Shown: positions 1 through 15,654 of the stretch, piece by piece
Position numbering within the stretch: the stretch's first letter is position 1
Layout of the letters: each line of letters begins with the position of its first letter
UHGV virus genome: UHGV-1635749
Source of the DNA: a virus
Reading direction: 5' to 3' (one strand)
Length of the DNA: 15,654 bases
The notes under the pieces: generated by a model
What the model was told of the DNA's origin: nothing
Database searches by the model: none
The model's input: only the letters and a program-made list of their open reading frames with translations
Program-made: the position numbers and the translations under genes

Positions 1-187
1 AGCTTCCAGACCACCAGTTCATCCCCCGGCTGCATAGTGGCGATCAGCCGTTTTAGAACCGGCCGATTCGATTTCCTCCCGCTGGCATGCTCTTCAAAAA
101 TTTTCTCACAACCCGCTGACTTGAGCGCCGTTAGTTGCAATTCAGTGTCCTGGTGGTTTGTTGATACTCGGGCATAACCGTAAATCA
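1..187 (-). CDS. Serine recombinase, DNA invertase family (Gin/Pin/Hin/Cin-like), N-terminal 62 aa; gene continues beyond left edge
   Basis: Reverse complement from ATG (plus 185-187) translates MIYGYARVSTNHQDTELQLTALKSAGCEKIFEEHASGRKSNRPVLKRLIATMQPGDELVVWKL. This matches the serine recombinase N-terminal catalytic region (GY-RVST with active-site Ser, GC--IF-E--SG, RP-L--L, GD-LVVWKL). AGGAGA lies 6 nt upstream of the ATG. Not in the ORF track because no stop lies inside the window. Confidence 0.8.
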
Positions 188-192
188 TGGGA

Positions 193-219
193 TTTCTCCT
201 GTTATGAAAACAGGAGAAA
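193..219. promoter_or_regulatory. 27-nt near-perfect palindrome (11-bp arms) overlapping the invertase Shine-Dalgarno sequence
   Basis: tttctcctgtt-atgaa-aacaggagaaa: positions 193-203 are the exact reverse complement of 209-219. The AGGAGA ribosome-binding site of the invertase sits in one arm. Candidate operator or RBS-sequestering hairpin. Confidence 0.35.
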
Positions 220-263
220 CGGCGAAGTATCGCCAGATTTTTGGGGGTTATAAAAAAGGTTCC

Positions 264-449
264 TTACTGAGTAGACACATCTGCCGGCTTAATGAATTTT
301 TTCCCATCATATAACCAGCCGATACCGACACCTCCTTCAGCCAGTACAGCAATGCCATCCGTTGGCTTCCACTCGGATTCCCCATCCCACACGGCGATAT
401 TGACGACAACACCGTTATTTACAACCGCATAAATTTTGTTTTCATTCAT
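264..449 (-). CDS. Small hypothetical protein (61 aa from ATG at 449) in the position usually held by a tail fiber assembly gene
   Basis: ORF MNENKIYAVVNNGVVVNIAVWDGESEWKPTDGIAVLAEGGVGIGWLYDGKKFIKPADVSTQ. Its ATG (447-449) overlaps the tail fiber stop TAA (449-451) by 1 nt. The track's longer form starts at GTG 464. No family recognised. Confidence 0.45.
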   Translation of the reverse strand: MNENKIYAVVNNGVVVNIAVWDGESEWKPTDGIAVLAEGGVGIGWLYDGKKFIKPADVSTQ

Positions 450-1714
450 TACTGATACTCCCACACAATAATATAACCCTGATAACCGTCATTACCTCTG
501 GACGTTGCACTGTTTGCCGGACTGTATTTACCCGTTCCGCCTTTTCCATAAACGCCAATCATGGTCGAAACTGTGCTTTCGAGTCCGACTGCCATATCAT
601 CACCAAGACCAAAAGCTGCACATGACGGGGAGTGAGAAGCAGAGTGAAACAGAAGTCCGGCCCCTGTTGGTGGTGAAGCTTCGGCGGCACTGCCACCTGA
701 GAACGGAGGAACCTGCTGACGTTGTTGTGAGCCTTTGCCGCCCGGACAAACGAGTAATGAACCAAAACTTGTCTGACCGCCATCTCCACCAGAACCACCA
801 GGCCCCGCACCGCCCACACCACCGGCGCCAATCGTTACAGGTACAGATTCAGGAATATCCTGATAATAAAAAGCCTTTCCGTAGGCTCCAGGAGAACCAG
901 CTGCGCTGATGCCACAGTTATTTGAGGCTGTTGCTGATAAATTGCCACTGGCACCACCACCGCCAACGGCTTCCACTATAATTTTCGTTACACCGGGTGA
1001 TTTGTAGTACATCCCAGAAGTACCGAATACCTGCACTCCAAGTAAACGTCCTGAGCCGTCCCCCAGTGTCAGATACTGAAGCATATCAGGAACATTTTCT
1101 TTACTGATAAATTGACGGCCAGCGAGCGTCAGCGCTGATACTGCCGGAACATTTTTACCAGAAAAAAACAGAACCTGATCAGCGTCAGTTTGCGGCCCCA
1201 GCGTGGAAAGTTTTGTCAGCGTATCGCTGAGGGGTTGTTTGTTTTTTAGCGCTTCTATAAGACCAAGGTATGTGAGAATGTCAGCAATAGTCTTTTTCCC
1301 AATAATGTCACGGCCAACAGAAGTTAAATCAGTCTGTGATGCTGTATCAGTTCCAGTGAAATACGGGAGTTTATTTGCACCGGTTGCGAGCCCAGCCAAT
1401 GCCGTCAGCGTGGCATCAAGCGCCTGGAAATCTTTCCCGAAAGCGGTCCCCATTTTGGATATAAACCCGTTCAGGTCTCCATCATCAAGCACATCCAGCC
1501 CGCTTTTGTTGGCGGTGTACTGCGCCAACGCTGCCGCGATAAAGCTGGCTTGCCGAATAGCTTTGTTGACCTGTGCGCTGGATGCTTTACCTGCCGTAAA
1601 CCCTGAAAGCAGAGCCGGAAGTGCTTCCCAGTCAGCTTGTGAGGTGACGTTAGCGTTCGGATCAAGCGCGAAAGGTTTAAAGTTGTTTATTGCCATTAGA
1701 GTATTGTCCCCCAT
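449..1714 (-). CDS. Tail fiber protein (421 aa; alternative ATG at 1696 gives 415 aa)
   Basis: Residues about 95-153 (nt about 1256-1432), ATLTALAGLATGANKLPYFTGTDTASQTDLTSVGRDIIGKKT...YLGL, match the conserved segment I recall in P2 gpH / Mu S / P1 S-type tail fibers. Gly-rich C-terminal half. Follows the gpI-like gene as in P2 (V-W-J-I-H). The ATG at 1696 overlaps the upstream stop by 1 nt. Confidence 0.85.
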   Translation of the reverse strand: MGDNTLMAINNFKPFALDPNANVTSQADWEALPALLSGFTAGKASSAQVNKAIRQASFIAAALAQYTANKSGLDVLDDGDLNGFISKMGTAFGKDFQALDATLTALAGLATGANKLPYFTGTDTASQTDLTSVGRDIIGKKTIADILTYLGLIEALKNKQPLSDTLTKLSTLGPQTDADQVLFFSGKNVPAVSALTLAGRQFISKENVPDMLQYLTLGDGSGRLLGVQVFGTSGMYYKSPGVTKIIVEAVGGGGASGNLSATASNNCGISAAGSPGAYGKAFYYQDIPESVPVTIGAGGVGGAGPGGSGGDGGQTSFGSLLVCPGGKGSQQRQQVPPFSGGSAAEASPPTGAGLLFHSASHSPSCAAFGLGDDMAVGLESTVSTMIGVYGKGGTGKYSPANSATSRGNDGYQGYIIVWEYQ

Positions 1715-2376
1715 GCTCCAACATCGAACCCGCCGATGTATTCGTTATCCATATCAAACCCAAAGAATTTAGAGCCTTCTGACGGTGTTTCTACCGAAGG
1801 CGTTTCAACATCACCGGCCCATACGCCAGCTGATTTAACGGTGAGATAGCCATGTTTGATAGCGGCGATCAGTTCGAGAGACACATCAGAAATATCAGTT
1901 TCAGGGAAAACCCAGACCGAAATCGTCATGTCCTGGTTGTCGACGATCTGCATCCTCAGGCCTGAGCCTGCGGTAGCAGCGTCAAGGATGGGAGGCAGAG
2001 AGTCGTTCCGACCGTCCCAGTTGTTGATAGCGATTTTCGCTTTCAGAATGATGCGGTACGTCTCATCGCTTAGCGTCGTATAGCCAGAATCAGGATCATA
2101 TGGCCCTTGCCAGATGCCCTGGTCATACCCAAGCCCGTCAGTGTCCCAGCTGAAATAAACTCCGCTAATTGGCTGGCTGACTATGCGACTGCGTCCGATC
2201 CACAGACCGAGGATGTCGAGCTGTACACCGACAGCAGTATCGATATCGAAGGCTGTTACAAGCCCTGACATAGTGCTGGACACATCAATCAGCGGGCGGG
2301 TGCTCAGATCTATATGGTCAAAAAAGAGTGGCTTGGTAGCGTGGTAGTTAGTGATCAGTTCGGTGTATTTGCTCAT
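1696..2376 (-). CDS. Baseplate/tail protein, P2 gpI-like (226 aa)
   Basis: Assigned by size and synteny (between the J-like gene and the tail fiber). Its start overlaps the J-like stop (2373-2376). Confidence 0.55.
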   Translation of the reverse strand: MSKYTELITNYHATKPLFFDHIDLSTRPLIDVSSTMSGLVTAFDIDTAVGVQLDILGLWIGRSRIVSQPISGVYFSWDTDGLGYDQGIWQGPYDPDSGYTTLSDETYRIILKAKIAINNWDGRNDSLPPILDAATAGSGLRMQIVDNQDMTISVWVFPETDISDVSLELIAAIKHGYLTVKSAGVWAGDVETPSVETPSEGSKFFGFDMDNEYIGGFDVGAWGTIL

Positions 2377-3572
2377 GAGGTCACCGTGATACTGATATTC
2401 GCGGTGCTACAGGACGCTGAAGCATCATAGGCAATATCAATGTTTGATGCCGATACGCTGCCAGACGACTTACCGATCAGCAGGTCGGTAATATCGTAAT
2501 AGCGGGCATTTCCGCCGCTCACAACGCCGAGGTTTGCCGGGGAATAAATACGGCTCAGCAGAACGTCGTCGCCAATTGTTAGGCCATTTATATAATCGGC
2601 AACAGCCTGTTTAATCTGCTCGCCGATTTGAGAGGTATAGCCGGTAAAAACTTTCAGGGTAATGGCTACGAAAATTGGCACATCGGTAGAGCGCGAAAAA
2701 CTGATGACGTGAGGATTACCATAAGTATCCGGCACTGTGACAGAAGTTTTACCGTAAGTTGCGGTTCCCTGCCCTTTATTCCCCCTGATGGTCTGGGCTA
2801 TCTCGGTAACATCCCCTCCATCGACGATGGCGGAAATAGAGTGTGGCGGCAGCCCGTTGCTGTCGGTTGCCCCAGTGTCGTTCTCATATAGTTTGTGACG
2901 TGTCACGCCAGCAACATTAGCGATAGCACCGTCGACACCTTCAAACGGTGTGATCGATGGTAGCGCGACGCTTTGCCCCTGCCGAATGCGCAGCTCTGCG
3001 TCGGTTTCGGCTGGTGAACCGACAGTAGCCGCAACTGGATTGGTTACCGACACCCAACCTCGGGTCGGGGTGTTGATAGTGGTAATAGTCCCGGCCAGCG
3101 CCGCAACCGAACCGCTATTCGCACATGTGGCCGTCACCAGCACAGTACCATCAACGCCGATCGCCACACTCGCTGGAAAATTCCAGATAATGCCGTTTTT
3201 ATCCCGTGCGGAGCCATTCGTGATAGTCGTGCCTGCCGTACCGGTTAACAGAAGGTCAGCAGTAGAGTTTGTCGCTACTTTTCGCGTGATCCCGTTAATT
3301 TTCACATTGTTGCTAAGCGCTGCGGCCTGCGCTGTCGTCGGTGAAAAAGAGTTGTAGATCTCGATAGCGGTATTGTTAGCGTCATGCACCGCAAGAGCCA
3401 CCAGCGCGACCATTTGCCCATCTTTGCTGTCTGGTTCGAGGTAGGCATCACTACCGTAAATCTGCCTGAAATAGCTGGTCAGTGTATCGAGGATTGTCTG
3501 GTAATCAGGCGCACTAATCCCCTGGGCGGTTACCGTTGCCGATAGCCCCAGCGTGTCGAGGTTCAAAGCCAT
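2373..3572 (-). CDS. Baseplate J-like protein (399 aa)
   Basis: Position directly after the gpW-like gene and before the gpI-like gene. Size is compatible with Baseplate_J-family wedge proteins. Assigned by synteny only. Confidence 0.65.
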   Translation of the reverse strand: MALNLDTLGLSATVTAQGISAPDYQTILDTLTSYFRQIYGSDAYLEPDSKDGQMVALVALAVHDANNTAIEIYNSFSPTTAQAAALSNNVKINGITRKVATNSTADLLLTGTAGTTITNGSARDKNGIIWNFPASVAIGVDGTVLVTATCANSGSVAALAGTITTINTPTRGWVSVTNPVAATVGSPAETDAELRIRQGQSVALPSITPFEGVDGAIANVAGVTRHKLYENDTGATDSNGLPPHSISAIVDGGDVTEIAQTIRGNKGQGTATYGKTSVTVPDTYGNPHVISFSRSTDVPIFVAITLKVFTGYTSQIGEQIKQAVADYINGLTIGDDVLLSRIYSPANLGVVSGGNARYYDITDLLIGKSSGSVSASNIDIAYDASASCSTANISITVTS

Positions 3573-3926
3573 TTATGCCTCGCTTGTTACAGTCGTCTGG
3601 CCGTAGATTGTGTCAATGGAGGAAGTGAAAGTGACGCGGCGGCTGGTGCCGTCATAATTGGTATCGAAGGAAAGAATCGACAGAACGCCCGGTGTATCCT
3701 GTATGCGTTCGCGTATAGCCAGGATGTAGACATCTGATCGCTGCTTCCCAAGCACTGACTGAACATACGGCGTGCCTTCCGTCAGATCGAGAAACCACTG
3801 ACCGCGCCACAGCTCGAAACGGGTTTTTACGGCCTGGGCGACACATTCCGGACTGTCGATAAGGAAAGTATCGTCACCCTGGCCGAAAGTGTAATCGCCT
3901 TCAGTATCTTCGCGACGGTATCGCAT
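3573..3926 (-). CDS. Baseplate wedge protein, gpW/gp25-like (117 aa)
   Basis: About 115-aa ORF sandwiched between the spike and the J-like gene, the canonical gpW position. Its start overlaps the spike stop. Confidence 0.6.
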   Translation of the reverse strand: MRYRREDTEGDYTFGQGDDTFLIDSPECVAQAVKTRFELWRGQWFLDLTEGTPYVQSVLGKQRSDVYILAIRERIQDTPGVLSILSFDTNYDGTSRRVTFTSSIDTIYGQTTVTSEA

Positions 3927-4666
3927 TATTGCGGCCCTCCAGTAGTTCCCCCGCCTGTCTGAACTCCGCCATGTTTATGCGTGGCGACACTTATACCTGA
4001 AGCTGTCACATCATTCGTTACCGTAACCGGCCCAAGCATCGTCGCAGTACCACCACTTTCTCCCATTCCCTGAGACAGGTTACCGTTAATCGTTACGTAG
4101 CCGTTCAGCGTGATAGTCGGGGATGTGATTGTCGTTCCACCTTCAGCCGTAGCCGTAAGCTGGCCCGGCGTTTTAATGGTGATGTTATGTCCTGCAGCGA
4201 CCTCTACGAACGCCGCGCCATCATCGGTTCGCAGCTGCGCGGCGCTGGTACTGATACCGCTGATTTTCTGTGCTTGCGACTGCGGGCCAACGATGGCGAA
4301 CGCATCAGATAAGTCATGCTGGCGCGGGTCGACGGTCTCCTGAACGCCGCCGCTCTGCCACCAAAAATCGATGCAACGGTCAGCAAAAATCAGGAGGCAC
4401 TCGTCGCCTTCTTTTACCGGAAAGGTCAGCGTGCAACCGCCGCCGCGCGGGAAGATGACCGGCACATCCACCAGCGGTTTTAATTCGGTGGAGTCGTCGC
4501 CAACAATACCGCGAAGCGCCACTTCTACTGTGCAGGTTACAGCGTCAGGATCGAACGACTGAATGATGCCAGGCATCGCCACGCGCATTTGGGTAGACAC
4601 TGAATCGGCAATGGCCTGGGCGGTCTGCTGCTCGCCGCCGATCTGTGATTGAGTTGGAATTGGCAT
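3926..4666 (-). CDS. Baseplate central spike, P2 gpV-like (246 aa from ATG at 4666)
   Basis: The C-terminus ...SVATHKHGGVQTGGGTTGGPQ resembles the P2 gpV C-terminal HTHKH...GGTTGSP motif as I recall it. The ATG at 4664-4666 follows the terminator T-tract with GGGG upstream. The track's longer ORF (to 4840) would read through the terminator and the cassette's 3' end. Confidence 0.75.
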   Translation of the reverse strand: MPIPTQSQIGGEQQTAQAIADSVSTQMRVAMPGIIQSFDPDAVTCTVEVALRGIVGDDSTELKPLVDVPVIFPRGGGCTLTFPVKEGDECLLIFADRCIDFWWQSGGVQETVDPRQHDLSDAFAIVGPQSQAQKISGISTSAAQLRTDDGAAFVEVAAGHNITIKTPGQLTATAEGGTTITSPTITLNGYVTINGNLSQGMGESGGTATMLGPVTVTNDVTASGISVATHKHGGVQTGGGTTGGPQ

Positions 4667-4675
4667 AAAAACCCC

Positions 4676-4702
4676 ATAAAAAAACCCGCTCGGTGGCGGG
4701 TT
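4676..4702 (-). terminator. Rho-independent terminator closing the AT-rich cassette
   Basis: On the minus strand: AACCCGC-CACCGA-GCGGGTT (7-bp stem, 5 GC pairs) followed by UUUUUAUGGGGUUUUU. The stem overlaps the stop codon of the 145-aa ORF; the U-tract runs straight into the spike ATG. Confidence 0.55.
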
Positions 4703-5138
4703 ATAATTTTGCTTCTGGATAACATCTACAGCGACCATCAGGACAACACTTTCCCTCTCCGGGATGACCACTTTTAGGCGGCTTACTCCACGAAAATGTT
4801 TTCCCATTATTTTTAGCGCATTCTGCACACTCGTCACCATCCTCGCAGGAGCGCCAAATATAACGTTTAATACCCAAGCGAGATTGCTTTATCCTCTCTG
4901 CCTCAGAGTGACGACGGCTATTTTCGGCGAGGTGTTCAGCATAGCGCGCGTTATCCTTCTCAATTTCTTCTTTACTTCGCCGCTTCCCATTTGCTGGCTT
5001 TGATTTTTGGTAAGCAACCCGTTTATTTCGATTGTATGATTTAATAATTTCGTCTTCATTTCTACGCTTTTTAAATTTTAAATATTTAACAAATGCAAAA
5101 ACAATTACGAATAAAATAATAATATATGCAGGTTCCAT
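4701..5138 (-). CDS. Membrane-anchored, basic, Cys-rich hypothetical protein (145 aa) in the AT-rich cassette
   Basis: N-terminal hydrophobic helix AYIIILFVIVFAFVKYL followed by KFKKRR (positive-inside). Lys/Arg/Glu-rich middle. C-terminal CEDGDECAEC...GKTF...HPGEGKCCPDGRCRC putative metal-binding motif. ATG overlaps the upstream stop (TAATG at 5136-5140). Strongly AT-rich codons. Confidence 0.55.
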   Translation of the reverse strand: MEPAYIIILFVIVFAFVKYLKFKKRRNEDEIIKSYNRNKRVAYQKSKPANGKRRSKEEIEKDNARYAEHLAENSRRHSEAERIKQSRLGIKRYIWRSCEDGDECAECAKNNGKTFSWSKPPKSGHPGEGKCCPDGRCRCYPEAKL

Positions 5139-5506
5139 TATTTAACCTTTACGCAATCATAAGTTGCATATTGTCTTGGTGCATCCATGCTGGCTTGCAG
5201 CCACTGAGCATTGAGGATAGCTTTTCCGTTTCGCTTGATGTACTCAAGACCAACCCATCGCCCCGGTTGGTTTGTAGCCATACGCCAATCCATTTTTATA
5301 TTTTCGTAGTCTTCTTTTTGTTTCAGAAATGTCAATTTCTGATACTCGGGCTTTGCTCCATTTATGCGAGGAAAGCCGTCATTAGTACCACTCGTTGAGA
5401 AAGTGAAATCACCGCACTTCATATAGACTTTTCCTGCTGCATTTGCACCGGCAGCAGCTGTTAAGCAAATTAAGCCAGAAAATATTCCTGAGATTATCCT
5501 TTTCAT
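5138..5506 (-). CDS. Secreted (Sec signal peptide) hypothetical protein (122 aa) in the AT-rich cassette
   Basis: N-terminus MKRIISGIFSGLICLTAAAGANA-AGK has a basic n-region, hydrophobic core and ANA-A cleavage-type site, with no canonical lipobox. Two Cys in the mature part. ATG (5504-5506) overlaps the hub stop TAA (5506-5508). Confidence 0.6.
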   Translation of the reverse strand: MKRIISGIFSGLICLTAAAGANAAGKVYMKCGDFTFSTSGTNDGFPRINGAKPEYQKLTFLKQKEDYENIKMDWRMATNQPGRWVGLEYIKRNGKAILNAQWLQASMDAPRQYATYDCVKVK

Positions 5507-6570
5507 TAGGCACCCGTTTTCATCAAAGTCGAATCATTAATCAGGGTAGAAGCTCCACGCGCAAAACACATCAAATCCATGTACCACGCTTGACCTCTAG
5601 TGTCACCAGTATAGTCGATAGCCTTGACGATATAAACGCCATCTGTCGCAATGCTGGCAGCCTGTGACGTCGTGCCGGTCAGCACACGGTTGCCGTTCTC
5701 TTCTGTTTCGGTGATACGCCCGGGCGACTGTGCGATTTCGCTATTGCCGAGCGCGGCGCGGTACACCGAAGCCTGATCGAGCTGGATAAGACCATTAATG
5801 CGGATGTTCGGGTTTATCAGGCACCGCACGTTTACGCCGCCGCCCATCGTCTGTTGCGGCATACCGATCAGGCCAGTATCAGCATTCAACACAATGGCTT
5901 CGTGAATATATTTATCCTCCGGCACCATCTGGACATGACCATCCACCAGTTGCCATGTCGCTTTGCACTGCGCAGCAATATTATCCATCACGTTGCGGCT
6001 GGATGAGTAAATCGCGCGGCCACGAGGAAACACGGTATCAGGAAAATCGCCGGTAATGCCCTGTGTCACGCCGAACGCGTTGAAATCCTGCATCGTCGCC
6101 CGGTGCAGATCCGCAACGGTATAGCCAGCGGCAAGCGTGGTGATGGTAGTCGCGTAGAGGAACGCTTCGTGGTTACTGATGGCCTGAATCAGCACCCAGG
6201 AATCCGTAATGTTGTCCTTCCCGGTGACGGTGAAGCGAATATCACCGTCAAATATCAGGCCGTAGTTCTGACCGTTCACCTGCCCTACCTGGTCTGGTGA
6301 AATCTCCCGGGCGACACCAACCTGGCTCGCATCAACATCCGGCGCAATACCGTCATACCCGGCAATGATGCGAATTTTTGCAAACTCCTGCCCCAGTATC
6401 TTGTTCGTGGTATCGGTCGAAAGGTTGTAAATTTTCACGTTTGCCACGCGCGGCCAGCGTGTATCTGCCCACTCGATCTGGAACGTGACCTTAAAATCAG
6501 ACAGGGAAATACCCTGCCCGTTCTGGTCCAACAGCTGCAACTCAAAATGGCGCATCCAGTTAAGAGACAT
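5506..6570 (-). CDS. Putative baseplate hub protein (P2 gpD / Mu gpP position; 354 aa)
   Basis: Size and position downstream of the tape measure gene and upstream of the spike/wedge genes. AGGAG 6 nt upstream of the ATG at 6570. Assigned by synteny only. Confidence 0.5.
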   Translation of the reverse strand: MSLNWMRHFELQLLDQNGQGISLSDFKVTFQIEWADTRWPRVANVKIYNLSTDTTNKILGQEFAKIRIIAGYDGIAPDVDASQVGVAREISPDQVGQVNGQNYGLIFDGDIRFTVTGKDNITDSWVLIQAISNHEAFLYATTITTLAAGYTVADLHRATMQDFNAFGVTQGITGDFPDTVFPRGRAIYSSSRNVMDNIAAQCKATWQLVDGHVQMVPEDKYIHEAIVLNADTGLIGMPQQTMGGGVNVRCLINPNIRINGLIQLDQASVYRAALGNSEIAQSPGRITETEENGNRVLTGTTSQAASIATDGVYIVKAIDYTGDTRGQAWYMDLMCFARGASTLINDSTLMKTGA

Positions 6571-6572
6571 TT

Positions 6573-6878
6573 CTACTCCTGCACGAAAATGAGGTGGCTG
6601 TATGTGCCGAGGTTGGTTTTGGTGGGCTCGTCTGGTGCGCCCTTATCGGTCGCCACCACCAGCGCACCATCAATGCCAAGCTGTGGAAATTGTCGTAAAA
6701 GGTTCACGCCGGTCAGTAGAGGTACGCCAGAGAGAAGCGCGGCACCGCCGCTATCCATCACGTCCATAATCCAACCAGCCGCATCGCGCCAGATGATCCT
6801 GAGCGTATACGTAGTATTGCCCAGCAAAACGCGGAACTGCTGATTGTCAGGAGAAAGCGGTATTTCGTTAAACTGCAT
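6573..6878 (-). CDS. Hypothetical tail protein (101 aa)
   Basis: ATG at 6878 with GGGGGA upstream, 1 nt after the preceding stop. Lies between the tape measure and hub genes. No family recognised. Confidence 0.5.
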   Translation of the reverse strand: MQFNEIPLSPDNQQFRVLLGNTTYTLRIIWRDAAGWIMDVMDSGGAALLSGVPLLTGVNLLRQFPQLGIDGALVVATDKGAPDEPTKTNLGTYSHLIFVQE

Positions 6879-6879
6879 A

Positions 6880-7482
6880 TCATCCCCCGAATGCTGATGT
6901 AACGCTTCCGCCCAGCTGGCTCAGCAAAGATTCGTTTGGCGGTGTAGTGGATTTCGTCCCGGAATTTTGCACCGCCGATGTGCTGACGCCATCCTGCATA
7001 TCTGATTTATCAGCAACGCTAACGCTCTGCGTTTGCGACATGATCACTTCACGCAGGGTAAGCGTGCAGTTCAGCACGTTCTCGCTGGTTTTGTCCGTTG
7101 TCACCTCGATGGCTCTCACCAGCATATTGCTGTACACCCGCTTCCCGGTCACCACATCGAACGGCACCCGGGAGGACTGGAGATCCAGCAGTTGCTGATA
7201 GGTCTCTTTCGGGCTCAGTCCGGCGCTGAGGCCGATTGAAGATGTATCAATGAAGTCCAGCAACGAACCGCCCCCAGCGAAGCCGCATTCCATTGTGACT
7301 TCGCTGGGGCGCTTATACGCATGATCGGCGATGAAACCCGAGGCGCTATTCGTTGTTGGCTTCTCCACCGGGTGCTCAGTAATTTCGAGCGCATCAGAAT
7401 GCTTTTCGGAAACGACCACGCTGGGGATCAGCAGGCCAATTCGCCGTGATTGCTGGCGAAAAATCGCTGATAAAATATCCAT
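6880..7482 (-). CDS. Hypothetical tail protein directly after the tape measure gene (P2 gpU / Mu gpN position; 200 aa)
   Basis: ATG at 7482 overlaps the tape measure stop (7482-7484) by 1 nt. Position typical of a tube-initiator or distal tail protein. No motif recognised. Confidence 0.5.
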   Translation of the reverse strand: MDILSAIFRQQSRRIGLLIPSVVVSEKHSDALEITEHPVEKPTTNSASGFIADHAYKRPSEVTMECGFAGGGSLLDFIDTSSIGLSAGLSPKETYQQLLDLQSSRVPFDVVTGKRVYSNMLVRAIEVTTDKTSENVLNCTLTLREVIMSQTQSVSVADKSDMQDGVSTSAVQNSGTKSTTPPNESLLSQLGGSVTSAFGG

Positions 7483-9749
7483 TATCTCGGTCCTGCGGGG
7501 AGTTGCTGGGTTAACTGTGAATTCACACCCTTTTGACGGTCAACAGTCAAACGGGCAGCTTCGCGAGGATCGGAAACGCCGTGGATGTTAATGTTCGTTT
7601 CCTGCTGAATCACCGGGGCGCTGGTGGGCATATTGCTCATTACTTTCGGAATGTAATTGCGCGTTTCCTGCGGCATTAGCCCCATTCCATAACGTTGAAC
7701 GTTCCCGATTCCCCAGTTATATGATGCAAGTGCTTTGCTAAGGTCTCCGCCGTTCTGCCGCAATAGCTGGCTAAGGTACTTAGCGGCTGCCTGAGCTGAC
7801 TTTTCCGGGTCGAACACATCGTTACCACGCAGGCCCATGTCTCGCGCCGTGCCATCCATGAACTGGAACAGCCCCTTTGCACCCGCGCCGGACATGGCGA
7901 ACTGGTTACCACCTGACTCGGTTATCGCCACACTTTTCAATAGACCAGCTGGAAGTTGATAAAGCGACTCAAGTTTATTGAACATTGGCCCCATCCAGTC
8001 GAGCAATACTTTGCCCTGGGCTGTGGCCTGTGGACGTTTGACTGATTGCGCAAACTGGGAGGGGTCACCCGATATATTTGGAGAGATTTCAGCAGCTCCA
8101 GCCGGGGAGAAAAATAAATTACCGATTTTGGCAATCCCGTCTGAGATTTTTTCAAGATAACCATTAGCAGCCTGCTGACGGTTTTTTATTTCATCTCTTT
8201 CATGCGGGGCAATTTCATTACTACGAACATGCTGTTCCGCCCCGGGAATGTCAGGCTGAACATTATCGCCATAAACGACGCCATTGCTTTGCGCCTGACG
8301 AATAATCTTACCTGGGCCACCATGCAGCCAATCCATCCATGCGGGCCATTCTCTTACCTCGCTAACATCTTTTCGCCCAAGGTCGGTTTTGATGCCAACC
8401 GTAGCAAGAGCATCACCAATGTTCCTTTTGGTATAGTCCAAAGATGATTTAGCACTGGCTTTTATGTTTTCACGATCTGAAACCAGGTAACCAGCATACG
8501 CTCCCCATAATTTAAGCCATGGAGGTATCGGAAGACCGGATATTTTTGCGAATGCTCCCAATACTTTTGTTACCCATACCCCAGCGATGAAAGTAGCCAA
8601 AATTTCCAGCGAGTTCTGCCATCCACCAACAGAATCTTTCAGCCCCAGAAGCTTATCGCGCAGCCAGAGAATTGCCTTTTTCGCCTTTTCTATTGCAGGC
8701 TCCCACTTGGACCAGTCAATCAGGCTTTTACCGCCTTCTTTCCACGTCTGATAATCGTCATAGAGTAATCCGATCGCCAGAATCAGCGTGGTGATAATTC
8801 CAATCGGGGATTTCAGGAACGCAGAATTAAGCAGACGCCATGCGACAAGTAGAGCACCGAATATTTTCAGCAGATTTTTACTGCCATCGTCAAGATGCTT
8901 CCACCAGTCAATGACAGAGCCAGCGCCCTGTATGAGCCGCCACGCCATTCGCGTGAAGGCGTTCGCAAGCCAGATCACGCCTTTAATAACTCTGGTCAGC
9001 GTCTCTTCAATCTTCGGGAAGTTGTCGAGGATGCGCCGCCGCAGGCTGTCCAGCGAACCAGCAAGACCACCAGCGAGGTTTGAGCCGATCTTGTCCCGCA
9101 TAATGCCGAACAGCGACGTAAGCCCGCGCATGGACGTCATGAATTTATTGGACTGCACAGCCGCCTTATCAGCGTTGAACCCAGTCTTTTGCAGCATAGA
9201 CTGGTAATCGGCGGTAAAGCCATTCATGCCGCGCCGCATCGCCATCAGCGTGTTTTCATCGATGCCAAGCATCTGCGCGTATTGCTTCGCGCGGTAATAC
9301 GGCATGTTGTTGAGCTTTTGCCCAACGCCAGTAAAGATGGCCGCAGTATCACGCATCTTTCCGCTGGCATCTCGGGTCTGGACACCAAGACGGTTCAGGA
9401 AGCCTTCCGCCCCCGGATTGCTACGCATGAAACCGGCCAGCCCTTCGAGGGAGGACATGGCCGACTCGGCGCTGGCACCGGTTTGCGACGCGGCATAGCC
9501 CAGCGCTTTGATGCCCTGGACGCTGGCCCCCGTCCGTTGGGATGCCCAGTAAATTTTATCCAGACCATTCGCGATCTGGGTGGTAAATCCGACAATGCTC
9601 AGCGCTGCGCCTTCCACCACCGCGCCGACCTTCAGAACGTTTGCGGTAACGCCTTTCAGCACGGCTTCAAACTTATTAGCGCCAGCCTGATCGATATCGA
9701 ATCCCAGCGAAACAAGGAAGTCTTTAATCGTATCTGCGTTACCGCTCAT
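7482..9749 (-). CDS. Tail tape measure protein (755 aa) with a C-terminal lytic transglycosylase (SLT-like) domain
   Basis: Long ORF directly after the chaperone/frameshift pair. Hydrophobic segments at about aa 292-330 and 381-400. Residues about 585-700 contain ITESGGNQ...GAKGLFQFM...AAKYL...ASYNWG, resembling the family-1 lytic transglycosylase E-S / GLMQ / AYNAG motifs. GGAG upstream of the ATG at 9749. Confidence 0.9.
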   Translation of the reverse strand: MSGNADTIKDFLVSLGFDIDQAGANKFEAVLKGVTANVLKVGAVVEGAALSIVGFTTQIANGLDKIYWASQRTGASVQGIKALGYAASQTGASAESAMSSLEGLAGFMRSNPGAEGFLNRLGVQTRDASGKMRDTAAIFTGVGQKLNNMPYYRAKQYAQMLGIDENTLMAMRRGMNGFTADYQSMLQKTGFNADKAAVQSNKFMTSMRGLTSLFGIMRDKIGSNLAGGLAGSLDSLRRRILDNFPKIEETLTRVIKGVIWLANAFTRMAWRLIQGAGSVIDWWKHLDDGSKNLLKIFGALLVAWRLLNSAFLKSPIGIITTLILAIGLLYDDYQTWKEGGKSLIDWSKWEPAIEKAKKAILWLRDKLLGLKDSVGGWQNSLEILATFIAGVWVTKVLGAFAKISGLPIPPWLKLWGAYAGYLVSDRENIKASAKSSLDYTKRNIGDALATVGIKTDLGRKDVSEVREWPAWMDWLHGGPGKIIRQAQSNGVVYGDNVQPDIPGAEQHVRSNEIAPHERDEIKNRQQAANGYLEKISDGIAKIGNLFFSPAGAAEISPNISGDPSQFAQSVKRPQATAQGKVLLDWMGPMFNKLESLYQLPAGLLKSVAITESGGNQFAMSGAGAKGLFQFMDGTARDMGLRGNDVFDPEKSAQAAAKYLSQLLRQNGGDLSKALASYNWGIGNVQRYGMGLMPQETRNYIPKVMSNMPTSAPVIQQETNINIHGVSDPREAARLTVDRQKGVNSQLTQQLPAGPR

Positions 9750-10352
9750 TGGCCGCTCTCCATTTATCTACCCGGGCGTCGTTATCCTCGCGCATGTCGA
9801 GGTAGTCATTGAGAAGCGCGATGCGGCAAAGGTCTACCGCACCGCTGTTAAGGTCTTTCTGGTCAATATGGAAGGCAAGCGCCGGACGAAGAATAAAATC
9901 TTCACCGCCCGGCAGGCTGTTGAAGGTTATTCCGCTGGCGGGGTGGGCGTCTCGCTGGTAGGGAGTCCTTGCAAAAAATTTCCCAGCGAGTCGGCGACCA
10001 CCCGCGCCACCAGTTGCAGCATGGTAAGCAGGTCGATATCGTCAAACGCCATTTCGCCATGCTGGCAGACCGGCACCCAGCCTTTCATGTGCTCGCGTGA
10101 AACAACGGAAAGACAGGGGAACAGGATAGCGTCCACGTCGCCATCACTCAGATCGGACACAGCATTGGCAATCTTTGGCAGGATGGTAGCCATCGCGCCT
10201 TCGGTGTCTTTGCTGCTGATCTTCTCCTGAACGCTCCGGAAGTCCGAAACCATCCCGGCCAGAACCGGCAACAGCTTGCGGGACACCTTCAGCTGTTCGA
10301 AAACGCTGAGCTTTGCGGTGCGATATTTCACGCCTTTAATTTCGAATTCCAT
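9739..10352 (-). CDS. Predicted -1 frameshift fusion product of the tail chaperone (about 205 aa; P2 E+E' / lambda G-T analog)
   Basis: The -1 frame is open from the slippery site (plus 9972-9984) for 79 codons (FFARTPYQRD...DKWRAANER) and stops at TAA 9739-9741, overlapping the tape measure ATG (A-ATG-AGC-GGT-AA). Confidence 0.5.
9927..10352 (-). CDS. Tail assembly chaperone (141 aa; P2 gpE / lambda gpG analog)
   Basis: Small ORF between the tube and tape measure genes, ending 178 bp before the tape measure start. That gap is filled by an open -1 frame (see the next two features). Confidence 0.7.
   Translation of the reverse strand: MEFEIKGVKYRTAKLSVFEQLKVSRKLLPVLAGMVSDFRSVQEKISSKDTEGAMATILPKIANAVSDLSDGDVDAILFPCLSVVSREHMKGWVPVCQHGEMAFDDIDLLTMLQLVARVVADSLGNFLQGLPTSETPTPPAE
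9972..9984 (-). other. Candidate programmed -1 ribosomal frameshift site (tandem slippery heptamers)
   Basis: Minus-strand GGGAAATTTTTTG read in frame as ctG-GGA-AAT-TTT-TTG contains G_GGA_AAT and T_TTT_TTG. Both are in the X_XXY_YYZ register relative to the chaperone frame, about 14 codons before its stop. Confidence 0.5.
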
Positions 10353-10355
10353 GCG

Positions 10356-10796
10356 TTAAAACTCCCCGAGAAGCTGGTCAATCTTGCCGCAGTCGAATAC
10401 CCAGGCGACGGTTCCGCCCTCTTTAGCGTTATTGAAATCAGGCTGTTTCTGGAATGCACACGAACGCGCAGTAGAAATATCACCCGATGCCGTGTTGCGA
10501 ATGACGATCACGTTATTGCCCCAGGTGGCAGAGGACTGGCTTTGCGCGTTATACGCCAGAGACAGCTTCTTGTTCACGGGGGAGGTTTTCAGCAGCGTCA
10601 CCGTAATGGTGCCTGACTTATCGGCGTGCAGGCTGTGCATCACTTCGCCATCGGCACCGATGGTCATGGTGTTCTTGTTGCCGCCCATAGCTACGGTGAT
10701 ACCTTCCTCAGAGTTCGCAGAACCCTGACCCAGATCAATAACACCGGTCGGACCGGTGAGCGACGCGGTTACATCGAGAAAAGAATAAGTTGACAT
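10356..10796 (-). CDS. Tail tube protein (146 aa)
   Basis: Sits between the sheath and chaperone genes, the canonical tube position for contractile tails. AAGGAG upstream of the ATG at 10796. Confidence 0.7.
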   Translation of the reverse strand: MSTYSFLDVTASLTGPTGVIDLGQGSANSEEGITVAMGGNKNTMTIGADGEVMHSLHADKSGTITVTLLKTSPVNKKLSLAYNAQSQSSATWGNNVIVIRNTASGDISTARSCAFQKQPDFNNAKEGGTVAWVFDCGKIDQLLGEF

Positions 10797-10806
10797 TTAT
10801 CGCTCC

Positions 10807-11967
10807 TTAGCGAACCACGTTGATCTGCACATCGGCATAATGAACTGCGCCAGCCAGCTTACAGGCCACCTGAATTAACGGTGCTTTGCGCGCTTCCCGG
10901 TCGGCCTGCGCCTGTTCGGAGAGGGGTTGCGCATACACGTAATAGCCTTTGGTCAGCGTATCGCCGGAATTCAGTTGTCCGATAGGGCCACCATTCCACA
11001 CGCCAGCCGCTACCAGACCGTTCGTGACGGACTGATCCATGGACTGTTCAACGTTGGAAAGCAGGCGGGTCACACCGGCATCAGTCTGCGGAATTTTAGT
11101 GGTGCTGGTGTAAAGCAGGTTATAGAGGTTGGTCTGAACGTAGTTCTGCAACCAGTCGAGCCCGTGGCGCTCGTCGAAGAAGTCACCGTTCGCCATGACA
11201 CCCTGTTGCAGGATCGCCGTGTCGTTGGCGTAGTACACGAACACGTTCGCGTTCTTCGTATCTACCGCAGCCGCCTGACCTAACGTCAGCGTTTCGTAGG
11301 TTACGCCTGGCTCCTGTTTGAACTTCAGGGTAATGGTGGTATTGCTGCCGTTGAAGTTAACAGTGAACGCACGACCGAACGCAGAAGCCGCTGCATAAGG
11401 GCTACTGGTGGAATACTGAATGAAAGTGCGGGAAAACTTGCCAGCCTTTAATTTCGACGCAACATCGGTCATTGAAGTCGTGCTGATAATCCCGGCGTCA
11501 GCAGAGGTCACACCAAAGATACGGCTAAGGCTGGACGCTTCAATAAGTTTGGCGACCTCAATCACGTCATCAGCATCAAGCACATCATCGCCATCAGCAA
11601 CATCATCAGCGACAACCAGCCCATACCAGTTGGTATACTGCAGGCAGGCATTAACAGCTTGCACGATGGTTTCCACGCTTCCACCTTCGGAAGAGGTCAG
11701 CGTCTTCGCCCAGCGGCCAACATAAACCTGCGTCGGCTTCGGTGACTGGCTGAAGAAAACCTGCGCTGCTTTATATTCCGGGCTGTCGACACCGAAGTCT
11801 TCGCCAATGTCCTCAACGGACGCATAAAGGCGAATACGCTCCTGCACCGGAATGACAGTGGAAGAACCGAGGATCAGCAGTGCGCCGAAGTTACGACCAG
11901 TAGCCGCTTTCGGCGAGATGATCACATCAACGTTTACAACGTTGGATACAGGTAAGCCCTGCGTCAT
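10807..11967 (-). CDS. Tail sheath protein (386 aa)
   Basis: Largest ORF immediately upstream of tube-chaperone-tape measure. Size and position fit a contractile sheath. Family membership not verified. Confidence 0.75.
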
Positions 11968-11970
11968 AGT

Positions 11971-12534
11971 TTATTCTCCAAAAAAGGTGACTGGCGCTTC
12001 CACCAGCGATTTAATGCCGTACTCGCGCACAACCTTCCGGCGCAGGCGAACCGTCATGTCGTAGCGGCGAACCCATTGCTGGTTGATAAGCTCGGGGAAA
12101 GGGGTCAGACCGGTATAGTCGCCCAGGGATAAACCGAGCGCGTTCAGCTCAGCATTATTTTGCGGGACAGATATGCCATCGCGAAAACGGGACGCATAAG
12201 ACATACCAGCCGGGCCATAGAACGACGCCATGCACTCGAACGTTTCATGCCGCCAGAGCTGAGCGCCCTCTTCAGTCTGCCCGGTGAATGCAGGGTTGTT
12301 ATCAATGAGCAACCCGGTAACGCCAAACGCGCACCAGTTCGTTTCAACGGGTGGCAGTGGCGGCTGATTTTTCTGCCAGCGCGGACGAACCATTCCAGAC
12401 GGCAAGCCGGAAACATTGCGCATCCACTGGCTTAGCAGCCTGTCGAGCGCTTCGTCATAAGCCGGATCGCCGCTGGTGGGTGTCAGCCAGCCGCGCTCTG
12501 TGCTGGTGTTATTGCTCAATGGGAGTTCCCCCAT
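11971..12534 (-). CDS. Hypothetical neck / tail-completion region protein (187 aa from ATG at 12534; track ORF extends to a TTG at 12597)
   Basis: ORF directly upstream of the sheath gene with a 3-nt gap. Start uncertain. No motif recognised. Confidence 0.45.
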   Translation of the reverse strand: MGELPLSNNTSTERGWLTPTSGDPAYDEALDRLLSQWMRNVSGLPSGMVRPRWQKNQPPLPPVETNWCAFGVTGLLIDNNPAFTGQTEEGAQLWRHETFECMASFYGPAGMSYASRFRDGISVPQNNAELNALGLSLGDYTGLTPFPELINQQWVRRYDMTVRLRRKVVREYGIKSLVEAPVTFFGE

Positions 12535-12898
12535 CAAACGGCAGTAATTCACAATGAGCCTGGACGAAGCCAGCACCGTAAGCCGTGTACGGGTCAACGA
12601 ATGTCACACGATAATCACTGTTCTGGTACGTCACAATATCGGCGTCACGGCCAGTCTGCCCCTGCGTCAGCCGCTCAGTTGTCACGATGAGAATCGCGCC
12701 ACTGATAACCTGGCCGGACTGCATACGTCGGTTTTCCAGGGAGCGGTCAACAGTAACATCCCCGGCAAACTGCTTTTTAACTTCACTGTCGCTGCCGATC
12801 CCGTCCTCGTCCACCGTTTGCGCGCGACGCGTTACCCACAGGTTGAAGTCGCAAAAATCGGGGTCAAAAAGCACGTCTGTTACATCAAGAGTCGGCAT
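12509..12898 (-). CDS. Hypothetical head-tail joining region protein (129 aa)
   Basis: ATG at 12898. Overlaps the upstream gene by 14 nt and the downstream gene by about 26 nt. Assigned by size and position only. Confidence 0.45.
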   Translation of the reverse strand: MPTLDVTDVLFDPDFCDFNLWVTRRAQTVDEDGIGSDSEVKKQFAGDVTVDRSLENRRMQSGQVISGAILIVTTERLTQGQTGRDADIVTYQNSDYRVTFVDPYTAYGAGFVQAHCELLPFDGGTPIEQ

Positions 12899-13472
12899 CT
12901 TTATCCCTCACAATATGGGTAATGGCTCTGCGGTACTGTCCGGTATCAATCAACGGCCTTACATTCTCATTGCTTATCAATTGACCAGAATCTGGGTTGA
13001 TAGCATTAAGCTTTCCGTCTGCCGATCTGCGTGCTAACTCAGCTTTCGCCCCTTTGCGCCCACGGCGTGCGCGTGCTTCAACGGTGCTATCAGCAAGCGG
13101 TGTAAAGCCGGTAATGGTCATGTAACGCCTGACGCCATTCGCGGCCAGCGTTCCGGCGCGGTTAAGCGCTCTTTCCGCACCCGCCGCATTTCCATCAAGC
13201 GCAGCCTGCGCCGCTGCTTTGAGCTGCGGCACCGTCTGTTCCTCTACGGATTTAACGCCGGGGATCAGGTGCGGGCGTGGGGGTATGTTTTGCGCTGGTG
13301 AGCCGTATTCGTTGACGTAACCGATCCCGGCATTACCAAACGGAACATCCTCACGCTCGCTGTCTTCTTCCGGGATGCCCACCAGCACATCCTTTTTGGT
13401 TAGCGACCTGAGCGCATCCAGAATGGCCTGAGCGTTATCCACCCTCGTTGTTACACCGCTTTTGAAACTCAT
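12885..13472 (-). CDS. Hypothetical head-tail joining region protein (195 aa)
   Basis: ATGA start/stop overlap with the upstream gene (13469-13472). Gly/Ala-rich. No family recognised. Confidence 0.45.
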
Positions 13473-13888
13473 AGCTGGCGACCGCCCGCACCGAACATCG
13501 TGATCAGCTGATAAAATTCAGCGCCATATCGGGTGTTATTCCAGAAGCCTGCGTCAGGGTTTAGCGTCGCGCTGGTGTCATAGCTGACGCTTACCTTGTC
13601 AACGGACTTGGAGGACTGAACACCATTGGTTGAACCGCCCGGGCCGCCAACCAGCATCGCCCGGCTATCTGCCGCCCAGAGCGTCATGTAGTGAGCCACG
13701 AACAACTCGACAAAGTACGGAAACAACTCTTTGCCGGTGACGTTTTCGCTCAGCAGCACATCAGCCAGATTCAGACGAAACTGGATTTGTGCTTCGGGAT
13801 ATTTGGCAGGGTCAGCAAACTGTGGAAAGTCGCGCCGAAAATCACTTACTGTTGGCAGGCTTTGATTCTTTGGCATCTTTCGCCCCAT
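13469..13888 (-). CDS. Hypothetical head-tail joining region protein (about 139 aa from ATG at 13888; alternative ATG at 13876)
   Basis: The track ORF begins at a TTG (13912). The first ATGs are at 13888 and 13876. Either start overlaps the 3' end of the coiled-coil ORF by 35-47 nt. Confidence 0.45.
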
Positions 13889-14231
13889 TACCGCCAGTCT
13901 GGGCGGCAGCAATCTGCGCTTGCAGGCTGTCGTTCTGCTCTTGCAGCTTGAGCAGCGCTTCTTTCAGGTCGGCAATCAACTGATCTTTATCGATAATCTG
14001 CTTATCTTTGTCGGCAATCTGAGCTTGCAGGCTGTCGATAATGGGTTGCAGATCATCGGTGTCGCTAATCACGCTTTCGGAAAGCTCGGAGTGCGCCTGG
14101 GTGAACCAGTGCGACGCGACCTCTTCCGGTACGTTATGCCGTCCCCGGCCAAACTCCCTTTTTGACTGATCGCCGAGCGTCAGCGTAAACGGGGTGTGAA
14201 CATGGATGGTAACCAGCTTTTCTTTCGCCAT
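13842..14231 (-). CDS. Hypothetical coiled-coil protein (129 aa) directly after the putative capsid gene
   Basis: C-terminal half ([44 protein letters not shown]) is heptad-like, with matching DNA-level repeats. AAGGAAA lies upstream of the ATG at 14231. Confidence 0.5.
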
Positions 14232-14246
14232 TTTCAGTTTCCTTCT

Positions 14247-14262
14247 GGCCCCTTTCGGGGCC
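14247..14262 (-). terminator. GC-rich stem-loop immediately after the putative major capsid gene (possible attenuator or RNA stability element)
   Basis: ggcccc-tttc-ggggcc is a perfect 6-bp GC stem with a 4-nt loop in the 41-bp gap between the capsid stop (14273) and the next ATG (14231). No U-tract follows, so termination would be partial at most. Confidence 0.35.
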
Positions 14263-14272
14263 GTTCTGGTTA

Positions 14273-15214
14273 TCAGATACCGTCCACGTAGGACAGGGTT
14301 TCTTTGTACACTGGCTCAACCGCACCGAGCTTGCCGTAGTAGGTCGCAATCTGATACAGACCGCGATACTGGACAGGAACGCTCTGCAACGGCACCAGCG
14401 GATAGCGCACGTATTTCTTGTCGTTGGTGTAGGCGATCATACGGTCTTTACCGCCAACCCCACGCCCTTTCAGCCATTTGACCGCTTTGATTTCAAGCGG
14501 AACGCCGTTCTGGTGGAAAGCGATAGTGTTCACAGCCAGATAGGTCAGCAGTGACTGGTTACCCGCTTCGGAAACCTTACGGCTCGCCAGCAGTGAATAC
14601 TGCTCTGGCGGAATGCGCAGATCAGAAGGCACGATGGAATAACCGGATGCTGCCCAGGCATTAGACAGAATGCTGTTCACGCTATCGAGGATCTCGTCGT
14701 TGGTTGAGTTCGCCCAGGTCTTCGGCGCGTTGTTCAGCGTCACACCGACGAGGTTTGCCAGACCTTTCAGGCCGAGCGCATCATCGCCGATGTAAACCTG
14801 CTCGTCGTTGTCCATCTGCCATTTGAGCTGCATCCCGTCGTACTTCTGGGTATCAATCGGGCGGCCTACCTGCTGAGCTGCTGCCAGCTCTACAACGGTC
14901 CAGCCCAGTTCCATACCCCAGAGGTTCAGTGGATTGCCGTCTTTGCTGATATCCACGTTCACGCCAGCAATAGCGGTGGAGTCTTTGCCTACCCAGTTTT
15001 TACCATTCGGATTTGCGCCAGTACCAGCAGCGCCAAAGCTGGTGTTAGTCCAGCTGGAAATGTCATCTGCGATAGACACGTCTTCACGCAGCTGAATATC
15101 GCGGGTCCAGGTGTAACCCACCAGCGGCAGGTTCAGCGTCTGGTCGAGTCGCTCCAGCTCCCCGATGAGAAAGGCACCAGAGCTATCAACGGTTGCCTGA
15201 TCAAAAGTAATCAT
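14273..15214 (-). CDS. Putative major capsid protein (313 aa)
   Basis: About 310-aa ORF following a small structural-type ORF and preceding the neck genes, with a GC hairpin right after its stop. Assigned by size and position only; no motif recognised. Confidence 0.5.
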   Translation of the reverse strand: MITFDQATVDSSGAFLIGELERLDQTLNLPLVGYTWTRDIQLREDVSIADDISSWTNTSFGAAGTGANPNGKNWVGKDSTAIAGVNVDISKDGNPLNLWGMELGWTVVELAAAQQVGRPIDTQKYDGMQLKWQMDNDEQVYIGDDALGLKGLANLVGVTLNNAPKTWANSTNDEILDSVNSILSNAWAASGYSIVPSDLRIPPEQYSLLASRKVSEAGNQSLLTYLAVNTIAFHQNGVPLEIKAVKWLKGRGVGGKDRMIAYTNDKKYVRYPLVPLQSVPVQYRGLYQIATYYGKLGAVEPVYKETLSYVDGI

Positions 15215-15225
15215 TCGTCTGTTCC

Positions 15226-15654
15226 TTAAATCTTCCAGGAGATTTCTGCATTGCCGTTAGCGTCACCGGCCCCTGTGAATTCGGCGTTGGTCAGCGCCAC
15301 GTTTTTGCCACTGACGGACGTGGACATGAAGCCGCCCAGCGGCACTTTGATGGATTCATCAGTGGAGACGACAACGTATACCGGGTCGCCTTTTTTGATG
15401 GTGCTGGCATCAAAATCAGAACCGAGATTAACGGTCATGTAGCCACGCTTCATGGCGTCACCCGGGAAGTTCTTATCCGTCCCCACCTGGCGAACCATGT
15501 CTGGCTGCGATGTGGTCGGATACGGACGAACGTAGATCCCCTTCACCTTGTCGGCGGTGTCACCGTCCGCCAGCGGCACGAAAAAGCCGTCAGCGTCATA
15601 TTTGCCAGCCAGACCATAGGCAGCGAAGGCGTTAGCGGATTTAAGGATCACCGG
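15226..15654 (-). CDS. Head structural protein (decoration- or scaffold-like), 3' portion; 5' end likely outside the window
   Basis: The reading frame is open to the right edge of the window; the track's start at 15651 is a GTG. Gly/Ala/Asp-rich. Stop at 15226, 11 nt before the capsid ATG, with AAGGAA in between. Confidence 0.45.
   Translation of the reverse strand, partial: PVILKSANAFAAYGLAGKYDADGFFVPLADGDTADKVKGIYVRPYPTTSQPDMVRQVGTDKNFPGDAMKRGYMTVNLGSDFDASTIKKGDPVYVVVSTDESIKVPLGGFMSTSVSGKNVALTNAEFTGAGDANGNAEISWKI

Follow-up and report, generated by a model that had tools for sequence, protein, structure and literature searches.

At the extreme left end of this viral contig, a serine DNA invertase gene adjoins the tail fibre gene with a single fibre end in sight, which raises the question of whether the invertase serves a working fibre switch. 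The window, a complete metagenome contig of 15654 bp (ENA ERZ650794 NODE_1595), carries at this end a series of minus-strand genes in the order tail fibre, 61-aa ORF, 75-bp leader and invertase 5' end. The fibre gene (449-1696) encodes 415 aa in the public call, whose start at 1696 abuts the upstream DUF2612 gene, or 421 aa if read from the first ATG at 1714; an exact-protein search with the 421-aa form gives no match, the public entry being the 415-aa form. It is followed by the 61-aa ORF (264-449), a 75-nt spacer that forms the invertase leader (189-263), and the first 62 codons of the invertase (188-1, starting MIYGYARVSTNHQ), which run off the contig end. A preliminary description had placed just the 61-aa ORF and 76 bp between fibre and invertase; the ORF is as described, and the spacer is 75 nt. 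ORF, PHROG and tblastn comparisons agree with the same description that the invertase adjoins the fibre with no alternative cassette and that the opposite strand holds no credible fibre-like ORF. Neither of the plus-strand ORFs opposite the fibre (505-909 and 1203-1772) has a PHROG match, and tblastn of the whole window with the alternative fibre C-termini and assembly proteins of canonical relatives and of e14 finds none of these, the sole match being to the shared fibre N-terminus. Nowhere in the 15.6-kb contig, on either strand, is there an alternative fibre end or an assembly gene, and in place of the two opposed fibre-end cassettes expected of a G-, C- or P-segment switch there is a single forward cassette.

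The visible part of the invertase (1-188, minus strand) is of the Pin type and represents the PinL allele (WP_000639140.1), an invertase carried by about 114 E. coli genomes. Its translation starts with MIYGYARVST, where the YARVST motif holds the catalytic Ser9. Over the 62 aa, identity is 100% to phi80 PinL, the HK225 invertase and the enzyme of the canonical switch in E. coli PSJ-22, and 61% and 58% to e14 Pin and Gin, respectively. The 188 nt within the window are identical to a canonical-switch allele, and window 1-261 has 98.5% DNA identity to HK225 and to a second locus, L009. The C-terminal helix-turn-helix would lie beyond the window, which ends at codon 62, and is present in relatives that share the fibre and/or the 61-aa ORF. 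In two relatives with the same cassette (L006 and L004) the invertase is full length at 181 aa, and this 181-aa protein has Pfam matches to Resolvase (E 2e-38) and HTH_7 (E 2.6e-12), matches the PHROG DNA invertase family (E 1e-73), and can be aligned with the Gin structure over its full length (E 1e-55, vs 1e-23 for gamma-delta resolvase), with its Ser9 aligned to Ser9 of Gin (4m6f). The helix-turn-helix and the alignment scores of these full-length relatives identify an invertase rather than a resolvase, as the gene had been annotated from the start. The e14 Pin/P-segment system of E. coli K-12 belongs to the Din family of Fis-dependent serine invertases (Gin, Cin, Pin and Hin). The full-length relative falls in this enzyme family (55% identity to PinE and 51% to Gin), although the PinL clade forms a separate branch with at least 82% identity within it and about 50-55% to Pin and Gin. 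A scan with the strict Fis consensus for the recombinational enhancer that Din-family genes carry in their 5' part gives 0 sites in window 1-188, a test of little power in that gin and pinE gave just 1-2.

Crossover sites were detected by scoring against the Pin half-site consensus, a plain core search being insufficient: matches to AAACCNNGGTTT are no more than expected by chance, though they touch 1260-1271. Just one 26-mer in the window reaches 16/24 matches or more, namely site L (1253-1278, minus strand; 18/24), which reads TTCTCACATACC TT GGTCTTATAGAA in gene sense, encodes LTYLGLIE and lies at the constant/variable junction in the fibre gene; 2 of 100 shuffles yield any site scoring this well. 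Its constant-side half (1267-1278) scores 10/12, the same as in canonical relatives, and its inner half 8/12, compared with 10-12/12 in most canonical loci. The constant-side half is a coding motif that occurs also in family members without an invertase, and taken alone is no proof that a switch once existed. Beside the invertase there is a hybrid site R (248-273, minus strand), TACTCAGTAAGG AA CCTTTTTTATAA in gene sense, which is canonical at its invertase-side half (248-259) and central dinucleotide (260-261) but not at its inner half (262-273), where the 61-aa ORF has its stop codon. The canonical site R of relatives is TTCTCCCAAACC AA CCTTTTTTATAA. The hybrid has 12/24 consensus matches, 6/12 in each half, and other loci with a single forward cassette (locked loci) score 4-6/12. 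The search for 26-bp inverted repeats recommended in the preliminary description is thus answered by a site in the fibre gene and by just a half-site beside the invertase. Sites L and R form an inverted pair whose central dinucleotides (TT and AA) are compatible, but the window retains only their outer halves, both inner, segment-belonging halves being non-canonical, and the pair of full 26-bp sites (12-2-12) required of a G/C/P-segment switch is absent from it. Natural hixR-like sites function with one poor half-site, and weak recombination at hybrid site R is formally conceivable; we infer that the site is inactive. Other long inverted repeats in the window are weak and not related to Pin sites, and a native quasi-site following the 61-aa ORF is unsupported, the 3' end of the ORF being different in two invertase-free prophages (L025 and L026).

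The leader of the invertase contains two predicted RNA hairpins (192-235, minus strand), a terminator-like one at 220-235 followed by a 12-pair hairpin at 192-220 that buries the Shine-Dalgarno GGAG of the invertase and is annotated 'IR3' in phi80. The leader fold has a predicted energy of -25 kcal/mol (z = -7.3), equalled by 0/200 shuffles, and the hairpins are kept in all PinL-clade loci, with the outer pair changed in a compensatory way from U-A to C-G in phi80. The fold and its conservation suggest that the hairpins play a terminator-like and ribosome-binding-site-masking role for the invertase gene. The 27-bp palindrome upstream of the ATG (phi80 'IR3') was considered as a crossover site and rejected; it has an 11-5-11 geometry and no AAACC core, and it also overlaps the Shine-Dalgarno sequence and folds as a strong RNA hairpin.

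A survey of genome contigs for relatives provided 14 loci. In E. coli prophages that share this tail family and have the canonical arrangement, the order is fibre-tfa, inverted tfa' plus fibre C-terminus, and then invertase; the 1.8-kb segment holds convergent cassettes and is flanked by TTACCACAAACC TT GGTTTGGGAGAA and TTCTCCCAAACC AA CCTTTTTTATAA, 26-bp sites that match the e14 pix sites. The window has, at the position of this invertible segment, a one-way cassette of approximately 1 kb (262-1264, minus strand) consisting of the fibre variable C-terminus and the 61-aa ORF. The fibre itself is constant over its N-terminal part (about aa 1-147), whereas the C-terminal part is variable and rich in glycine; residues 1-152 match PHROG tail-fibre families (E 2e-86), and many E. 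coli prophages share the N-terminal DNA at 97-99% identity down to 1244-1263, with the C-terminus varying. E. coli 873.10 (L001) has 98.9% identity to window 2400-1263 and 98.1% to 264-1, and is unrelated in between, and a canonical locus (L032) is 93.6% identical down to 1262. The breakpoints are at 1262-1263 on the fibre side and at 261 for HK225, L009 and L010, so that similarity is lost no more than about two bases from the central dinucleotides (1265-1266 and 260-261). All locked loci retain the outer half-sites and have the same AGG-AA-CC junction, and the locked arrangement recurs with tfa cassettes. The glycine-rich fibre end likewise recurs in other fibre contexts. The 61-aa ORF matches phrog_14370 (E 5e-19), a family of unknown function, and a Pfam search of it gave no match; homologues with 64-69% identity follow the same fibre C-terminus in the invertase-free L025 and L026, and the ORF product may be an accessory or assembly factor.

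Because the contig ends within the invertase, with the DNA beyond unseen, the invertible fibre DNA could in principle be located past the left end, downstream of the invertase, as had been suggested previously. The relatives speak against this. In the contigs with the same cassette (L004 and L006) the invertase is followed by approximately 190 bp and then a fragment that we take to be the 3' end of thrW, in which ARAGORN called no tRNA, and host-type DNA. The neighbour after the invertase is yciI in L009, L010 and L031, torT in L001, and yccA in L030; in phi80 and HK225 the invertase abuts attP, and in every relative examined no further phage gene separates it from the att site or host DNA. 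Canonical relatives hold their segment between fibre and invertase, and a complete locked relative of 38.8 kb has no further Pin-type site. With the full-length invertase closing the phage genome in the relatives, the suggestion that invertible DNA lies to the left is unsupported by them and extremely improbable.

Among the options put forward in the preliminary description, that of a degenerate switch is favoured by the surviving half-sites, the missing inner halves and the missing cassette, and the locus is most probably a locked, degenerate Pin-type host-range switch of the tail fibre. Its ancestor would have had a fibre constant part, site L, a variable end with its assembly gene, an inverted second pair of these, site R and the invertase, closed by the prophage end as in close E. 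coli relatives. In the lineage of the window the entire DNA between the two site centres would have been replaced by one forward cassette, encoding a glycine-rich receptor-binding end and the 61-aa ORF, and this would have left just the outer half of each 26-bp site. We infer that a switch was lost rather than never present. Since a single cassette occupies the segment position, the phage is predicted to make one fibre type, and the invertase, kept behind a terminator-like and a ribosome-binding-site-masking hairpin, would have no productive target in cis.

The residual sites could alternatively form a working ON/OFF switch, in which inversion between L and hybrid R truncates the fibre after about 150 residues and would generate fibre-less particles or an off state. 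Sites L and R have the orientation and centres for such an inversion, and the AGG-AA-CC junction common to all locked loci could be a selected alternative half-site. However, both halves of R and the inner half of L are weak, as are the sites of other locked loci; all five of the five public contigs with this cassette are in one orientation; and the L x R inversion product, as read from the sequence, fuses the fibre constant part to just Pro-Tyr-stop. The predicted inverted junctions are ...CACATACC TT CCTTACTGAGTAG... and TTCTATAAGACC AA CCTTTTTTATAA, or, in another form, ATTCTCACATACC-TT-CCTTACTGAGTAGAC and TTCTATAAGACC-AA-CCTTTTTTATAAC. The inverted junction is absent from JGI metagenome contigs, but so is the parental junction, which is absent from IMG/VR as well. 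We regard a working ON/OFF switch as very unlikely.

In e14, as in the window, the invertase directly follows the tail-fibre genes, and the inner half-site of e14, TTCTCCCAAACC, is also the canonical half-site of the PinL clade, the 26-bp sites being of the same type; e14, however, has two convergent cassettes of fibre end plus assembly gene between complete sites, whereas the window has one forward cassette. The canonical PinL-type switches of E. coli prophages at yciI (strains PSJ-22, G3/10 and ET791) share the DUF2612, baseplate J and fibre constant part of the window (85-94% DNA identity) together with its invertase allele, leader and outer half-sites. Unlike the window, they keep a segment of 1.8-3 kb with two opposed cassettes and inner half-sites scoring 10-12/12. 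Orphan invertases next to attP are found in the lambdoid phages phi80 (pinL), HK225, mEp237 and mEpX1. For a degenerate switch the preliminary description had pointed to the pinR/pinQ regions of E. coli K-12 prophages; the analogue documented in this analysis is phi80 pinL. The phi80/HK225 group, which matches the window exactly over the visible 62 aa and at 95-98.5% in leader DNA, similarly has no functional invertible segment, with an inverted tail-collar pseudogene fragment beside the invertase in phi80. Phi80 and HK225 differ in keeping a complete or near-complete R site, where the window has lost the inner half, and in having a lambda-J-type tail, in contrast to the contractile-tail-type baseplate module of the window.

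The EC958 Phi4 prophage also has a fibre switch with one decayed component and raises the question of action in trans (PMC4134206), but it is the converse case, its segment and sites being intact and its invertase truncated; in the window the segment is gone, and the invertase looks intact in relatives. For Phi4, whose own invertase is truncated, probable action in trans has been reported (PMC4134206), and in the present lineage the remaining action of the invertase would be in trans on the switches of co-resident prophages. The enzyme is probably still active but able to act only in trans. Four of the five locked loci have an intact invertase ORF of 181-188 aa and one has a frameshifted copy, which suggests either that the event was recent or that function has been retained. 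It is possible, if somewhat doubtful, that the gene is kept for work in trans, either flipping the segments of other prophages (e14-, P2/Mu- or PinL-type) or promoting recombination between prophages. The identity of the window allele with one that serves a canonical switch argues for this, as do the half-site shared with e14, the Phi4 precedent and a pair of Kluyvera sichuanensis contigs that are alike to the left of site R and different to its right. Against it stand the frameshifted copy, the lack of any other switch visible in this contig, and the consideration that intact ORFs may merely reflect a recent event. Retention for action in trans is compatible with a locked state in cis, and it is the form in which the earlier suggestion that the recombinase acts elsewhere may hold.

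The retained outer half-sites, the position of the breakpoints and the AGG-AA-CC junction of the locked loci could also mark cassette replacement or deletion catalysed by the invertase at quasi-sites, a mechanism that we consider improbable. If true, Pin-type sites would be exchange points for whole receptor-binding cassettes between unrelated prophages, beyond their use in flipping, and the occurrence of site-centre breakpoints in several independent loci is a modest lead on a role for invertases in the horizontal exchange of fibre modules. The locked-switch reading itself would describe a decay route of a host-range switch, in which a single cassette takes the place of the segment and the recombinase gene persists together with the outer half-sites. 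For annotation, an invertase beside a fibre gene is no proof of phase-variable host range, and such a call needs both full 26-bp sites and an opposed cassette.

The contig, complete at 15,654 bp (ENA ERZ650794 NODE_1595), holds the tail/baseplate module of a prophage with a contractile-type tail, with all credible genes in the window on the minus strand; public gene calls include a PhiTE-type tube, a tail chaperone, an SLT tape-measure protein, a Dit-like protein, a sheath initiator, baseplate J and DUF2612/wedge proteins. The gene order given in the preliminary description is borne out: the tail fibre (1696-449, minus; 415 aa, or 421 aa with a start at 1714) is followed by a small ORF (449-264, minus; 61 aa), a 75-nt spacer (263-189, minus; one base off the length described) and the first 62 codons of an invertase gene (188-1, minus) cut by the contig end. 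The description had also seen no alternative fibre cassette, and this stands, as antisense ORFs beneath the fibre gene match no phage family and tblastn with the alternative fibre ends and assembly proteins of relatives and of the K-12 element e14 finds nothing anywhere in the contig.

The 62 visible invertase residues include the catalytic-serine motif YARVST and are identical to those of phi80 PinL and the HK225 and E. coli PSJ-22 invertases, with 61% and 58% identity to e14 Pin and Gin, respectively. The PSJ-22 allele matches the window over all 188 comparable nucleotides, and positions 1-261 are 98.5% identical to HK225 and Citrobacter phage Omnitron. Contigs sharing the 61-aa ORF (L006, with the same fibre, and L004, on a different phage backbone) encode the full 181-aa protein, which has Resolvase and HTH_7 domains and aligns over its whole length with the sequence of the Gin crystal structure (E 1e-55; gamma-delta resolvase, E 1e-23). 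In these relatives the full-length protein neither lacks the C-terminal helix-turn-helix nor groups with resolvases, the two protein-level outcomes named earlier as refuting, and by sequence the window invertase is a Din-family member of a distinct 'PinL' branch. Two independent assemblies break off at invertase codon 62 (window position 1 and L007:2081), which suggests that the remainder is repeated in another pin-like gene in those samples.

E. coli prophages of the same DUF2612/baseplate J/fibre family, with invertase genes 84-86% identical in DNA to that of L006, have the textbook order of fibre, tfa, inverted tfa', inverted fibre C-terminus, invertase and host gene yciI. Two inverted sites bound the invertible segment, one inside the fibre gene (gene sense TTACCACAAACC TT GGTTTGGGAGAA) and one 85 bp upstream of the invertase ATG (TTCTCCCAAACC AA CCTTTTTTATAA). 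The pix sites of e14, taken from the K-12 sequence, are of the same kind (CTCTCGAAAACC TT GGTTTGGGAGAA and TTCTCCCAAACC AA CGTTTATGAAAA), and all of these agree with the 26-bp consensus for Din sites given in PMC4134206. One such canonical segment, in E. coli ET791, has an IS1A insertion between its opposed cassettes (L032:3349-4046) and a second recombinase-family gene ~1.5 kb past the invertase. Two Kluyvera sichuanensis 090646 contigs (L012:1-170 and L023:1-165) are identical up to the invertase-side site and then have differing invertase leaders, reflecting either two prophages with identical alternative fibre ends or recombination between two prophages' sites. Draft contigs L011, L012, L015, L020 and L023 end 160-930 bp from the invertase.

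Each 26-mer of the window with a central AA or TT was scored against the half-site consensus. The only good site within the 15.6 kb, site L (1253-1278, minus; gene sense TTCTCACATACC TT GGTCTTATAGAA; 10 + 8 matches of 24), codes for LTYLGLIE at the constant/variable junction of the fibre; only 2 of 100 shuffles produced a site matching at 16 or more positions. Site R, beside the invertase (248-273, minus; TACTCAGTAAGG AA CCTTTTTTATAA), has the invertase-side half and central AA of the canonical site exactly, and an unrelated inner half (6/12) that holds the stop codon of the 61-aa ORF. The proposed search for 26-bp inverted repeats is therefore answered in part, by site L and by all of R except its inner half. 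The constant-side half of L (TTCTCACATACC TT GG) also lies in fibre genes of invertase-free family members (L026, L027); it is a conserved coding motif, and not by itself proof of a former switch. It is the inner half that separates canonical from locked loci (a single one-way cassette plus invertase), scoring 10-12/12 in canonical L009, L010, L032 and e14, and 4-8/12 in the window, L004, L001, L031 and L030. Among loci grouped by site score alone, L013, L014, L016, L018 and L019 also score 10-12/12, with L017 the exception (8/12).

Similarity to relatives stops at the site centres or within ~2 bases of them, and the outer halves of both sites have therefore been retained. The match to HK225, L009 and L010 ends at 261, that to canonical ET791 (93.6%) runs down to 1262, and that to M172-1 ends at ...ACCTTGG; E. 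coli 873.10 (L001) matches over 2400-1263 (98.9%) and 264-1 (98.1%), with unrelated DNA between. The stretch 262-1264, bounded by the two central dinucleotides, is another cassette that faces one way. Its glycine-rich fibre end (aa 146-415) and small ORF recur jointly in an e14/StfP-type prophage (L025, E. coli LHM10-1) and a same-family prophage (L026, strain AW1.7), both without an invertase. The small ORF, of phrog_14370 (a PHROG of unknown function), is 59-68 aa long, and in each of these three contexts (window 264-449, L025:4825-5004, L026:4952-5158) the glycine-rich fibre C-terminus precedes it; this constant association suggests a candidate fibre accessory, assembly or chaperone factor. 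In L025 (5004-6104) an e14-type StfP N-terminal fragment, annotated as a pseudogene, precedes the glycine-rich end and is fused to it, another mosaic joint at the fibre constant/variable boundary.

It had also been proposed that the invertible DNA lies left of the window. In L006 and L004, a thrW-like sequence, presumably the 3' part of tRNA-Thr thrW, begins ~190 bp after the invertase stop; ARAGORN calls no tRNA there. The DNA beyond it, beside ykfI/yafW, is shared by roughly 5,000 of the 5,426 E. coli genomes, and this region is the prophage end. The invertase is the last phage gene in every other relative examined, followed by yciI (L009, L010, L031), torT (L001), yccA (L030) or attP (phi80, HK225), and M172-1, a complete locked prophage spanning 38.8 kb from integrase to invertase, has no other Pin-type site. 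Both observations make invertible DNA to the left, as judged from these relatives, very unlikely.

The locus is read as a locked switch. Inversion between L and R would join ...ACA TAC CTT to CCT TAC TGA, giving a fibre truncated after its constant part, and should be rare because R has two poor half-sites and L a mediocre inner half. A single orientation is seen in all five public contigs that have the cassette, which is weak evidence since assemblies report the majority form.

Locked arrangements are spread over four integration sites and two phage backbones, and the upstream gene in them is of at least four kinds, either the 61-aa ORF or one of three diverged tfa genes. All share the junction AGG|AA|CCTTTTTTATAA (canonical loci have ACC|AA|CC...), with AGG directly before the central AA of R (262-264, and equivalents in L001, L030 and L031) despite the differing upstream genes. 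This recurrence fits a single ancestral event that afterwards spread via homologous recombination in the flanks. It would also fit recurrent deletion or exchange by the invertase at quasi-sites with a common central AA, and quasi-site recombination is known for Cin (Iida and Hiestand-Nauer 1987, cited in PMC4134206); however, no native quasi-site was found after the small ORF in the invertase-free contexts, and this route is speculative and improbable.

A terminator-like hairpin (220-235, minus) precedes the invertase gene and adjoins a 12-pair hairpin sequestering its Shine-Dalgarno sequence (192-220, minus). The fold (192-235, minus; -25 kcal/mol, z = -7.3) is kept across the PinL clade, with a compensatory change in the outer pair in phi80, and probably holds invertase expression at a low level, insulated from the late operon.

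In its workings the locus resembles a Pin/Gin/Cin-type fibre switch, from which it probably descends. Such a switch is defined by a pair of complete inverted sites and a pair of opposed cassettes; the window has neither pair, so it is best classed as a degenerate switch whose invertase is an orphan, the first of the options considered earlier. The invertase ORF is intact in four of five locked loci and frameshifted in the fifth; given this retention, the enzyme may yet work in trans on switches of other prophages, as has been considered for EC958 Phi4 (PMC4134206). The orphan situation of phi80 pinL is now found on a contractile-tail-type prophage.

Follow-up and report, generated by a model that had tools for sequence, protein, structure and literature searches.

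Our analysis of a 15,654-nt stretch of viral DNA (hereafter, the window) leads us to propose, with moderate confidence, that a perfect 27-nt palindrome upstream of a Gin-like serine DNA invertase gene acts as an mRNA hairpin that occludes the Shine-Dalgarno (SD) sequence of that gene and so limits invertase translation. The palindrome, which spans 193 to 219, reads TTTCTCCTGTT-ATGAA-AACAGGAGAAA on the plus strand and has perfect 11-bp arms, a 5-nt spacer, and its center at base 206, exactly as claimed in an earlier note on this DNA. In the minus-strand RNA, it forms a 12-bp stem consisting of 11 Watson-Crick pairs and one G.U pair (G220/T192), closed by a 5-nt loop. The invertase SD, AGGAGA (195 to 200, read from 200 to 195), is fully base-paired within the 3' arm and is followed by AATCCC and then by the ATG at 188 to 186, which gives an SD-ATG spacing of 6 nt.

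The invertase leader and its two hairpins

The minus strand is the coding strand for all genes in the invertase-fiber part of the window. A DUF2612 baseplate gene (2376 to 1696; Pfam E = 2e-45) is followed by a tail-fiber gene of 421 aa (449 to 1714), the translation of which comprises a constant N-terminal part, up to positions 1253 to 1278, and then a variable, Gly-rich C-terminal part. Among the glycine-rich stretches of this variable end (449 to 1252) are GGGG.. and GAGGVGGAGPGGSGGDGG. A small ORF at 264 to 449, located between the fiber gene and a crossover site described below, encodes 61 aa from the ATG at 449 to 447 (61 to 66 aa, according to whether it is read from 449 or 464 down to 264) and is presumed to be a fiber accessory or chaperone gene. 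Neither the small ORF (264 to 449) nor the variable fiber C-terminus (449 to 1252) gave a Pfam match. After a gap of 75 nt, the invertase gene starts at the ATG at 188 to 186, co-directional with the fiber gene and the small ORF; the window end cuts it after its 5' 62 codons (1 to 188), which were identified from their translation. A full-length homologue from phage HK225 shares the same 62 residues and has Resolvase and HTH_7 domains. Since this homologue matches Gin invertase structures (E = 3e-56) far better than gamma-delta resolvase (E = 3e-25), the recombinase of the window is a Gin/Hin-type DNA invertase.

We compared the palindrome with the rest of the window and found it to be the sole perfect stem of at least 11 bp (loop 0 to 12) in all 15.6 kb, and 20 whole-window shuffles produced only one such stem in total. 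Folding of the RNA from 221 to 186 (36 nt) gave -16 kcal/mol (z = -6.1), and none of 200 shuffled sequences was equally stable. Because the palindrome is unique in the window, rare in shuffles, and folds with this z-score, a chance origin is excluded. In addition, the invertase SD is the least accessible among the 22 genes of the window, with a mean P(unpaired) of 0.01 over positions -14 to -5, as compared with 0.19 to 0.74 for the SD regions of the other 21. The hairpin is thus stable beyond chance and holds the SD in its stem at a functional spacing, both of which are expected of an SD-occluding hairpin, and occlusion of the ribosome-binding site, one of several mechanisms raised in the earlier note, emerges as viable and as the best supported.

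A second, smaller GC hairpin lies at 221 to 234 on the minus strand (GGCGA-UACU-UCGCC, with a sixth pair possible at 220/235). Its plus-strand sequence, GGCGA-AGTA-TCGCC, is present as previously described, and the scan scored the element as terminator-like on both strands. It folds with -8.8 kcal/mol (z = -3.6) and has a stem of 5 to 6 bp. The T-rich stretch said to follow it on the minus strand does exist, but this U-rich RNA is in fact the 5' arm of the large hairpin. More specifically, the tail GUUUCUCC contains an interrupted U-run with 4 U in its first 8 nt and passes a loose terminator scan. One-sided variants of the small hairpin found in relatives (C-G to U-G and G-C to G-U) keep pairing solely in the minus-strand RNA. 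The small hairpin is less conserved than the large one and is broken or absent in three leaders (L204, L242, and L268). It is possibly a weak terminator or a 5' stabilizer; the suggestion of weak termination agrees with the terminator-like scans, but the short stem and the interrupted U-tract count against it.

An Rfam scan of positions 1 to 600 returned only two sub-threshold chance matches. Several further candidates were considered and rejected. A LexA box is approximated by CTGT-N7-ACAG within the palindrome, one base short of CTGT-N8-ACAG. A plus-strand mini-ORF starting from the ATG in the loop (204) would be without an SD, and its start varies with the loop (ATGAA, GTGAA, GTAAA, or ATAAA). 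An RNA thermometer was dismissed, as the stability of a perfect 12-bp stem is much too high for one. The long-range UAUAACC-GGUUAUG pairing that appeared in a 101-nt fold is not kept in other leader classes, and the likeness of the leader to Mu gixR was not significant.

Occurrence and conservation of the leader

The same leader was found upstream of a Gin-like invertase family in ~150 public loci. Window DNA from 1 to 261 shares 95 to 98.5% identity with the corresponding invertase DNA of phages HK225, phi80, and mEp237 and of Citrobacter phage Omnitron, and the invertase-region DNA also occurs in ~160 E. coli genomes. In the phi80 record JX871397, both arms of the palindrome are annotated as a repeat, "IR3," upstream of pinL, with no function given. 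The phi80/Lula IR3 is the same element: the DNA is 95% identical, the arms are of 11 bp, and the position relative to the ATG is the same. It differs from the window in its loop and at the 11th pair, which is C-G rather than T-A.

A search of IMG/VR with a palindrome pattern retrieved 97 stretches, 90 of which lie immediately upstream of an invertase start of the form MIYGY[AV]RVST. When the pattern was relaxed so that the inner stem and the loop could vary freely and was run against metagenomes, 59 of 74 matches were invertase-linked; this pattern was meant to catch covarying stems, and it returned invariant stems alone.

For the analysis of conservation, we used 40 unique leader sequences covering -76 to +150. 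Both 10-bp arms are invariant throughout this set, except in L034, where one T of the 5' arm is replaced by C. Variation is instead seen at two of the five loop positions, in the flanks, in the stretch that separates the crossover site from the hairpins, and at many third-codon (synonymous) positions. At the 11th pair, window-type leaders have T-A and leaders of the phi80 lineage have C-G, a compensatory double change, and a recombinant leader (L241) has U.G there. Single stem mismatches occur as singletons alone (L034 and L218). Across the alignment, 98.5% of the cells are paired and 9 of the 12 pairs never vary; compensatory change is confined to a single pair in one lineage. The observed covariation score was attained by 29 of 500 shuffles.

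Some leaders (L004, L061, L062, L067, L068, and L009 to L012) carry the motif CTGATAACC(A/T)GG ~45 to 60 nt upstream of the invertase ATG. The motif is common to certain palindrome-bearing leaders and to unrelated leaders of invertases that are 72 to 74% identical, and it is missing from the window, which has CAAAAATCTGG. It could serve as a promoter or as a binding site.

The crossover sites and their cassettes

The earlier note treated the whole of 188 to 263 as a 76-bp structured leader. The two hairpins do lie within this interval, but its outer end (248 to 263) is the invertase-proximal half and core of a crossover site, which the note missed along with its partner at 1253 to 1278. The invertase-proximal 26-bp site (248 to 273) reads TTATAAAAAAGG TT CCTTACTGAGTA on the plus strand, with its core at 260 to 261. 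Its outer half (248 to 259, TTATAAAAAAGG) is conserved in ~100 loci, and its degenerate inner half (-1.9 bits) is formed by the end of the small ORF, stop codon included. An upstream alignment of ~100 loci revealed the conserved motif TTCTCCCAAACC AA CCTTTTTTATAA, the AA core of which starts 73 to 74 nt before the ATG in class-1 loci. Upstream of this core, the loci are unrelated to one another, and homology breaks exactly at the AA/TT core. Indeed, when positions 150 to 275 were compared by BLAST with E. coli genomes, most matches ended at query position 112 (i.e., window position 261), whatever gene lay beyond.

An inverted partner was found 1.2 to 3.2 kb upstream in ~40 relatives (e.g., TTCTCACATACC TT GGTTTGGGAGAA). 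In the window, the partner lies inside the tail-fiber gene at 1253 to 1278 and reads TTCTCACATACC TT GGTCTTATAGAA on the minus strand, inverted with respect to 248 to 273. It encodes ..ILTYLGL|IE.. at the junction between the constant and variable parts of the fiber, and in its outer half it does not differ from the partner sites of L026 and others. We built a half-site matrix from 35 real half-sites and scanned the window with it. The best-scoring position was 1253 to 1278 (22.5 bits), followed by 248 to 273 (8.0 bits), and no arrangement of sites with 25-bp spacing scored well in the window. On the same matrix, the consensus scores +17.5 bits and the proximal half-site +9.9 bits, whereas the two palindrome arms score -8.7 and -7.0 bits. 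In short, the site at 248 to 273 has a conserved position, a 2-bp core, an inverted partner, and a homology breakpoint at its core, and the palindrome at 193 to 219 lacks the 26-bp/2-bp-core geometry, the half-site consensus TTxTCxxAAACC, and an inverted counterpart.

The family sites fit the published 26-bp crossover consensus in the form in which PMC4134206 quotes it from Sandmeier 1994. The sites at 248 to 273 and 1253 to 1278 and those of the relatives are also like the gix, cix, and hix sites of the Gin, Cin, and Hin systems, as those are presented in PMC4134206, in having 12-bp half-sites of the TTxTCxxAAACC type. Further points of likeness are the 2-bp AA/TT core, the arrangement as inverted pairs around fiber cassettes of 1.2 to 3.2 kb, and the location at the constant/variable junction of the fiber. 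The palindrome is unlike gix, cix, and hix in its odd center and in its mismatches at the inner half-site positions, and the proximal site of the window is unlike them in its degenerate inner half. In L026, the sites enclose a fiber C-terminus and a chaperone together with a second, oppositely oriented set, all located after the DUF2612 gene that is also present in the window, and this is the classical layout of the Mu G and P1 C segments.

Six loci, namely the window (262 to 1252), L003, L057, L060, L062, and L067, were observed to have a single cassette of ~1.0 to 1.15 kb in fixed orientation. Each consists of a fiber C-terminus and a small ORF, and the cassette is a different one in each locus. 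These cassettes are bounded exactly by both cores, with constant TTCTCACATACC TT on the left and AA CCTTTTTTATAA on the right, and their inner half-sites are degenerate. The right junction falls just past a stop codon (TA[A/G]GG|AA) in five of the six, the exception being L060. The single cassettes possibly arose by invertase-mediated deletion or by cassette exchange at quasi-sites, and the window prophage carries a single, probably locked, fiber cassette. A close relative of this prophage is L003 (E. coli 873.10, NZ_CP061754, locus 3623 to 4188), in which the invertase is annotated as frameshifted; since the invertase there occupies the extreme end of the prophage, adjoining host torT, no invertible DNA lies beyond it.

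Proposed action of the palindrome and alternative readings

We propose that the palindrome would act as RNA, in whatever transcript extends into the invertase gene. The upstream anti-SD arm, UUUCUCCUGUU, would pair with the SD-carrying arm, AACAGGAGAAA, and the resulting 12-bp stem-loop of -16 kcal/mol would end 5 nt before the AUG. Binding of 30S subunits would then be rare, and very little invertase would be made; a low level is to be expected given that the job of the enzyme is rare DNA inversion. The small GC hairpin, together with the U-rich anti-SD arm, may end part of the read-through from the fiber genes or stabilize the 5' end. We infer that the region is transcribed in the minus orientation, from a weak promoter or by read-through, and that its translation is reduced. 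A promoter scan gave no minus-strand candidate from 190 to 280, and the candidates picked manually, TATAAC and TTTATA-17-GATACT, are weak and not conserved.

The RNA role is supported by the tight linkage of the palindrome to the invertase family, the conserved arms, and the wobble-compatible variants of the small hairpin on the coding-strand RNA. In addition, the SD lies in the 3' arm of a hairpin in at least two unrelated invertase leaders, those of the L074 class and of Klebsiella phage KP12 (in a stem with a G.U pair), although the stability of these hairpins does not significantly exceed that of shuffles (z = -1.3 and -2.3). SD occlusion was absent from the leaders of Mu gin, P1 cin, and one Yersinia phage, and it is therefore not a universal feature of invertases. 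The start codon of Mu gin is GTG, and the annotation of P1 cin gives only a 3-nt "potential" SD; as cix lies downstream of cin in P1, the P1 leader is not comparable. A need for low invertase expression may be shared by these systems and met by differing means.

Translational attenuation by mRNA secondary structure was reportedly quantified by de Smit and van Duin on the ribosome-binding site of the MS2 coat-protein gene. Like leader stem-loops that sequester an SD, the palindrome forms a stable hairpin that has the SD in its 3' arm and stops a few nucleotides short of the start codon. The predicted stability is far past the range in which translation is expected to drop steeply, and a stem of -16 kcal/mol would nearly silence translation. 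The palindrome is unlike such stem-loops in that it has no evident opening mechanism: our inspection found no evident upstream ORF, alternative pairing, or weak, imperfect stem. The RNA role is also opposed by two features of the alignment. The covariation is thin, with its one compensatory pair in one lineage, and the invariance of the arms, which includes 4 bp free of SD constraint, exceeds what hairpin stability by itself demands. Such total invariance fits sequence-specific recognition by a protein equally well.

That fit is the starting point for reading the palindrome at the level of DNA, as an operator or pseudo-site that an invertase dimer would bind without recombining it, either repressing transcription of its own gene or using it as an accessory site. 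We consider this unlikely, even though several features of the sequence are in its favor. With the form TTCTCC-N13-GGAGAA, the palindrome spans 25 bp, as against 26 bp for the family crossover site, TTCTCC-N14-GGAGAA; the outermost 6 bp of each arm are TTCTCC, the form in which the inner half-site most often occurs; and both arms are invariant at every position, including those outside the SD. Its 12-1-12 geometry also resembles that of resolvase res site III, and its center lies 54.5 bp from that of the crossover site. Resolvases regulate their own genes through res sites whose half-site spacing varies, and site III of Tn3/gamma-delta res has the 12-1-12 (25-bp) geometry. Beyond the 25-bp geometry, what the palindrome shares with Tn3/gamma-delta res sites is its distance of ~54 bp from the crossover center and its place between the crossover site and the recombinase gene, and this is a resemblance alone: unlike the res systems, the enzyme of the window is a Gin-type invertase rather than a resolvase, and we know of no accessory sites in the Gin-type invertase subfamily. 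The half-site match is likewise partial. The arms fail the half-site matrix, matching it in the outer TTCTCC alone, and the earlier note's preference for an operator finds no support in the tests made here. TTCTCC itself is largely dictated in the arms, as it is the complement of the AGGAGAA SD. The inner six positions lack the A-tract (TGTTTT or TGTTAT, not CAAACC), and a G.C pair stands at a position where, as reported for Hin and hix, A/T is needed for minor-groove contact. Moreover, neither a homology breakpoint nor a partner copy ever occurs at the palindrome. In a related reading, the palindrome would be a 25-bp pseudo-crossover site that arose from a real half-site, can no longer support catalysis, and is bound by an invertase dimer for autoregulation or as an accessory in synapsis. 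In its favor, window positions 214 to 227 (minus strand, TTCGCCGTTTCTCC), which comprise the 3' arm of the small hairpin and the 5' arm of the palindrome, match TTTGCCGCTTCTCC, an inner half-site with its fiber-gene flank, at 12 of 14 positions (shuffle p of about 0.006 to 0.018, for a comparison chosen post hoc). The match hints that the leader may descend from a crossover half-site. To our knowledge, the Gin/Hin subfamily relies on crossover sites and the Fis enhancer alone, and we regard this version as improbable. Operator and RNA roles are not mutually exclusive.

The possibility that the region is mainly a transcriptional insulator, in which the small hairpin and its U-rich tail, aided by the large hairpin, serve as an intrinsic terminator and pairing of the SD is incidental, strikes us as quite doubtful. 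The segment from 235 to 220 plus UUUCUCCUGU was flagged as terminator-like, and read-through from a late fiber operon could be stopped here before the invertase, given the shared direction of the fiber gene, the small ORF, and the invertase in the window. This reading is weakened by the 5- to 6-bp stem of the small hairpin, its -8.8 kcal/mol, and the 4 U among the first 8 nt of its tail; by the sequence after the large hairpin, AUCCCAUG, which lacks a U-tract; and by the fact that the small hairpin, broken or absent in the three leaders named above, is the less conserved of the two elements. Since the upstream DNA of canonical relatives is antisense to the alternative fiber cassette, a need for insulation specific to the layout of the window does not arise. 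Finally, the palindrome could be taken for an invertase crossover site itself, being of roughly the right size, adjoining the invertase gene, and ending in TTCTCC. We hold this to be extremely improbable and effectively refuted. The palindrome is centered on a single base (206), has no 2-bp core, and fails the half-site matrix. Each locus has a single copy of it, without an inverted counterpart; homology breaks at 260/261 rather than at 206, and a bona fide site with partners stands at a conserved position in ~40 relatives. The earlier note had likewise concluded that the palindrome is not a crossover site of the hix/gix type, and in this it was right.

The practical value of these results lies in annotation. 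The true crossover sites are those at 248 to 273 and 1253 to 1278, and the palindrome is neither. As a sequence feature, it is already known as the phi80 IR3, and its function appears to be that of a standard SD-occluding leader hairpin. Were the palindrome an operator, the Gin/Hin paradigm would gain an autoregulatory or accessory site; were it the pseudo-site, it would be a res-site-III-like element in the Gin/Hin subfamily, and one sequence would act both as a DNA operator and as an RNA mask of the SD. By the sequence evidence at hand, the palindrome is probably an ordinary regulatory feature that keeps the invertase scarce. The frequency of inversion depends on the amount of invertase, and the palindrome may set that level in a widespread family of enterobacterial prophage invertases that includes phi80 pinL.

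What the first reader, a model, noticed from the sequence alone, without database searches (positions are those of the whole stretch)
449..1714. Mosaic tail fiber: short unique N-terminus, conserved P2 H-like junction motif, Gly-rich C-terminal domain
Only about 95 residues precede the ATLTALAGLAT...PYFTG...VGRDI block, which I recall as the constant/variable boundary of P2 H, Mu S and P1 S-type fibers. The C-terminal 250 residues are Gly/Ser/Ala-rich (GAGGVGGAGPGGSGGDGGQ) with no G-X-Y periodicity and end ...GYQGYIIVWEYQ. That is an unusual receptor-binding region, and the conserved block is the natural crossover point for host-range module exchange.
Basis: partly seen in the sequence, partly recalled or inferred. 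Interest (0 to 1): 0.4.

Follow-up and report, generated by a model that had tools for sequence, protein, structure and literature searches.

The report
Mosaic prophage tail fibre, Pam3-type tip
This is an ordinary but neatly modular prophage tail-fibre gene: a baseplate-docking head, a P1/P2-type connector ending in a DNA-invertase crossover site, and a glycine-rich receptor-binding tip of an already solved type (cyanophage Pam3 gp24), followed by a miniature chaperone gene.

Summary
The ORF is real. It lies on the minus strand (1714..449); the likely start is M7 at 1696, giving 415 aa.

The connector block is nearly identical to P1 S and clearly related to P2 H. It is absent from Mu S and from e14 StfP/StfE.

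The exchange point is not the block itself. It is a 26-bp Din-invertase (cix/pix-like) site just 3' of it (1253-1278, encoding YLGL). Most of the 60 E. coli prophage matches listed lose homology there. The same tip module starts there on Pam3-like and e14/Mu-like backbones, and after the same LGL junction in P2-like fibres.

A Pin-like invertase gene follows. However, the window has no second site and no alternative tip, both of which the relative L006 has. The fibre therefore appears locked.

Verdict: a new member of a known kind, of low to moderate interest.

The parts
449..1696 (-). Tail-fibre CDS, 415 aa plus stop. The longest ORF extends to an ATG at 1714 (421 aa).
   Evidence: TAATG overlap with the upstream gene read
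1430..1696 (-). N-terminal domain (residues 7-95), inferred to dock on the baseplate. It is conserved in fibres of phages and prophages with a Pam3-like baseplate.
   Evidence: tblastn hits confined to residues 1-71/96/152 in many phages; 95-98% DNA identity in E. coli prophages; role inferred from Pam3 gp24 (PMC9608196)
1256..1429 (-). Connector block 1 (residues 96-153), P1 S / P2 H type: LDATLTALAGLATGANKLPYFTGTDTASQTDLTSVGRDI...YLGL.
   Evidence: blastp against P1 S (E 2e-27) and P2 H (E 6e-22); tblastn to the P1/P7 Sc/Sv boundary
1253..1278 (-). Din-family (cix/pix-like) crossover site, TTCTCACATACC TT GGTCTTATAGAA, encoding LTYLGLIE. Constant/variable boundary of the fibre.
   Evidence: 20/26 identity to P1 cixR (hand count); only match in the window, 0.03 expected by chance; homology breakpoints of E. 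coli prophages fall here
1064..1249 (-). Connector block 2 (residues 156-217). A degenerate tandem copy of block 1 and the first part of the mobile tip module.
   Evidence: 38% identity to block 1, E 4e-11; 36% identity to P2 H 318-387; present in the same module on other backbones
452..1051 (-). TNF-like beta-sandwich plus glycine-rich domain (residues 222-421). Pfam PF21722; Pam3 gp24-type receptor-binding tip.
264..449 (-). 61-aa ORF: single-domain tail-fibre chaperone homologue (gp25 N-domain type). Its start overlaps the fibre stop (ATGA... TAATG arrangement).
248..273 (-). Remnant of the invertase-proximal crossover site. Only the outer half (AA CCTTTTTTATAA) is kept; the inner half is replaced by the end of the 61-aa ORF.
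   Evidence: comparison with L003 and L006 site 2, TTC(T/C)CCAAACC AA CCTTTTTTATAA; no second Din-type site found with up to 2 mismatches
193..219 (.). 27-bp palindrome TTTCTCCTGTT-N5-AACAGGAGAAA overlapping the invertase ribosome-binding site. Corresponds to the IR3 repeats annotated upstream of pinL in phage phi80.
1..188 (-). 5' part (62 codons) of a Pin-like serine DNA invertase gene, cut by the contig end.
   Evidence: 98.5% DNA identity to the HK225 invertase and 95% to phi80 pinL; resolvase-type NCBIfam hits; 61% identity to e14 PinE

Best explanation
The gene encodes the single tail fibre of a temperate enterobacterial myophage with a Pam3/E217-type minimal baseplate. It has four modules:
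1. A roughly 90-residue N-terminal domain, inferred to dock on the wedge proteins (Baseplate_J and DUF2612/Phage_Wedge1).
2. A P1 S / P2 H-type connector block that ends in a 26-bp Din-invertase crossover site encoding YLGL.
3. A second, degenerate copy of that block.
4. A TNF-like beta-sandwich from which glycine-rich loops extend to form the distal receptor-binding tip, as in Pam3 gp24.

By analogy, the conserved glycine stems form the scaffold and the variable inter-stem loops contact the receptor. The receptor is most likely LPS or another surface glycan.

The 61-aa gene downstream encodes a one-domain version of the gp25-type chaperone, which would cover the tip during folding.

Modules 3 and 4 plus the chaperone gene form one mobile cassette. 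The cassette starts at the crossover site on Pam3-like and e14/Mu-like backbones and after the same LGL junction in P2-like fibres. In close relatives it is one arm of a Pin-invertible switch whose other arm is a gp53-like tip with a Caudo_TAP chaperone. In this window the second arm and the inner half of the second site are missing, so the fibre is most likely fixed in the glycine-rich state.

Shown here: sequence and fold membership, the junction position, the cassette distribution, and the absence of a second site. Inferred: trimer formation, receptor identity, chaperone action, loss of inversion.
For: Context: the Pfam hits are Pam3_gp18, Dit_like, E217_GP41, Baseplate_J and DUF2612/Phage_Wedge1.

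Fibre identity: PHROG tail-fibre families.

Tip:
- PF21722 above threshold; relatives 87-96% identical also match it.
- Glycine stems invariant and intervening segments variable across 43 homologues.
- The domain ends at the protein C-terminus in nearly all of the 150 representatives listed.

Chaperone.

Junction: the P1 cixR annotation coincides with residues about 147-153. It is the only Din-type site in the window. About 46 of the 60 listed E. coli rows end at query positions 450-475, which is window 1265-1240. The same cassette follows this site on the e14/Mu-like backbone L026, and the same LGL junction precedes it in the P2-like fibres L018 and L019, where only the protein was read.

Invertible relatives: L006 carries a 98% identical fibre, a 70-aa ORF, an inverted Caudo_TAP gene, an inverted Gp53-like_C tip and a resolvase. 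The window lacks those 778 bp.

Function of the family: Pam3 gp24-gp25 structure (PMC9608196); gp24 homologues of Klebsiella phages bind LPS and trigger DNA ejection (PMC12671077).
Against: - The whole protein gives no Pfam, NCBIfam or PDB sequence hit. Membership rests on the isolated domain, on close relatives and on a monomeric AF2 model of moderate confidence (pLDDT 73.8, with poor regions at model residues 206-223).
- Sequence identity to Pam3 gp24 is only about 25% in the structural alignment.
- No cultured phage in the 50,697-record collection carries this tip, so no receptor data apply directly.
- The chaperone lacks the C-terminal helical domain that the Pam3 paper holds responsible for trimerisation, so the assembly mechanism may differ.
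- The window ends inside the invertase gene, so a partner site further downstream cannot be excluded.
Confidence: 0.8

Rival explanations
1. The locus is still an active invertase switch. Pin would invert the roughly 1-kb segment between the site at 1253-1278 and the degenerate site at 248-273, or a site beyond the contig end. This would turn the fibre tip off or exchange it.
For: An intact crossover site lies in the fibre gene and an invertase gene with an intact 5' end lies directly downstream. Close relatives have complete invertible segments.
Against: No second Din-type site is found in 15.6 kb, even allowing 2 mismatches. The inner half of site 2 is replaced by ORF sequence. Inversion at 248-273 would fuse the constant part to ...YLPY-stop, giving a tipless fibre (read). 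No alternative tip ORF exists in the segment. Three independent metagenome contigs all show the same orientation. In L006 the invertase is the last prophage gene before host bio genes.
Confidence: 0.1
2. The Gly/Ser/Ala-rich C-terminus is a low-complexity, collagen-like or disordered spacer rather than a folded binding domain.
For: High Gly content. The only PDB sequence hits are scFv Gly-Ser linkers. A short run of six G-x-x triplets occurs.
Against: There is no overall triplet periodicity. 35 columns are invariant, including C, W, E, Y and F residues. Beta strands are predicted with pLDDT above 90. Fold matches to solved fibre tips are strong. A Pfam domain is matched.
Confidence: 0.03
3. 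The 61-aa protein is not a transient chaperone. It would be a permanent distal component of the fibre, acting as a cap or co-adhesin in the way gp38 sits on T4-like/S16 fibres.
For: It lacks the C-terminal domain thought to drive trimerisation and release. It co-travels strictly with the tip module on three backbones.
Against: Its fold matches the fibre-binding domain of chaperones that are released (Pam3 gp25, Mu Tfa). In Pam3 this domain masks the receptor-binding loops (PMC9608196). There is no fold similarity to the gp38 adhesin.
Confidence: 0.1

Closest known systems
Cyanophage Pam3 tail fibre gp24 with chaperone gp25 (PDB 7YPX/7YFW; PMC9608196, PMC9942802)
   Same: - Same gene order after a minimal baseplate: Pam3_gp18 plug, Baseplate_J, wedge, fibre, chaperone.
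   Different: - The fibre here is 415 aa against 250 aa. It carries a different N-terminal domain and two P1/P2-type connector blocks.
- The chaperone is 61 aa against 162 aa and lacks the trimerising helical domain.
- The host is enterobacterial, and an invertase crossover site is embedded in the gene.
Phage P1 gene S (Sc/Sv with cixR, Cin) and P2 gene H
   Same: The connector block is nearly identical to P1 S 401-440 and about 60% identical to P2 H 320-378. The crossover site is 20/26 identical to P1 cixR and lies at the same position, encoding YLGL.
   Different: P1 S and P2 H have several hundred extra N-terminal residues with Phage_fiber_2-type repeats, and unrelated tips with full-length Tfa (U/G) chaperones. 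P1 has both cix sites and an alternative Sv'/U' arm.
e14 P-segment (StfP/StfE, TfaP/TfaE, PinE) and the Mu G-segment (S/S', U/U', Gin)
   Same: A serine invertase follows the fibre module (61% identity to PinE over 62 aa). The crossover site lies in the LGL codons. The e14 site inner half, GGTTTGGGAGAA, matches 11 of 12 bases of the site-1 inner half in relative L003 (GGTTTGGGAGAT) and is the exact reverse complement of L003's site-2 inner half (TTCTCCCAAACC).
   Different: Neither StfP/StfE nor Mu S has the ATLTALAGL...VGRDI block. The window has only one arm and one intact site, so it does not qualify as an invertible segment.
Mycobacteriophage Bxb1 gp33 'tail wing brush' (PDB 9D93) and the ALK/LTK glycine-rich domain (7LIR, 7LRZ)
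   Different: Different virion position (siphophage tail-tip accessory protein) or a eukaryotic receptor ectodomain. There is no evidence of shared ligand type.
Klebsiella phage SCNJ1-Y TFP_Y (PMC12671077), a gp24 homologue
   Same: Enterobacterial fibre with a TNF-like plus glycine-rich tip. Shown to interact with LPS and trigger DNA ejection, with host-range mutations inside the glycine-rich domain.
   Different: Not compared directly by sequence here. It has a different N-terminus and no invertase context is reported.

Membership tests
Pfam PF21722 Gly_rich_2 / Pam3 gp24-type fibre tip | HMM score above the curated gathering threshold | tested here: met
   Residues 215-421 alone score 39.2 bits (E 1e-9) against a cutoff of 24.3. 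The full-length protein returned nothing, probably because of HMMER's filters. Relatives 87-96% identical score 34-38 bits.
Pfam PF21722 Gly_rich_2 / Pam3 gp24-type fibre tip | TNF-like beta-sandwich with glycine-rich loops extending from it (fold) | tested here: met
Pfam PF21722 Gly_rich_2 / Pam3 gp24-type fibre tip | Trimeric assembly and a polyglycine-II-like hydrogen-bonded lattice | not testable with these tools
   Only monomer prediction is available and coordinates are not returned.
Pfam PF21722 Gly_rich_2 / Pam3 gp24-type fibre tip | Cognate chaperone encoded immediately downstream, with a gp25-like fibre-binding domain | tested here: met
Pfam PF21722 Gly_rich_2 / Pam3 gp24-type fibre tip | Chaperone C-terminal alpha-helical trimerisation domain | tested here: not met
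   The ORF ends after 61 aa. Forms of 59-70 aa are the rule in 26 homologues. The two-domain form exists in L003.
P1 S / P2 H-type fibre constant-region block | Presence of the LDATLTALAGLAT..PYFTG..VGRDI block upstream of the variable part | tested here: met
   blastp against P1 S E 2e-27 and P2 H E 6e-22. The block is absent from Mu S and from e14 StfP/StfE.
Din-family invertible tail-fibre segment (Mu G, P1 C, e14 P) | 26-bp crossover site inside the fibre gene at the constant/variable boundary | tested here: met
   Site at 1253-1278, 20/26 identical to P1 cixR, with 0.03 matches expected by chance.
Din-family invertible tail-fibre segment (Mu G, P1 C, e14 P) | Serine invertase gene adjacent to the segment | tested here: met
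   The 5' 62 codons are present; 61% identity to PinE and 98.5% DNA identity to the HK225 invertase. The gene is truncated by the contig end, so its intactness is unknown.
Din-family invertible tail-fibre segment (Mu G, P1 C, e14 P) | Second crossover site in inverted orientation | tested here: not met
   There is only one site in the window with up to 2 mismatches. At 248-273 only the outer half remains.
Din-family invertible tail-fibre segment (Mu G, P1 C, e14 P) | Alternative tip (Sv') and chaperone (U') on the opposite strand | tested here: not met
   No such ORFs lie between 188 and 1253. The 778 bp that carry them in L006 are absent.
Din-family invertible tail-fibre segment (Mu G, P1 C, e14 P) | Fis-dependent enhancer in the invertase 5' coding region | not tested
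   Not examined.
Collagen-like / G-X-Y fibre | Sustained Gly every third residue | tested here: not met
   Gly counts by phase are 16/13/16; the longest run is 6 triplets.
T4/S16 gp38-type polyglycine adhesin | Fold match to the S16 gp38 PGII sandwich (6F45) | tested here: inconclusive

The most novel reading that the evidence does not exclude
The intact crossover site retained in the fibre gene, together with a resident Pin-type invertase, could serve as a docking point for capturing whole tip-plus-chaperone cassettes from co-resident prophages by site-specific recombination. That would explain why the same cassette begins at this site on Pam3-like and e14/Mu-like tails and after the same LGL junction on P2-like tails. 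Separately, the one-domain 61-aa chaperone could represent a distinct assembly route for glycine-rich tips, in which trimerisation is supplied by the duplicated connector block instead of by the chaperone.
Probability: 0.2. Interest if true: 0.5.

Novelty: new member of a known kind. Interest (0 to 1): 0.25.

Why it matters
The locus is a clean natural example of how host-range modules are built and exchanged. A Pam3-type glycine-rich tip and its mini-chaperone form a cassette bounded by a 26-bp invertase site, and the cassette has been placed on three unrelated myophage tail backbones.

For phage engineering, this gives a precise, naturally validated splice point: the YLGL codons at 1253-1278. 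It also gives a compact module of about 1 kb (tip plus 61-aa chaperone) for retargeting P2-, Mu- or Pam3-like tails and tailocins.

It does not reveal a new kind of receptor-binding domain.

Tried and rejected
- The plus-strand reading of 449-1714 is all stops.
- Whole-protein scans against Pfam and NCBIfam, and sequence searches of the PDB, gave no real hit. The only hits were scFv Gly-Ser linkers and, with a profile, leucine-rich-repeat proteins at E about 0.06. Both are judged spurious.
- tblastn against 50,697 phage records found only N-terminal and connector matches. No isolate carries this tip.
- I considered that the window arose from an L006-like ancestor by invertase-mediated deletion ending at the centre of site 2. 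Homology does resume exactly at the central AA. However, the 61-aa ORF ending (...ADVSTQ) and the sequence TAAGGAACNTTT are the native right end of the cassette in invertase-free Pam3-like and P2-like prophages. A simple deletion is therefore not demonstrated and the junction mechanism is left open.
- The 23-bp junction sequence occurs only in copies of this same arrangement.
- Searching E. coli genomes for an inverted copy of this exact cassette next to the same constant part found none. It did find the cassette on an e14/Mu-like prophage instead.
- Antisense ORFs 505-909(+) and 1203-1772(+) were not followed up. They were set aside because they lie wholly antisense to the well-supported fibre CDS.

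Full report
**1. What is there**

The 421-codon ORF at 449..1714 lies on the minus strand; the plus strand is closed by stops. It is the last structural gene of a minus-strand tail and baseplate cluster. The cluster comprises:
- a tape-measure protein with an SLT domain
- Dit_like
- the Pam3_gp18 plug
- an E217_GP41-like hub
- a gpV-type spike
- a sheath initiator
- Baseplate_J
- DUF2612/Phage_Wedge1

This is a Pam3/E217-type minimal myophage baseplate.

The probable start is M7. Its ATG at 1696 makes a TAATG overlap with the DUF2612 stop codon, and gene callers give 415 aa. PHROG profiles identify the protein as a tail fibre, with E down to 2e-86.

**2. The connector block and the real junction**

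Residues 98-154 are almost identical to P1 S residues 401-458 and clearly homologous to P2 H residues 320-378. In the P1 record, the cixR site and its crossover point lie at the position corresponding to window residues about 147-153.

The window DNA there reads TTCTCACATACC TT GGTCTTATAGAA (1278..1253, minus strand). P1 cixR reads TTATCCAATACC TT GGTTTAAGAGAA. A degenerate Din-type palindrome pattern finds this one site in 15.6 kb, even allowing two mismatches, against 0.03 expected by chance.

Homology with E. coli prophages stops here. About 46 of the 60 listed matches to the 5' part of the gene end at query positions 450-475, equivalent to window 1265-1240. Beyond that point their annotated proteins are variously gp53-like, glycine-rich or other tail-fibre proteins.

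Mu S and e14 StfP/StfE do not contain the ATLTALAGL...VGRDI block. They share only the LGL junction encoded by their gix or pix site.

The exchange point, however, is the invertase site immediately after it.

**3. A second copy of the block belongs to the mobile part**

Residues 157-217 are a degenerate repeat of residues 94-152 (38% identity, E 4e-11). They align to P2 H 318-387.

This copy, the tip domain and the downstream small ORF together form one cassette. Its DNA begins right at the crossover site on an e14/Mu-like backbone (L026; 90% DNA identity). In the fibres of P2-like prophages (L018, L019) the same cassette sequence begins directly after the LGL junction; there only the protein was read. 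The cassette also sits in invertase-free Pam3-like prophages of Citrobacter.

**4. The glycine-rich C-terminus**

- Scanned alone, residues 215-421 score 39.2 bits on Pfam PF21722 Gly_rich_2, against a cutoff of 24.3. Relatives 87-96% identical also match.
- HMMER against 1.84 billion representatives finds 1433 clusters at E <= 1e-3. In nearly all of the 150 listed, the domain ends at the protein C-terminus.
- BFVD holds 232 viral matches at E <= 1e-3, many of them named glycine-rich domain or tail fibre proteins.
- Glycine stems and several aromatic, Cys and Glu positions are invariant. The intervening segments vary. The Pam3 paper describes the same pattern of a conserved stem and a variable distal tip (PMC9608196).
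- There is no collagen-like periodicity.
- gp24 homologues in Klebsiella phages bind LPS and trigger DNA ejection (PMC12671077). A surface-glycan or LPS receptor is therefore the best inference here, but it is untested.

**5. The downstream 61-aa ORF (449..264)**

- It is 41% identical (E 1e-12) to the N-terminal part of a 137-aa protein that follows a glycine-rich tip in E. coli EH09-18-41. The C-terminal part of that protein is Caudo_TAP.
- It is therefore a one-domain version of the fibre chaperone. It keeps the fibre-binding beta-sandwich and lacks the helical trimerisation domain.
- Homologues are all 59-70 aa long, so the short form is natural and not a truncation specific to this window.

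**6. Invertase context**

A Pin-like serine invertase gene starts at 188 and runs off the contig.

The closest relative with a long contig is L006, whose fibre is 98% identical. Between the small ORF and the invertase it carries an inverted Caudo_TAP gene, an inverted Gp53-like_C tip and a second site, TGTTCCCAAACC AA CCTTTTTTATAA. Read from the sequence, inversion would fuse in frame to give ...YLGLGT....

The window lacks those 778 bp. It retains only the outer half of the second site (248-259), with the central AA at 260-261. The fibre is therefore most likely fixed in the glycine-rich state.

How the junction arose is unresolved. The cassette's native right end, TAAGGAACNTTT, overlaps the outer half-site by 7 bp.

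**7. Verdict**

It is wrong that the tip is unusual, and imprecise about where the crossover lies. This is a new member of known kinds, namely a Pam3 gp24/gp25-type tip module and a Din-invertase fibre junction. Its minor points of interest are the duplicated connector, the mini-chaperone and the cassette's presence on three tail backbones.

Noticed in passing
window 4701-5506 (minus strand): Two small genes sit between the baseplate hub (5506-6570) and the spike. One is a 145-aa protein with an N-terminal hydrophobic (probably transmembrane) stretch and a Cys-rich C-terminus that weakly resembles Phage_Mu_F (25.1 bits, below the 29.6 cutoff). The other is a 122-aa protein with a signal-peptide-like N-terminus and no family hit. 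Relatives (L006) carry different genes in this slot: a 114-aa ORF and an opposite-strand DUF4236 gene. It looks like a variable 'moron' slot inside the tail cluster.
   Followed up: partly
window 193-219: A 27-bp perfect-arm palindrome, TTTCTCCTGTT-N5-AACAGGAGAAA, overlaps the invertase Shine-Dalgarno sequence. It is conserved upstream of the same invertase in phi80 (annotated IR3), HK225, L003, L005 and L006. It could sequester the ribosome-binding site or bind a regulator.
   Followed up: no
window 252-266; loci L018-L023 just after the 61-aa ORF: The tip cassette ends with the same short sequence, TAAGGAACNTTT, in P2-like, Pam3-like and invertase-linked contexts. After it the flanks diverge completely. 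In the window it overlaps the outer half of the invertase-proximal site by 7 bp (AACCTTT). It may be a recombination scar or a quasi-site.
   Followed up: partly
window 3926-4840 (minus strand): The spike ORF (gpV-type N-domain plus Apex motif) can be read as 304 aa from the first ATG. Gene callers give 270 aa and relatives are 246 aa. The 5' extension overlaps the preceding 145-aa gene, so the true start is probably internal.
   Followed up: no
L004 and L026 (E. coli AW1.7 chromosome): One strain carries the same glycine-rich tip cassette twice, on two different prophages. One is Pam3-like and aligns to window 2400-286, which includes the baseplate genes and the cassette, at about 81% DNA identity. 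The other is e14/Mu-like, with the cassette at about 90% DNA identity. This gives an opportunity for tip exchange within a single cell.
   Followed up: partly
window 1064-1080 (residues 212-222): The end of connector block 2 reads QYLTLGDGSGR. This resembles the constant/variable junction YLGLGDTSGY of relative L003, where a glycine-rich tip follows the crossover site directly. It may be a decayed former crossover site.
   Followed up: no

Follow-up and report, generated by a model that had tools for sequence, protein, structure and literature searches.

The classical tail-fibre assembly (Tfa) proteins, Mu U, P2 G and lambda Tfa, are about 175–194 aa long, and the structure of the Mu protein is 5YVQ. 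For the small protein described here, the closest characterised relative is gp25 of cyanophage Pam3 (7YPX chain a), a 162 aa chaperone whose C-terminal four-helix domain forms its trimeric core. In Pam3 the chaperone and the fibre gp24 make a 3:3 complex with a trimeric C-terminal helical bundle. It was shown that the gp25 N-domain (residues 1–55) binds the TNF-like and Gly-rich domains of gp24, that the C-terminal helical domain trimerises the chaperone, that the N-terminal helices of the fibre trimerise without the chaperone and that gp25 is not detected in virions (PMC9608196). The N-domain is described as binding the distal fibre in two-domain Tfa proteins (Caudo_TAP; Pam3 gp25, Mu U), and trimerisation by the C-domain is central to Tfa function in the published model, including its account of North et al. 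(2019) (PMC9608196). The closest relatives in sequence are proteins of ~136 aa of the Caudo_TAP family, which follow Gly_rich_2 fibres in E. coli and Salmonella (e.g., P0299, "tail fiber assembly protein") and have a conserved C-terminal domain (...WxxYRxxLxxVDxSxAPDIxWP).

The window, by which we mean the whole stretch of DNA that was analysed, is one complete metagenome contig of 15,654 bp (ENA ERZ650794 NODE_1595); the remaining prophage lies beyond its ends. Pfam scans and gene calls reveal, on its minus strand, the structural genes of a Pam3/E217/KPP10-like myophage. The genes run from the cement and major capsid proteins through a DUF3383 sheath, the tube, a tail assembly chaperone and a tape measure with an SLT domain to a Dit-like protein, a Pam3_gp18 plug, the hub, the spike and the sheath initiator. 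These are followed by two wedge proteins recognised by Pfam, one Baseplate J-like (2373–3572, minus strand) and one of the DUF2612/Phage_Wedge1 type (1696–2376, minus strand), a homolog of Pam3 gp23, and then by the fibre. An ORF of 145 aa between the hub and spike genes (4701–5138, minus strand), called as a gene on the contig, is an unusual insertion for a baseplate operon; it has an N-terminal transmembrane-like helix, a Cys-rich C-terminus and a weak similarity to Phage_Mu_F (E=3e-5, below threshold).

The tail fibre gene (449–1714, minus strand, stop codon at 449–451; phrog_11303 tail fiber, E=2e-86) encodes 421 aa from its first ATG, or 415 aa from the ATG at 1696 that the gene callers favour. 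Its constant N-terminal part (aa 1 to ~150; 1267–1714, minus strand) shares 98% identity with the fibres found in sister E. coli prophages, where the tips are different. The receptor-binding tip (aa 215–421; 452–1072, minus strand) is glycine-rich, has homologs with PF21722 (Gly_rich_2) and is predicted to adopt a TNF-like and Gly-rich fold. Directly 3′ of the fibre gene and co-oriented with it, as in the Caudo_TAP proteins, lies an ORF of 61 codons (264–449, minus strand; ATG at 449–447, TAA stop at 266–264). The fibre stop TAA (451–449) shares one base with the ORF's ATG, which gives the junction TAATG, and a GGGAG Shine–Dalgarno sequence stands 8 nt upstream of this ATG. The overlap of stop and start that had been noticed in an earlier note on this DNA is therefore confirmed. 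After the ORF there are 75 nt before the start, at 188, of a Pin/Gin-type serine DNA invertase gene, of which the first 62 codons are present (1–188, minus strand) before the contig end cuts it. The slot thus lacks the chaperone gene of ~175 aa that the same note had expected there, as it had said.

The length of the ORF alone is not significant, since the window holds 114 ORFs of at least 40 aa, and its coding status is judged by conservation. Residues 5–57 match positions 3–59 of the 63 in phrog_14370 (E=5.2e-19), a family without an assigned function, and all database copies of the short ORF are labelled hypothetical. Homologs with 56–93% identity form 26 clusters (at 90% identity) in E. 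coli and Citrobacter, and an exhaustive profile search finds the domain in 1273 representative clusters at E≤1e-3. From 20 loci we obtained 12 distinct alleles, all 12 intact, with dN/dS of 0.14–0.40 against the window allele at dS of up to ~2. By these comparisons the ORF is a real, conserved gene under purifying selection, and the drift of non-coding DNA that the earlier note had allowed for is not what the alleles show. An upstream GTG start at 464, which would give 66 aa, was considered and rejected: alignments with the homologs begin at the ATG, and in relatives the junction reads TGATG or TAATG. Pfam and NCBIfam scans of the ORF return no family (for Pfam at E≤1), and a back-translated pattern scan of genome contigs gave no confirmed relative. 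Searches of isolated phages by tblastn with the ORF and with P0028 found no match; more distant family members used as queries did reach Bcep1, Kp4865-2 and other isolated phages.

The kinship of the small protein is visible in a sister E. coli prophage (EH09-18-41, locus L001). Its baseplate genes are 98% identical to those of the window and its fibre has the same N-terminus, followed by another glycine-rich tip (PF21722) and then by a Caudo_TAP (PF02413) protein of 137 aa, with residues 2–57 of which the ORF product shares 41% identity (BLASTP, E=1e-12). A comparison with relatives that keep a full assembly gene had been proposed in the earlier note: sister prophages have full Tfa genes at the position of the ORF. 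The best 150 profile matches fall into two size classes, about 80 of 54–79 aa and about 40 of 120–146 aa, so that short forms make up about half of these clusters. Among the 58 longer matches examined, 23 belong to PF02413 and 7 carry DUF4376, and none of 81 short relatives matches any Pfam family, PF02413 included. In the profile search for tail fibre assembly domains that had been suggested earlier, the Pfam Caudo_TAP model does not match the ORF and the family profile does reach Caudo_TAP proteins.

In sequence space the short forms are completely mixed with the long ones. A long form is the nearest neighbour of 27 of the 82 short forms, compared with 28±5 expected at random, and this interleaving therefore suggests that the C-domain was lost or gained repeatedly in the family. 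The ~136 aa Caudo_TAP proteins share with the window protein a homologous N-domain (profile E=4e-24), the position after the fibre and the type of client tip; the window protein differs in having no C-terminal domain and in falling below the Pfam threshold. Because these two defining features, the profile match and the C-domain, fail, we do not place it in the Caudo_TAP family; we call it a variant without the C-domain, whose mode of action is probably that of a Tfa N-domain. In comparison with Mu U, P2 G and lambda Tfa it is about a third as long and lacks the C-domain, and its N-domain is of another subtype, one that tracks the glycine-rich fibre tip.

Some further features of the small-ORF alleles can be noted. 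After ...KFIKP, the alleles in L002, L005, L006, L007 and L019 carry three types of C-terminal tail (ADVSTQ/EDKTAQ; SLKQDDVILTEGRAS/SLKPDVVTPQDELVS; ASKPDAVIPPGEQAS), and these are shuffled independently of the domain subtype. The 68 aa alleles have the tail PQDELVS, similar to SHDELV in the linker and at the beginning of the helix in the two-domain Tfa; this is a hint at an origin of the short form by truncation. In P0053, a fibre-like protein of 680 aa, profile positions 30–60 are matched six times through the repeat "NGTGISWSYNDGANTLTP", so that the half of the chaperone domain with GIGWxYDGxxF is similar to a repeat motif of tail fibres.

After the N-domain the window protein has 6 more residues. 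An HMM built for the C-domain has no match in the six frames of the window, nor does one appear in Pfam scans of the window ORFs; this model is of the enterobacterial type and also missed the C-domain of Pam3 gp25, so its reach is limited and a very divergent trimerisation partner could escape it. Frameshifting or read-through into a hidden C-domain was also considered and set aside, as no window frame gives a C-domain signal. An assembly gene of ~175 aa is absent from the window. In two P2-like prophages (L032 and L034) the 61 aa gene occupies precisely the place of gene G in apparently complete late regions (V W J I H – ORF – FI FII ... D ogr), with no other Tfa gene visible in these late-gene regions. 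The whole genome of the isolated Burkholderia phage Bcep1, which carries the same domain, likewise gives no match to the enterobacterial-type model, the one that misses gp25. A full-length assembly gene elsewhere, which would have spoken against the minimal chaperone of the earlier note, was thus found neither in the window nor in these relatives, within the reach of that model.

Structural models point in the same direction as the sequence comparisons. The AlphaFold model of the ORF product (pLDDT 83) has five strands and a short helix and shows the beta-sandwich of the gp25 fold, with a Foldseek E of only 0.05 for the small domain. An alignment of the short forms matches gp25 residues 3–62 at the weak level of E=5e-5 (hhalign), and the A1 and A2 profiles, run against PDB sequences, gave chance matches only and did not reach gp25. 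The model of the fibre tip (aa 215–421, pLDDT 89) has as its best PDB match 7ypx_A, which is the Pam3 fibre gp24 (E=3e-7). BLASTP of the fibre against gp24 gives no match, and the kinship is visible at fold level only. PDB sequence matches of the fibre to scFv antibodies were rejected as spurious, being due to glycine linkers. The next structural matches of the tip are tail-tip proteins of mycobacteriophage Bxb1 (9d93) and the TNF-like/glycine-rich domain of the receptor kinases ALK/LTK from human and invertebrates; the same link in fold between phages and animals was noted for the TNF-like/glycine-rich domain by the authors of the Pam3 structure (PMC9608196). The ORF product and the fibre tip therefore map onto the two chains of one solved chaperone–client complex, with the ORF representing the client-binding half only. 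In this it differs from gp25, as the window protein extends no more than a few residues past the beta-sandwich and has nothing that corresponds to the trimeric helical bundle.

The short ORF is strictly tied to a single type of fibre tip, and at every locus examined it stands directly after a glycine-rich one. In the 18 IMG/VR loci, without exception, and also in L002, L028, L032 and L034, it directly follows a fibre ending in ...GYI[IL]VWEYQ, and the fibres before it contain ~23% glycine in their last 200 residues. The more distant L022 and phage Kp4865-2 have the same short domain after glycine-rich tips with other endings. By their fibre N-termini and adjoining baseplate genes the carriers span at least four tail types; most of them are prophages or metagenome contigs, and the invertase is absent in most. 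The two-domain relatives of 136 aa show the same preference: whether the backbone is Mu-like, P2-like or another, they invariably come after Gly_rich_2 fibres. In one invertible segment the two Tfa proteins have the C-domain in common, and only the one beside the glycine-rich tip has an N-domain of the ORF type (E=4e-24 vs 0.08). The type of N-domain therefore tracks the type of tip, as would be expected of a client-recognition domain. In a further locus with a Pam3-like backbone (L033, 8948–10001), the fibre gene upstream of an intact 61 aa ORF is broken by several stop codons, so that the fibre is decaying and the small gene is still open.

The case of Bcep1 brings the short form into an isolated phage. 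Its glycine-rich fibre gp33 (472 aa) is followed by gp32, a protein of 59 aa with the domain of the ORF, and then by a holin. Both gp32 and its counterpart gp29 of BcepNY3, also 59 aa, are without an assigned function and resemble the window protein in the stand-alone domain, in size and in the position after a glycine-rich fibre. Bcep1 is also a small myophage with a DUF2612-type wedge neighbour, as in the window. It differs in host and lineage, the similarity is at profile level only, and the next gene is a holin and not an invertase.

Taken together, we consider it probable that the ORF is the last tail-operon gene of a Pam3/E217-like myophage and encodes a "mini-Tfa", which consists of the N-terminal beta-sandwich of ~55 residues and acts on the fibre tip without a C-domain. 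The minimal chaperone that the earlier note had offered as one possibility thus gains support from homology, predicted fold and context, namely an N-domain of the Caudo_TAP/Pam3 gp25 type and the strict link to the tip. Its other suggestion, that the fibre folds without a separate chaperone, finds none. Most likely the protein serves the fibre tip as a monomeric chaperone or as a cap. In the mechanism that we propose, the small protein would be made by translational coupling with the fibre through the TAATG junction. Single copies would then attach laterally to the TNF-like/glycine-rich tip of every fibre subunit as it is made, like the gp25 "tentacles" in 7YPX, and would shield the tip and keep it foldable, with trimer formation being driven by the fibre's own N-terminal part. 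Afterwards the protein could be released, as gp25 is, or be kept on the tip as a cap, as reported for Mu Tfa. In this mechanism, binding, chaperone activity and stoichiometry are inferred. A more far-reaching statement, that the C-terminal trimerisation domain is dispensable for glycine-rich (TNF-like/polyglycine) tips and that the beta-sandwich of ~55 residues alone serves as monomeric chaperone or cap, we put forward tentatively, as slightly less likely than not. Because the published model makes trimerisation by the C-domain central to Tfa function, a protein that lacks this domain might do no more than bind or cap the tip, with no role in folding.

One alternative explanation, which seems to us rather unlikely, develops this last point: the protein would be a structural accessory that stays on the side of the mature tip, where it aids receptor binding or masks the tip until release. 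Mu Tfa was reported to remain on the fibre and to help LPS binding, and chaperones of Alteromonas phages were proposed as transient caps (PMC8174754, PMC10579305). How a lone binding domain would drive oligomerisation is not obvious, and a permanent partner would account equally well for the strict co-inheritance with the tip. Yet the homologous Pam3 chaperone was not found in virions (PMC9608196), and this explanation overlaps with the main one, as both require binding to the tip.

Another hypothesis concerns the history of the locus, whose ORF the earlier note had described as a possible remnant of a lost invertible segment. The invertase that adjoins the ORF (PF00239, E=4e-17; phrog_125) is 98.5% identical to that of phage HK225, and two crossover-like sites can be recognised around the tip and the small ORF. 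The first lies within the fibre gene (1253–1278, minus strand; TTCTCACATACC TT GGTCTTATAGAA, core at 1265–1266), where it marks the boundary between the constant and the variable part of the fibre; L001 has a consensus site at the same position and L006 has the inner half of the site on a different fibre. The second, proximal to the invertase (248–273, plus strand; TTATAAAAAAGG TT CCTTACTGAGTA), has an outer half and core identical to L001 and HK225, and its inner half extends over the small ORF's stop codon, which stands 2 nt from the crossover core. The cores are inverted (TT/AA), and the inner half-sites match the consensus GGTTTGGGAGAA at only 8/12 and 6/12 positions. Between the sites there is a single cassette, with nothing between the ORF stop (264) and the crossover site (248–261) and no alternative tip and chaperone cassette on the opposite strand of the window locus. 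Two-cassette invertible fibre segments beside a Pin-like invertase are found in L001, L005, L037/L038 and Kp4865-2. The predicted inversion junction ACATACCTTCCTTACTGAG had one exact match each in the metagenome and genome collections, with nothing else in common with the window; this search has little power, as ~4 chance matches are expected for a 19-mer in 596 Gb and the exact un-inverted junction is also absent from IMG/VR. As read from the sequence, inversion would join the constant part of the fibre to ...PY-stop and so give an OFF state. The locus has the appearance of an invertible segment that became fixed with a single cassette and worn sites, and for the locus the description as a remnant holds.

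For the ORF itself it does not hold. If the ORF were a decaying and functionless remnant of a two-domain Tfa, truncated as the segment collapsed to one cassette, then its stop codon so near to a crossover core, the SHDELV-like ending of the 68 aa alleles and the full Tfa genes in the sister prophages would all fit. Against this stand the 12 intact alleles with low dN/dS over considerable divergence, the presence of the short form on several backbones without an invertase, in apparently complete P2-like late regions and in Bcep1, and the fact that short forms are about as frequent as all others among the best 150 clusters and interleaved with the long ones. We regard this explanation as very unlikely.

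The crossover-like sites also bear on how the cassette moves. The boundaries of the cassette made of tip and small ORF coincide with the 2-bp cores of crossover-like sites (248–273 and 1253–1278 in the window; L006, L028, L032–L034). The 61 aa alleles of the window, L028 and L032–L034 end in ...CAGTAAGG|AA|C and are followed by differing outer sequences that resemble half-sites, even in P2-like prophages that have no invertase there. As this same boundary recurs in unrelated contexts, it suggests that the cassette has been exchanged between phages at crossover cores. On the other side of the core, positions 1–261 of the window, which hold the beginning of the invertase gene and the region upstream of it, share 98.5% identity with the siphophage HK225 and 95% with phi80 pinL, and the similarity ends exactly at the crossover core. 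An invertase module is therefore common to lambdoid siphophages and to the Pam3-like myophage of the window. In L001 the invertase abuts yciI, which is the attachment locus of HK225/phi80.

RNA folding of the region between the small ORF and the invertase (193–235, minus strand) gives a terminator-like hairpin (235–220) followed by a perfect 11-bp palindrome (219–193) that holds the invertase Shine–Dalgarno sequence AGGAGA. Over 180–270 (minus strand) the structure, in which this sequence is buried, has an MFE of −26.4 kcal/mol (z = −5.4). The same palindrome is annotated as IR3 in phi80, and it may control expression of the invertase. An unrelated function for the small ORF, which would then stand after the fibre by chance and be a moron, a factor in superinfection or lysogenic conversion, or a regulator of the neighbouring invertase, could be read from this neighbourhood and from its hypothetical label in every database, including the function-less phrog_14370, but is most improbable given its homology in sequence and fold to fibre-chaperone N-domains, its translational coupling to the fibre and its linkage to the tip and not to the invertase.

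A literature search found no paper that describes a stand-alone form of the Tfa N-domain. We do not regard the small protein as a new system; it is a natural test of the current model of tail-fibre chaperones. In the structural model based on Mu and Pam3, choice of the client is the task of the chaperone's N-domain and assembly of the trimer that of its C-domain, and a natural, conserved form without the C-domain allows a direct test of which half of the chaperone is essential. Tail-fibre chaperones are needed in order to produce and re-engineer the receptor-binding proteins of phages and tailocins, and if the ORF product works it would be a very small helper gene for the expression of glycine-rich fibre tips. 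Hundreds of "hypothetical" genes of 55–75 aa that follow Gly_rich_2 fibres could be named. If the C-domain is indeed dispensable for glycine-rich tips, the protein would be the smallest dedicated phage fibre chaperone, and its family would be a widespread one that has gone unannotated, with many interconversions between the short and the long form.

Follow-up and report, generated by a model that had tools for sequence, protein, structure and literature searches.

Morons are accessory phage genes, bounded by a promoter at one end and a terminator at the other, which are expressed in the lysogen (PMC3851460; PMC2629481; bioRxiv 10.1101/2024.10.15.618418). Those of phages HK97 and HK022 are treated by Juhala et al. 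(2000), as cited in bioRxiv 10.1101/2024.10.15.618418 and PMC3851460. The division of phage hotspots into terminator-bounded units is by now a general finding (bioRxiv 10.1101/2024.10.15.618418). Two aspects of lambdoid phage biology are of direct relevance here: (i) the Q protein allows RNA polymerase to move past terminators (PMC3851460); and (ii) lambda-like regulation is also found in SEN34, a plaque-forming Brunovirus with myovirus morphology (PMC5261728). In P22, the ant moron is flanked by gene 16 and gene 9 (tailspike), and it is believed to influence the frequency with which late transcription extends into the latter (PMC2629481).

The locus described here belongs with these systems. 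The window (i.e., the whole stretch of DNA that was analysed, 15,654 nt in length) contains structural genes only, every one of them on the minus strand, and its source is best explained as a SEN34-like (Brunovirus-like) prophage, lambdoid and with a contractile tail. Between the genes for the baseplate hub and the baseplate spike there is a slot with two small genes, at the end of which a hairpin followed by a T-run stands directly against the spike start codon. In our opinion, this hairpin is probably a Rho-independent terminator which ends an accessory-gene (moron) slot and which is read through by Q-modified polymerase during lytic growth.

Genetic organization of the hub/spike region

On the minus strand, the genes that precede the slot encode a tape measure protein with an SLT domain (9749-7482), a Dit-like protein (7482-6880), a baseplate plug (6878-6573) and a baseplate hub of 354 aa (5506..6570; phrog_196 baseplate hub, 2.2e-82, the match to E217_GP41 being weak). 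The hub gene forms the left border of the slot, and its stop codon overlaps the ATG of an accessory gene (5138..5506, minus strand; phrog_3443, 3.1e-42) whose 122-aa product has, as read from the sequence, an apparent signal peptide. There follows an ORF for a protein of 145 aa (4701..5138, minus strand), the variable cargo gene, with a TAA stop at 4703-4701. The C-terminus of the 145-aa protein is Cys-rich, and a hydrophobic stretch at its N-terminal end was likewise read from the sequence; the similarity of the protein to Phage_Mu_F / SPP1 gp7 is only sub-threshold in Pfam, NCBIfam and PHROGs. PADLOC returned no match for either of these two window genes. Their base composition is unlike that of their flanks, as is expected of a moron, since G+C amounts to 41.7% in the 122-aa gene and 39.5% in the 145-aa gene vs 53.4% in the hub gene and 56.8% in the spike gene.

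The baseplate spike gene (3926..4666, minus strand) encodes a protein of 246 aa with a gpV-type N-terminal domain (spike N-terminal domain, 1.9e-41) and an apex motif (GpV Apex, 6e-9), which matches TIGR01644 phage_P2_V above the cut-off and is named "phage baseplate assembly protein V" by PGAP in relatives. It is followed by a 117-aa gene (gpW-like, the sheath initiator in relatives) and by genes for Baseplate_J, DUF2612 and a tail fibre. A start of the spike gene at 4666 is supported by comparison with its relatives: the same 741-nt gene is annotated by PGAP in ten E. coli relatives, and tblastn matches of the spike protein begin at residue 1-3, the DNA upstream of that point being unrelated between loci. 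A 304-aa ORF that runs through the hairpin, and which might be taken for a longer spike, is in consequence ruled out as the gene. For annotation purposes, the spike start should thus be placed at 4666 and not at the upstream in-frame ATG.

Structure of the hairpin

The terminator hairpin (4683..4702, minus strand) was recognized from the sequence, from folding, from a consensus scan and from covariation in relatives. It consists of a 5' arm AACCCGC (4702-4696), a loop CACCGA (4695-4690) and a 3' arm GCGGGTT (4689-4683), that is, a stem of 7 bp (5 G-C and 2 A-U) and a loop of 6 nt. The U-tract (4676..4684, minus strand) is formed by seven T (4684-4678), an A and a T. It is followed by the ribosome-binding region of the spike gene (4664..4675, minus strand), composed of GGGG (4675-4672), TTTTT and the ATG (4666-4664). 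Read on the minus strand, the whole junction is TAA-CCCGC-CACCGA-GCGGG-TTTTTTT-AT-GGGG-TTTTT-ATG. The AA of the TAA stop pairs with the two T that open the run, hence stop and hairpin overlap by 2 nt, and 16 nt separate the end of the stem from the spike ATG. The GGGG is a Shine-Dalgarno-like sequence which belongs to the spike gene itself and lies within the U-rich tail. The original prediction, made from the letters of this DNA, had described a GC-rich 7-bp stem with a U-tract that overlaps the stop codon and stands against the spike start, and the sequence bears it out on each point.

The folding energy of the 27-nt element (4676-4702), proposed at that time as a check, is not negligible: it reaches -10.7 kcal/mol vs a shuffle mean of -3.9 +/- 1.9 (z = -3.55), none of 200 shuffles folding as well, and the hairpin is retained in the MFE and centroid structures of 51-nt and 91-nt contexts. 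A consensus scan for terminators gave nine matches on the minus strand of the window, among them one at 4702..4683 with the tail TTTTTTTATGGG, which in our judgement is the only one that is both canonical and intergenic. A scan of the whole window against Rfam at gathering thresholds detected no known RNA family, so the hairpin corresponds to no sRNA or riboswitch described to date. All in all, the hallmarks of an intrinsic terminator (a GC-rich 7-bp stem-loop, a short loop and an adjoining U-run) are present. A terminator serving the plus strand is not favoured, given the interruption in its tail on that strand (TTATAATTTT) and the absence of any plus-strand gene from the PGAP annotation of this site in a relative with the same cassette (L002).

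Conservation of the hairpin among related loci

When the 3.3 kb surrounding the site were used as query, matches came from 53 E. coli genomes and from Citrobacter phage Omnitron, with a query coverage of typically ~72-84% that falls short because the hub-spike stretch differs between genomes. In ten annotated E. coli loci, the gap between hub and spike holds differing genes (Phd/Doc toxin-antitoxin, DUF4236, hypothetical proteins); in all ten, a hairpin with its T-run lies directly 5' of the spike start region, which is kept as ATGG[G/A]GTTTTTATG in the E. coli clade. A scan with the spike protein, taking one genome per species, extended the set by 80 loci belonging to Pantoea, Enterobacter, Klebsiella, Serratia, Photorhabdus, Xenorhabdus, Erwinia, Salmonella and other genera. 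For each locus, the hub stop and the spike start were located and the last 45 nt before the spike ATG were searched, a locus being counted as positive when it showed a hairpin and at least 5 T; the counts were made with a detector that takes the T-run as its anchor. In L071, L073 and L087, A/T pairs extend the stem of the hairpin into the T-run.

Of the 85 related loci (Enterobacterales), 58 were positive, with a hairpin and T-run in the 45 nt that precede the spike ATG. Elsewhere on the coding strand of these loci, the same detector gave 0.0039 hits per 45-nt window, i.e., the spike site is enriched ~175-fold over background. The hairpin is present in 45/45 loci with a cargo-bearing gap of at least 396 nt (396-2817 nt), as is expected for the terminator at the downstream end of a moron, and in 11/14 loci with a gap of 30-86 nt and no gene. 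It is found in 0/5 loci with a gap of 357-362 nt and, within the 45 nt upstream of the ATG, in 0/18 loci where the hub stop overlaps the spike ATG; five loci have a homologue of the 122-aa gene directly 5' of the spike gene and no hairpin. A different arrangement appears in 13 Photorhabdus loci and one Morganella locus with overlapping hub and spike genes, whose first 15 spike codons contain a terminator-like hairpin, with T6-7 and encoding the peptide RPEA[V/P]F[F/L]; the stems of these intragenic hairpins differ between the two genera (AGACC/GGTCT and GGCGCC/GGCGCC). No terminator-like element was found in those loci of Xenorhabdus, Serratia, Izhakiella and Sodalis in which the spike ATG overlaps the gene before it.

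The stem itself varies in sequence. At least seven distinct cores occur, all of them complementary, including CCCGC/GCGGG, CCTGC/GCAGG, GCCGC/GCGGC, CCAGC/GCTGG, CCCACC/GGTGGG and GGTCGCC/GGCGGCC. In an RNAalifold analysis of 40 distinct sequences from related loci, double compensatory changes affect four of the six stem pairs. The structure is therefore kept while the sequence varies, as in intrinsic terminators, which indicates selection for structure.

These data bear on two further readings. Were the hairpin a chance inverted repeat with no function, one would expect nothing unusual in the number of such sites, and indeed the window as a whole holds 20 terminator-like sites vs 15.3 +/- 4.0 in shuffles, which is no clear excess. 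But the ~175-fold enrichment over the 85 loci, the compensatory changes in the stem and the z of -3.55 speak against chance, a reading which the comparative data refute and to which we give practically no credence. Alternatively, the stem-loop might be an element of RNA stability or processing which protects 3' ends or marks a processing site without stopping the polymerase. The window does contain a second strong hairpin, GGCCCC-GAAA-GGGGCC (14263-14246, minus strand), 3' of a capsid-like gene and devoid of a T-run, which implies that the late operon does use non-terminator hairpins. A pure stabiliser, however, needs no T-run, and a run of 5-9 T follows the hairpin in 58/58 positive loci; such a role at the spike site is most improbable.

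Hairpin, cargo and frame

It had also been proposed that the hairpin might be the scar of a self-contained gene-plus-terminator insertion, in which case the 145-aa gene, or the two-gene cassette, would have arrived with a terminator of its own that does nothing for the phage. The cassette's low G+C fits such an origin, and so does the fact that in some relatives the hairpin changes along with the cargo: other alleles (CCAGC, GCCGC, CCCACC) accompany other cargo, CCAGC being found with DUF4236 in L004 and L007, and GCCGC with a 128-aa family in L001, L010 and L051. Some cargo therefore brings its own terminator. The allele of the window, CCCGC-C[A/G]CCGA-GCGGG, nonetheless follows at least five unrelated last genes (in the window, L003/L006, L005, L008 and L009), and homology between loci of the E. 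coli clade stops exactly at the 5' base of the stem, from which it follows that, in this clade, the hairpin belongs to the conserved frame. The comparison with relatives that lack the cassette, which the original prediction had put forward as a check, points the same way, since such relatives keep the hairpin: in 11 loci from several diverged lineages it stands alone, with no gene, in a gap of 38-86 nt. Selection is also indicated by the presence of the terminator in 45/45 cargo-bearing loci, at the same distance from the spike ATG and with compensatory stem changes. The idea of a scar was not upheld by these results, and we consider it highly unlikely.

Nor does the cassette behave as one unit, as it had been treated. 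The 122-aa gene is no part of a mobile cassette: its homologues adjoin the hub gene in 44 related loci, including those with a gap of 360 nt, which makes it a conserved accessory gene and hub neighbour. Only the 145-aa gene stands as variable cargo; among the related loci, it is present only in the window, L002, L012 and L083.

Accessory genes and candidate promoter

Between the 122-aa gene and the hairpin, the 45 cargo-bearing loci hold 74 ORFs from at least 40 protein families. According to Pfam, these include Phd/YefM, Fic/Doc, YafO, HEPN, a superinfection-immunity protein, T5orf172/MUG113, DUF4236 and bPH_2; PADLOC adds PD-Lambda-1, PDC-S42 and PDC-S57. The slot is positioned, like a moron, between genes that are adjacent in relatives, and we read its cargo families as genes which are typically expressed from prophages. 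The cargo types are consistent with expression in the lysogen, without being proof of it.

A candidate sigma-70 promoter for such expression, TTTATA-17 nt-TATACT (5608..5636, minus strand), was obtained as a scan match; it is embedded in the 3'-terminal part of the hub gene and lies ~100 nt ahead of the point where the hub gene stops and the 122-aa gene starts. In the window as a whole, the promoter scan yielded no more promoter-like sites than shuffles. The Thr codon within TATACT is ACT in 30/32 distinct cargo-bearing loci, where all four Thr codons are used at two other conserved Thr positions close by, and the Tyr codon is TAT in 29/33. The TATACT motif as such occurs in 27/33 cargo-bearing loci vs 0/28 other loci, and the hairpin-only loci are without it. 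This pattern suggests a nucleotide-level constraint on TATACT; the codon counts, on which the putative promoter rests, are confounded by relatedness between the loci.

Proposed read-through and antitermination

Relatives with nearly identical DNA downstream carry unrelated DNA upstream of the hairpin. Since hairpin and spike start are identical where the DNA before them is unrelated, a conserved promoter for the spike gene is ruled out. The expectation that expression of the spike, gpW, gpJ, gpI and tail fibre genes needs read-through or an unrecognised promoter held up as regards read-through, there being no conserved promoter between hairpin and spike; read-through would seem obligatory for the spike, gpW-like, gpJ-like, gpI-like and tail fibre genes. 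One conceivable means, occlusion of the stem by ribosomes at the overlapping stop codon, was rejected as a general mechanism: from the ends of annotated CDSs and the hairpin positions, we read a distance from stop to hairpin that varies between ~0 and 40 nt in relatives, so the overlap of stop and stem applies to the window and is not conserved.

The relatives suggest a simpler means. A prophage carrying the same cassette (L092) is lambdoid, with a repressor, replication genes, nin genes and a Q-family antiterminator, after which lysis, head and tail genes follow on one strand. The closest match to the full window (L093, 97.5% identity over 89% of the window) has the same layout, Q-family antiterminator included; its antiterminator gene ends at 9880, and canonical terminators lie ~100 nt and ~1 kb downstream of it (9977-10004 and 10877-10896). 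SEN34 shows the same order of hub, small genes, hairpin and spike, together with a Q-like gene, and, since it forms plaques with this layout, the terminator must be compatible with tail production. In these three relatives, the Q gene lies upstream of one-strand late genes; the window covers structural genes only.

From this we infer termination at the hairpin in vivo, expression of the slot in the lysogen from the embedded promoter, and override by Q. The proposed unit would run from the promoter-like element embedded in the hub gene through the gene of the 122-aa secreted protein and the swap-in cargo (here the 145-aa gene) to the terminator, which would act on unmodified polymerase only. 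In the lysogen, the hairpin would end the transcripts of the unit and so keep the genes for spike, wedge and fibre silent; in lytic growth, polymerase modified by Q at the late promoter would pass the hairpin as it would other terminators of the late operon, and the spike would then be translated from its own Shine-Dalgarno sequence in the U-rich tail.

Possible roles of the terminator without cargo

In P2, V-W-J-I-H-G and FI-...-D are separate operons, and the hub/spike junction would thus be an old module boundary. Contractile tails, for their part, need wedge and fibre proteins in at least as many copies as hub and tape measure proteins. Both points matter for another explanation of the hairpin, namely, that it is an attenuator, in line with the original prediction that it could set the hub-to-wedge ratio: a partly efficient terminator at the border of the tape-measure/hub and spike/wedge/fibre genes which lowers the transcription of the latter in lytic growth and so tunes protein ratios, the cargo having settled upstream of it. 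This would agree with the operon split of P2 at the same junction, with the hairpin being kept in the 11 loci that have no cargo, with the terminator-like hairpin in the 5' coding region of the spike in Photorhabdus and Morganella (where hub and spike overlap), with the persistence of one hairpin allele while the cargo changes, and with the precedent of the P22 ant moron. On the other hand, the direction of the effect looks wrong given the copies of wedge and fibre proteins that are needed, Q-modified polymerase is expected to ignore the terminator (and the relatives carry Q), and the overlapping loci of Xenorhabdus, Serratia, Izhakiella and Sodalis do without any terminator-like element. Taking both sides together, we regard attenuation as unlikely.

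The terminator slot with Q-dependent read-through is thus the reading we retain, with one possible extension. The junction terminator occurs in three layouts: (i) after cargo; (ii) alone in a gap of 38-86 nt; and (iii) inside the first 15 spike codons. The last two suggest a cargo-independent role at the hub/spike junction, and there is a hint that the terminator has a value of its own there, either as an attenuator or as a fail-safe which would tie tail completion to antitermination. It is a tentative idea, and one we would not yet back, that the junction terminator is a selected, cargo-independent feature of the family which, in one large clade, has been joined with the hub-embedded promoter and the 122-aa protein to form a socket. 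If true, such an expression socket would let defence, toxin-antitoxin and exclusion genes be swapped without touching the regulatory elements. Insulation from cargo transcription, for its part, does not explain the hairpin-only loci or the intragenic hairpins of Photorhabdus and Morganella.

Should our main reading be true, a strong terminator before essential baseplate genes would be harmless because the operon is run by a processive antiterminator. The stretch from the hub gene (plus the 122-aa gene) to the terminator would then be a hotspot of SEN34-like prophages of E. coli, Salmonella, Klebsiella, Pantoea, Serratia, Photorhabdus and others, whose uncharacterised slot genes could be mined for anti-phage or exclusion functions. 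From the point of view of engineering, the slot could be a natural payload site with a ready-made terminator. What most deserves experiments is the persistence of the junction terminator across the family, together with the possible hub-embedded promoter.

Comparison with known systems

The closest described parallel is the ant moron of P22 (PMC2629481). In both cases, a lambdoid late operon has, among its morphogenetic genes, a single variable slot that directly precedes a gene for host recognition or penetration; its contents vary and are absent in some relatives; and late transcription must cross it, which in P22 is thought to influence the level of tailspike. The two differ in that P22 is a podovirus, whereas the tail is contractile here, and in their flanking genes. 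The P22 slot also has repressors of its own (Mnt, Arc) and an antisense RNA, and no conserved single hairpin against a start codon has been described there.

The P2 hotspots (Z/fun; old/tin) share with this locus a fixed position beside baseplate or tail genes, a temperate phage with a contractile tail, and cargo of the defence type (bioRxiv 10.1101/2024.10.15.618418). In P2, however, the late operons are separate and activated by Ogr, with the hotspot between operons, whereas the slot described here would sit inside one antiterminated operon and need read-through. The lambda tR'/Q system resembles what is seen in L093, that is, a terminator ~100 nt 3' of the Q gene, more terminators in the late operon, and late genes on one strand. 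It differs in the position of the element, since the hairpin under study is >15 kb into the operon and not at its start, and Q, the site to which it binds and the late promoter are outside the window.

Finally, with the lambdoid morons in general the locus has in common (i) accessory genes of lower G+C placed between structural genes which in other relatives adjoin or overlap one another; (ii) a Rho-independent terminator at the downstream end; (iii) toxin-antitoxin, defence and exclusion cargo; and (iv) a host operon under Q antitermination, to judge here from the Q genes of the relatives. In contrast to those morons, the candidate promoter is located within the structural gene upstream, outside the insert, and the terminator is mostly fixed in the frame instead of being part of each cargo, and it also occurs without any. 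The arrangement is that of a textbook moron and not a new mechanism.

Genes between the hub and the spike

Two small genes separate the baseplate hub gene from the spike gene. The first (5138-5506, minus strand) encodes a 122-aa member of phrog_3443 with an apparent signal peptide, MKRIISGIFSGLICLTAAAGANA. This gene has a low G+C content and adjoins the hub in 44 related loci: it is a conserved neighbor of the hub, located outside the variable cargo.

The second gene (4701-5138, minus strand) is the cargo itself, and encodes a 145-aa protein with a hydrophobic stretch at its N-terminus and a Cys-rich C-terminus. Homologues of this protein are found in two Pantoea species, at 98% in P. stewartii and 51% in P. 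latae. The protein also gave matches, under the curated cut-offs, to the Phage_Mu_F and SPP1 gp7 head-morphogenesis domains; such matches are odd for a small membrane protein encoded in a tail-gene slot.

Promoter-like and hairpin sequences

The sequence scan returned a promoter-like site, TTTATA-17-TATACT (5608-5636, minus strand), which lies inside the hub gene, some 100 nt short of its stop codon. The TATACT hexamer, present in 27 of the 33 cargo-bearing loci vs. none of the 28 others, corresponds to Tyr and Thr codons whose synonymous sites are nearly invariant among cargo-bearing relatives. In these relatives, the Thr codon within the hexamer is ACT in 30 out of 32 cases, whereas the neighboring Thr codons of the hub gene vary freely.

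In Photorhabdus and Morganella loci with overlapping hub and spike genes, a terminator-like hairpin followed by T6-7 is encoded within the spike coding sequence itself, approximately 20-45 nt 3' of the spike ATG (related loci L038, L045-L047, L056, L058-L062, L065, L066, and L069). The peptide encoded at this position is RPEA[V/P]F[F/L]. The stems differ between Photorhabdus and Morganella, with complementarity being kept; this intragenic hairpin was not found in the Xenorhabdus homologues.

A strong hairpin, GGCCCC-GAAA-GGGGCC (14246-14263, minus strand), is located directly 3' of the stop codon of the capsid-like gene (14273-15214). It has no T-run, may be an mRNA-stabilizing or pausing structure, and also occurs in L093 (the closest full-window match).

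Insertion sites and mosaicism in relatives

A further small insertion site was observed between the spike and the following baseplate gene in phage SEN34 (L094, 4256-4497) and in the E. coli relative L008 (4583-4812). In SEN34, the spike stop codon is immediately followed by a hairpin with T5 and then by a 46-aa ORF; in L008, the gap after the spike amounts to 229 nt.

The tail-fiber end of L093 (33196-36064) and of L092 (6010-7934), a prophage with the same cassette, looks like an invertible host-range segment: it has tail-fiber-assembly genes opposed in orientation and, in L093, also a recombinase-family gene. In L092, the fiber region is truncated by IS26. Between these two relatives, which share one structural module, the antiterminator gene of the early region differs: one product has 166 aa ("antiterminator Q family protein") and the other has 260 aa ("antitermination protein"). 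Their replication and lysis genes are likewise different. Such early-region differences are mosaicism typical of lambdoid phages.

Follow-up and report, generated by a model that had tools for sequence, protein, structure and literature searches.

Comparison with related prophages indicates that the virus genome UHGV-1635749, from a temperate lambdoid myophage of the SEN34/Brunovirus-like kind, carries a slot for accessory genes at the junction between the baseplate hub gene and the central spike gene. In the present phage, the slot holds two small genes. ORF-A encodes a small exported 8-stranded beta-barrel protein. The ORF-B protein starts with a membrane anchor, continues with a basic linker and ends in the C-terminal half of the MuF/SPP1-gp7 head-protein domain. 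It is one of a large and so far undescribed group of short proteins, here termed mini-MuF. The two proteins probably serve phage-against-phage conflict, and we infer that their most likely role is superinfection exclusion at the level of the envelope or inter-phage interference. Coordinates refer to the window, that is, the whole stretch of DNA analysed (15,654 nt), all genes of which lie on the minus strand.

Table 1. Features of the hub–spike junction and its two genes.
Feature	Position	Strand	Basis or remark
Baseplate hub gene, 354 aa	5506..6570	-	Upstream slot boundary; phrog_196 baseplate hub, 2e-82
Weak sigma-70-like match, TTTATA-17-TATACT	5608..5636	-	9/12 matches; unconfirmed candidate promoter inside hub coding sequence
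Hub final 15 codons, AT-rich, variable	5506..5550	-	Part of the exchanged segment; C-termini differ among loci
ORF-A, 122 aa, exported, conserved slot position 1	5138..5506	-	ORF
ORF-A signal peptide, residues 1-24	5435..5506	-	Predicted cleavage after ANA; read from sequence
ORF-A part common to relatives, barrel domain	5139..5385	-	73-82% nt identity to related loci L003-L009
ORF-B, 145 aa, membrane-anchored mini-MuF, exchangeable slot position 2	4701..5138	-	ORF and MuF matches
ORF-B transmembrane helix, residues 4-19	5082..5129	-	Kyte-Doolittle maximum 2.9
ORF-B basic helical linker, residues 20-86	4881..5081	-	Conserved RRSKEEIE motif; alignments A1, A3
ORF-B MuF-core domain, residues 87-142	4713..4880	-	C104-x2-C107 ... 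C137-x-C139
Intrinsic terminator closing the slot	4678..4702	-	Hairpin 4702..4683 and U-run; dG -11.1
Central spike gene, 246 aa	3926..4666	-	Downstream slot boundary; gp138-type N-domain and GpV apex

The hub–spike junction in this phage and its relatives

The base composition of the junction departs sharply from that of the rest of the window. The GC content of positions 4703-5550 is 0.407, compared with a mean of 0.534 +/- 0.024 and a minimum of 0.461 in the other segments of 848 nt, and the lowest segment of this length in the whole stretch starts at 4701. The GC content at third codon positions (GC3) is 0.30 for ORF-B and 0.37 for ORF-A, and that of the other 18 genes is 0.41-0.69, or 0.55-0.69 once the tail-fibre gene (0.41) is set aside. 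The initial annotation had judged the two ORFs (4701-5506) to be AT-rich relative to the genes on both sides, and the windowed computation bore this out, with 41% against 53% GC and a dip confined to 4703-5550. The low-GC tract also reaches into the 3' end of the hub gene, the final 45 nt of which (5506-5550) have a GC content of 0.40. The overlapping stop and start codons that had been described were likewise found in the sequence: the same TAATG joins the hub gene to ORF-A (5504-5508) and ORF-A to ORF-B (5136-5140).

Both flanking genes match baseplate families. In addition to its PHROGs match, the hub protein reaches 25.4 bits against Pfam E217_GP41, slightly below the cut-off of 27, and the spike protein matches the gp138-type N-domain at 1.9e-41 (140 bits) and the GpV apex at 6e-9. 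The spike gene has a GGGG ribosome-binding site and an ATG (4666) directly after the U-run of the terminator, and this start agrees with the RefSeq start in the related locus L001; the longer ORF at 3926-4840 is an upstream run-on of the spike gene.

The relatives are SEN34/Brunovirus-like lambdoid myophages, and their hosts are Enterobacterales of the gut and of plants. Related prophages share flanks of 89-99% identity and have other genes in place of the segment 4703-5550. This arrangement of conserved flanks and swapped content was found in 53 E. coli genomes and in other genera too. Homology of the hub region with the relatives restarts only at 5551-5555, and the slot extends from the final 15 codons of the hub gene to the terminator just before the ribosome-binding site of the spike gene. 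The genes found at position 2 in relatives encode DUF4236 proteins (with a transmembrane helix), Phd/Doc, EACC1-like proteins and small transmembrane proteins, among other small AT-rich genes. The alternative cargos are AT-rich in all sampled cases, and one of them lies at position 2 on the opposite strand and must therefore have its own promoter. Of the two positions, only that of ORF-B is a true swap site, the ORF-A position being nearly constant among the relatives. The proposal of an inserted two-gene cassette thus stands for the accessory nature of the site and the exchange at the ORF-B position, and fails for ORF-A, since nearly every relative has this gene behind its hub gene. The same division appears when the moron definition in the Juhala/Hendrix sense (quoted in PMC3594210) is applied: the cassette has a deviant base composition and a terminator, and ORF-B but not ORF-A is absent from relatives.

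The sharp drop in GC limited to 4703-5550 would also be expected if both genes had arrived together, recently, from a low-GC donor and had not yet adjusted their composition, an origin implied by the initial annotation. The exact cassette is indeed rare, with a single match at 97% identity among 5,426 E. coli genomes; lysogens that carry the cassette include E. coli 2021CK-01361 and Pantoea stewartii ATCC 8199. However, the pairing of an ORF-A-like gene with a mini-MuF gene in the same slot recurs at about 17 loci, the hubs of which share only 52-65% identity with the present hub, and ORF-B is AT-rich in all of these loci that were measured. Homologues of ORF-B in diverged relatives still have a low GC3 (0.24-0.35), ORF-A is found family-wide, and the flanks of the slot showed no insertion scars, whether as meaningful repeats (direct or inverted) or of another kind. 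The comparison of relatives that the initial annotation had called for shows kept flanks and swapped content, and the synteny of the recurrent pair contradicts a recent insertion, which we regard as highly improbable.

The slot is closed by an intrinsic terminator with a hairpin of 7 bp, 5 of which are G-C, and the 5' end of the hairpin lies within the stop codon of ORF-B. A terminator is present at the same place in all 14 slot variants, with stems that are different yet complementary, and the variants show compensatory stem changes (CCCGC/GCGGG, CCAGC/GCTGG and CCCACC/GGTGGG). The terminator is a property of the slot and not of the present ORF-A/ORF-B cargo. The earlier description of a cassette ending with its own terminator was accurate as to the hairpin and U-run, though not as to their ownership, since all relatives have one there. 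No Rfam families were found in the window.

The proteins encoded by ORF-A and ORF-B

The prediction of one signal-peptide protein and one membrane-anchored, basic, Cys-rich protein was upheld by clear sequence signals in both ORFs. The Sec signal of ORF-A is typical, with MKR, a hydrophobic core and an ANA motif followed by A at the cleavage site. Its homologues are 111-125 aa long, with a conserved C-terminal part of 80 aa, and their genes lie directly after the hub gene in nearly all relatives. Their signal peptides vary freely while the mature part is conserved, and positions 5386-5550 have no match in the related loci L003-L009. A Sec signal is present in all homologues except that of the locus L006, which has a lipoprotein signal instead. 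ORF-A itself has neither a lipobox nor an outer-membrane-protein C-terminus. Homologues occur in E. coli, Salmonella, Klebsiella, Serratia, Pantoea and Yersinia, including 68 of 5,426 complete E. coli genomes. They are also retained in phages isolated as plaque formers (SEN34 and Mulock), which suggests that ORF-A may serve the phage's own cycle.

Two inhibitor functions were considered for ORF-A and rejected. The tape measure encoded in the window has an SLT domain (86.5 bits), and the correlation with SLT has a rho of 0.70, on only 10 pairs. A Spackle-like inhibitor of the SLT muramidase of the tape measure was rejected because the ORF-A/ORF-B pair is kept with tape measures that lack SLT, namely those of L010 (Salmonella), L012 (E. 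coli) and L019 (Klebsiella phage Mulock). Nor did ORF-A show the fold or sequence match and the dependence on a muralytic partner that would mark a periplasmic inhibitor of lysozymes or lytic transglycosylases of the MliC/PliC or Ivy kind.

ORF-B has a pI of 9.6, 34 K+R and 7 Cys. Its transmembrane helix is followed by KYLKFKKRR. The flanks of the helix are MEP (-1) and KYLKFKKRRNEDEIIK (7 K/R), and the positive-inside rule predicts from them an N-out, C-in topology. The linker and the MuF core are therefore predicted to face the cytoplasm in a single-pass inner-membrane protein. The AlphaFold2 model (pLDDT 93.6) places a helix at residues 56-87. The invariant or nearly invariant columns are G89, W95, D100, C104, C107, G112, F115, P121, G124, P126, G127, C137, R138 and C139, and the core is of the C4 type, with predicted zinc binding. 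Matches to MuF profiles are partial: Pfam Phage_Mu_F gives 25.1 bits over profile positions 34-109 of 112, below the cut-off of 29.6, and TIGR01641 gives 19.9 bits (7e-4), below its cut-off of 39.65. ORF-B also matches phrog_324 head morphogenesis at 6e-10, its profile search reaches canonical MuF at about 1e-12, and a stretch of 59 aa shares 41% identity with the head MuF of the closest relative prophage.

ORF-B was found in 4 of 5,426 complete E. coli genomes and is missing from most relatives, which indicates that it is dispensable. A wide genome scan with the narrow alignment A4 gave only four loci. Its divergence correlates only weakly in pairwise identity with that of the tail-tip proteins (rho 0.16-0.30), and there is therefore no sign in this comparison of a co-evolving target. 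ORF-B seemed to follow the divergence of the hub, but this was true only relative to the present window.

Short MuF-core relatives of ORF-B form more than 3,000 clusters, roughly 3,400, at 50% identity in a profile search, and among the top 150 profile hits 110 were of the short CxxC type and 21 of the canonical RxxH type. Compared with the MuF core motif W..D.RVR..H...G..F.W...P..GHPG...CRC, ORF-B keeps most positions, with RxxH changed to CxxC and an extra Cys insert. Many other mini-MuF relatives exceed the Pfam cut-off, with 35-50 bits. Distant mini-MuF genes occupy accessory positions in Mu-like prophages and terminal positions in satellite-like elements, and the membrane-anchored members with known context are all in the same hub–spike slot. 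A natural DUF4236-TM2-mini-MuF fusion unites the two commonest kinds of position-2 cargo. No account of the family was found in the literature searched.

Canonical MuF/gp7 proteins bind the portal, are packaged in few copies and support the start of infection, and MuF domains bring effectors into the capsid (PMC6316719; PMC5576092; PMC5512222). ORF-B resembles them (PF04233) in the core motif Y.W....D.......G..F.W...P..GHPG....CRC. It differs in being half as long, in the CxxC and the Cys insert, and in its N-terminal anchor. Its gene is also in the baseplate operon, between hub and spike, and not beside the portal gene, whereas 85-87% of muf genes are immediately downstream of a portal gene (PMC5576092). 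ORF-B has neither a full-domain match above the cut-offs of PF04233 and TIGR01641 nor the portal-adjacent position typical of MuF/SPP1 gp7 head proteins.

The packaging of canonical MuF nevertheless suggests another reading, in which the particle would carry ORF-B, either attached to the portal by the MuF core or packed into the tail along with the tape measure. The protein would then be injected and insert through its helix into the inner membrane of the recipient, where it would pilot DNA entry or counter a defence. The position of the gene in a tail-tip module, and the terminal position that it has in such modules of satellite-like elements, agree with this reading. Against it, ORF-B holds only the C-terminal half of the MuF domain, the combination of a strongly hydrophobic helix at the N-terminus with the subsequent KFKKRR should route the protein to the membrane of the producing cell, and it is dispensable in most relatives. 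Moreover, its gene is away from the gene of the portal, a DUF1073 protein, which in the closest relative prophage already adjoins a canonical MuF gene of 202 codons (65.8 bits). We consider delivery in the virion clearly unlikely.

Expression of the pair and its possible role

No promoter belonging to ORF-A and ORF-B was found by a consensus scan and comparison with relatives. The number of sigma-70-like sites in the scan was not above the shuffle expectation, and the candidate in Table 1 sits in conserved hub codons, its hexamers decaying in diverged relatives. The moron definition also names a promoter of the gene's own that is active in the repressed prophage, and this chance-level candidate is the only such site seen here. 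The stop/start overlaps argue for translational coupling of both ORFs to the hub gene, and this coupling suggests that they are expressed late, in the lytic cycle. In the closest prophage, a Q antiterminator is encoded upstream of the late genes, and a separate cassette of holin, lysozyme and lysis-protein genes lies elsewhere.

These features would suit an accessory function late in the cycle, in which both proteins would appear only together with the tail proteins and act on behalf of the phage that makes them, either by keeping progeny or superinfecting particles from injecting into infected or lysing cells or in membrane-linked assembly or release. The TAATG coupling from hub to ORF-A to ORF-B with its tight spacing kept in relatives, the failure to find a convincing promoter, and the conservation of ORF-A in nearly all relatives, plaque-forming phages included, are consistent with such a function. 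However, the conserved, compensating terminator has no obvious use if only Q-modified polymerase reads the slot, the opposite-strand cargo in the same position must have its own promoter, and most relatives lack ORF-B and still make phage. We regard a late function for the producing phage as rather unlikely.

The reading we favour, at a little under an even chance, is that the slot of this Brunovirus-like phage carries a pair acting at the envelope against competing phages. Q-modified late transcription would pass through the slot terminator, and other transcription of the slot would halt there, leaving the downstream baseplate genes insulated. Neither protein would be part of the virion; ORF-A would be secreted by the Sec pathway and ORF-B inserted into the membrane, and together they would form a two-layer superinfection exclusion system against incoming or competing phages. 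ORF-A would bind something in the periplasm, and the MuF core of ORF-B, at the inner face of the membrane, might engage DNA, a pilot protein or the portal partner of canonical MuF. In favour of this reading are the swapped content between conserved flanks, the conflict-type alternative cargos, the low GC, the compensating terminator stems, the Q antiterminator, separate lysis cassette and portal-adjacent MuF of the closest prophage, the export and anchor signals, the dispensability of ORF-B, the accessory positions of distant mini-MuF genes, the DUF4236 fusion and the precedent of HK97 gp15. Against it stand the missing promoter, the coupling to the hub gene, the retention of ORF-A by plaque-forming phages, the lack of similarity to known exclusion or defence proteins and the weak correlation of ORF-B with tail-tip proteins; topology, zinc binding and binding partners are predictions.

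Searches for structural roles agree with the initial annotation, which had recognised no baseplate component in either ORF. No structural family and no solved baseplate structure was matched by ORF-A or ORF-B, although the flanking hub and spike match theirs, and a baseplate role in the virion is not in keeping with the absence of ORF-B from most relatives or the Sec signal of ORF-A. A spanin pair of the Rz/Rz1 kind was also rejected, on the grounds that ORF-A has no lipobox, the C-terminal domain of ORF-B is predicted to be cytoplasmic, and the lysis cassette lies elsewhere. Neither protein matched an exclusion or defence family in Pfam, NCBIfam, PHROGs or PADLOC, and PADLOC gave nothing for ORF-A, ORF-B or eight alternative cargos beyond a noise-level SngB match.

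A broader proposal concerns the family as a whole. Mini-MuF proteins might be a widespread class of phage and satellite interference proteins, built from a membrane-targeting N-terminus (of one of three kinds, namely a transmembrane helix, an amphipathic helix or DUF4236-TM2), a basic linker and a C4 zinc MuF core. At the inner face of the membrane, they would imitate the core with which head MuF binds the portal or DNA, and would so block genome entry or head assembly of competitors. In Brunovirus-like phages, such a protein and the periplasmic barrel would form a swappable exclusion module in the baseplate operon. We offer this proposal as speculative and, taken as a whole, unlikely.

Known systems and the meaning of the slot

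Like lambda lom and bor and the cor genes of phi80 and N15, ORF-A and ORF-B are envelope-directed accessory genes within or beside lambdoid tail genes. The comparison with lom and cor made in the initial annotation holds by function and kind, that is, as a moron in a tail operon; it does not hold by homology or by position, as the lom, bor and cor genes are located downstream of J or of fibre genes. Lom is an outer-membrane barrel and Bor and Cor are lipoproteins or outer-membrane associated, whereas ORF-A lacks the corresponding signals. If the pair acted in lysogenic conversion of the lom/bor kind, it would alter the lysogen's envelope (stress tolerance, adhesion or resistance to host factors) and not its sensitivity to phages. 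The envelope location, the AT-rich composition and the gut and plant Enterobacterales hosts are compatible with this. However, a domain that derives from a phage head protein and faces the cytoplasm has no evident tie to host-environment traits, the alternative cargos are of the toxin-antitoxin or conflict type, and no virulence family was matched. Conversion of this kind is very unlikely.

In phage T4, Imm and Sp (Spackle), an inner-membrane protein and a periplasmic protein, jointly bring about exclusion at the envelope; their genes are early and unlinked, and Spackle is a helical protein that acts as an inhibitor of the lysozyme gp5. The proposed action of ORF-B and ORF-A would likewise join one inner-membrane and one periplasmic protein. 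The sequences are unrelated, however, and ORF-A is a beta-barrel protein whose presence is independent of the SLT domain of the tape measure.

Temperate phages and satellites are known to carry accessory and defence hotspots, as in P2 and P4. The present slot resembles such hotspots (P2/P4; Tai loci, PMC11364771) in its fixed position, conserved flanks and diverse, swappable contents, toxin-antitoxin genes included, across the family. It differs in lying inside the baseplate block with a conserved first gene and terminator, and none of its cargos rises above noise in the PADLOC models.

The HK97 gp15 moron is an inner-membrane exclusion protein encoded in the tail operon, and the specificity of exclusion depends on the tail region (PMC3594210). 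ORF-B resembles it as a small single-pass inner-membrane protein from a lambdoid tail operon, with deviant composition and a terminator, that is absent from relatives (PMC3594210). In contrast, gp15 is YebO-like and has no sequence similarity to the MuF-core ORF-B, and it is expressed in the prophage from its own promoter, whereas no promoter was found for ORF-A and ORF-B, which are translationally coupled to the hub gene. In addition, ORF-B shares its slot with ORF-A, an exported protein that is conserved.

Tail and baseplate operons are usually seen as purely structural, but the present one contains a fixed, terminator-insulated docking site at which a phage family swaps accessory genes, including toxin-antitoxin pairs, between hub and spike. 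For E. coli, Salmonella, Klebsiella, Serratia and Pantoea, such a fixed exchange site provides a defined place in which to seek new functions in phage conflict. Through ORF-B, the site is connected with a large family whose members are short and carry the MuF core. If mini-MuF proteins do interfere by mimicry of head or pilot proteins, they would represent a new principle of exclusion, and part of the MuF domain, itself poorly understood, would gain a function.

Late structural block and composition of the hub-spike junction

All long ORFs in the window lie on the minus strand and, as identified by Pfam and PHROGs, form the late structural block of a myovirus. The spike start was placed at 4666 by homology and RefSeq annotation; the mechanical ORF (3926-4840, 304 aa) runs through a terminator into ORF-B. 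At the DNA level, the window comes closest to Citrobacter phage Omnitron and to prophages found in 53 of 5,426 complete E. coli genomes. Comparison of proteins adds, among others, Salmonella phage SEN34, a member of the genus Brunovirus, together with Klebsiella phage Mulock, Hafnia phage yong1 and several induced phages from E. coli and Klebsiella. The closest prophage, in E. coli 2021CK-01361, is 96.6% identical across 3900-6600. This lambdoid prophage encodes a LexA-family repressor as well as replication and nin genes, and its gene order runs from a Q-family antiterminator through holin, lysozyme and lysis protein to terminase, portal, MuF and the structural genes. Its canonical MuF minor head protein (202 aa) is encoded separately, beside the portal gene.

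Features of the window and of related loci
Feature	Sequence	Coordinates	Strand	Basis or remark
Major capsid protein	window	14273-15214	minus	Pfam Major_capside
Neck terminator	window	11971-12597	minus	Pfam
Sheath	window	10807-11967	minus	DUF3383 / E217 gp31-like
Tube	window	10356-10796	minus	Pfam
Tail chaperone	window	9927-10352	minus	Pfam
Tape measure	window	7482-9749	minus	C-terminal SLT lytic transglycosylase domain, residues 589-689, 86.5 bits
Dit-like protein	window	6880-7482	minus	Pfam
Plug	window	6573-6878	minus	Pam3 gp18-like
Hub	window	5506-6570	minus	phrog_196, 2e-82
ORF-A	window	5138-5506	minus	122 aa; phrog_3443, 3e-42
ORF-B	window	4701-5138	minus	145 aa
Central spike	window	3926-4666	minus	gp138-type N-domain + GpV apex
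Sheath initiator / W-like	window	3573-3926	minus	PHROGs
Baseplate J	window	2373-3572	minus	Pfam
DUF2612 wedge	window	1696-2376	minus	Pfam
Tail fibre	window	449-1714	minus	PHROGs
TAATG stop/start overlaps	window	5504-5508; 5136-5140	
371-aa lipoprotein	L007, E. coli AR_0119	1291-2406		in place of ORF-A
Lipoprotein-barrel ORF	L006, E. coli SY3626	1792-2700		~300 aa
SEN34_20	L027	2427-2770		ORF-A homologue
ORF-A homologue	L028, Klebsiella phage	2468-2809	
116-aa protein	L009, E. coli E89	1483-1833	opposite	EACC1 (Effector Associated Constant Component 1) at Pfam cut-off, 23.6 bits
DUF2513 + mini-MuF pair	L022	6604-7399	
DUF2513 + mini-MuF pair	L023	6601-7393	
Satellite-like elements	L020/L021	1-7420	
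Satellite-like elements	L024/L025	whole loci	

Among relatives, the plug/hub/spike block (5506-6878, 3926-4666) is strongly diverged, with a mean pairwise identity of 0.52-0.63; W and tube (comparison regions 2373-3926 and 10356-11967) reach 0.78-0.81, J is intermediate (0.69), and the sheath is 70-96% identical to the window's copy. By sequence comparison, the tail-tip module looks like a unit that evolves or is exchanged separately. Tape measures lacking SLT occur in Salmonella (L010), E. coli (L012) and Mulock.

The initial annotation had described an AT-rich pair of genes between hub and spike, encoding a signal-peptide protein and a membrane-anchored basic Cys-rich protein and stitched into the operon by overlapping stop and start codons, and each of these points held. 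The GC content of 4703-5550 is 0.407, compared with 0.534 ± 0.024 (minimum 0.461) in non-overlapping windows of equal length, and the global lowest-GC window starts at 4701. GC3 is 0.30 for ORF-B and 0.37 for ORF-A versus 0.55-0.69 for the other genes, with the exception of the tail fibre (0.41), and the AT-rich tract reaches 45 nt into the hub gene. Both junctions are TAATG overlaps. The N-terminus of ORF-A is a classical Sec signal. In ORF-B, which contains seven cysteines and has a pI of 9.6, residues 4-19 form a strongly hydrophobic helix, with KYLKFKKRR after it.

A terminator-capped slot with exchangeable contents

To define the slot edges, we compared 3500-7000 with nine E. coli relatives by local BLAST. 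Spike-side homology stops at 4689-4706 and hub-side homology resumes at 5551-5555; the hub proteins agree in full as far as ...MCFARG, beyond which their last ~15 residues diverge. Inside the slot, the sole match is 5139-5385, the C-terminal two-thirds of ORF-A, at 73-82% identity. Thus, the content of the hub-spike junction is exchanged among related prophages between homologous flanks. The second position, which ORF-B occupies in the window (4703-5138), holds other genes in relatives. The commonest, seen in 11 of the 30 listed E. coli records, encodes on the opposite strand a DUF4236 protein with a TM helix at its C-terminus; the others are a 53-aa ORF, a Phd/Doc toxin-antitoxin pair, a 185-aa TM protein with a 70-aa protein, the 116-aa protein of E. 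coli E89 and three proteins from named phages, namely a 138-aa signal-anchor protein (SEN34_21), one of 188 aa with HExxH and one of 170 aa. The GC content of the genes measured is 0.38-0.41. No PADLOC model matched these alternative cargos, and the 116-aa protein gives a noise-level SngB score.

The cassette had also been credited with its own terminator. A G+C-rich hairpin of 7 bp (4702..4683, dG -11.1) does begin within the ORF-B stop codon, followed by UUUUUUUAUGGGGUUUUUAUG, the last AUG of which is the spike start. However, all 14 distinct slot variants carry such a hairpin (7-14 bp, G+C-rich, dG -10.7 to -20.3) followed by 6-7 U directly before the spike ribosome-binding site, so that the terminator is a property of the slot and not of this cargo. 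The stems vary by paired changes that keep complementarity: CCCGC/GCGGG in the window, CCAGC/GCUGG in two E. coli loci (L003, L006), CCCACC/GGUGGG in AR_0119, CCCAC/GUGGG in Mulock and CCUGCC/GGCGGG in vB_EcoM-683R1. These changes are good evidence for a selected RNA hairpin. Because only 17 nt separate the hairpin from the spike start, polymerase must pass through it to reach the baseplate genes downstream. The obvious route would be the Q antiterminator encoded by the closest prophage: on the lambda paradigm, late transcription by Q-modified polymerase would continue past the hairpin, and transcription of the slot from any other source would end there.

A conserved exported gene and a mini-MuF gene

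ORF-A matches a phrog without assigned function, and no Pfam or NCBIfam model matched it. A word-indexed search gave 104 clusters of homologues, all from Enterobacterales. In an alignment of homologues, the signal peptides are mutually unrelated, while the mature part is well conserved and keeps C31 and C118 as an invariant pair of cysteines. A homologue lies 3' of the hub in all relatives examined but AR_0119, which has an unrelated lipoprotein there. In SY3626, a lipoprotein ORF that RefSeq labels an incomplete pseudogene carries the barrel as its C-terminal domain, yet its frame is open. The "77-aa" GenBank homologues in SEN34 and a Klebsiella phage are mis-started at an internal Met; their full frames start upstream (from a non-ATG codon in SEN34) and encode signal peptides. 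Since ORF-A is present in nearly all relatives and its signal peptides are kept, it is a conserved exported protein of this phage family rather than cargo, and its predicted secretion argues against a conventional virion component.

ORF-A-like DNA occurs in 68 complete E. coli genomes, compared with 4 for ORF-B-like DNA. ORF-A pairwise identities track the adjacent hub (rho 0.57), whereas for ORF-B the correlation with hub, ORF-A or spike is weak (rho 0.16-0.30), indicating that ORF-B is reshuffled among phages like other cargo. The proposed two-gene cargo therefore applies to ORF-B and not to ORF-A.

ORF-B matches the C-terminal half of Phage_Mu_F (profile 34-109 of 112) at 25.1 bits, below the cut-off of 29.6, and is also sub-threshold against TIGR01641 and head-morphogenesis PHROGs; it is 41% identical over 59 residues to the MuF of the closest prophage. 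Its close family (8 clusters, 38-98% identity) has invariant R87, G89, C104, C107, G112, K113, F115, W117, P121, G124, P126, G127, C132, C137, R138 and C139. A profile search of 1.84 billion representatives gave 3,382 proteins at E <= 1e-3 and 205 at E <= 1e-10. Among the best 150 matches, 110 are short (median 142 aa) with CxxC in place of RxxH, and 21 are canonical MuF (median 278 aa). These short proteins, here called mini-MuF, share a basic PRRxRRSxEEIxAD-like linker and begin with either a TM helix or a short amphipathic MxWLxxLF-type segment. The AlphaFold2 model of ORF-B is confident (pLDDT 93.6), and no PDB counterpart was found for it. ORF-B is related to MuF, yet should not be classed as a MuF head protein, because its score is below the cut-off, the domain is incomplete, the gene is not portal-adjacent and the RxxH motif is changed. 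The metagenomic protein P0149 (332 aa) is a natural fusion of DUF4236 (68 bits), TM2 (35 bits) and a mini-MuF core (42.5 bits), which ties the family to the commonest alternative cargo and suggests that DUF4236 and mini-MuF act in one pathway.

Every TM-type mini-MuF gene with recoverable context has an ORF-A-like gene on one side and the spike gene on the other, and the two ORFs of the pair usually lie 0-4 nt apart. The contexts are Salmonella, three E. coli lineages, Pantoea stewartii (98% identical), P. latae, Hafnia, Mulock, eight IMG/VR contigs and one metagenome contig. Because the pair keeps this slot beside hubs only 52-65% identical to the window hub, with ORF-B homologues still AT-rich (GC3 0.24-0.35) and ORF-A homologues intermediate (0.43-0.55), it is long established in the lineage, and a recent import is not borne out. 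The P. stewartii ATCC 8199 chromosome and E. coli 2021CK-01361 have nearly the same tail module and share the cassette at 98% protein identity under two genus labels, which implies recent cross-genus phage spread or a labelling issue.

The amphipathic-type settings are all accessory positions. Distant members end the tail-tip module beside an integrase in satellite-like elements of 13-14 kb, which encode integrase, AlpA, a primase or DnaB-type helicase, tail chaperone, tape measure (with SLT in L025), Dit, hub, a gp138-type spike, two or three small ORFs and the mini-MuF. No capsid, terminase, sheath or tube genes were seen in the recovered stretches, and these elements may be satellites supplying their own tail tip. 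Others pair with DUF2513 genes, 1-4 nt apart, within accessory regions of two prophages, one of them Mu-like; a SocA/Panacea-domain gene follows one pair.

Possible role at the envelope

Following the positive-inside rule, the basic linker and Cys4 MuF core of ORF-B would face the cytoplasm, which fits a zinc site and the many mini-MuF relatives without export signals. Canonical MuF/gp7, which binds portal and DNA and is present in the particle in a few copies, aids the start of infection (PMC6316719; PMC5576092). It seems improbable that ORF-B itself is delivered by the particle. A membrane-tethered MuF core would be well placed to catch an incoming genome end or pilot proteins, or could, as a decoy, draw a competing phage's portal or procapsid partners to itself. 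With ORF-A as an upstream-encoded periplasmic binder, the pair would resemble a two-layer exclusion system, and we tentatively put such an envelope role at slightly short of an even chance. The closest precedent is the HK97 gp15 moron, an inner-membrane exclusion protein encoded within the tail operon, the specificity of which is set by the tail region of the excluded phage (PMC3594210); in principle, the assembly-interference defences that phage moron loci carry offer another precedent (PMC11364771). No promoter was detectable for either ORF, and both are tightly coupled in translation to the hub. These properties cast doubt on exclusion and fit equally well with a late-cycle accessory role, which we consider rather unlikely.

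No described exclusion or defence family includes either protein. Of four properties by which morons are recognized, ORF-B shows three (absence from relatives, deviant composition and a terminator), the promoter being the fourth; ORF-A is not absent from relatives. Tail operons are already known to harbour accessory hotspots or morons. As far as we searched, what is new is this hotspot with its conserved exported gene and covarying terminator, and the short, membrane-associated C4 MuF-core family including the DUF4236 fusion, for which the literature searched gave no description. The slot itself is fixed, AT-rich and terminator-capped, and the domain make-up, rarity and synteny of ORF-B were observed directly. 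While the proposed function rests on inference, the hub-spike slot is a solid and cheaply testable lead.

Follow-up and report, generated by a model that had tools for sequence, protein, structure and literature searches.

A gene for a very probably exported protein in a baseplate module

Why should the baseplate module of a contractile phage hold a gene whose product carries a predicted signal peptide? The question is raised by one open reading frame, here termed EXP, in a 15,654-nt stretch of viral DNA (UHGV-1635749), which was analyzed at its full length and is referred to as the window. The host phage is a SEN34/Brunovirus-like temperate myophage, and the GC content of the window is about 54%. 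The genes around EXP are arranged as follows.

5506..6570, minus strand: baseplate hub gene, matching PHROG 196 'baseplate hub' (E 2e-82), with a weak Pfam E217_GP41 match
5138..5506, minus strand: EXP ORF (PHROG 3443 family), 122 aa with an ATG start, from the ORF list and its translation
4701..5138, minus strand: 145-aa gene, the second of the insert, whose product has a transmembrane helix at the N-terminus and a C-terminal domain that is Cys-rich and MuF/SPP1-gp7-like
3926..4666, minus strand: baseplate spike gene, with a Pfam N-terminal spike domain (E 2e-41) and an Apex motif

The EXP ORF proposed in the first-pass annotation is real, as the listed translation is identical to the sequence quoted there. 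Its ATG overlaps the hub stop codon by one base (TAATG at 5506), and its own stop codon overlaps the ATG of the 145-aa gene in the same manner (TAATG at 5138). Judged from the sequences of the family, the evidence far exceeds what a chance ORF would give because EXP matches PHROG 3443, has homologues in 104 clusters, and contains two conserved cysteines (C31 and C118). The match to PHROG 3443 reached an E-value of 3.1e-42 and 143.9 bits, and residues 13-122 were aligned with positions 7-114 of the 115 in the profile. PHROG 3443 is annotated as 'unknown function', and membership therefore says nothing on the mechanism of EXP.

The 104 clusters (90% identity) were found at E <= 1e-3. The family is narrow, with 59 representatives among 1.84 billion proteins. 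All organism-attributed loci belong to Enterobacterales, and one further locus is on a marine metagenome contig. Two matches of the exhaustive search (P0157 and P0160) were long repetitive proteins of SH3b- or Ig-like type and were treated as spurious, and Klebsiella phage MMNM proved to be of a different phage type. Scans of EXP and its family against Pfam, NCBIfam, and PADLOC gave no match, and PADLOC-DB gave 0 families for EXP and eight neighboring cargo proteins. The Pfam and PADLOC scans also showed no similarity of EXP to known exclusion or defense proteins. The first reading, in which no family was recognized, agrees with these results: EXP matches no curated family, and PHROG 3443 is the sole match. 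In the literature search, we found no experimental or expression data on the EXP family. The literature on periplasmic exclusion proteins and tail-gene hotspots contained no paper on it, the SEN34 paper contains no virion proteomics, a search on the S. Typhi locus tags STY1063-1066 returned nothing relevant, and the papers on GZ7 added no information.

Predicted export and fold

The following two parts of the EXP gene were distinguished.

5438..5506, minus strand: predicted Sec/SPase I signal peptide, codons 1-23 (MKRIISGIFSGLICLTAAAGANA then AGK), with n/h/c features
5141..5437, minus strand: mature domain of 99 aa, an all-beta meander barrel by its AlphaFold strands, with conserved C31 and C118

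We judged the leader by its features and their conservation, not by a SignalP score. The n-region contains K2 and R3, followed by a hydrophobic stretch of about 16 residues (IISGIFSGLICLTAAA) and by A-N-A at positions -3 to -1 before A24. A third cysteine, C14, lies inside the leader, which has no lipobox. A hydrophobic core precedes the conserved cysteine in all 34 aligned relatives, and in most of them the N-terminus is basic and a small-x-small site is present (for example AFA/D, ALA/D, or AFS/A). Only one of the 34 has a lipobox-like motif. The n/h/c organization with an AXA-type site and no lipobox, which had been read from the single sequence, is thus present and is conserved in character across the 34 relatives, while the leader sequences themselves are divergent. 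In the AlphaFold model, the pLDDT is only 53-54 at residues 1-20, with residue 24 as the beginning of the first strand. The same genomic slot can also hold the EXP domain fused downstream of a lipoprotein signal with an LSGC lipobox, and these lipoprotein-fused domains match PHROG 3443 too. This fusion places the domain outside the cytoplasm and therefore gives independent support for export.

The AlphaFold model has an overall pLDDT of 85.4. Seven strands (residues 24-31, 34-39, 55-60, 69-77, 83-92, 95-104, and 113-120) were modeled with pLDDT values of 82-96, and the onset of the barrel coincides exactly with the predicted mature N-terminus. The cysteines C31 and C118 are located near either end of the mature part. 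Both are invariant in the alignment of 34 sequences (A1); in A2, the wider alignment, every sequence has C31 and at least 90% have C118. The pair is among the very few conserved columns in both alignments. The mature part had been described as about 99 aa with one cysteine near each end, and the length of 99 aa and the conservation of C31 and C118 bear this out. Its reading as a disulfide-bonded periplasmic protein is also supported, as a structural disulfide formed under oxidizing conditions would be expected to leave such a conserved cysteine pair. An outer-membrane beta-barrel was rejected by sequence inspection because of the short strands, the charges on both faces, the lack of a C-terminal aromatic residue, and the cysteine pair. 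Conserved polar or catalytic residues were absent from the wide alignment A2, which makes EXP resemble a binding protein more than an enzyme.

The first-pass annotation had suggested structure prediction with a fold search, naming periplasmic lysozyme-inhibitor and receptor-binding folds as examples. The prediction yielded the barrel, whereas a lysozyme-inhibitor fold did not emerge as the closest neighbor. A Foldseek search of the model against PDB and BFVD gave no match below E 0.03. The top viral match, which was likewise not below 0.03, was an unannotated 'Lipoprotein' of Serratia phage Scapp, on which the Scapp genome paper is silent.

Insertion between the hub and spike genes

The remark that a tail operon has no structural need for such a protein was borne out by the relatives. 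The hub gene directly adjoins the spike gene in Pam3, Providencia PSTCR3, and Acinetobacter Ab105-1phi, and the isolated Hafnia phage yong1, whose hub is 64% identical, has an unrelated gene in the place of EXP. EXP is therefore missing from relatives with the same module, and orphan copies occur outside phages, which speaks against a virion component. The orphan copies are chromosomal and adjoin tsx or fliE, with tail genes not nearby; one GTDB locus of EXP also has no tail genes. Taken with the leader, EXP is very probably an exported, non-structural accessory protein, as far as sequence comparison can tell.

In the module of the window, we placed the spike start at the ATG at 4666 (246 aa) and not at that of the listed 304-aa ORF. 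This start is supported by 741-nt spike genes annotated by RefSeq in near-identical prophages, by an Omnitron ORF starting with MPIPTQSQ, and by an RBS-like GGGG upstream of the 4666 ATG. The tape-measure protein of the module has a C-terminal SLT-type domain (PF01464) and carries 'lytic transglycosylase' annotations.

The base composition sets the insert apart from its neighbors.

4700..5500, no strand: low-GC block over both inserted genes, GC 0.34-0.42 vs about 0.52-0.58 in the flanking tail genes

The GC dip was found in 11 of 11 phage or prophage tail-module loci, with EXP at 0.39-0.49 and the upstream region at 0.50-0.58. Its size was 7-14 points in each tail-module locus examined.

The second gene of the insert has a different affinity. 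The 145-aa protein matches Pfam Phage_Mu_F with an E-value of 3e-5, which is below the curated cut-off, and PHROG 324 'head morphogenesis' with 6e-10; tblastn matches to head-morphogenesis genes were also obtained. In Klebsiella phage Mulock, a full-length homologue of the 145-aa protein adjoins the EXP homologue. In other relatives, the slot beside EXP holds variable genes, including Phd/Doc and DUF4236. Elsewhere, the hub-spike junction holds unrelated exported proteins (Omnitron, EKP1, SEN34 gp21, and Burkholderia Magia gp21).

EXP itself stays beside the hub gene. It is located downstream of the hub in 25 of 26 species genomes and upstream of it in the marine relative. EXP is the fastest-evolving gene of the tail module, and its divergence correlated with that of the hub (Spearman 0.65), the top pair of the matrix; mere linkage may explain this covariation. 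The correlation with spike divergence was weak (0.32), and co-evolution of EXP and the spike beyond linkage is unsupported in comparison with the value for the hub. EXP is kept in about 90% of its phage clade, sewage isolates included. This retention is unusually high for a dispensable moron.

Promoter-like and terminator-like signals

Two signals flank the insert on the coding strand.

5608..5636, minus strand: sigma-70-like site TTTATA-17-TATACT, inside the 3' end of the hub ORF
4678..4702, minus strand: terminator-like hairpin AACCCGC-CACCGA-GCGGGTT followed by U7, from a pattern scan, with a 7-bp GC-rich stem

About 100 nt separate the end of the putative -10 hexamer from the EXP start. 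The site scored 12.6 bits, the best on either strand of the whole window, and this score was reached by 13 of the 2000 shuffled versions of the 350 nt upstream. A promoter-like site is present at the same position in 11 loci (10 enterobacterial loci and EKP1), and cargo-free relatives are without the motif. The last T of the putative -10 hexamer is given by the ACT codon of hub Thr321 (5610-5608), which is the sole invariant codon among 52 fourfold-degenerate columns with invariant residues in the hub alignment. On the other side, a simple promoter scan detected no excess of sites over chance in this region, and all loci with the motif belong to one clade. The hexamers also overlap a conserved hub peptide (VYIV..IDYTGD), and therefore most of the motif conservation could be a protein constraint. 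Weighing these observations, we consider it somewhat probable that EXP has its own promoter.

The hairpin lies directly after the stop codon of the 145-aa ORF, about 12 nt before the spike ATG. Its predicted folding energy was -11.1 kcal/mol, with a z-score against shuffles that was not significant. Hairpins were also found directly 3' of EXP in three loci (L003, L007, and L017).

EXP is thus inserted between two genes that adjoin in relatives, its base composition is unlike that of its neighbors, and a downstream terminator is seen at the pattern level only. By these sequence features, EXP looks like a classic moron. The type of insert is ordinary, and the protein family is new and uncharacterized.

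Possible roles of EXP

We propose that EXP is an accessory gene inserted between the hub and spike genes of a temperate myophage, whose product would be exported with a cleavable Sec signal peptide and would fold in the periplasm as a small disulfide-clamped beta-barrel. It would be neither a virion nor an assembly component, and its site of action is probably the cell envelope. Two expression routes are conceivable. In the first, late expression of EXP would follow from read-through and from translation coupled to the hub gene; in the second, it would be expressed autonomously in the lysogen from the putative sigma-70 promoter in the 3'-terminal 130 nt of the hub ORF, and this transcript would end at the hairpin and U-tract before the spike gene. 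The periplasmic binder would protect the lysogen or the infected cell against superinfection by intercepting the tail tip of incoming related contractile phages (hub, spike, or tape-measure lytic transglycosylase) after puncture of the outer membrane. As a whole, this account of a moron with an exported barrel, two expression routes, and periplasmic exclusion is our best explanation, and we hold it tentatively, at somewhat less than even confidence. The exclusion role in particular, which is drawn by analogy with T4 Spackle and P1 Sim and which we favor over the other roles considered, is possible but on the unlikely side. The close translational link with the hub gene points to expression mostly in the late phase, a timing that agrees less well with lysogen protection.

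The analogy comes from T4 Spackle (Sp, gp61.3) and P1 Sim, which are small signal-peptide proteins of contractile phages. They confer superinfection exclusion in the periplasm and act on the tail tip or the DNA-entry step of incoming myophages. EXP shares with them the size class, the export signal, the contractile-phage host, and the nearness to tail-tip genes. However, EXP has no sequence or fold relation to either and is an all-beta barrel, whereas Spackle is helical, and its gene belongs to the early genes of a virulent phage rather than being inserted in a baseplate operon. An exclusion role would hold for EXP only by analogy.

A second set of known genes resembles the insert rather than the proposed function. 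Morons for envelope proteins in lambdoid tail regions include Lom and Bor of lambda, Cor of phi80 and N15, gp15 of HK97, and SodCI of Gifsy-2. They are inserted between otherwise adjacent genes, have an atypical composition and their own promoter and terminator, and encode exported or membrane products that benefit the lysogen. Of these traits, EXP has the insertion between otherwise adjacent genes and the GC dip, with a promoter-like site and a terminator-like hairpin as candidate signals. In contrast to these morons, EXP belongs to an unrelated family and is located in a myophage baseplate module at the hub-spike junction; the hub ORF contains its putative promoter, and the EXP start codon and the hub stop codon overlap. 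It is also kept in nearly the whole clade, while the lambdoid morons are sporadic.

A different periplasmic target was considered. EXP may inhibit peptidoglycan hydrolases in the functional manner of MliC/PliC or Ivy, by which the lysogen would be shielded from host lysozymes or lytic transglycosylases would be restrained, including the SLT domain of the tape-measure protein. That domain, encoded in the same module, would be a possible target. The MliC/PliC family (PF09864) consists of small cysteine-containing beta-barrels, about 100 aa long, that are periplasmic or lipoproteins; the EXP model has this general shape with two cysteines, and EXP also occurs in soluble and lipoprotein-anchored versions. 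As for identity with that family, no PF09864 match was found in 38 EXP members at E <= 10, and in hhalign the alignment with MliC was confined to the signal peptides. MliC/PliC were also not the closest fold neighbors. We regard an inhibitor role as unlikely.

EXP might instead be exported in the lytic cycle and help the phage itself in this late phase, by stopping the loss of progeny on dying cells or debris, by blocking lysis from without, or by tuning the timing of lysis. The one-base TAATG overlap couples EXP to the late hub gene, and the retention in most of the clade and the linkage to the hub would fit this role. Against it, the orphan chromosomal copies have no phage late genes around them, EXP lies away from the lysis cassette, and surface receptors would be hard to mask for a soluble periplasmic protein. 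The promoter-like and terminator-like signals also argue for expression of EXP apart from the late operon. A late helper is improbable in our estimate.

The barrel could also resemble avidin or the calycins and sequester a vitamin, a siderophore, or a lipid, in which case EXP would serve the fitness of the lysogen and have nothing to do with phage defense. The hhalign probability for avidin was only 4%, and the avidin/streptavidin family (PF01382) gave no Pfam match. W74 and W101 of EXP, which align with the biotin-contacting W70 and W97, are not conserved in the wider family. The Foldseek search gave no significant match, and we find this role quite improbable. A role as a baseplate component or assembly chaperone, with an uncleaved hydrophobic N-terminus acting as a membrane-insertion segment at infection, would suit the position amid baseplate genes, the coupling to and covariation with the hub, and the ORF (gp42) that E217 also has between hub and spike, but it is very improbable given that Pam3, PSTCR3, and Ab105-1phi build the same baseplate type without EXP, that lipoprotein-fused and orphan versions exist, that the GC is atypical, and that E217 gp42 is unrelated to EXP, has no leader, and is absent from the main text of the virion structure paper.

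A more far-reaching form of the proposed exclusion role can be drawn by the same analogy. EXP would represent a new periplasmic anti-phage family that neutralizes the hub/spike complex of contractile phages after puncture, in the role of Spackle but with a beta-barrel fold unrelated to it, each EXP being locked to its cognate hub, and the promoter in the hub codons would drive EXP and also power a neighboring exchangeable slot of defense cargo. We consider this form doubtful.

Implications

If EXP is only a fitness factor with some ligand, the insert would be a routine moron. The locus would serve as a test case for a promoter embedded in an ORF, as one synonymous change (ACT to ACC) should split hub function from cargo expression. 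The hub-spike junction is a cargo hotspot that can be mined for unknown defense genes. SEN34/Brunovirus-like prophages are found in E. coli, Salmonella, Klebsiella, Citrobacter, Enterobacter, Serratia, Yersinia, and Pantoea, and nearly all of them have EXP. If EXP blocks phage entry, it would be a further cause of phage-therapy failure in lysogens, and it would offer a compact periplasmic protein of new structure that binds a part of the tail tip. Should the more far-reaching form be true, the hub-spike junction of SEN34-like prophages would be a previously undescribed hotspot of envelope defense.

Genomic setting of EXP

Every large ORF of the window is encoded on the minus strand. Together they make up the stretch of a contractile-tail phage that runs from the head-proximal genes to the tail fibre. 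The transcription order is major capsid protein, sheath, tube, tape-measure protein, Dit-like protein, a plug like Pam3 gp18 and hub, followed by EXP (the 122-aa protein studied here), a 145-aa ORF, spike, a PHROG 120 baseplate wedge subunit, baseplate J, DUF2612 and fibre. The wedge subunit corresponds to the Sheath_initiator family in a related locus. The features used below are as follows.

Features of the window around EXP
7482-9749, minus strand, tape-measure protein; its C-terminus has a soluble-lytic-transglycosylase motif (ESGGNQ...GLFQF)
5506-6570, minus strand, hub, directly before EXP in transcription
4701-5138, minus strand, 145-aa ORF, directly after EXP
4702..4678, minus strand, terminator-like hairpin, a 7-bp GC-rich stem then seven U
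3926-4666, minus strand, spike of 246 aa with its true start at ATG 4666; a GGGG ribosome-binding site and a terminator-like hairpin lie just before it
449-1714, minus strand, tail fibre with a long glycine-rich C-terminal region (GGGGASG...GAGGVGGAGPGGSGGDGG)

A mechanically called spike ORF of 304 aa (3926-4840, minus strand) overlaps the 145-aa gene and was rejected for the ATG at 4666. The fibre matches many PHROG tail-fibre families piecemeal, and its glycine-rich region has no Pfam match. If a periplasmic inhibitor is encoded nearby, the transglycosylase motif of the tape-measure protein could be its target. The closest records to the window come from enterobacterial prophages and from Citrobacter phage Omnitron. 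Nucleotide identity with the window is 96.8% in E. coli 2021CK-01361, and the EXP of Pantoea stewartii ATCC 8199 is 98% identical to that of the window. The phage belongs to the same type as Salmonella phage SEN34 (Brunovirus).

The EXP gene and its family

The gene occupies 5138..5506 on the minus strand and encodes 122 aa starting MKRIISGIFSGLICLTAAAGANAAGK; this translation agrees exactly with the first-pass annotation. The EXP ATG overlaps the stop of the upstream gene by one base (TAATG at 5506), and its stop overlaps the ATG of the following gene likewise (TAATG at 5138). EXP matches PHROG 3443 (E = 3e-42) and has homologues in 104 protein clusters at E <= 1e-3. When 1.84 billion representative proteins were searched exhaustively with a profile, only 59 matched at E <= 1e-3, and two of these were discounted as spurious repeat proteins. 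Sequence comparison strongly supports EXP as a real, conserved and selected gene. That no family had been recognized also stands, with no Pfam or NCBIfam model and no characterized member.

Scanning one genome per species, we found 26 EXP loci, in Enterobacterales only. The order hub, EXP, 0-1.8 kb of variable DNA and spike was present in 25 of them; the remaining one is an orphan. In two of the scanned loci, L047 (3995-4123) and L048 (4001-4072), EXP is reduced to a C-terminal remnant, its last 24-42 codons. Cargo exchange may use the conserved 3' end of the gene as a recombination arm. Of 23 phage records with a hub at least 51% identical, about 20 have the gene. One of these is Klebsiella phage Mulock, whose EXP is so diverged that tblastn at E <= 1e-5 misses it.

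Deposited relatives are named 'hypothetical protein' or, automatically, 'Secreted protein'. Versions of 94 aa are common among them (the cluster of protein P0001), and their first residue is an internal Met immediately ahead of the first conserved Cys. These entries have lost the signal peptide because gene callers missed the true start, which is GTG or TTG or overlaps the hub stop; the leader is recovered when the DNA is read. Automated annotation has therefore hidden the export signal.

Diverged orphan copies occur in bacterial chromosomes with tail genes absent nearby (L019 5001-5339 and L020 5001-5402). One lies near tsx and yoaK and the other adjoins fliE, at the edge of a possible prophage remnant (repressor, DinI). 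EXP can therefore work without a phage.

Predicted export signal and mature domain

The predicted leader has the n/h/c organization that had been described, with a pair of basic residues, a hydrophobic stretch some 16 residues long and A-N-A at positions -3/-1, and it contains no lipobox. The mature part is indeed 99 aa, with Cys31 and Cys118 near its two ends. Across 34 aligned relatives the leader architecture is kept and its sequence is not conserved. Two family proteins, P0107 and P0123, are lipoproteins (LSGC or LVSC lipobox) that end in the EXP domain, and the P0107 gene occupies the identical slot after the hub. Two different export signals on one domain strongly argue for an extracytoplasmic location, and assignment of the leader to the export type is strongly supported. 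In L014 (6001-6879), and also in L033 and L041, where a gap of about 600 nt separates hub and EXP domain, the domain forms the C-terminal part of a roughly 290-aa lipoprotein whose first 190 residues (four Cys) have no family match.

Cys31 and Cys118 are invariant in the 34-sequence alignment. In the wider family alignment only Cys31 and Leu98 are invariant, and at least 90% of sequences keep Cys118. Such conservation is expected of a structural disulfide formed in the periplasm. Structure prediction with fold search had been proposed in the first-pass annotation. The AlphaFold2 model from the 34-sequence alignment is all-beta (mean pLDDT 85.4; low over residues 1-20 and 82-96 for the rest), with strands at 24-31, 34-39, 55-60, 69-77, 83-92, 95-104 and 113-120 and short bridges around 46-51. 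The fold search, run against PDB and BFVD, gave no close neighbour. Since the wider alignment has no conserved polar residues, the EXP domain seems more likely to be a binding scaffold than an enzyme.

A variable insert at the hub-spike junction

A tail operon had been said to have no structural need for such a protein, and this agrees with phages of the same baseplate, in which the hub adjoins the spike directly. One example is cyanophage Pam3, with gp18 as plug, then gp19 and the gp20 spike (PMC11633184, which cites the Pam3 structure). The same adjacency is found in Providencia PSTCR3 and Acinetobacter Ab105-1phi. Hafnia phage yong1 has a cytoplasmic protein unrelated to EXP at this junction, and Burkholderia phage Magia has another signal-peptide protein there, on the opposite strand. 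ORF 42 of phage E217, between hub gp41 and tip gp43, goes unmentioned in the main text of the paper on the virion structure (PMC10329688); unlike EXP it lacks a leader, and the two are unrelated. The GC content is 0.34-0.42 across 4700-5500 versus about 0.54 in the flanks, and the dip is seen in every phage or prophage tail-module locus examined. The composition of EXP is atypical, and its status as a non-structural insert is strongly supported.

The stretch between EXP and spike (about 4666-5138 in the window; the equivalent slot in L001-L010, L014 and L023-L050) carries variable cargo of 0-1.8 kb.

Contents of the cargo slot
145-aa transmembrane and MuF-like protein, in the window and Klebsiella phage Mulock
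Phd/Doc toxin-antitoxin, downstream of EXP
DUF4236 protein, downstream of EXP, opposite strand
Several unannotated cytoplasmic proteins and a HEAGH-motif protein
Exported or membrane-anchored proteins unrelated to EXP, in Omnitron (128 aa), EKP1 (80 aa and 107 aa) and SEN34 (gp21)

PADLOC gave no matches for EXP or for eight neighbouring cargo proteins. The junction is rich in envelope proteins, and in SEN34-like prophages the slot may be a hotspot for defence or envelope genes that has not been described before. The 145-aa protein has an N-terminal transmembrane helix, then KFKKRR and a Cys-rich domain. This domain shows homology to the C-terminal part of head-morphogenesis proteins of the MuF/SPP1-gp7 kind, among them those of this phage type. 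Its pairing with an EXP homologue recurs in Mulock. A head-protein fragment tethered to the membrane in this way could act as a decoy or exclusion factor.

Coupling of EXP to the hub is strongly supported. In a marine relative the EXP gene lies between plug and hub, not after the hub, so adjacency to the hub is the feature kept. In a comparison of 23 loci no gene of the module evolves faster than EXP, with a mean pairwise distance of 0.49 versus 0.26-0.45 for the other genes. Of all pairs of distance matrices, EXP and hub correlate most strongly (Spearman 0.65); the correlation of EXP is weaker with the spike (0.32) and absent with the wedge gene downstream of the spike (0.10). Physical linkage can explain this covariation, which is no proof of interaction.

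Candidate transcription signals

The best sigma-70-like site of the whole window on both strands in a position-weight scan is 5636..5608 (TTTATA-17-TATACT, 12.6 bits). It lies inside the hub ORF, and about 100 nt separate the end of its -10 from the EXP start. When the upstream 350 nt were shuffled, only 13 of 2000 shuffles attained 12.6 bits, and promoter-like sites were not in excess in a simple promoter scan. All ten enterobacterial loci tested have the candidate at -99 to -113, and EKP1 has it too; the carriers of the motif form one clade. Because it overlaps a conserved hub peptide (VYIV..IDYTGD), we tested synonymous sites in ten hubs 61-96% identical to that of the window. A single codon is kept in 4 of the 122 columns with an invariant degenerate residue, and in only one of the 52 fourfold-degenerate columns, Thr321 (ACT, 5608-5610); the third base of this codon supplies the critical T at the end of the -10 hexamer. 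Relatives without cargo have Tyr or Ser at this position and no -10. These patterns are suggestive of an internal promoter, which would allow expression from the prophage.

The hairpin at 4702..4678 is directly 3' of the 145-aa ORF and about 12 nt ahead of the spike ATG, and similar hairpins lie directly 3' of EXP in three other loci. As a sequence pattern, the presence of terminator-like hairpins after the EXP insert is strongly supported. Under lambdoid Q antitermination, the antiterminated polymerase reads through such terminators of the late operon. In a lambdoid late operon, these hairpins would halt transcripts started at an internal promoter and no others. The regulatory genes of SEN34 are lambda-like (PMC5261728).

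Proposed function

We infer that EXP may act in periplasmic superinfection exclusion, for which T4 Spackle and P1 Sim are the analogues. EXP would bind the tail-tip complex of incoming related myophages. This reading draws on that analogy, the defence or envelope character of the slot, the rapid evolution, the hub linkage and the binder-like conservation. Its rivals are that EXP inhibits a peptidoglycan hydrolase, that it is a late-phase helper and that it binds a small ligand. A virion or assembly component is largely excluded.

Morons (autonomous accessory genes inserted in phage late operons) that encode exported proteins within tail operons are textbook cases, such as lom, bor, cor, sodC and HK97 gp15. 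The kind is therefore already known, and the surprise expressed in the first-pass annotation was only moderately warranted. What is new is the protein family itself, which has no Pfam or NCBIfam model, characterized member or close fold neighbour, and its near-universal presence in one prophage clade. The candidate promoter-in-ORF arrangement and the adjacent putative cargo hotspot are also new. The ACT codon of Thr321 would give a one-nucleotide handle on this candidate ORF-embedded promoter.

Follow-up and report, generated by a model that had tools for sequence, protein, structure and literature searches.

A probable conserved −1 frameshift joins a tail assembly chaperone to a DUF6889 extension in a contractile-tailed virus

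A conserved −1 frameshift very probably yields a longer version of the tail assembly chaperone encoded in UHGV virus genome UHGV-1635749, a stretch of 15,654 nucleotides that was analysed as a whole and is referred to here as the window. This reading rests on the anatomy of the locus, the matches of the −1 peptide to DUF6889 and PHROG 4364, the coding periodicity of the −1 frame, the lack of a start codon within reach of the extension, a slippery patch whose codons are synonymously frozen, the two-piece matches of the predicted fusion in related phages, and the curated products of Klebsiella phage Mulock and Burkholderia phage Magia. All genes lie on the minus strand, those of the tail running from sheath through tube and chaperone to tape measure (Table 1), and, as in the lambda G/GT type, both frames of the chaperone pair are placed between the tube and tape measure genes. 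Gene order, a startless −1 ORF, an in-phase patch and conservation all fit the chaperone frameshift architecture of tailed phages, as the original prediction had proposed.

Table 1. Features of the chaperone locus and the neighbouring tail genes, in window coordinates
Feature	Position	Strand	Basis
Tail sheath protein (DUF3383)	10807..11967	-	Pfam PF11863 E=1.9e-103; PHROG 205 'tail sheath'
Tail tube protein (KPP10_Orf10 / DUF3277), directly 5' of the chaperone	10356..10796	-	Pfam PF11681 E=1.1e-60
Tail assembly chaperone ORF, zero frame, 141 aa	9927..10352	-	ORF list, translation, Pfam, PHROG
SD-like GGGUGGUC, candidate upstream stimulator (inferred)	9996..10003	-	Duplex energy, conservation
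Slip patch G GGA AAT TTT TTG, three in-phase heptamers	9972..9984	-	13-mer GGGAAATTTTTTG
Heptamer h1, G_GGA_AAT	9984-9978	-	In chaperone phase
Heptamer h2 (middle), A_AAT_TTT (A_AAU_UUU)	9975..9981	-	In chaperone phase
Heptamer h3, T_TTT_TTG	9978-9972	-	In chaperone phase
−1 extension, 81 codons from GGG, stop TAA 9741-9739	9739..9984	-	Open frame, coding periodicity, without own start
Dual-coding overlap: zero-frame tail QGLPTSETPTPPAE, −1 frame linker ARTPYQRDAHPASG	9930..9971	-	Diversity periodicity
DUF6889 domain, core of the extension, inside predicted three-helix domain	9754..9861	-	Pfam PF21829, AF2
Tape measure protein, C-terminal SLT lytic transglycosylase domain	7482..9749	-	Pfam SLT E=1.2e-24

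The zero-frame chaperone ORF ends at a TAA (9929-9927). Its product scored 114.9 bits with Pfam Phage_TAC_15 (PF21822; cut-off 22, E=4.4e-33), spanning model positions 1-121 of 127, and also matched PHROG 1688 'tail assembly chaperone' (E=3.4e-57). For the tape measure protein, the match was PHROG 2276 (E=9e-220), 'tail length tape measure protein'. At the patch the chaperone codons read CTG GGA AAT TTT TTG (L123 G124 N125 F126 L127), and X_XXY_YYZ heptamers lie in phase inside the ORF overlap, as in lambda G/GT. Tandem slippery sites had been predicted in this frame and are indeed present; however, they number three (9984-9972) and not two. A doubled site had also been called unusual, but the site is tripled, is invariant within its own clade, and gives way to anything from 0 to 3 perfect heptamers across the wider family. 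In-phase heptamers occur at a background of 0.0034 per codon over the 20 genes of the window (17 in 4958 codons, three of them being the patch), and the XXXYYYZZZZZZ pattern occurs a single time in the window when both strands are considered.

The −1 frame opens at 10041, 57 nt 5' of the patch, and runs to 9739, leaving 81, 80 and 79 open codons from h1, h2 and h3 respectively; 79 codons had originally been counted. For a single sequence, a −1 frame open for at least 79 codons has an empirical P of 0.03. The extension had been expected to cross a gap of 178 bp and to stop exactly over the tape measure ATG. The gap exists but measures 177 nt (9926..9750), and the extension does end at the tape measure start, its end overlapping the ATG (9749-9747), but the stop codon TAA (9741-9739) sits farther on, within ATGAGCGGTAA, and the overlap covers 11 nt at the 5' end of the tape measure ORF.

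Sequence comparison identifies the −1 ORF as truly coding and conserved. Its peptide scored 44.4 bits with Pfam DUF6889 (PF21829; cut-off 23.9, E=1.4e-11), a match that spans model positions 3-38 of 40, and also matched PHROG 4364 (E=2.6e-17). Diversity at the three codon positions was 0.25/0.22/0.51 in the unique part of the extension compared to 0.26/0.20/0.50 in the chaperone. In the dual-coding overlap the corresponding values were 0.29/0.23/0.39 and followed the periodicity of the −1 frame, so that zero-frame position 2 is the most variable there. An AF2 model of the extension alone contained helices at residues 27-37, 42-47 and 52-79 with pLDDT values of 85-95, and the linker encoded by the overlap was predicted to be disordered. 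Neither BFVD nor the PDB yielded a significant match to the modelled fold, and a PDB sequence search was likewise empty; no function can therefore be deduced from the fold.

Conservation was assessed in enterobacterial relatives, where GGAAATTTTTT was found in phase in all 37 of the 37 moderately diverged loci (54-100% protein identity); a first IMG/VR scan had returned near-identical loci only (at least 95%) and added no divergence. Synonymous diversity of the four patch codons was 0.00/0.00/0.00/0.06, against a family median of 0.50, and these codons supply four of the eight that are synonymously frozen among 63 conserved degenerate codons. These comparisons show that the patch is under constraint at the RNA level. 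The 13-mer of Klebsiella phage Mulock is identical to that of the window, and in two loci (L006 and L008) the −1 frame opens just 1-2 codons 5' of the patch, which pins the shift to the patch. Slip site and extension are thus both kept despite divergence, as in the lambda G/GT type.

The same arrangement extends to a wider family. A tblastn search with the predicted fusion matched 40 phage records, and in 39 of these, down to approximately 30% identity, the match fell into two pieces, in the way that a change of frame would produce; the exception, Providencia PSTCR3, matched in one piece through the chaperone part only. A further 39 distinct IMG/VR loci carry a −1 extension of 55-70 codons together with a slippery motif at the same patch, and distant relatives (30-40% identity) have a slippery motif and an extension of 55-75 codons that ends at or just before the tape measure start. 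The patch itself varies among the distant relatives, its constant element being an in-phase U_UUY, usually within X_XXU_UUU: the h2 position is occupied by A_AAT_TTT in Acinetobacter, by C_CCT_TTT in most Burkholderia-clade loci, and by G_GGT_TTT in part of the Ralstonia clade. Among 26 extension homologues, none was an uninterrupted single ORF of chaperone plus DUF6889.

These comparative data bear on three other explanations of the locus. The extension could be an independent small gene (a 'DUF6889 family protein') with its own start in the gap, the patch being incidental, and the databases do present it in this way: in the near-identical E. coli prophage examined, PGAP draws a 27-aa CDS of its own, 26 standalone DUF6889 proteins are on record, and PHROGs keep the extension as a separate family. 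Such a gene is nevertheless extremely unlikely, since the first ATG, GTG or TTG in the −1 frame of the window lies deep within the conserved domain, with 16 codons left to the stop; the domain is likewise preceded by no such codon in 25 of the 33 distinct relatives, and in the others start codons are scattered over varying places without good SDs. The annotated N-termini of the extension are ragged (46-75 aa) and have M substituted for L or I, coding periodicity and amino-acid conservation run onward from the patch, and an independent gene would have no need of four synonymously frozen patch codons. An extension that overlaps the chaperone 3' end in the −1 frame and has no start of its own is instead what the lambda G/GT type displays.

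A fusion would also result if RNA polymerase slipped on A3T6 and left an extra U in some transcripts, which would then undergo standard translation. The enterobacterial clade does keep the T6 run without exception, and transcriptional slippage produces the same protein architecture in other systems (PMC5009743); however, productive slippage involves runs of about 9 A or T (PMC5009743), and the run here is T6. Moreover, distant relatives with T4 only (CCT TTT ATT, AAT TTT ATT) or with GGA AAT ACT TTC keep the −1 architecture on sequences too short for polymerase slippage that are classical tRNA re-pairing motifs, and the conserved feature is the codon phase of the motif, beyond a mere homopolymer. 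Polymerase slippage is for these reasons considered highly improbable. Lastly, the −1 frame could be open by chance, or decaying and functionless, with the gap a non-coding spacer; in Enterobacter sp. R1(2018), a 5-nt insertion does cut the extension short. This explanation is effectively refuted by the comparative data, as the Pfam and PHROG matches, the periodicity, the presence in clades at 30% identity and the constant length of 55-75 codons all speak against chance, and the P of 0.03 applies to one sequence before the relatives are counted. The +1 frame was considered as an alternative and was found to be closed or not conserved in relatives.

With respect to the position of the shift, the principal site is most likely the middle heptamer, A_AAU_UUU, because an in-phase U_UUY, usually within X_XXU_UUU, is what remains constant across relatives. 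In E. coli, motifs of the H_HH.U_UU.Y class rank with the most efficient for −1 shifting, and A_AAU_UUU belongs to this high-efficiency class whereas G_GGA_AAU and U_UUU_UUG fall outside it (PMC4066793). In addition, the curated fusion of Magia equals the predicted product of a slip on C_CCT_TTT at the h2 position. It is less probable, but a serious contender, that a real −1 shift takes place mainly on h3, as in P2, or on h1, as in lambda, or that all three heptamers contribute additively. P2 has been shown experimentally to shift on TTTTTTG (PMC3091744) and the Ralstonia clade retains T_TTT_TTC at the h3 position, but h3 is missing in the Acinetobacter and Burkholderia clades. Similarly, the Bordetella clade retains only G_GGA_AAT plus a T_TTC tetramer, and the 11-nt spacing of the SD-like element described below suits h1 as well as h2; however, h1 is missing in two loci (L106 and L111), as it is in the TTA/CTA variants of Acinetobacter, all of which keep an intact extension. 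That all 13 nt are frozen in the clade suggests that each heptamer matters. A shift on h1 or h2 would give the junction peptide VVADSLGNFFAR, and a shift on h3 would give VVADSLGNFLAR.

The sequences around the patch were examined for stimulatory elements. An SD-like sequence 9-14 nt 5' of a slip site is reported to stimulate −1 shifts (PMC5009743), and GGGUGGUC has this dnaX-type spacing in silico, preceding h1 by 11 nt and h2 by 14 nt. Its predicted duplex with the 3' tail of 16S rRNA (−12.7 kcal/mol) is the second strongest on the minus strand of the window, an SD-like site occurs at the same offset (−20/−21) in 26 of 28 distinct enterobacterial upstream sequences, and the codons CGG-GTG at the element each have a synonymous diversity of 0.06. 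The element may thus raise the frequency of slipping by pairing with 16S rRNA; it stays a candidate because it encodes a conserved Arg-Val-Val and is missing in Acinetobacter relatives.

A search for downstream RNA structure, which had been suggested alongside the original prediction, revealed none that is conserved. Folding around the site gave z=-0.96 for 92 nt and z=-1.81 for 201 nt, RNAalifold on 36 relatives gave a consensus of −8.3 kcal/mol with covariation near zero, an Rfam search returned no match, and no dnaX-type stem-loop was present 5-9 nt 3' of the slip site. Two individual structures were rejected: a window-specific long-range helix bracketing the patch, in which 66% of cells pair compared to 65% in shuffles, and a hairpin 58 nt 3' of the patch, which is without covariation and overlies a conserved LPGGED..RP motif. 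Since there is no downstream stimulator, the efficiency of the shift may be low.

In the mechanism proposed here, the majority of ribosomes would produce the 141-aa chaperone and terminate at 9927, and a minority would slip back one base on G GGA AAU UUU UUG. The likeliest event would have the P site occupied by tRNA-Asn and the A site by tRNA-Phe, pairing changing from AAU-UUU to AAA-UUU, and 78 more codons would then be read in the −1 frame. The resulting fusion, with a predicted CDS of complement(join(9739..9975,9975..10352)), would have 204 aa (approximately 22.6 kDa): residues 1-126 of the chaperone, roughly 20 residues of disordered linker and, at the end, the small helical DUF6889 domain. 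On the analogy of lambda G/GT and P2 E/E+E', the common N-terminal part would coat the tape measure protein, and the rare C-terminal domain would recruit the tube subunit and so let the tail polymerise to its measured length; the tube-binding role of the extension is proposed purely from this analogy. More tentatively, and with considerable doubt, the 13-mer with its three phased heptamers and the frozen GGGUGGUC might together constitute a distinct, structure-free frameshift cassette, with DUF6889 as a lambda-T-like tube-recruiting domain of Phage_TAC_15 chaperones. In such a cassette, rRNA pairing would hold the ribosome across three successive chances to slip, and, if true, the ratio of chaperone to fusion would be robust across the many enterobacterial hosts of this prophage family.

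The lambda G / G-T tail assembly chaperones were reportedly characterised by Levin, Hendrix and Casjens in 1993 and by Xu, Hendrix and Duda in 2004, 2013 and 2014, and the type set out by Xu et al. in 2004 is said to consist of two proteins with a common N-terminus that occur in a fixed ratio, are both needed for assembly and are both absent from the virion. Like lambda, the window has its chaperone pair between the major tail or tube gene and the tape measure gene, and its h1 differs from the lambda site in the last base alone (G_GGA_AAU and G_GGA_AAG); unlike lambda, the virus is contractile-tailed, has three overlapping heptamers with A_AAU_UUU as the likely main site in place of X_XXA_AAG, and carries a candidate SD-like stimulator upstream. 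In E. coli dnaX, A_AAA_AAG is combined with a strong 3' stem-loop, and the shift reaches approximately 50%. The window shares with dnaX an internal SD-like element 9-14 nt 5' of the slip site (PMC5009743), at 11-14 nt in the window and as a candidate only, but has other heptamers and no 3' structure.

The chaperone frameshift is conserved in long-tailed phages, downstream structures are rare, and the slip sites of lambda and P2 are G_GGA_AAG and TTTTTTG respectively (PMC3091744, PMC5009743). Similar to P2 E/E+E', the window represents a myovirus with a −1 shift in a chaperone gene between tube and tape measure, and the TTTTTTG of P2 is the window's h3; in what PMC3091744 relays of Christie et al. 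2002, P2 was found experimentally to use this site without a downstream hairpin. Dissimilar from P2, the proteins belong to other families, and TTTTTTG is one of three heptamers and is missing in Acinetobacter and Burkholderia relatives. A Pfam scan at E<=0.01 for homology to lambda gpG/gpT or P2 E/E' gave only Phage_TAC_15 and DUF6889; with no such homology and no PDB match, the locus is best described as an analogous architecture in the broad TAC class, homology not being demonstrated.

True homologues of the predicted fusion are on record as GenBank features only: the 'tape measure chaperone frameshift product' entries of Klebsiella phage Mulock (QFG06717.1) and Burkholderia phage Magia (YP_010668111.1), which are 56% and approximately 37% identical to it. 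The Mulock genome announcement does not mention the frameshift. Literature searches returned nothing on DUF6889 or on the Mulock frameshift, and no proteomic, ribosome-profiling or reporter results for the window or any relative. An exact look-up of the window and Mulock fusions, in three junction versions, found none in a collection of 15 billion proteins; the Magia fusion was present. The frameshift product is annotated for the Mulock and Magia homologues and is unannotated in the window's own lineage, where Omnitron is entirely without annotation and the near-identical E. coli prophage record examined (RefSeq/PGAP) has just the 27-aa 'DUF6889 family protein' stub and no frameshifted chaperone. 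The top-listed E. coli matches carry the same product name. Related sequence was present in 119 of 5,426 complete E. coli genomes, and in 37 of these the match covered at least 80% of the query. In nr, the extension appears in several entries under the wrong name 'lytic transglycosylase'.

The significance of the frameshift lies chiefly in annotation, as it would correct how a widespread prophage tail module is annotated, and naming DUF6889 as the frameshift extension of Phage_TAC_15 chaperones would supply this Pfam family with a function that it has so far lacked. The family also offers a natural mutational series at a single patch, with 0 to 3 heptamers, with or without the SD-like element and with no 3' structure, on which the parts played by heptamer identity and rRNA pairing in setting the efficiency of bacterial frameshifting could be tested. 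Elsewhere in the window, a second candidate frameshift was considered at the 3' end of the tape measure gene (A_AAG_GGT at 7533, leading in the −1 frame into a Dit-like gene), but conservation is lacking in Mulock, SEN34 and yong1, and the site was taken to be a coincidence.

[quoted passage not shown] The patch contains three overlapping X_XXY_YYZ heptamers, designated h1, h2 and h3; tandem in-phase heptamers in this frame had been predicted, but as a pair. Counted from h1, h2 and h3, the open -1 frame is 81, 80 and 79 codons long respectively, the last figure being that of the original prediction. The -1 frame indeed crosses the gap to the tape measure start; however, the gap is 177 rather than 178 nt, and the stop is not exactly over the tape measure ATG, because the TAA at 9741-9739, inside ATGAGCGGTAA, makes the extension (the -1 ORF past the patch) run 11 nt into the tape measure ORF. 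Within the window, in-phase heptamers have a base rate of 0.0034 per codon, P is 0.03 for a -1 frame that stays open over at least 79 codons, and the pattern XXXYYYZZZZZZ occurs once on both strands together.

Features of the tail region and the slip site (minus-strand positions run in the direction of reading)
Feature	Position	Strand	Remarks
Sheath	11967-10807	-	Pfam DUF3383
Tube	10796-10356	-	KPP10_Orf10/DUF3277
Tail assembly chaperone, 141 aa	10352-9927	-	Pfam Phage_TAC_15, E=4.4e-33; PHROG 1688 'tail assembly chaperone'
SD-like element GGGUGGUC	10003-9996	-	predicted 16S 3' tail pairing, -12.7 kcal/mol
Slip patch 13-mer GGGAAATTTTTTG	9984-9972	-	
h1 G_GGA_AAT	9984-9978	-	in phase
h2 A_AAT_TTT	9981-9975	-	in phase
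h3 T_TTT_TTG	9978-9972	-	in phase
Chaperone-tape measure gap, 177 nt	between ORFs 10352-9927 and 9749-7482	-	
Tape measure protein, 755 aa	9749-7482	-	with SLT domain
Baseplate genes	past tape measure	-	Dit-like, Pam3-gp18-like, E217-gp41-like

Conservation of the patch was assessed at the DNA level in eight annotated phages, Omnitron at 98% identity and seven others at 67-73% (Mulock, SEN34, yong1 and YP3 among them). All eight carry the identical 13-mer and a 62-64 codon extension ending over the tape measure start. In the related loci L006 and L008, the -1 frame opens just one or two codons ahead of the patch, a position that ties the shift to this place. The exact 13-mer is kept in 26 of 29 species-representative bacterial genomes (chaperone identities of 54-100%), and GGAAATTTTTT is in phase in all 29. 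The departures serve as natural experiments: loci L106 (CTC GGA...) and L111 (CTT GGA...) have lost h1 alone, and the sole change in L105 is the last patch base (TTA). In L116 (Enterobacter sp. R1(2018), NZ_RCAA01000019.1), a 5-nt insertion (a GCCCG duplication, alignment A1 columns 161-165) truncates the -1 ORF to 22 codons past the chaperone stop; decay of the prophage or faulty assembly is the probable cause. Synonymous diversity has a median of 0.50 over the 63 chaperone codons whose amino acid is conserved and degenerate, and only eight are at or below 0.12: codon 2, CGG-GTG (117-118), all four codons of the patch (0, 0, 0 and 0.06) and one overlap codon. The frozen patch codons indicate that RNA-level selection sits exactly on the patch.

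When translated, the extension hits Pfam DUF6889 (E=1.4e-11; 44.4 bits, cut-off 23.9) and also PHROG 4364 (E=2.6e-17). Aligned by codon across 35 distinct relatives, the unique part of the extension has nucleotide diversities of 0.25/0.22/0.51 by -1 codon position, and the chaperone gene gives 0.26/0.20/0.50 by codon position. Diversity in the dual-coding overlap tracks the -1 frame (0.29/0.23/0.39), leaving the zero-frame C-terminal tail as the less constrained reading. A -1 frame open by chance is excluded by the comparative data. Neither is the extension an independent small gene, a reading excluded because start codons of its own are lacking: the extension frame in the window has no ATG, GTG or TTG until 16 codons before the stop, and 25 of 33 distinct relatives have no start codon between the patch and the conserved LP.GE motif. 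Transcriptional slippage, by which the frame change would arise in the RNA, is unlikely, since the run is only T6 against a typical ~9 and relatives with T4 keep the architecture. As judged from these comparisons, the -1 ORF is a genuine coding region without its own start, and the -1 frameshift site is a real, ordinary feature of the classical tail-chaperone kind, as originally predicted, in position, overlap, slippery site and conservation.

Database entries of the extension are 46-75 aa long with ragged N-termini and M in place of L or I, and several nr entries for the DUF6889 fragment bear the wrong name 'lytic transglycosylase', apparently carried over from the adjoining SLT-containing tape measure gene. 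RefSeq/PGAP gives only a 27-aa 'DUF6889 family protein', at 979-1062 of a near-identical E. coli prophage record (NZ_CP073719.1); this stub corresponds to 9822-9739 (minus strand) of the window, has a non-canonical start codon (ATC in the window sequence), and is an artefact of annotating the region without the frameshift.

A tblastn search with the predicted 204-aa fusion of chaperone and extension returned 40 phage records, including phages of Bordetella, Ralstonia, Burkholderia, Acinetobacter and Edwardsiella. The match is split in two pieces in 39 of them, down to ~30% identity, as expected from a frame change; the sole single-piece record, Providencia PSTCR3, is matched over the chaperone part only. 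Acinetobacter patches (TTG/TTA/CTA GGA AAT TTT ATT) always have h2, with h1 optional. Burkholderia patches read GGC CCT TTT, giving C_CCT_TTT, or in some cases GGG/GGA CCT TTT or TCT TTT, with the T_TTT tetramer only; in WC36-2, GGC CCT TTT holds G_GGC_CCT and C_CCT_TTT. The Ralstonia clade has (G_GGT_)TTT_TTC, in some T_TTT_TTT, at the h2 and/or h3 positions, Bordetella has GGA AAT ACT TTC (h1 and a T_TTC tetramer), and Edwardsiella ZHS has GGG GAT TTT (T_TTT tetramer only). The sole constant across these patches is an in-phase U_UUY A-site tetramer, usually after a re-pairing P-site codon (A_AAU, C_CCU, G_GGU or U_UUU), and all of these loci keep a 55-75 codon -1 extension whose end falls on the tape measure start or shortly before it. 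A 74-aa ORF on a Logan contig (P0145) joins the chaperone C-terminus, the +1 frame and then the -1 extension; it was rejected as a natural fusion, the best explanation being that an error-prone assembly lost 1 nt in each of two homopolymers.

In systematic E. coli measurements, the top -1 motifs include V_VV.A_AA.R and H_HH.U_UU.Y (H=U, C, A; Y=U, C), and the tetramers rank A_AAG >> U_UUC > U_UUU (PMC4066793). A_AAU_UUU (h2) and C_CCU_UUU fall within the H_HH.U_UU.Y class, and G_GGA_AAU (h1) and U_UUU_UUG (h3) fall outside the efficient E. coli classes. Lambda shifts on G_GGA_AAG (PMC5009743), and P2 E/E+E' has been shown by experiment to shift on TTTTTTG (PMC3091744). The curated Magia fusion protein is the exact product of a slip on the h2-equivalent C_CCT_TTT. 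Given its motif class and the Magia junction, h2 is regarded as the probable main site, although we hold this with about even confidence; h1 and h3 are regarded as auxiliary, or as used in some lineages. Slippage at either h1 or h2 is predicted to yield ...SLGNFFART... (tryptic junction peptide VVADSLGNFFAR), and a slip on h3 ...SLGNFLART... (VVADSLGNFLAR); the predicted zero-frame C-terminal tryptic peptide of the chaperone is VVADSLGNFLQGLPTSETPTPPAE. Because the h1 and h2 junctions are identical, mass spectrometry can tell h3 from h1/h2, and only mutagenesis h1 from h2.

The downstream RNA structure search advised with the original prediction found none supported by folding, covariation, controls or Rfam: fold z-scores at the slip site were -0.96 and -1.81, the alignment consensus fold around it reached -8.3 kcal/mol without covariation, two window-specific helices nearby were no better than controls, and Rfam gave no match. 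Such structures are rare in tail chaperone frameshifts (PMC3091744), and the absence here agrees. The SD-like element upstream of the patch is the second strongest anti-SD site on the minus strand of the window; the strongest, a canonical AAGGAGGU at 337 (match AAGGAGGUGU, 337-328, -15.2 kcal/mol), presumably serves a gene starting near 320 and running off the left window end. Genuine SDs of the tail operon score -2 to -11 on this scale, below the SD-like element in strength. Its spacing is 11 nt to h1 and 14 nt to h2, and an SD 9-14 nt from a slip site is reported to stimulate -1 shifts (PMC5009743). Both codons of the element (117-118) are synonymously frozen, and 26 of 28 distinct upstream sequences from enterobacteria have an SD-like site at equal offset. 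Other forms occur in Bordetella (GAGGTCATCA), Ralstonia (GGGAGG) and Magia (GGTGGTGG), and the site is absent upstream of the patch in Acinetobacter phages. It is a plausible, if tentative, candidate stimulator.

The extension is modelled as a ~20-residue disordered linker followed by a three-helix domain (residues 27-79, pLDDT 85-95), for which BFVD and PDB gave no significant match, the best being an uncharacterised 56-aa myovirus protein. By analogy with lambda G/GT (PMC5009743), it may recruit tube subunits to the chaperone-coated tape measure; the architecture is like that of the lambda G/GT and P2 chaperones, but sequence homology to them is undetectable. Homologous frameshift products are annotated in GenBank for Mulock and Magia; the Mulock genome announcement does not mention the frameshift, a literature search on DUF6889 found no paper, and the window fusion protein, in all three junction versions, is absent from a collection of 15 billion proteins. 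On sequence grounds, DUF6889 is the frameshift extension of Phage_TAC_15 chaperones, which is of modest value for annotation, and the family forms a natural series for the study of bacterial slip sites. Citrobacter phage Omnitron (CP115737), which lacks annotation, is 98% identical to the window. Of 5,426 complete E. coli genomes, 119 contain related sequence, and in 37 of these at least 80% of the query is matched. Loci in genomes of E. coli, Enterobacter bugandensis, Pantoea stewartii and Shimwellia pseudoproteus share the chaperone at 99-100% identity, a distribution that suggests the prophage is broadly transmissible.

Elsewhere in the window, an in-phase A_AAG_GGT (7533-7527, minus strand) lies 17 codons before the tape measure stop, and its -1 frame enters the Dit-like gene (7482-6880). 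A tape measure-Dit fusion by this route was rejected as coincidence; Mulock, SEN34 and yong1 lack the heptamer, and in Mulock and yong1 the -1 frame also holds stops at the equivalent place. An in-phase G_GGA_AAG at 4755 is followed by 5 open -1 codons and looks incidental. The ORFs listed at 5138-4701 and 4840-3926 (minus strand) overlap by 140 nt (4701-4840), and the true start of the latter gene is probably a later ATG.

Follow-up and report, generated by a model that had tools for sequence, protein, structure and literature searches.

A tape measure protein carrying a lytic transglycosylase domain in a prophage with an XM1/E217/Pam3-like contractile tail

Results

The tape measure gene and its neighborhood

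We analyzed a window of 15,654 nt of phage DNA (UHGV virus genome UHGV-1635749), in which all of the features given here with coordinates are encoded on the minus strand. An ORF at 7482..9749 encodes a protein of 755 amino acids plus a stop codon, which the initial annotation had read as a tape measure protein (TMP). A PHROG profile search agrees: phrog_2276 (“tail length tape measure protein”) covers residues 1-754 with E=9.3e-220, and two other TMP families, phrog_12506 and phrog_8125, have matches confined to the N-terminal part. The Pfam family PhageMin_Tail gives only a weak match (E=8.7e-4; 19.6 bits vs. a gathering cut-off of 33.2). An identical protein is present in RefSeq (WP_029403911.1), where it is named “transglycosylase SLT domain-containing protein”, and a homolog at 89% identity bears the name “tail tape measure”. 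The identical sequence occurs in two E. coli strains, 81 and TOK-001. In strain 81, the gene lies inside a prophage remnant that has no head genes, and this copy may have no function in infection at all. At 1.5 Å per residue, we calculate a predicted span of about 113 nm for the 755 residues and of about 88 nm for residues 1-585; a literature search for a measured tail length of Hafnia phage yong1, the closest annotated relative, found no paper in the library searched.

The genes on either side are those expected around a TMP. Immediately upstream is a tail assembly chaperone gene (9927..10352; Phage_TAC_15 PF21822, E=4.4e-33) with a -1 frame extension (9739..9981) that matches the Pfam family DUF6889 (E=1.3e-11). 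A slippery heptamer, A_AAT_TTT, is located at 9981-9975, and the -1 frame is open from there to a stop codon at 9741-9739, so that the extension overlaps the first 11 nt of the TMP gene. The sequence GGGAAATTTTTTG at this site is also found in yong1. On the other side, a gene for a Dit-like tube initiator/baseplate protein (6880..7482; Dit_like PF21821, E=7.4e-31) begins at an overlap with the TMP stop codon and is followed by genes for a baseplate plug (6573..6878; Pam3_gp18 PF22479, E=1e-24) and a baseplate hub (5506..6570; phrog_196 “baseplate hub”, E=2.2e-82). The hub also matches the Pfam family E217_GP41 just under the cut-off (E=9.7e-6). Further along is a gpV-like central spike (3926..4666; spike N-terminal domain E=2.2e-41, Pfam GpV Apex E=9.7e-9), which probably starts at Met59 of its longest ORF; the spike of strain 81 is a 246-amino acid product according to PGAP. 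Capsid, cement and neck genes also lie within the window, which thus holds a complete virion module. The full-length phrog_2276 match and the gene's position, flanked by a frameshifting chaperone on one side and by Dit-like, plug and hub genes on the other, lead us to conclude that ORF 7482-9749 encodes the TMP of a temperate myophage, a prophage whose hosts are E. coli and related Enterobacteriaceae.

The initial annotation had set this protein in the context of a P2- or Mu-type tail, a view that the neighboring genes contradict. For the sheath, the sole match is DUF3383 (E=1.9e-103), and for the tube it is KPP10_Orf10/DUF3277 (E=1.1e-60); the cement protein is of the E217 gp24/Pam3 gp6/XM1 gp53 type, and the plug is of the Pam3 gp18 type. 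A P2/Mu-type tail is thus ruled out by the Pfam families of sheath, tube, plug and cement protein, and with the hub these identify the tail as XM1/E217/Pam3-like. The P2-like parts are limited to the gpV-like spike and a baseplate J protein.

A family-1 lytic transglycosylase domain near the C terminus

Near its C terminus the TMP carries a domain resembling family-1 lytic transglycosylases, as had been noted from sequence motifs and is now supported by a Pfam profile, motif alignments and a structural model. PF01464 (SLT, GH23) matches the whole protein at residues 589-689 (7683-7985) with E=1.2e-24 and 86.5 bits, well above the gathering cut-off of 21.3. When the profile check proposed in the initial annotation was run on residues 561-755 alone, it returned E=1.2e-25 and 89.8 bits. 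Sequence searches of the PDB identified MltD (8rhe; E=3.6e-10), the tape measure protein gp41 of phage Pa193 (9b45; 5e-9), T7 gp16 (8e-8) and Slt70 (6e-5).

An AlphaFold2 model of residues 561-755, built on a 105-sequence alignment of diverse representatives, has a mean pLDDT of 91.9. An earlier model from a shallow alignment (10 sequences, 75-99% identical over the modeled region) reached a pLDDT of 45 and was discarded. In the accepted model, a helical domain with pLDDT 92-98 spans fragment residues 17-145, which places the folded lytic transglycosylase domain at residues 577-705 of the protein (7635..8021). The best 50 Foldseek matches in the PDB are all family-1 lytic transglycosylases (TM-score normalized to the query 0.47-0.60), including MltD, Slt, Slt70, MltF, MltC, MltE, LtgA and T7 gp16, and the predicted domain has their goose-lysozyme-like, all-alpha catalytic fold. 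MltD (8rhe) superimposes on the model with an rmsd of 2.3 Å over 150 columns at 30% identity, and Slt70 (1qte) with an rmsd of 1.9 Å over 141 columns at 28% identity. Matches to the NCBIfam models for MltD, MltF, Slt and a flagellar lytic transglycosylase all fall far below their equivalog cut-offs, which marks the domain as a phage-specific branch rather than an ortholog of a named cellular enzyme.

The motif strings first read from the sequence are exact in wording and position: ITESGG lies at residues 609-614, GAKGLFQFM at 623-631 and SYNWG at 676-680, within a region (residues 585-700) that corresponds to positions 7997-7650. The predicted catalytic acid/base is Glu611, encoded by the GAG codon at 7917..7919 and followed by Ser612. 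In alignments without gaps, Glu611 pairs with the catalytic Glu478 of Slt70 (residue 455 of 1sly against residue 588) and with Glu37 of T7 gp16 (residue 15 of 7eyb against residue 589). Motif II, the GLMQ-like block G626-L-F-Q629, is encoded at 7863..7874, motif III, the AYNAG-like block Y677-N-W-G680, at 7710..7721, and motif IV, E695-T-R-N-Y699, at 7653..7667. The last of these aligns to PQETQDYVPK of Pseudomonas aeruginosa MltD (8rhe), and the motifs as a set align to those of MltD, Slt70 and gp16. All four (Glu-Ser, GLFQ, YNWG and ETRNY) are invariant across 11 homologs with identities down to 64%. Among more distant relatives, aligned as representatives of 50%-identity clusters, glutamate occupies the Glu611 column in 142 of 144 and serine the next column in all 144; Gln629 is retained in 134 of 144, and the tyrosine and asparagine of motif III in 147 and 146 of 148, respectively. 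Given the invariant Glu-Ser pair and motifs II-IV, we expect an active enzyme rather than a binding module, and on these sequence grounds catalytic activity is likely.

Modular architecture and a module swap in sibling proteins

Outside the transglycosylase domain, the protein falls into regions with very different degrees of conservation. The N-terminal core (residues 1-370; 8640..9749) is nearly invariant in the 11 homologs and shares 59% identity with a TMP that has no SLT domain, from Klebsiella phage RCIP0098. It is followed by a hypervariable spacer (residues 371-560; 8070..8639) in which GC content dips locally to 0.455-0.49; the range of homolog lengths, 662-765 residues, stems from indels and replacements within this spacer. 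Two hydrophobic stretches (residues 293-335 and 380-403; 8541..8873), with maxima of 1.5-1.98 in a 19-residue Kyte-Doolittle window, are putative membrane-inserting segments. Beyond the SLT domain, a C-terminal tail (residues 706-755; 7485..7634) contains a helix predicted at residues 728-749 (7503-7568; fragment residues 168-189 of the AlphaFold2 model, pLDDT 82-95), and even the RCIP0098 protein, despite having no SLT domain, retains the corresponding C-terminal peptide (QQxNxxxIxG...RQ). By analogy with Pa193 gp41, whose residues 840-858 bind the tail tip, this C-terminal tail is probably the part that docks there or on the hub. The TMP is therefore modular, with an N-terminal core, a hypervariable spacer, an MltD-like SLT domain and a conserved C-terminal helix.

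In the RCIP0098 protein, the place of the SLT domain is taken by a lysozyme-fold domain of the family PHA02564, the family of the Hafnia phage Enc34 endolysin (PDB 7q47), for which muralytic activity has been proven. This swap suggests that selection favors having a wall-degrading module here in the TMP. By host, the SLT domain is found in members from E. coli, Citrobacter and Hafnia, and the PHA02564 domain in phages of Klebsiella, RCIP0098 among them. One tentative reading of this pattern, which we consider less likely than not, is that the TMP is a fixed scaffold, made of the N-terminal 370 residues and the C-terminal docking helix, with an exchangeable wall-degrading cassette after the hypervariable spacer.

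Comparison with known systems

To have the transglycosylase in the tape measure protein had been taken as a siphovirus trait, and by implication as unusual in a myophage. The arrangement is in fact published for the myophages P1 (Sit) and Pa193 (gp41), and its rarity had been overstated given that this exact protein is already named for its SLT domain in RefSeq and that the fusion is common. In a PHROG scan that took in 77 of 93 long cluster representatives, at least 62 of these 77 distinct 50%-identity clusters with a near-C-terminal SLT domain have a TMP-type N terminus. The TMP-SLT fusion is real, was correctly read, and was already known.

The P1 protein Sit (“structural injection transglycosylase”) is the P1 tape measure protein and carries an SLT domain in its C-terminal third, at residues ~750-900 of 1140; this domain was proposed as the wall-degrading activity at entry, as the gp5-like needle of P1 has no lysozyme domain (PMC9024508). 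Like the protein described here, Sit is an SLT-carrying TMP of an E. coli myophage. It is longer (1140 vs. 755 residues, a comparison made through the published description), and the P1 tail and baseplate are T4-like whereas those of the window are XM1/E217/Pam3-like. Pa193 gp41, the “lytic tail protein” of a Pbunavirus (PDB 9b45), is the TMP of a myophage that falls in the same structural class as the window, its hub and cement protein being of the E217 type. The two SLT domains share 31% identity as well as the Glu-Ser, GLxQ and Y-x-x-G blocks. However, the Pa193 domain lies at residues 491-582 of 858, so that about 276 residues follow it compared to about 50 here, it has no ETRNY motif IV region, and beyond the SLT domain a direct sequence match between the two proteins is not significant. 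Pa193 is also a virulent Pseudomonas phage, whereas the window is from a temperate enterobacterial prophage. Cryo-EM shows density for gp41 inside the lumen of the tail as well as at the tip, and the authors propose that the transglycosylase domain is ejected and then folds in the periplasm (PMC11456595).

The yong1 protein gp63, annotated “transglycosylase SLT domain protein”, is of the same family end to end, with 64% identity overall and 74% in the SLT region; the difference in length (662 vs. 755 residues) is confined to the hypervariable spacer. T7 gp16, with structural matches 9jyy and 7k5c, is also a virion-borne family-1 transglycosylase used at entry. But T7 is a podovirus, and its SLT domain is N-terminal in a capsid-core protein of ~1300 residues, which upon ejection forms a tunnel across the envelope and does not act as a ruler of tail length. 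In mycobacteriophage TM4, a wall-degrading module within the siphovirus TMP aids infection of stationary-phase cells (PMC1796659; review, PMC6116005). The TM4 Tmp and T5 Pb2 thus embody the same concept as the protein described here, but in non-contractile tails. Their catalytic modules are also of other kinds, an Rpf-like motif in Tmp and a peptidase-type domain in Pb2. Lastly, MltD (8rhe) and Slt70 (1qte) have the catalytic fold and motifs in common with the phage domain but serve the cell as housekeeping enzymes, either periplasmic or lipoproteins, and carry accessory domains of the LysM or superhelical kind.

Discussion

We propose that the TMP delivers an MltD-like transglycosylase, with Glu611 as its catalytic residue, to the host cell wall at entry, and we regard this mechanism, taken as a whole, as probable. 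In the virion, the TMP would fill the tail tube with its C terminus docked on the hub and spike. Once the sheath has contracted and the spike has been lost, the C terminus would exit first and deliver the SLT domain to the periplasm, where it would cut MurNAc-GlcNAc bonds locally and leave 1,6-anhydroMurNAc ends. The opened peptidoglycan mesh would then let the tube and a TMP conduit through to the inner membrane. If the hydrophobic segments of the TMP insert into this membrane, as their composition suggests, they may help to build a DNA channel there. The SLT domain would be a virion-associated entry lysin and not a lysis enzyme, and it probably matters most where the wall is highly cross-linked (stationary phase, low temperature), as for the TM4 Tmp and T7 gp16. 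Both the activity and the timing of the domain are what we infer from these comparisons. In the virion, the domain may be unfolded or stacked, because three globular copies of ~130 residues would fit poorly side by side in the lumen of the tube.

A role in wall cleavage might be questioned on the grounds that the mechanical force of the contracting sheath could suffice to pierce the thin Gram-negative wall. Moreover, the Pam3 TMP is described as all-alpha and neither peptidoglycan nor lysozyme appears in the text of the Pam3 paper, which suggests that tails of this type can do without an enzyme on the TMP. The SLT domain might then be kept as a non-catalytic module, either a peptidoglycan binder or a structural plug or spacer in the tube or baseplate, with cleavage dispensable for entry. 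We consider this improbable, since close homologs show no variation in the catalytic Glu-Ser or in motifs II-IV, distant ones nearly always retain them, and a sibling lineage carries another catalytic fold in this position. It is more doubtful still that the 755-residue protein is some other tail or ejection protein in the TMP slot and does not determine tail length. The varied names of its homologs (“lytic tail protein”, “internal (core) protein”, “tail fiber protein/lysozyme”) and the PhageMin_Tail match under the gathering threshold would fit such a protein, but the tail module holds no other ORF long enough for a TMP, the gene lies in the canonical slot after a frameshifting chaperone and has a full-length TMP PHROG match, and the Pa193 homolog is a TMP by cryo-EM density (PMC11456595).

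The least probable of the alternatives, in our judgment, is that the SLT domain serves not phage entry but late host lysis, in the manner of an endolysin, or a tailocin-like killing particle. Several of the PHROG families that match the domain are labeled “endolysin”, and the head-less remnant of strain 81, with its identical gene, could in principle make tail-like particles. Against these roles, the domain is fused inside a 755-residue structural protein that has no signal peptide, the window holds a complete virion module, and yong1 has a dedicated holin, lysozyme and Rz (gp42-44), on which basis we rejected the domain as the phage endolysin. By analogy with yong1, the phage described here presumably also has a separate endolysin, encoded in a lysis cassette outside the window. 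Given the separate holin-lysozyme-Rz cassette of yong1, the most likely role of the SLT domain is in entry, as an enzyme carried by the virion.

These results add little new biology; they confirm a correct annotation and assign the prophage tail to the XM1/E217/Pam3 structural class. They also suggest that [quoted passage not shown] would be a better label for this gene than “SLT domain-containing protein” alone. For myophages, experiments on the share of a TMP-borne enzyme in entry are thin, and Glu611 offers a clean target for weighing that share in a contractile-tailed phage. If the swaps between SLT and PHA02564 domains are adaptive to the wall of the host or to its state of growth, such natural chimeras would provide a direct test of the role of the TMP-borne enzyme in contractile-tail entry.

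The tape measure gene and its tail module

The window carries a phage morphogenesis module with its genes on the minus strand. Within it, the ORF at 7482-9749 (minus; 755 aa) matches phrog_2276, 'tail length tape measure protein', across its entire length in a PHROG search (E=9.3e-220), and its N-terminal 560 aa taken alone also match several tape measure protein (TMP) families. The minus-strand order begins with sheath (10807-11967; DUF3383), tube (10356-10796; KPP10_Orf10/DUF3277) and tail assembly chaperone (9927-10352; PF21822), and the TMP is followed by a Dit-like tube initiator (6880-7482), a Pam3-type plug (6573-6878), an E217 gp41-like hub (5506-6570), and then a gpV-like spike, a gpW-sized ORF, baseplate J, DUF2612 and fibre, all on the minus strand. 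The chaperone gene contains a perfect slippery heptamer, A_AAT_TTT (9981-9975, minus), a predicted canonical -1 programmed-frameshift signal that is also kept in Hafnia phage yong1 (about 9750-9762 of its sequence). From the heptamer the -1 frame is open for about 80 codons (9739-9981, minus), matches Pfam DUF6889 and stops 11 nt inside the TMP gene; a chaperone with its -1 extension is the classical G/GT-type arrangement preceding tape measure genes. PGAP calls the DUF6889 stretch as a separate small gene, which has no obvious start codon.

The DUF3383 sheath, DUF3277 tube, Pam3 gp18 plug, E217 gp41-like hub and a cement protein of the E217 gp24/Pam3 gp6/XM1 gp53 type place the predicted virion in the XM1/E217/Pam3 structural class. 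The initial annotation had set the protein in a P2- or Mu-type context, and these sheath, tube, plug and cement families rule out such a tail. Citrobacter phage Omnitron shares 95% nucleotide identity across 74% of the window length and yong1 is about 75% identical. The early genes of yong1 are lambdoid and its holin-lysozyme-Rz cassette is separate from the TMP, which argues by analogy that a TMP-borne domain is not the lysis enzyme.

Variable regions elsewhere in the module

The gap between hub and spike holds a low-GC insert (4701-5506, minus; GC 0.385-0.43 versus about 0.54) with two small minus-strand ORFs: 5138-5506 (122 aa), with a signal-peptide-like N-terminus and a match to phrog_3443, of unknown function, and 4701-5138 (145 aa), with an N-terminal hydrophobic helix, a Cys-rich C-terminus and weak Mu F/SPP1 gp7-like matches. 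The slot is filled by different small genes in yong1 and in E. coli strain 81, which suggests a hotspot for morons or cargo. The longest spike ORF (3926-4840; 304 aa) overlaps the ORF upstream by 140 nt; since PGAP gives a 246-aa spike product in strain 81, the true start is probably Met59 (MPIPTQ..., about 4666). At the left edge, window 1-261 shares 95-98.5% identity with the DNA invertase (pin) region of HK225, phi80 and mEp237, a region with annotated IR3 repeats in those phages. This edge adjoins a 66-aa ORF (264-464) and the putative tail fibre gene (449-1714, minus; 421 aa), an imperfect 16-nt inverted repeat lies at 438-453/753-768, and the edge may be what remains of an invertible host-range switch, or one portion of it. 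The fibre has no match in Pfam or NCBIfam. Its C-terminal half, very rich in Gly (GGGGASG..., GAGGVGGAGPGGSGGDGG), is divergent relative to the closest phages, and receptor specificity probably depends on it.

In strain 81 (NZ_CP088131.1, about 12300-28000) an identical TMP gene belongs to a prophage remnant lying between ybhB/bio and ybhC, in the lambda attachment region. This remnant retains the sheath-to-fibre genes and lambda-like int, xis, kil and cIII, lacks head genes, and has a sheath gene of 1491 nt versus 1161 nt in the window. Its mosaicism is extensive, and the element may be defective or tailocin-like.

A family-1 lytic transglycosylase domain in the TMP

The initial annotation had read a lytic transglycosylase into the C-terminal part of the TMP (residues 585-700, window 7997-7650), and its quoted motifs all lie where it placed them: ITESGG (aa 609-614), GAKGLFQFM (623-631) and SYNWG (676-680), with the Glu611 codon GAG at 7919-7917 (minus). 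The SLT profile match it expected was found both with aa 561-755 alone (PF01464, E=1.2e-25) and with the whole protein (aa 589-689, E=1.2e-24, 86.5 bits against a cut-off of 21.3); the SLT-like motifs are not a chance match. An NCBIfam profile search of the TMP gave sub-threshold matches only. Among solved structures searched by sequence, the best relative is P. aeruginosa MltD (8rhe, E=3.6e-10), followed by the TMP gp41 of Pseudomonas myophage Pa193 (9b45, E=5e-9), T7 gp16 (6yt5/7eyb, E=8e-8) and E. coli Slt70 (1sly, E=6e-5). Glu611 aligns with residue 478 of Slt70 and residue 37 of T7 gp16, the catalytic glutamates of those enzymes, and motif IV of the TMP (PQETRNYIPKV) lies opposite PQETQDYVPKL of MltD. 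Glu611, Ser612, GLFQ, YNWG and ETRNY are invariant across 11 homologues with identity down to 64%. A wider comparison took the 150 best cluster representatives (50% identity) of a library of 1.84 billion proteins: the Glu611 column holds E in 142 of 144 aligned sequences and the Ser612 column Ser in all 144, while Tyr677 is kept in 147/148 and Asn678 in 146/148.

Residues 561-755 were modelled with AlphaFold2 from an alignment of 105 sequences (mean pLDDT 91.9), and in a Foldseek search of the PDB the 50 best matches to this model are, without exception, lytic transglycosylases. The model superposes on MltD at 2.3 A (150 columns) and on Slt70 at 1.9 A (141 columns); Slt, MltF, MltC, MltE, LtgA and T7 gp16 are also among the matches. 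The motif-complete domain, folded in the model, ends about 50 residues before the C-terminus, and a helix is predicted with confidence at aa 728-749. Every defining feature of family-1 enzymes that can be examined by sequence or structure was found, and the domain is, on sequence and model, a family-1 lytic transglycosylase with a predicted intact active site. PHROG and PF01464 matches, gene order, motifs and AlphaFold2/Foldseek all bear out the original reading, and we regard the two identifications jointly, TMP and family-1 enzyme, as nearly certain.

TMP-SLT fusions are already known

With the domain as query, the number of matching cluster representatives is 43,234 for E<=1e-3 and 10,995 for E<=1e-10. 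In the 109 best-scoring representatives at least 450 aa long, the domain lies within the last 40% of the chain in 93 and is N-terminal, as in T7 gp16, in 12. A PHROG scan of 77 of these 93 found phrog_2013 ('lytic tail protein') in all 77, phrog_2276 in 74 and phrog_8125, a TMP family that covers only the SLT-free N-terminal part of the window protein, in 62. Therefore, TMP-SLT fusions form a family that is both large and diverse and has been catalogued before. PF01464 is present in all of the best 120 database homologues, one source names an 89%-identical homologue 'tail tape measure', and a chromosomal gene in E. coli strains 81 and TOK-001 is 100% identical to the window's TMP gene, its product (WP_029403911.1) being named 'transglycosylase SLT domain-containing protein' by PGAP.

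The fusion type seen in the window is thus a known one: yong1 gp63 and WP_029403911.1 are annotated members of the same family, and the closest known cases, P1 Sit and Pa193 gp41, are both myophage TMPs with SLT. These two and the catalogued family contradict the hint in the initial annotation that the arrangement is unusual for a myovirus. T7 gp16 also carries a virion-borne SLT, and the TMPs of siphoviruses TM4 and T5 carry muralytic modules.

Proposed role in entry and apparent exchange of the wall-degrading module

In P1, the SLT within Sit has been proposed to stand in for the lysozyme missing from the needle (PMC9024508). In Pa193, the C-terminal end of gp41 contacts the tail tip, and its transglycosylase domain has been proposed to be ejected and to fold in the periplasm (PMC11456595). 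By analogy with Pa193 and P1, we propose that in the virion the hub and spike anchor the TMP C-terminus, which would leave first after contraction and spike release. Once out, the SLT domain would cut glycan strands locally, and the tube and TMP conduit would then arrive at the inner membrane; the hydrophobic segments of the TMP (aa 293-335 and 380-403) may take part in channel formation there. We hold this whole sequence, from docking to inner-membrane conduit, to be reasonably probable.

Comparison of homologues separates conserved from variable parts of the protein. SLT-bearing homologues conserve aa 1-370 and 561-755, whereas aa 371-560 (window 8070-8639) form a hypervariable spacer that is replaced or deleted (homologue lengths 662-765 aa). 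Even homologues 80-96% identical overall differ there, either through stretches of unrelated sequence or through indels as long as about 95 aa, and GC falls to 0.455-0.49 versus about 0.54 in the flanks. This variation and the GC drop suggest recombinational mosaicism inside the TMP gene, and spacer variants possibly give different tail lengths. The 640-aa TMP of Klebsiella phage RCIP0098 (OR532892.1, 3498-5420) is 59% identical to the window TMP over aa 4-370 (367 aa) and has a similar extreme C-terminus, yet lacks SLT. In its place is an NNPGNIR-motif domain with the PHA02564 lysozyme fold, which matches 7q47 (Enc34 endolysin, PHA02564), 9vvp ('Gp29' chain), phrog_873 'endolysin' and phrog_7182 'tail injection transglycosylase'; the Enc34 endolysin is muralytic by experiment. 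Within one TMP lineage, the wall-degrading module seems to have been exchanged as a cassette on a conserved scaffold. The comparison also argues that muralytic function at this position in the TMP is under selection.
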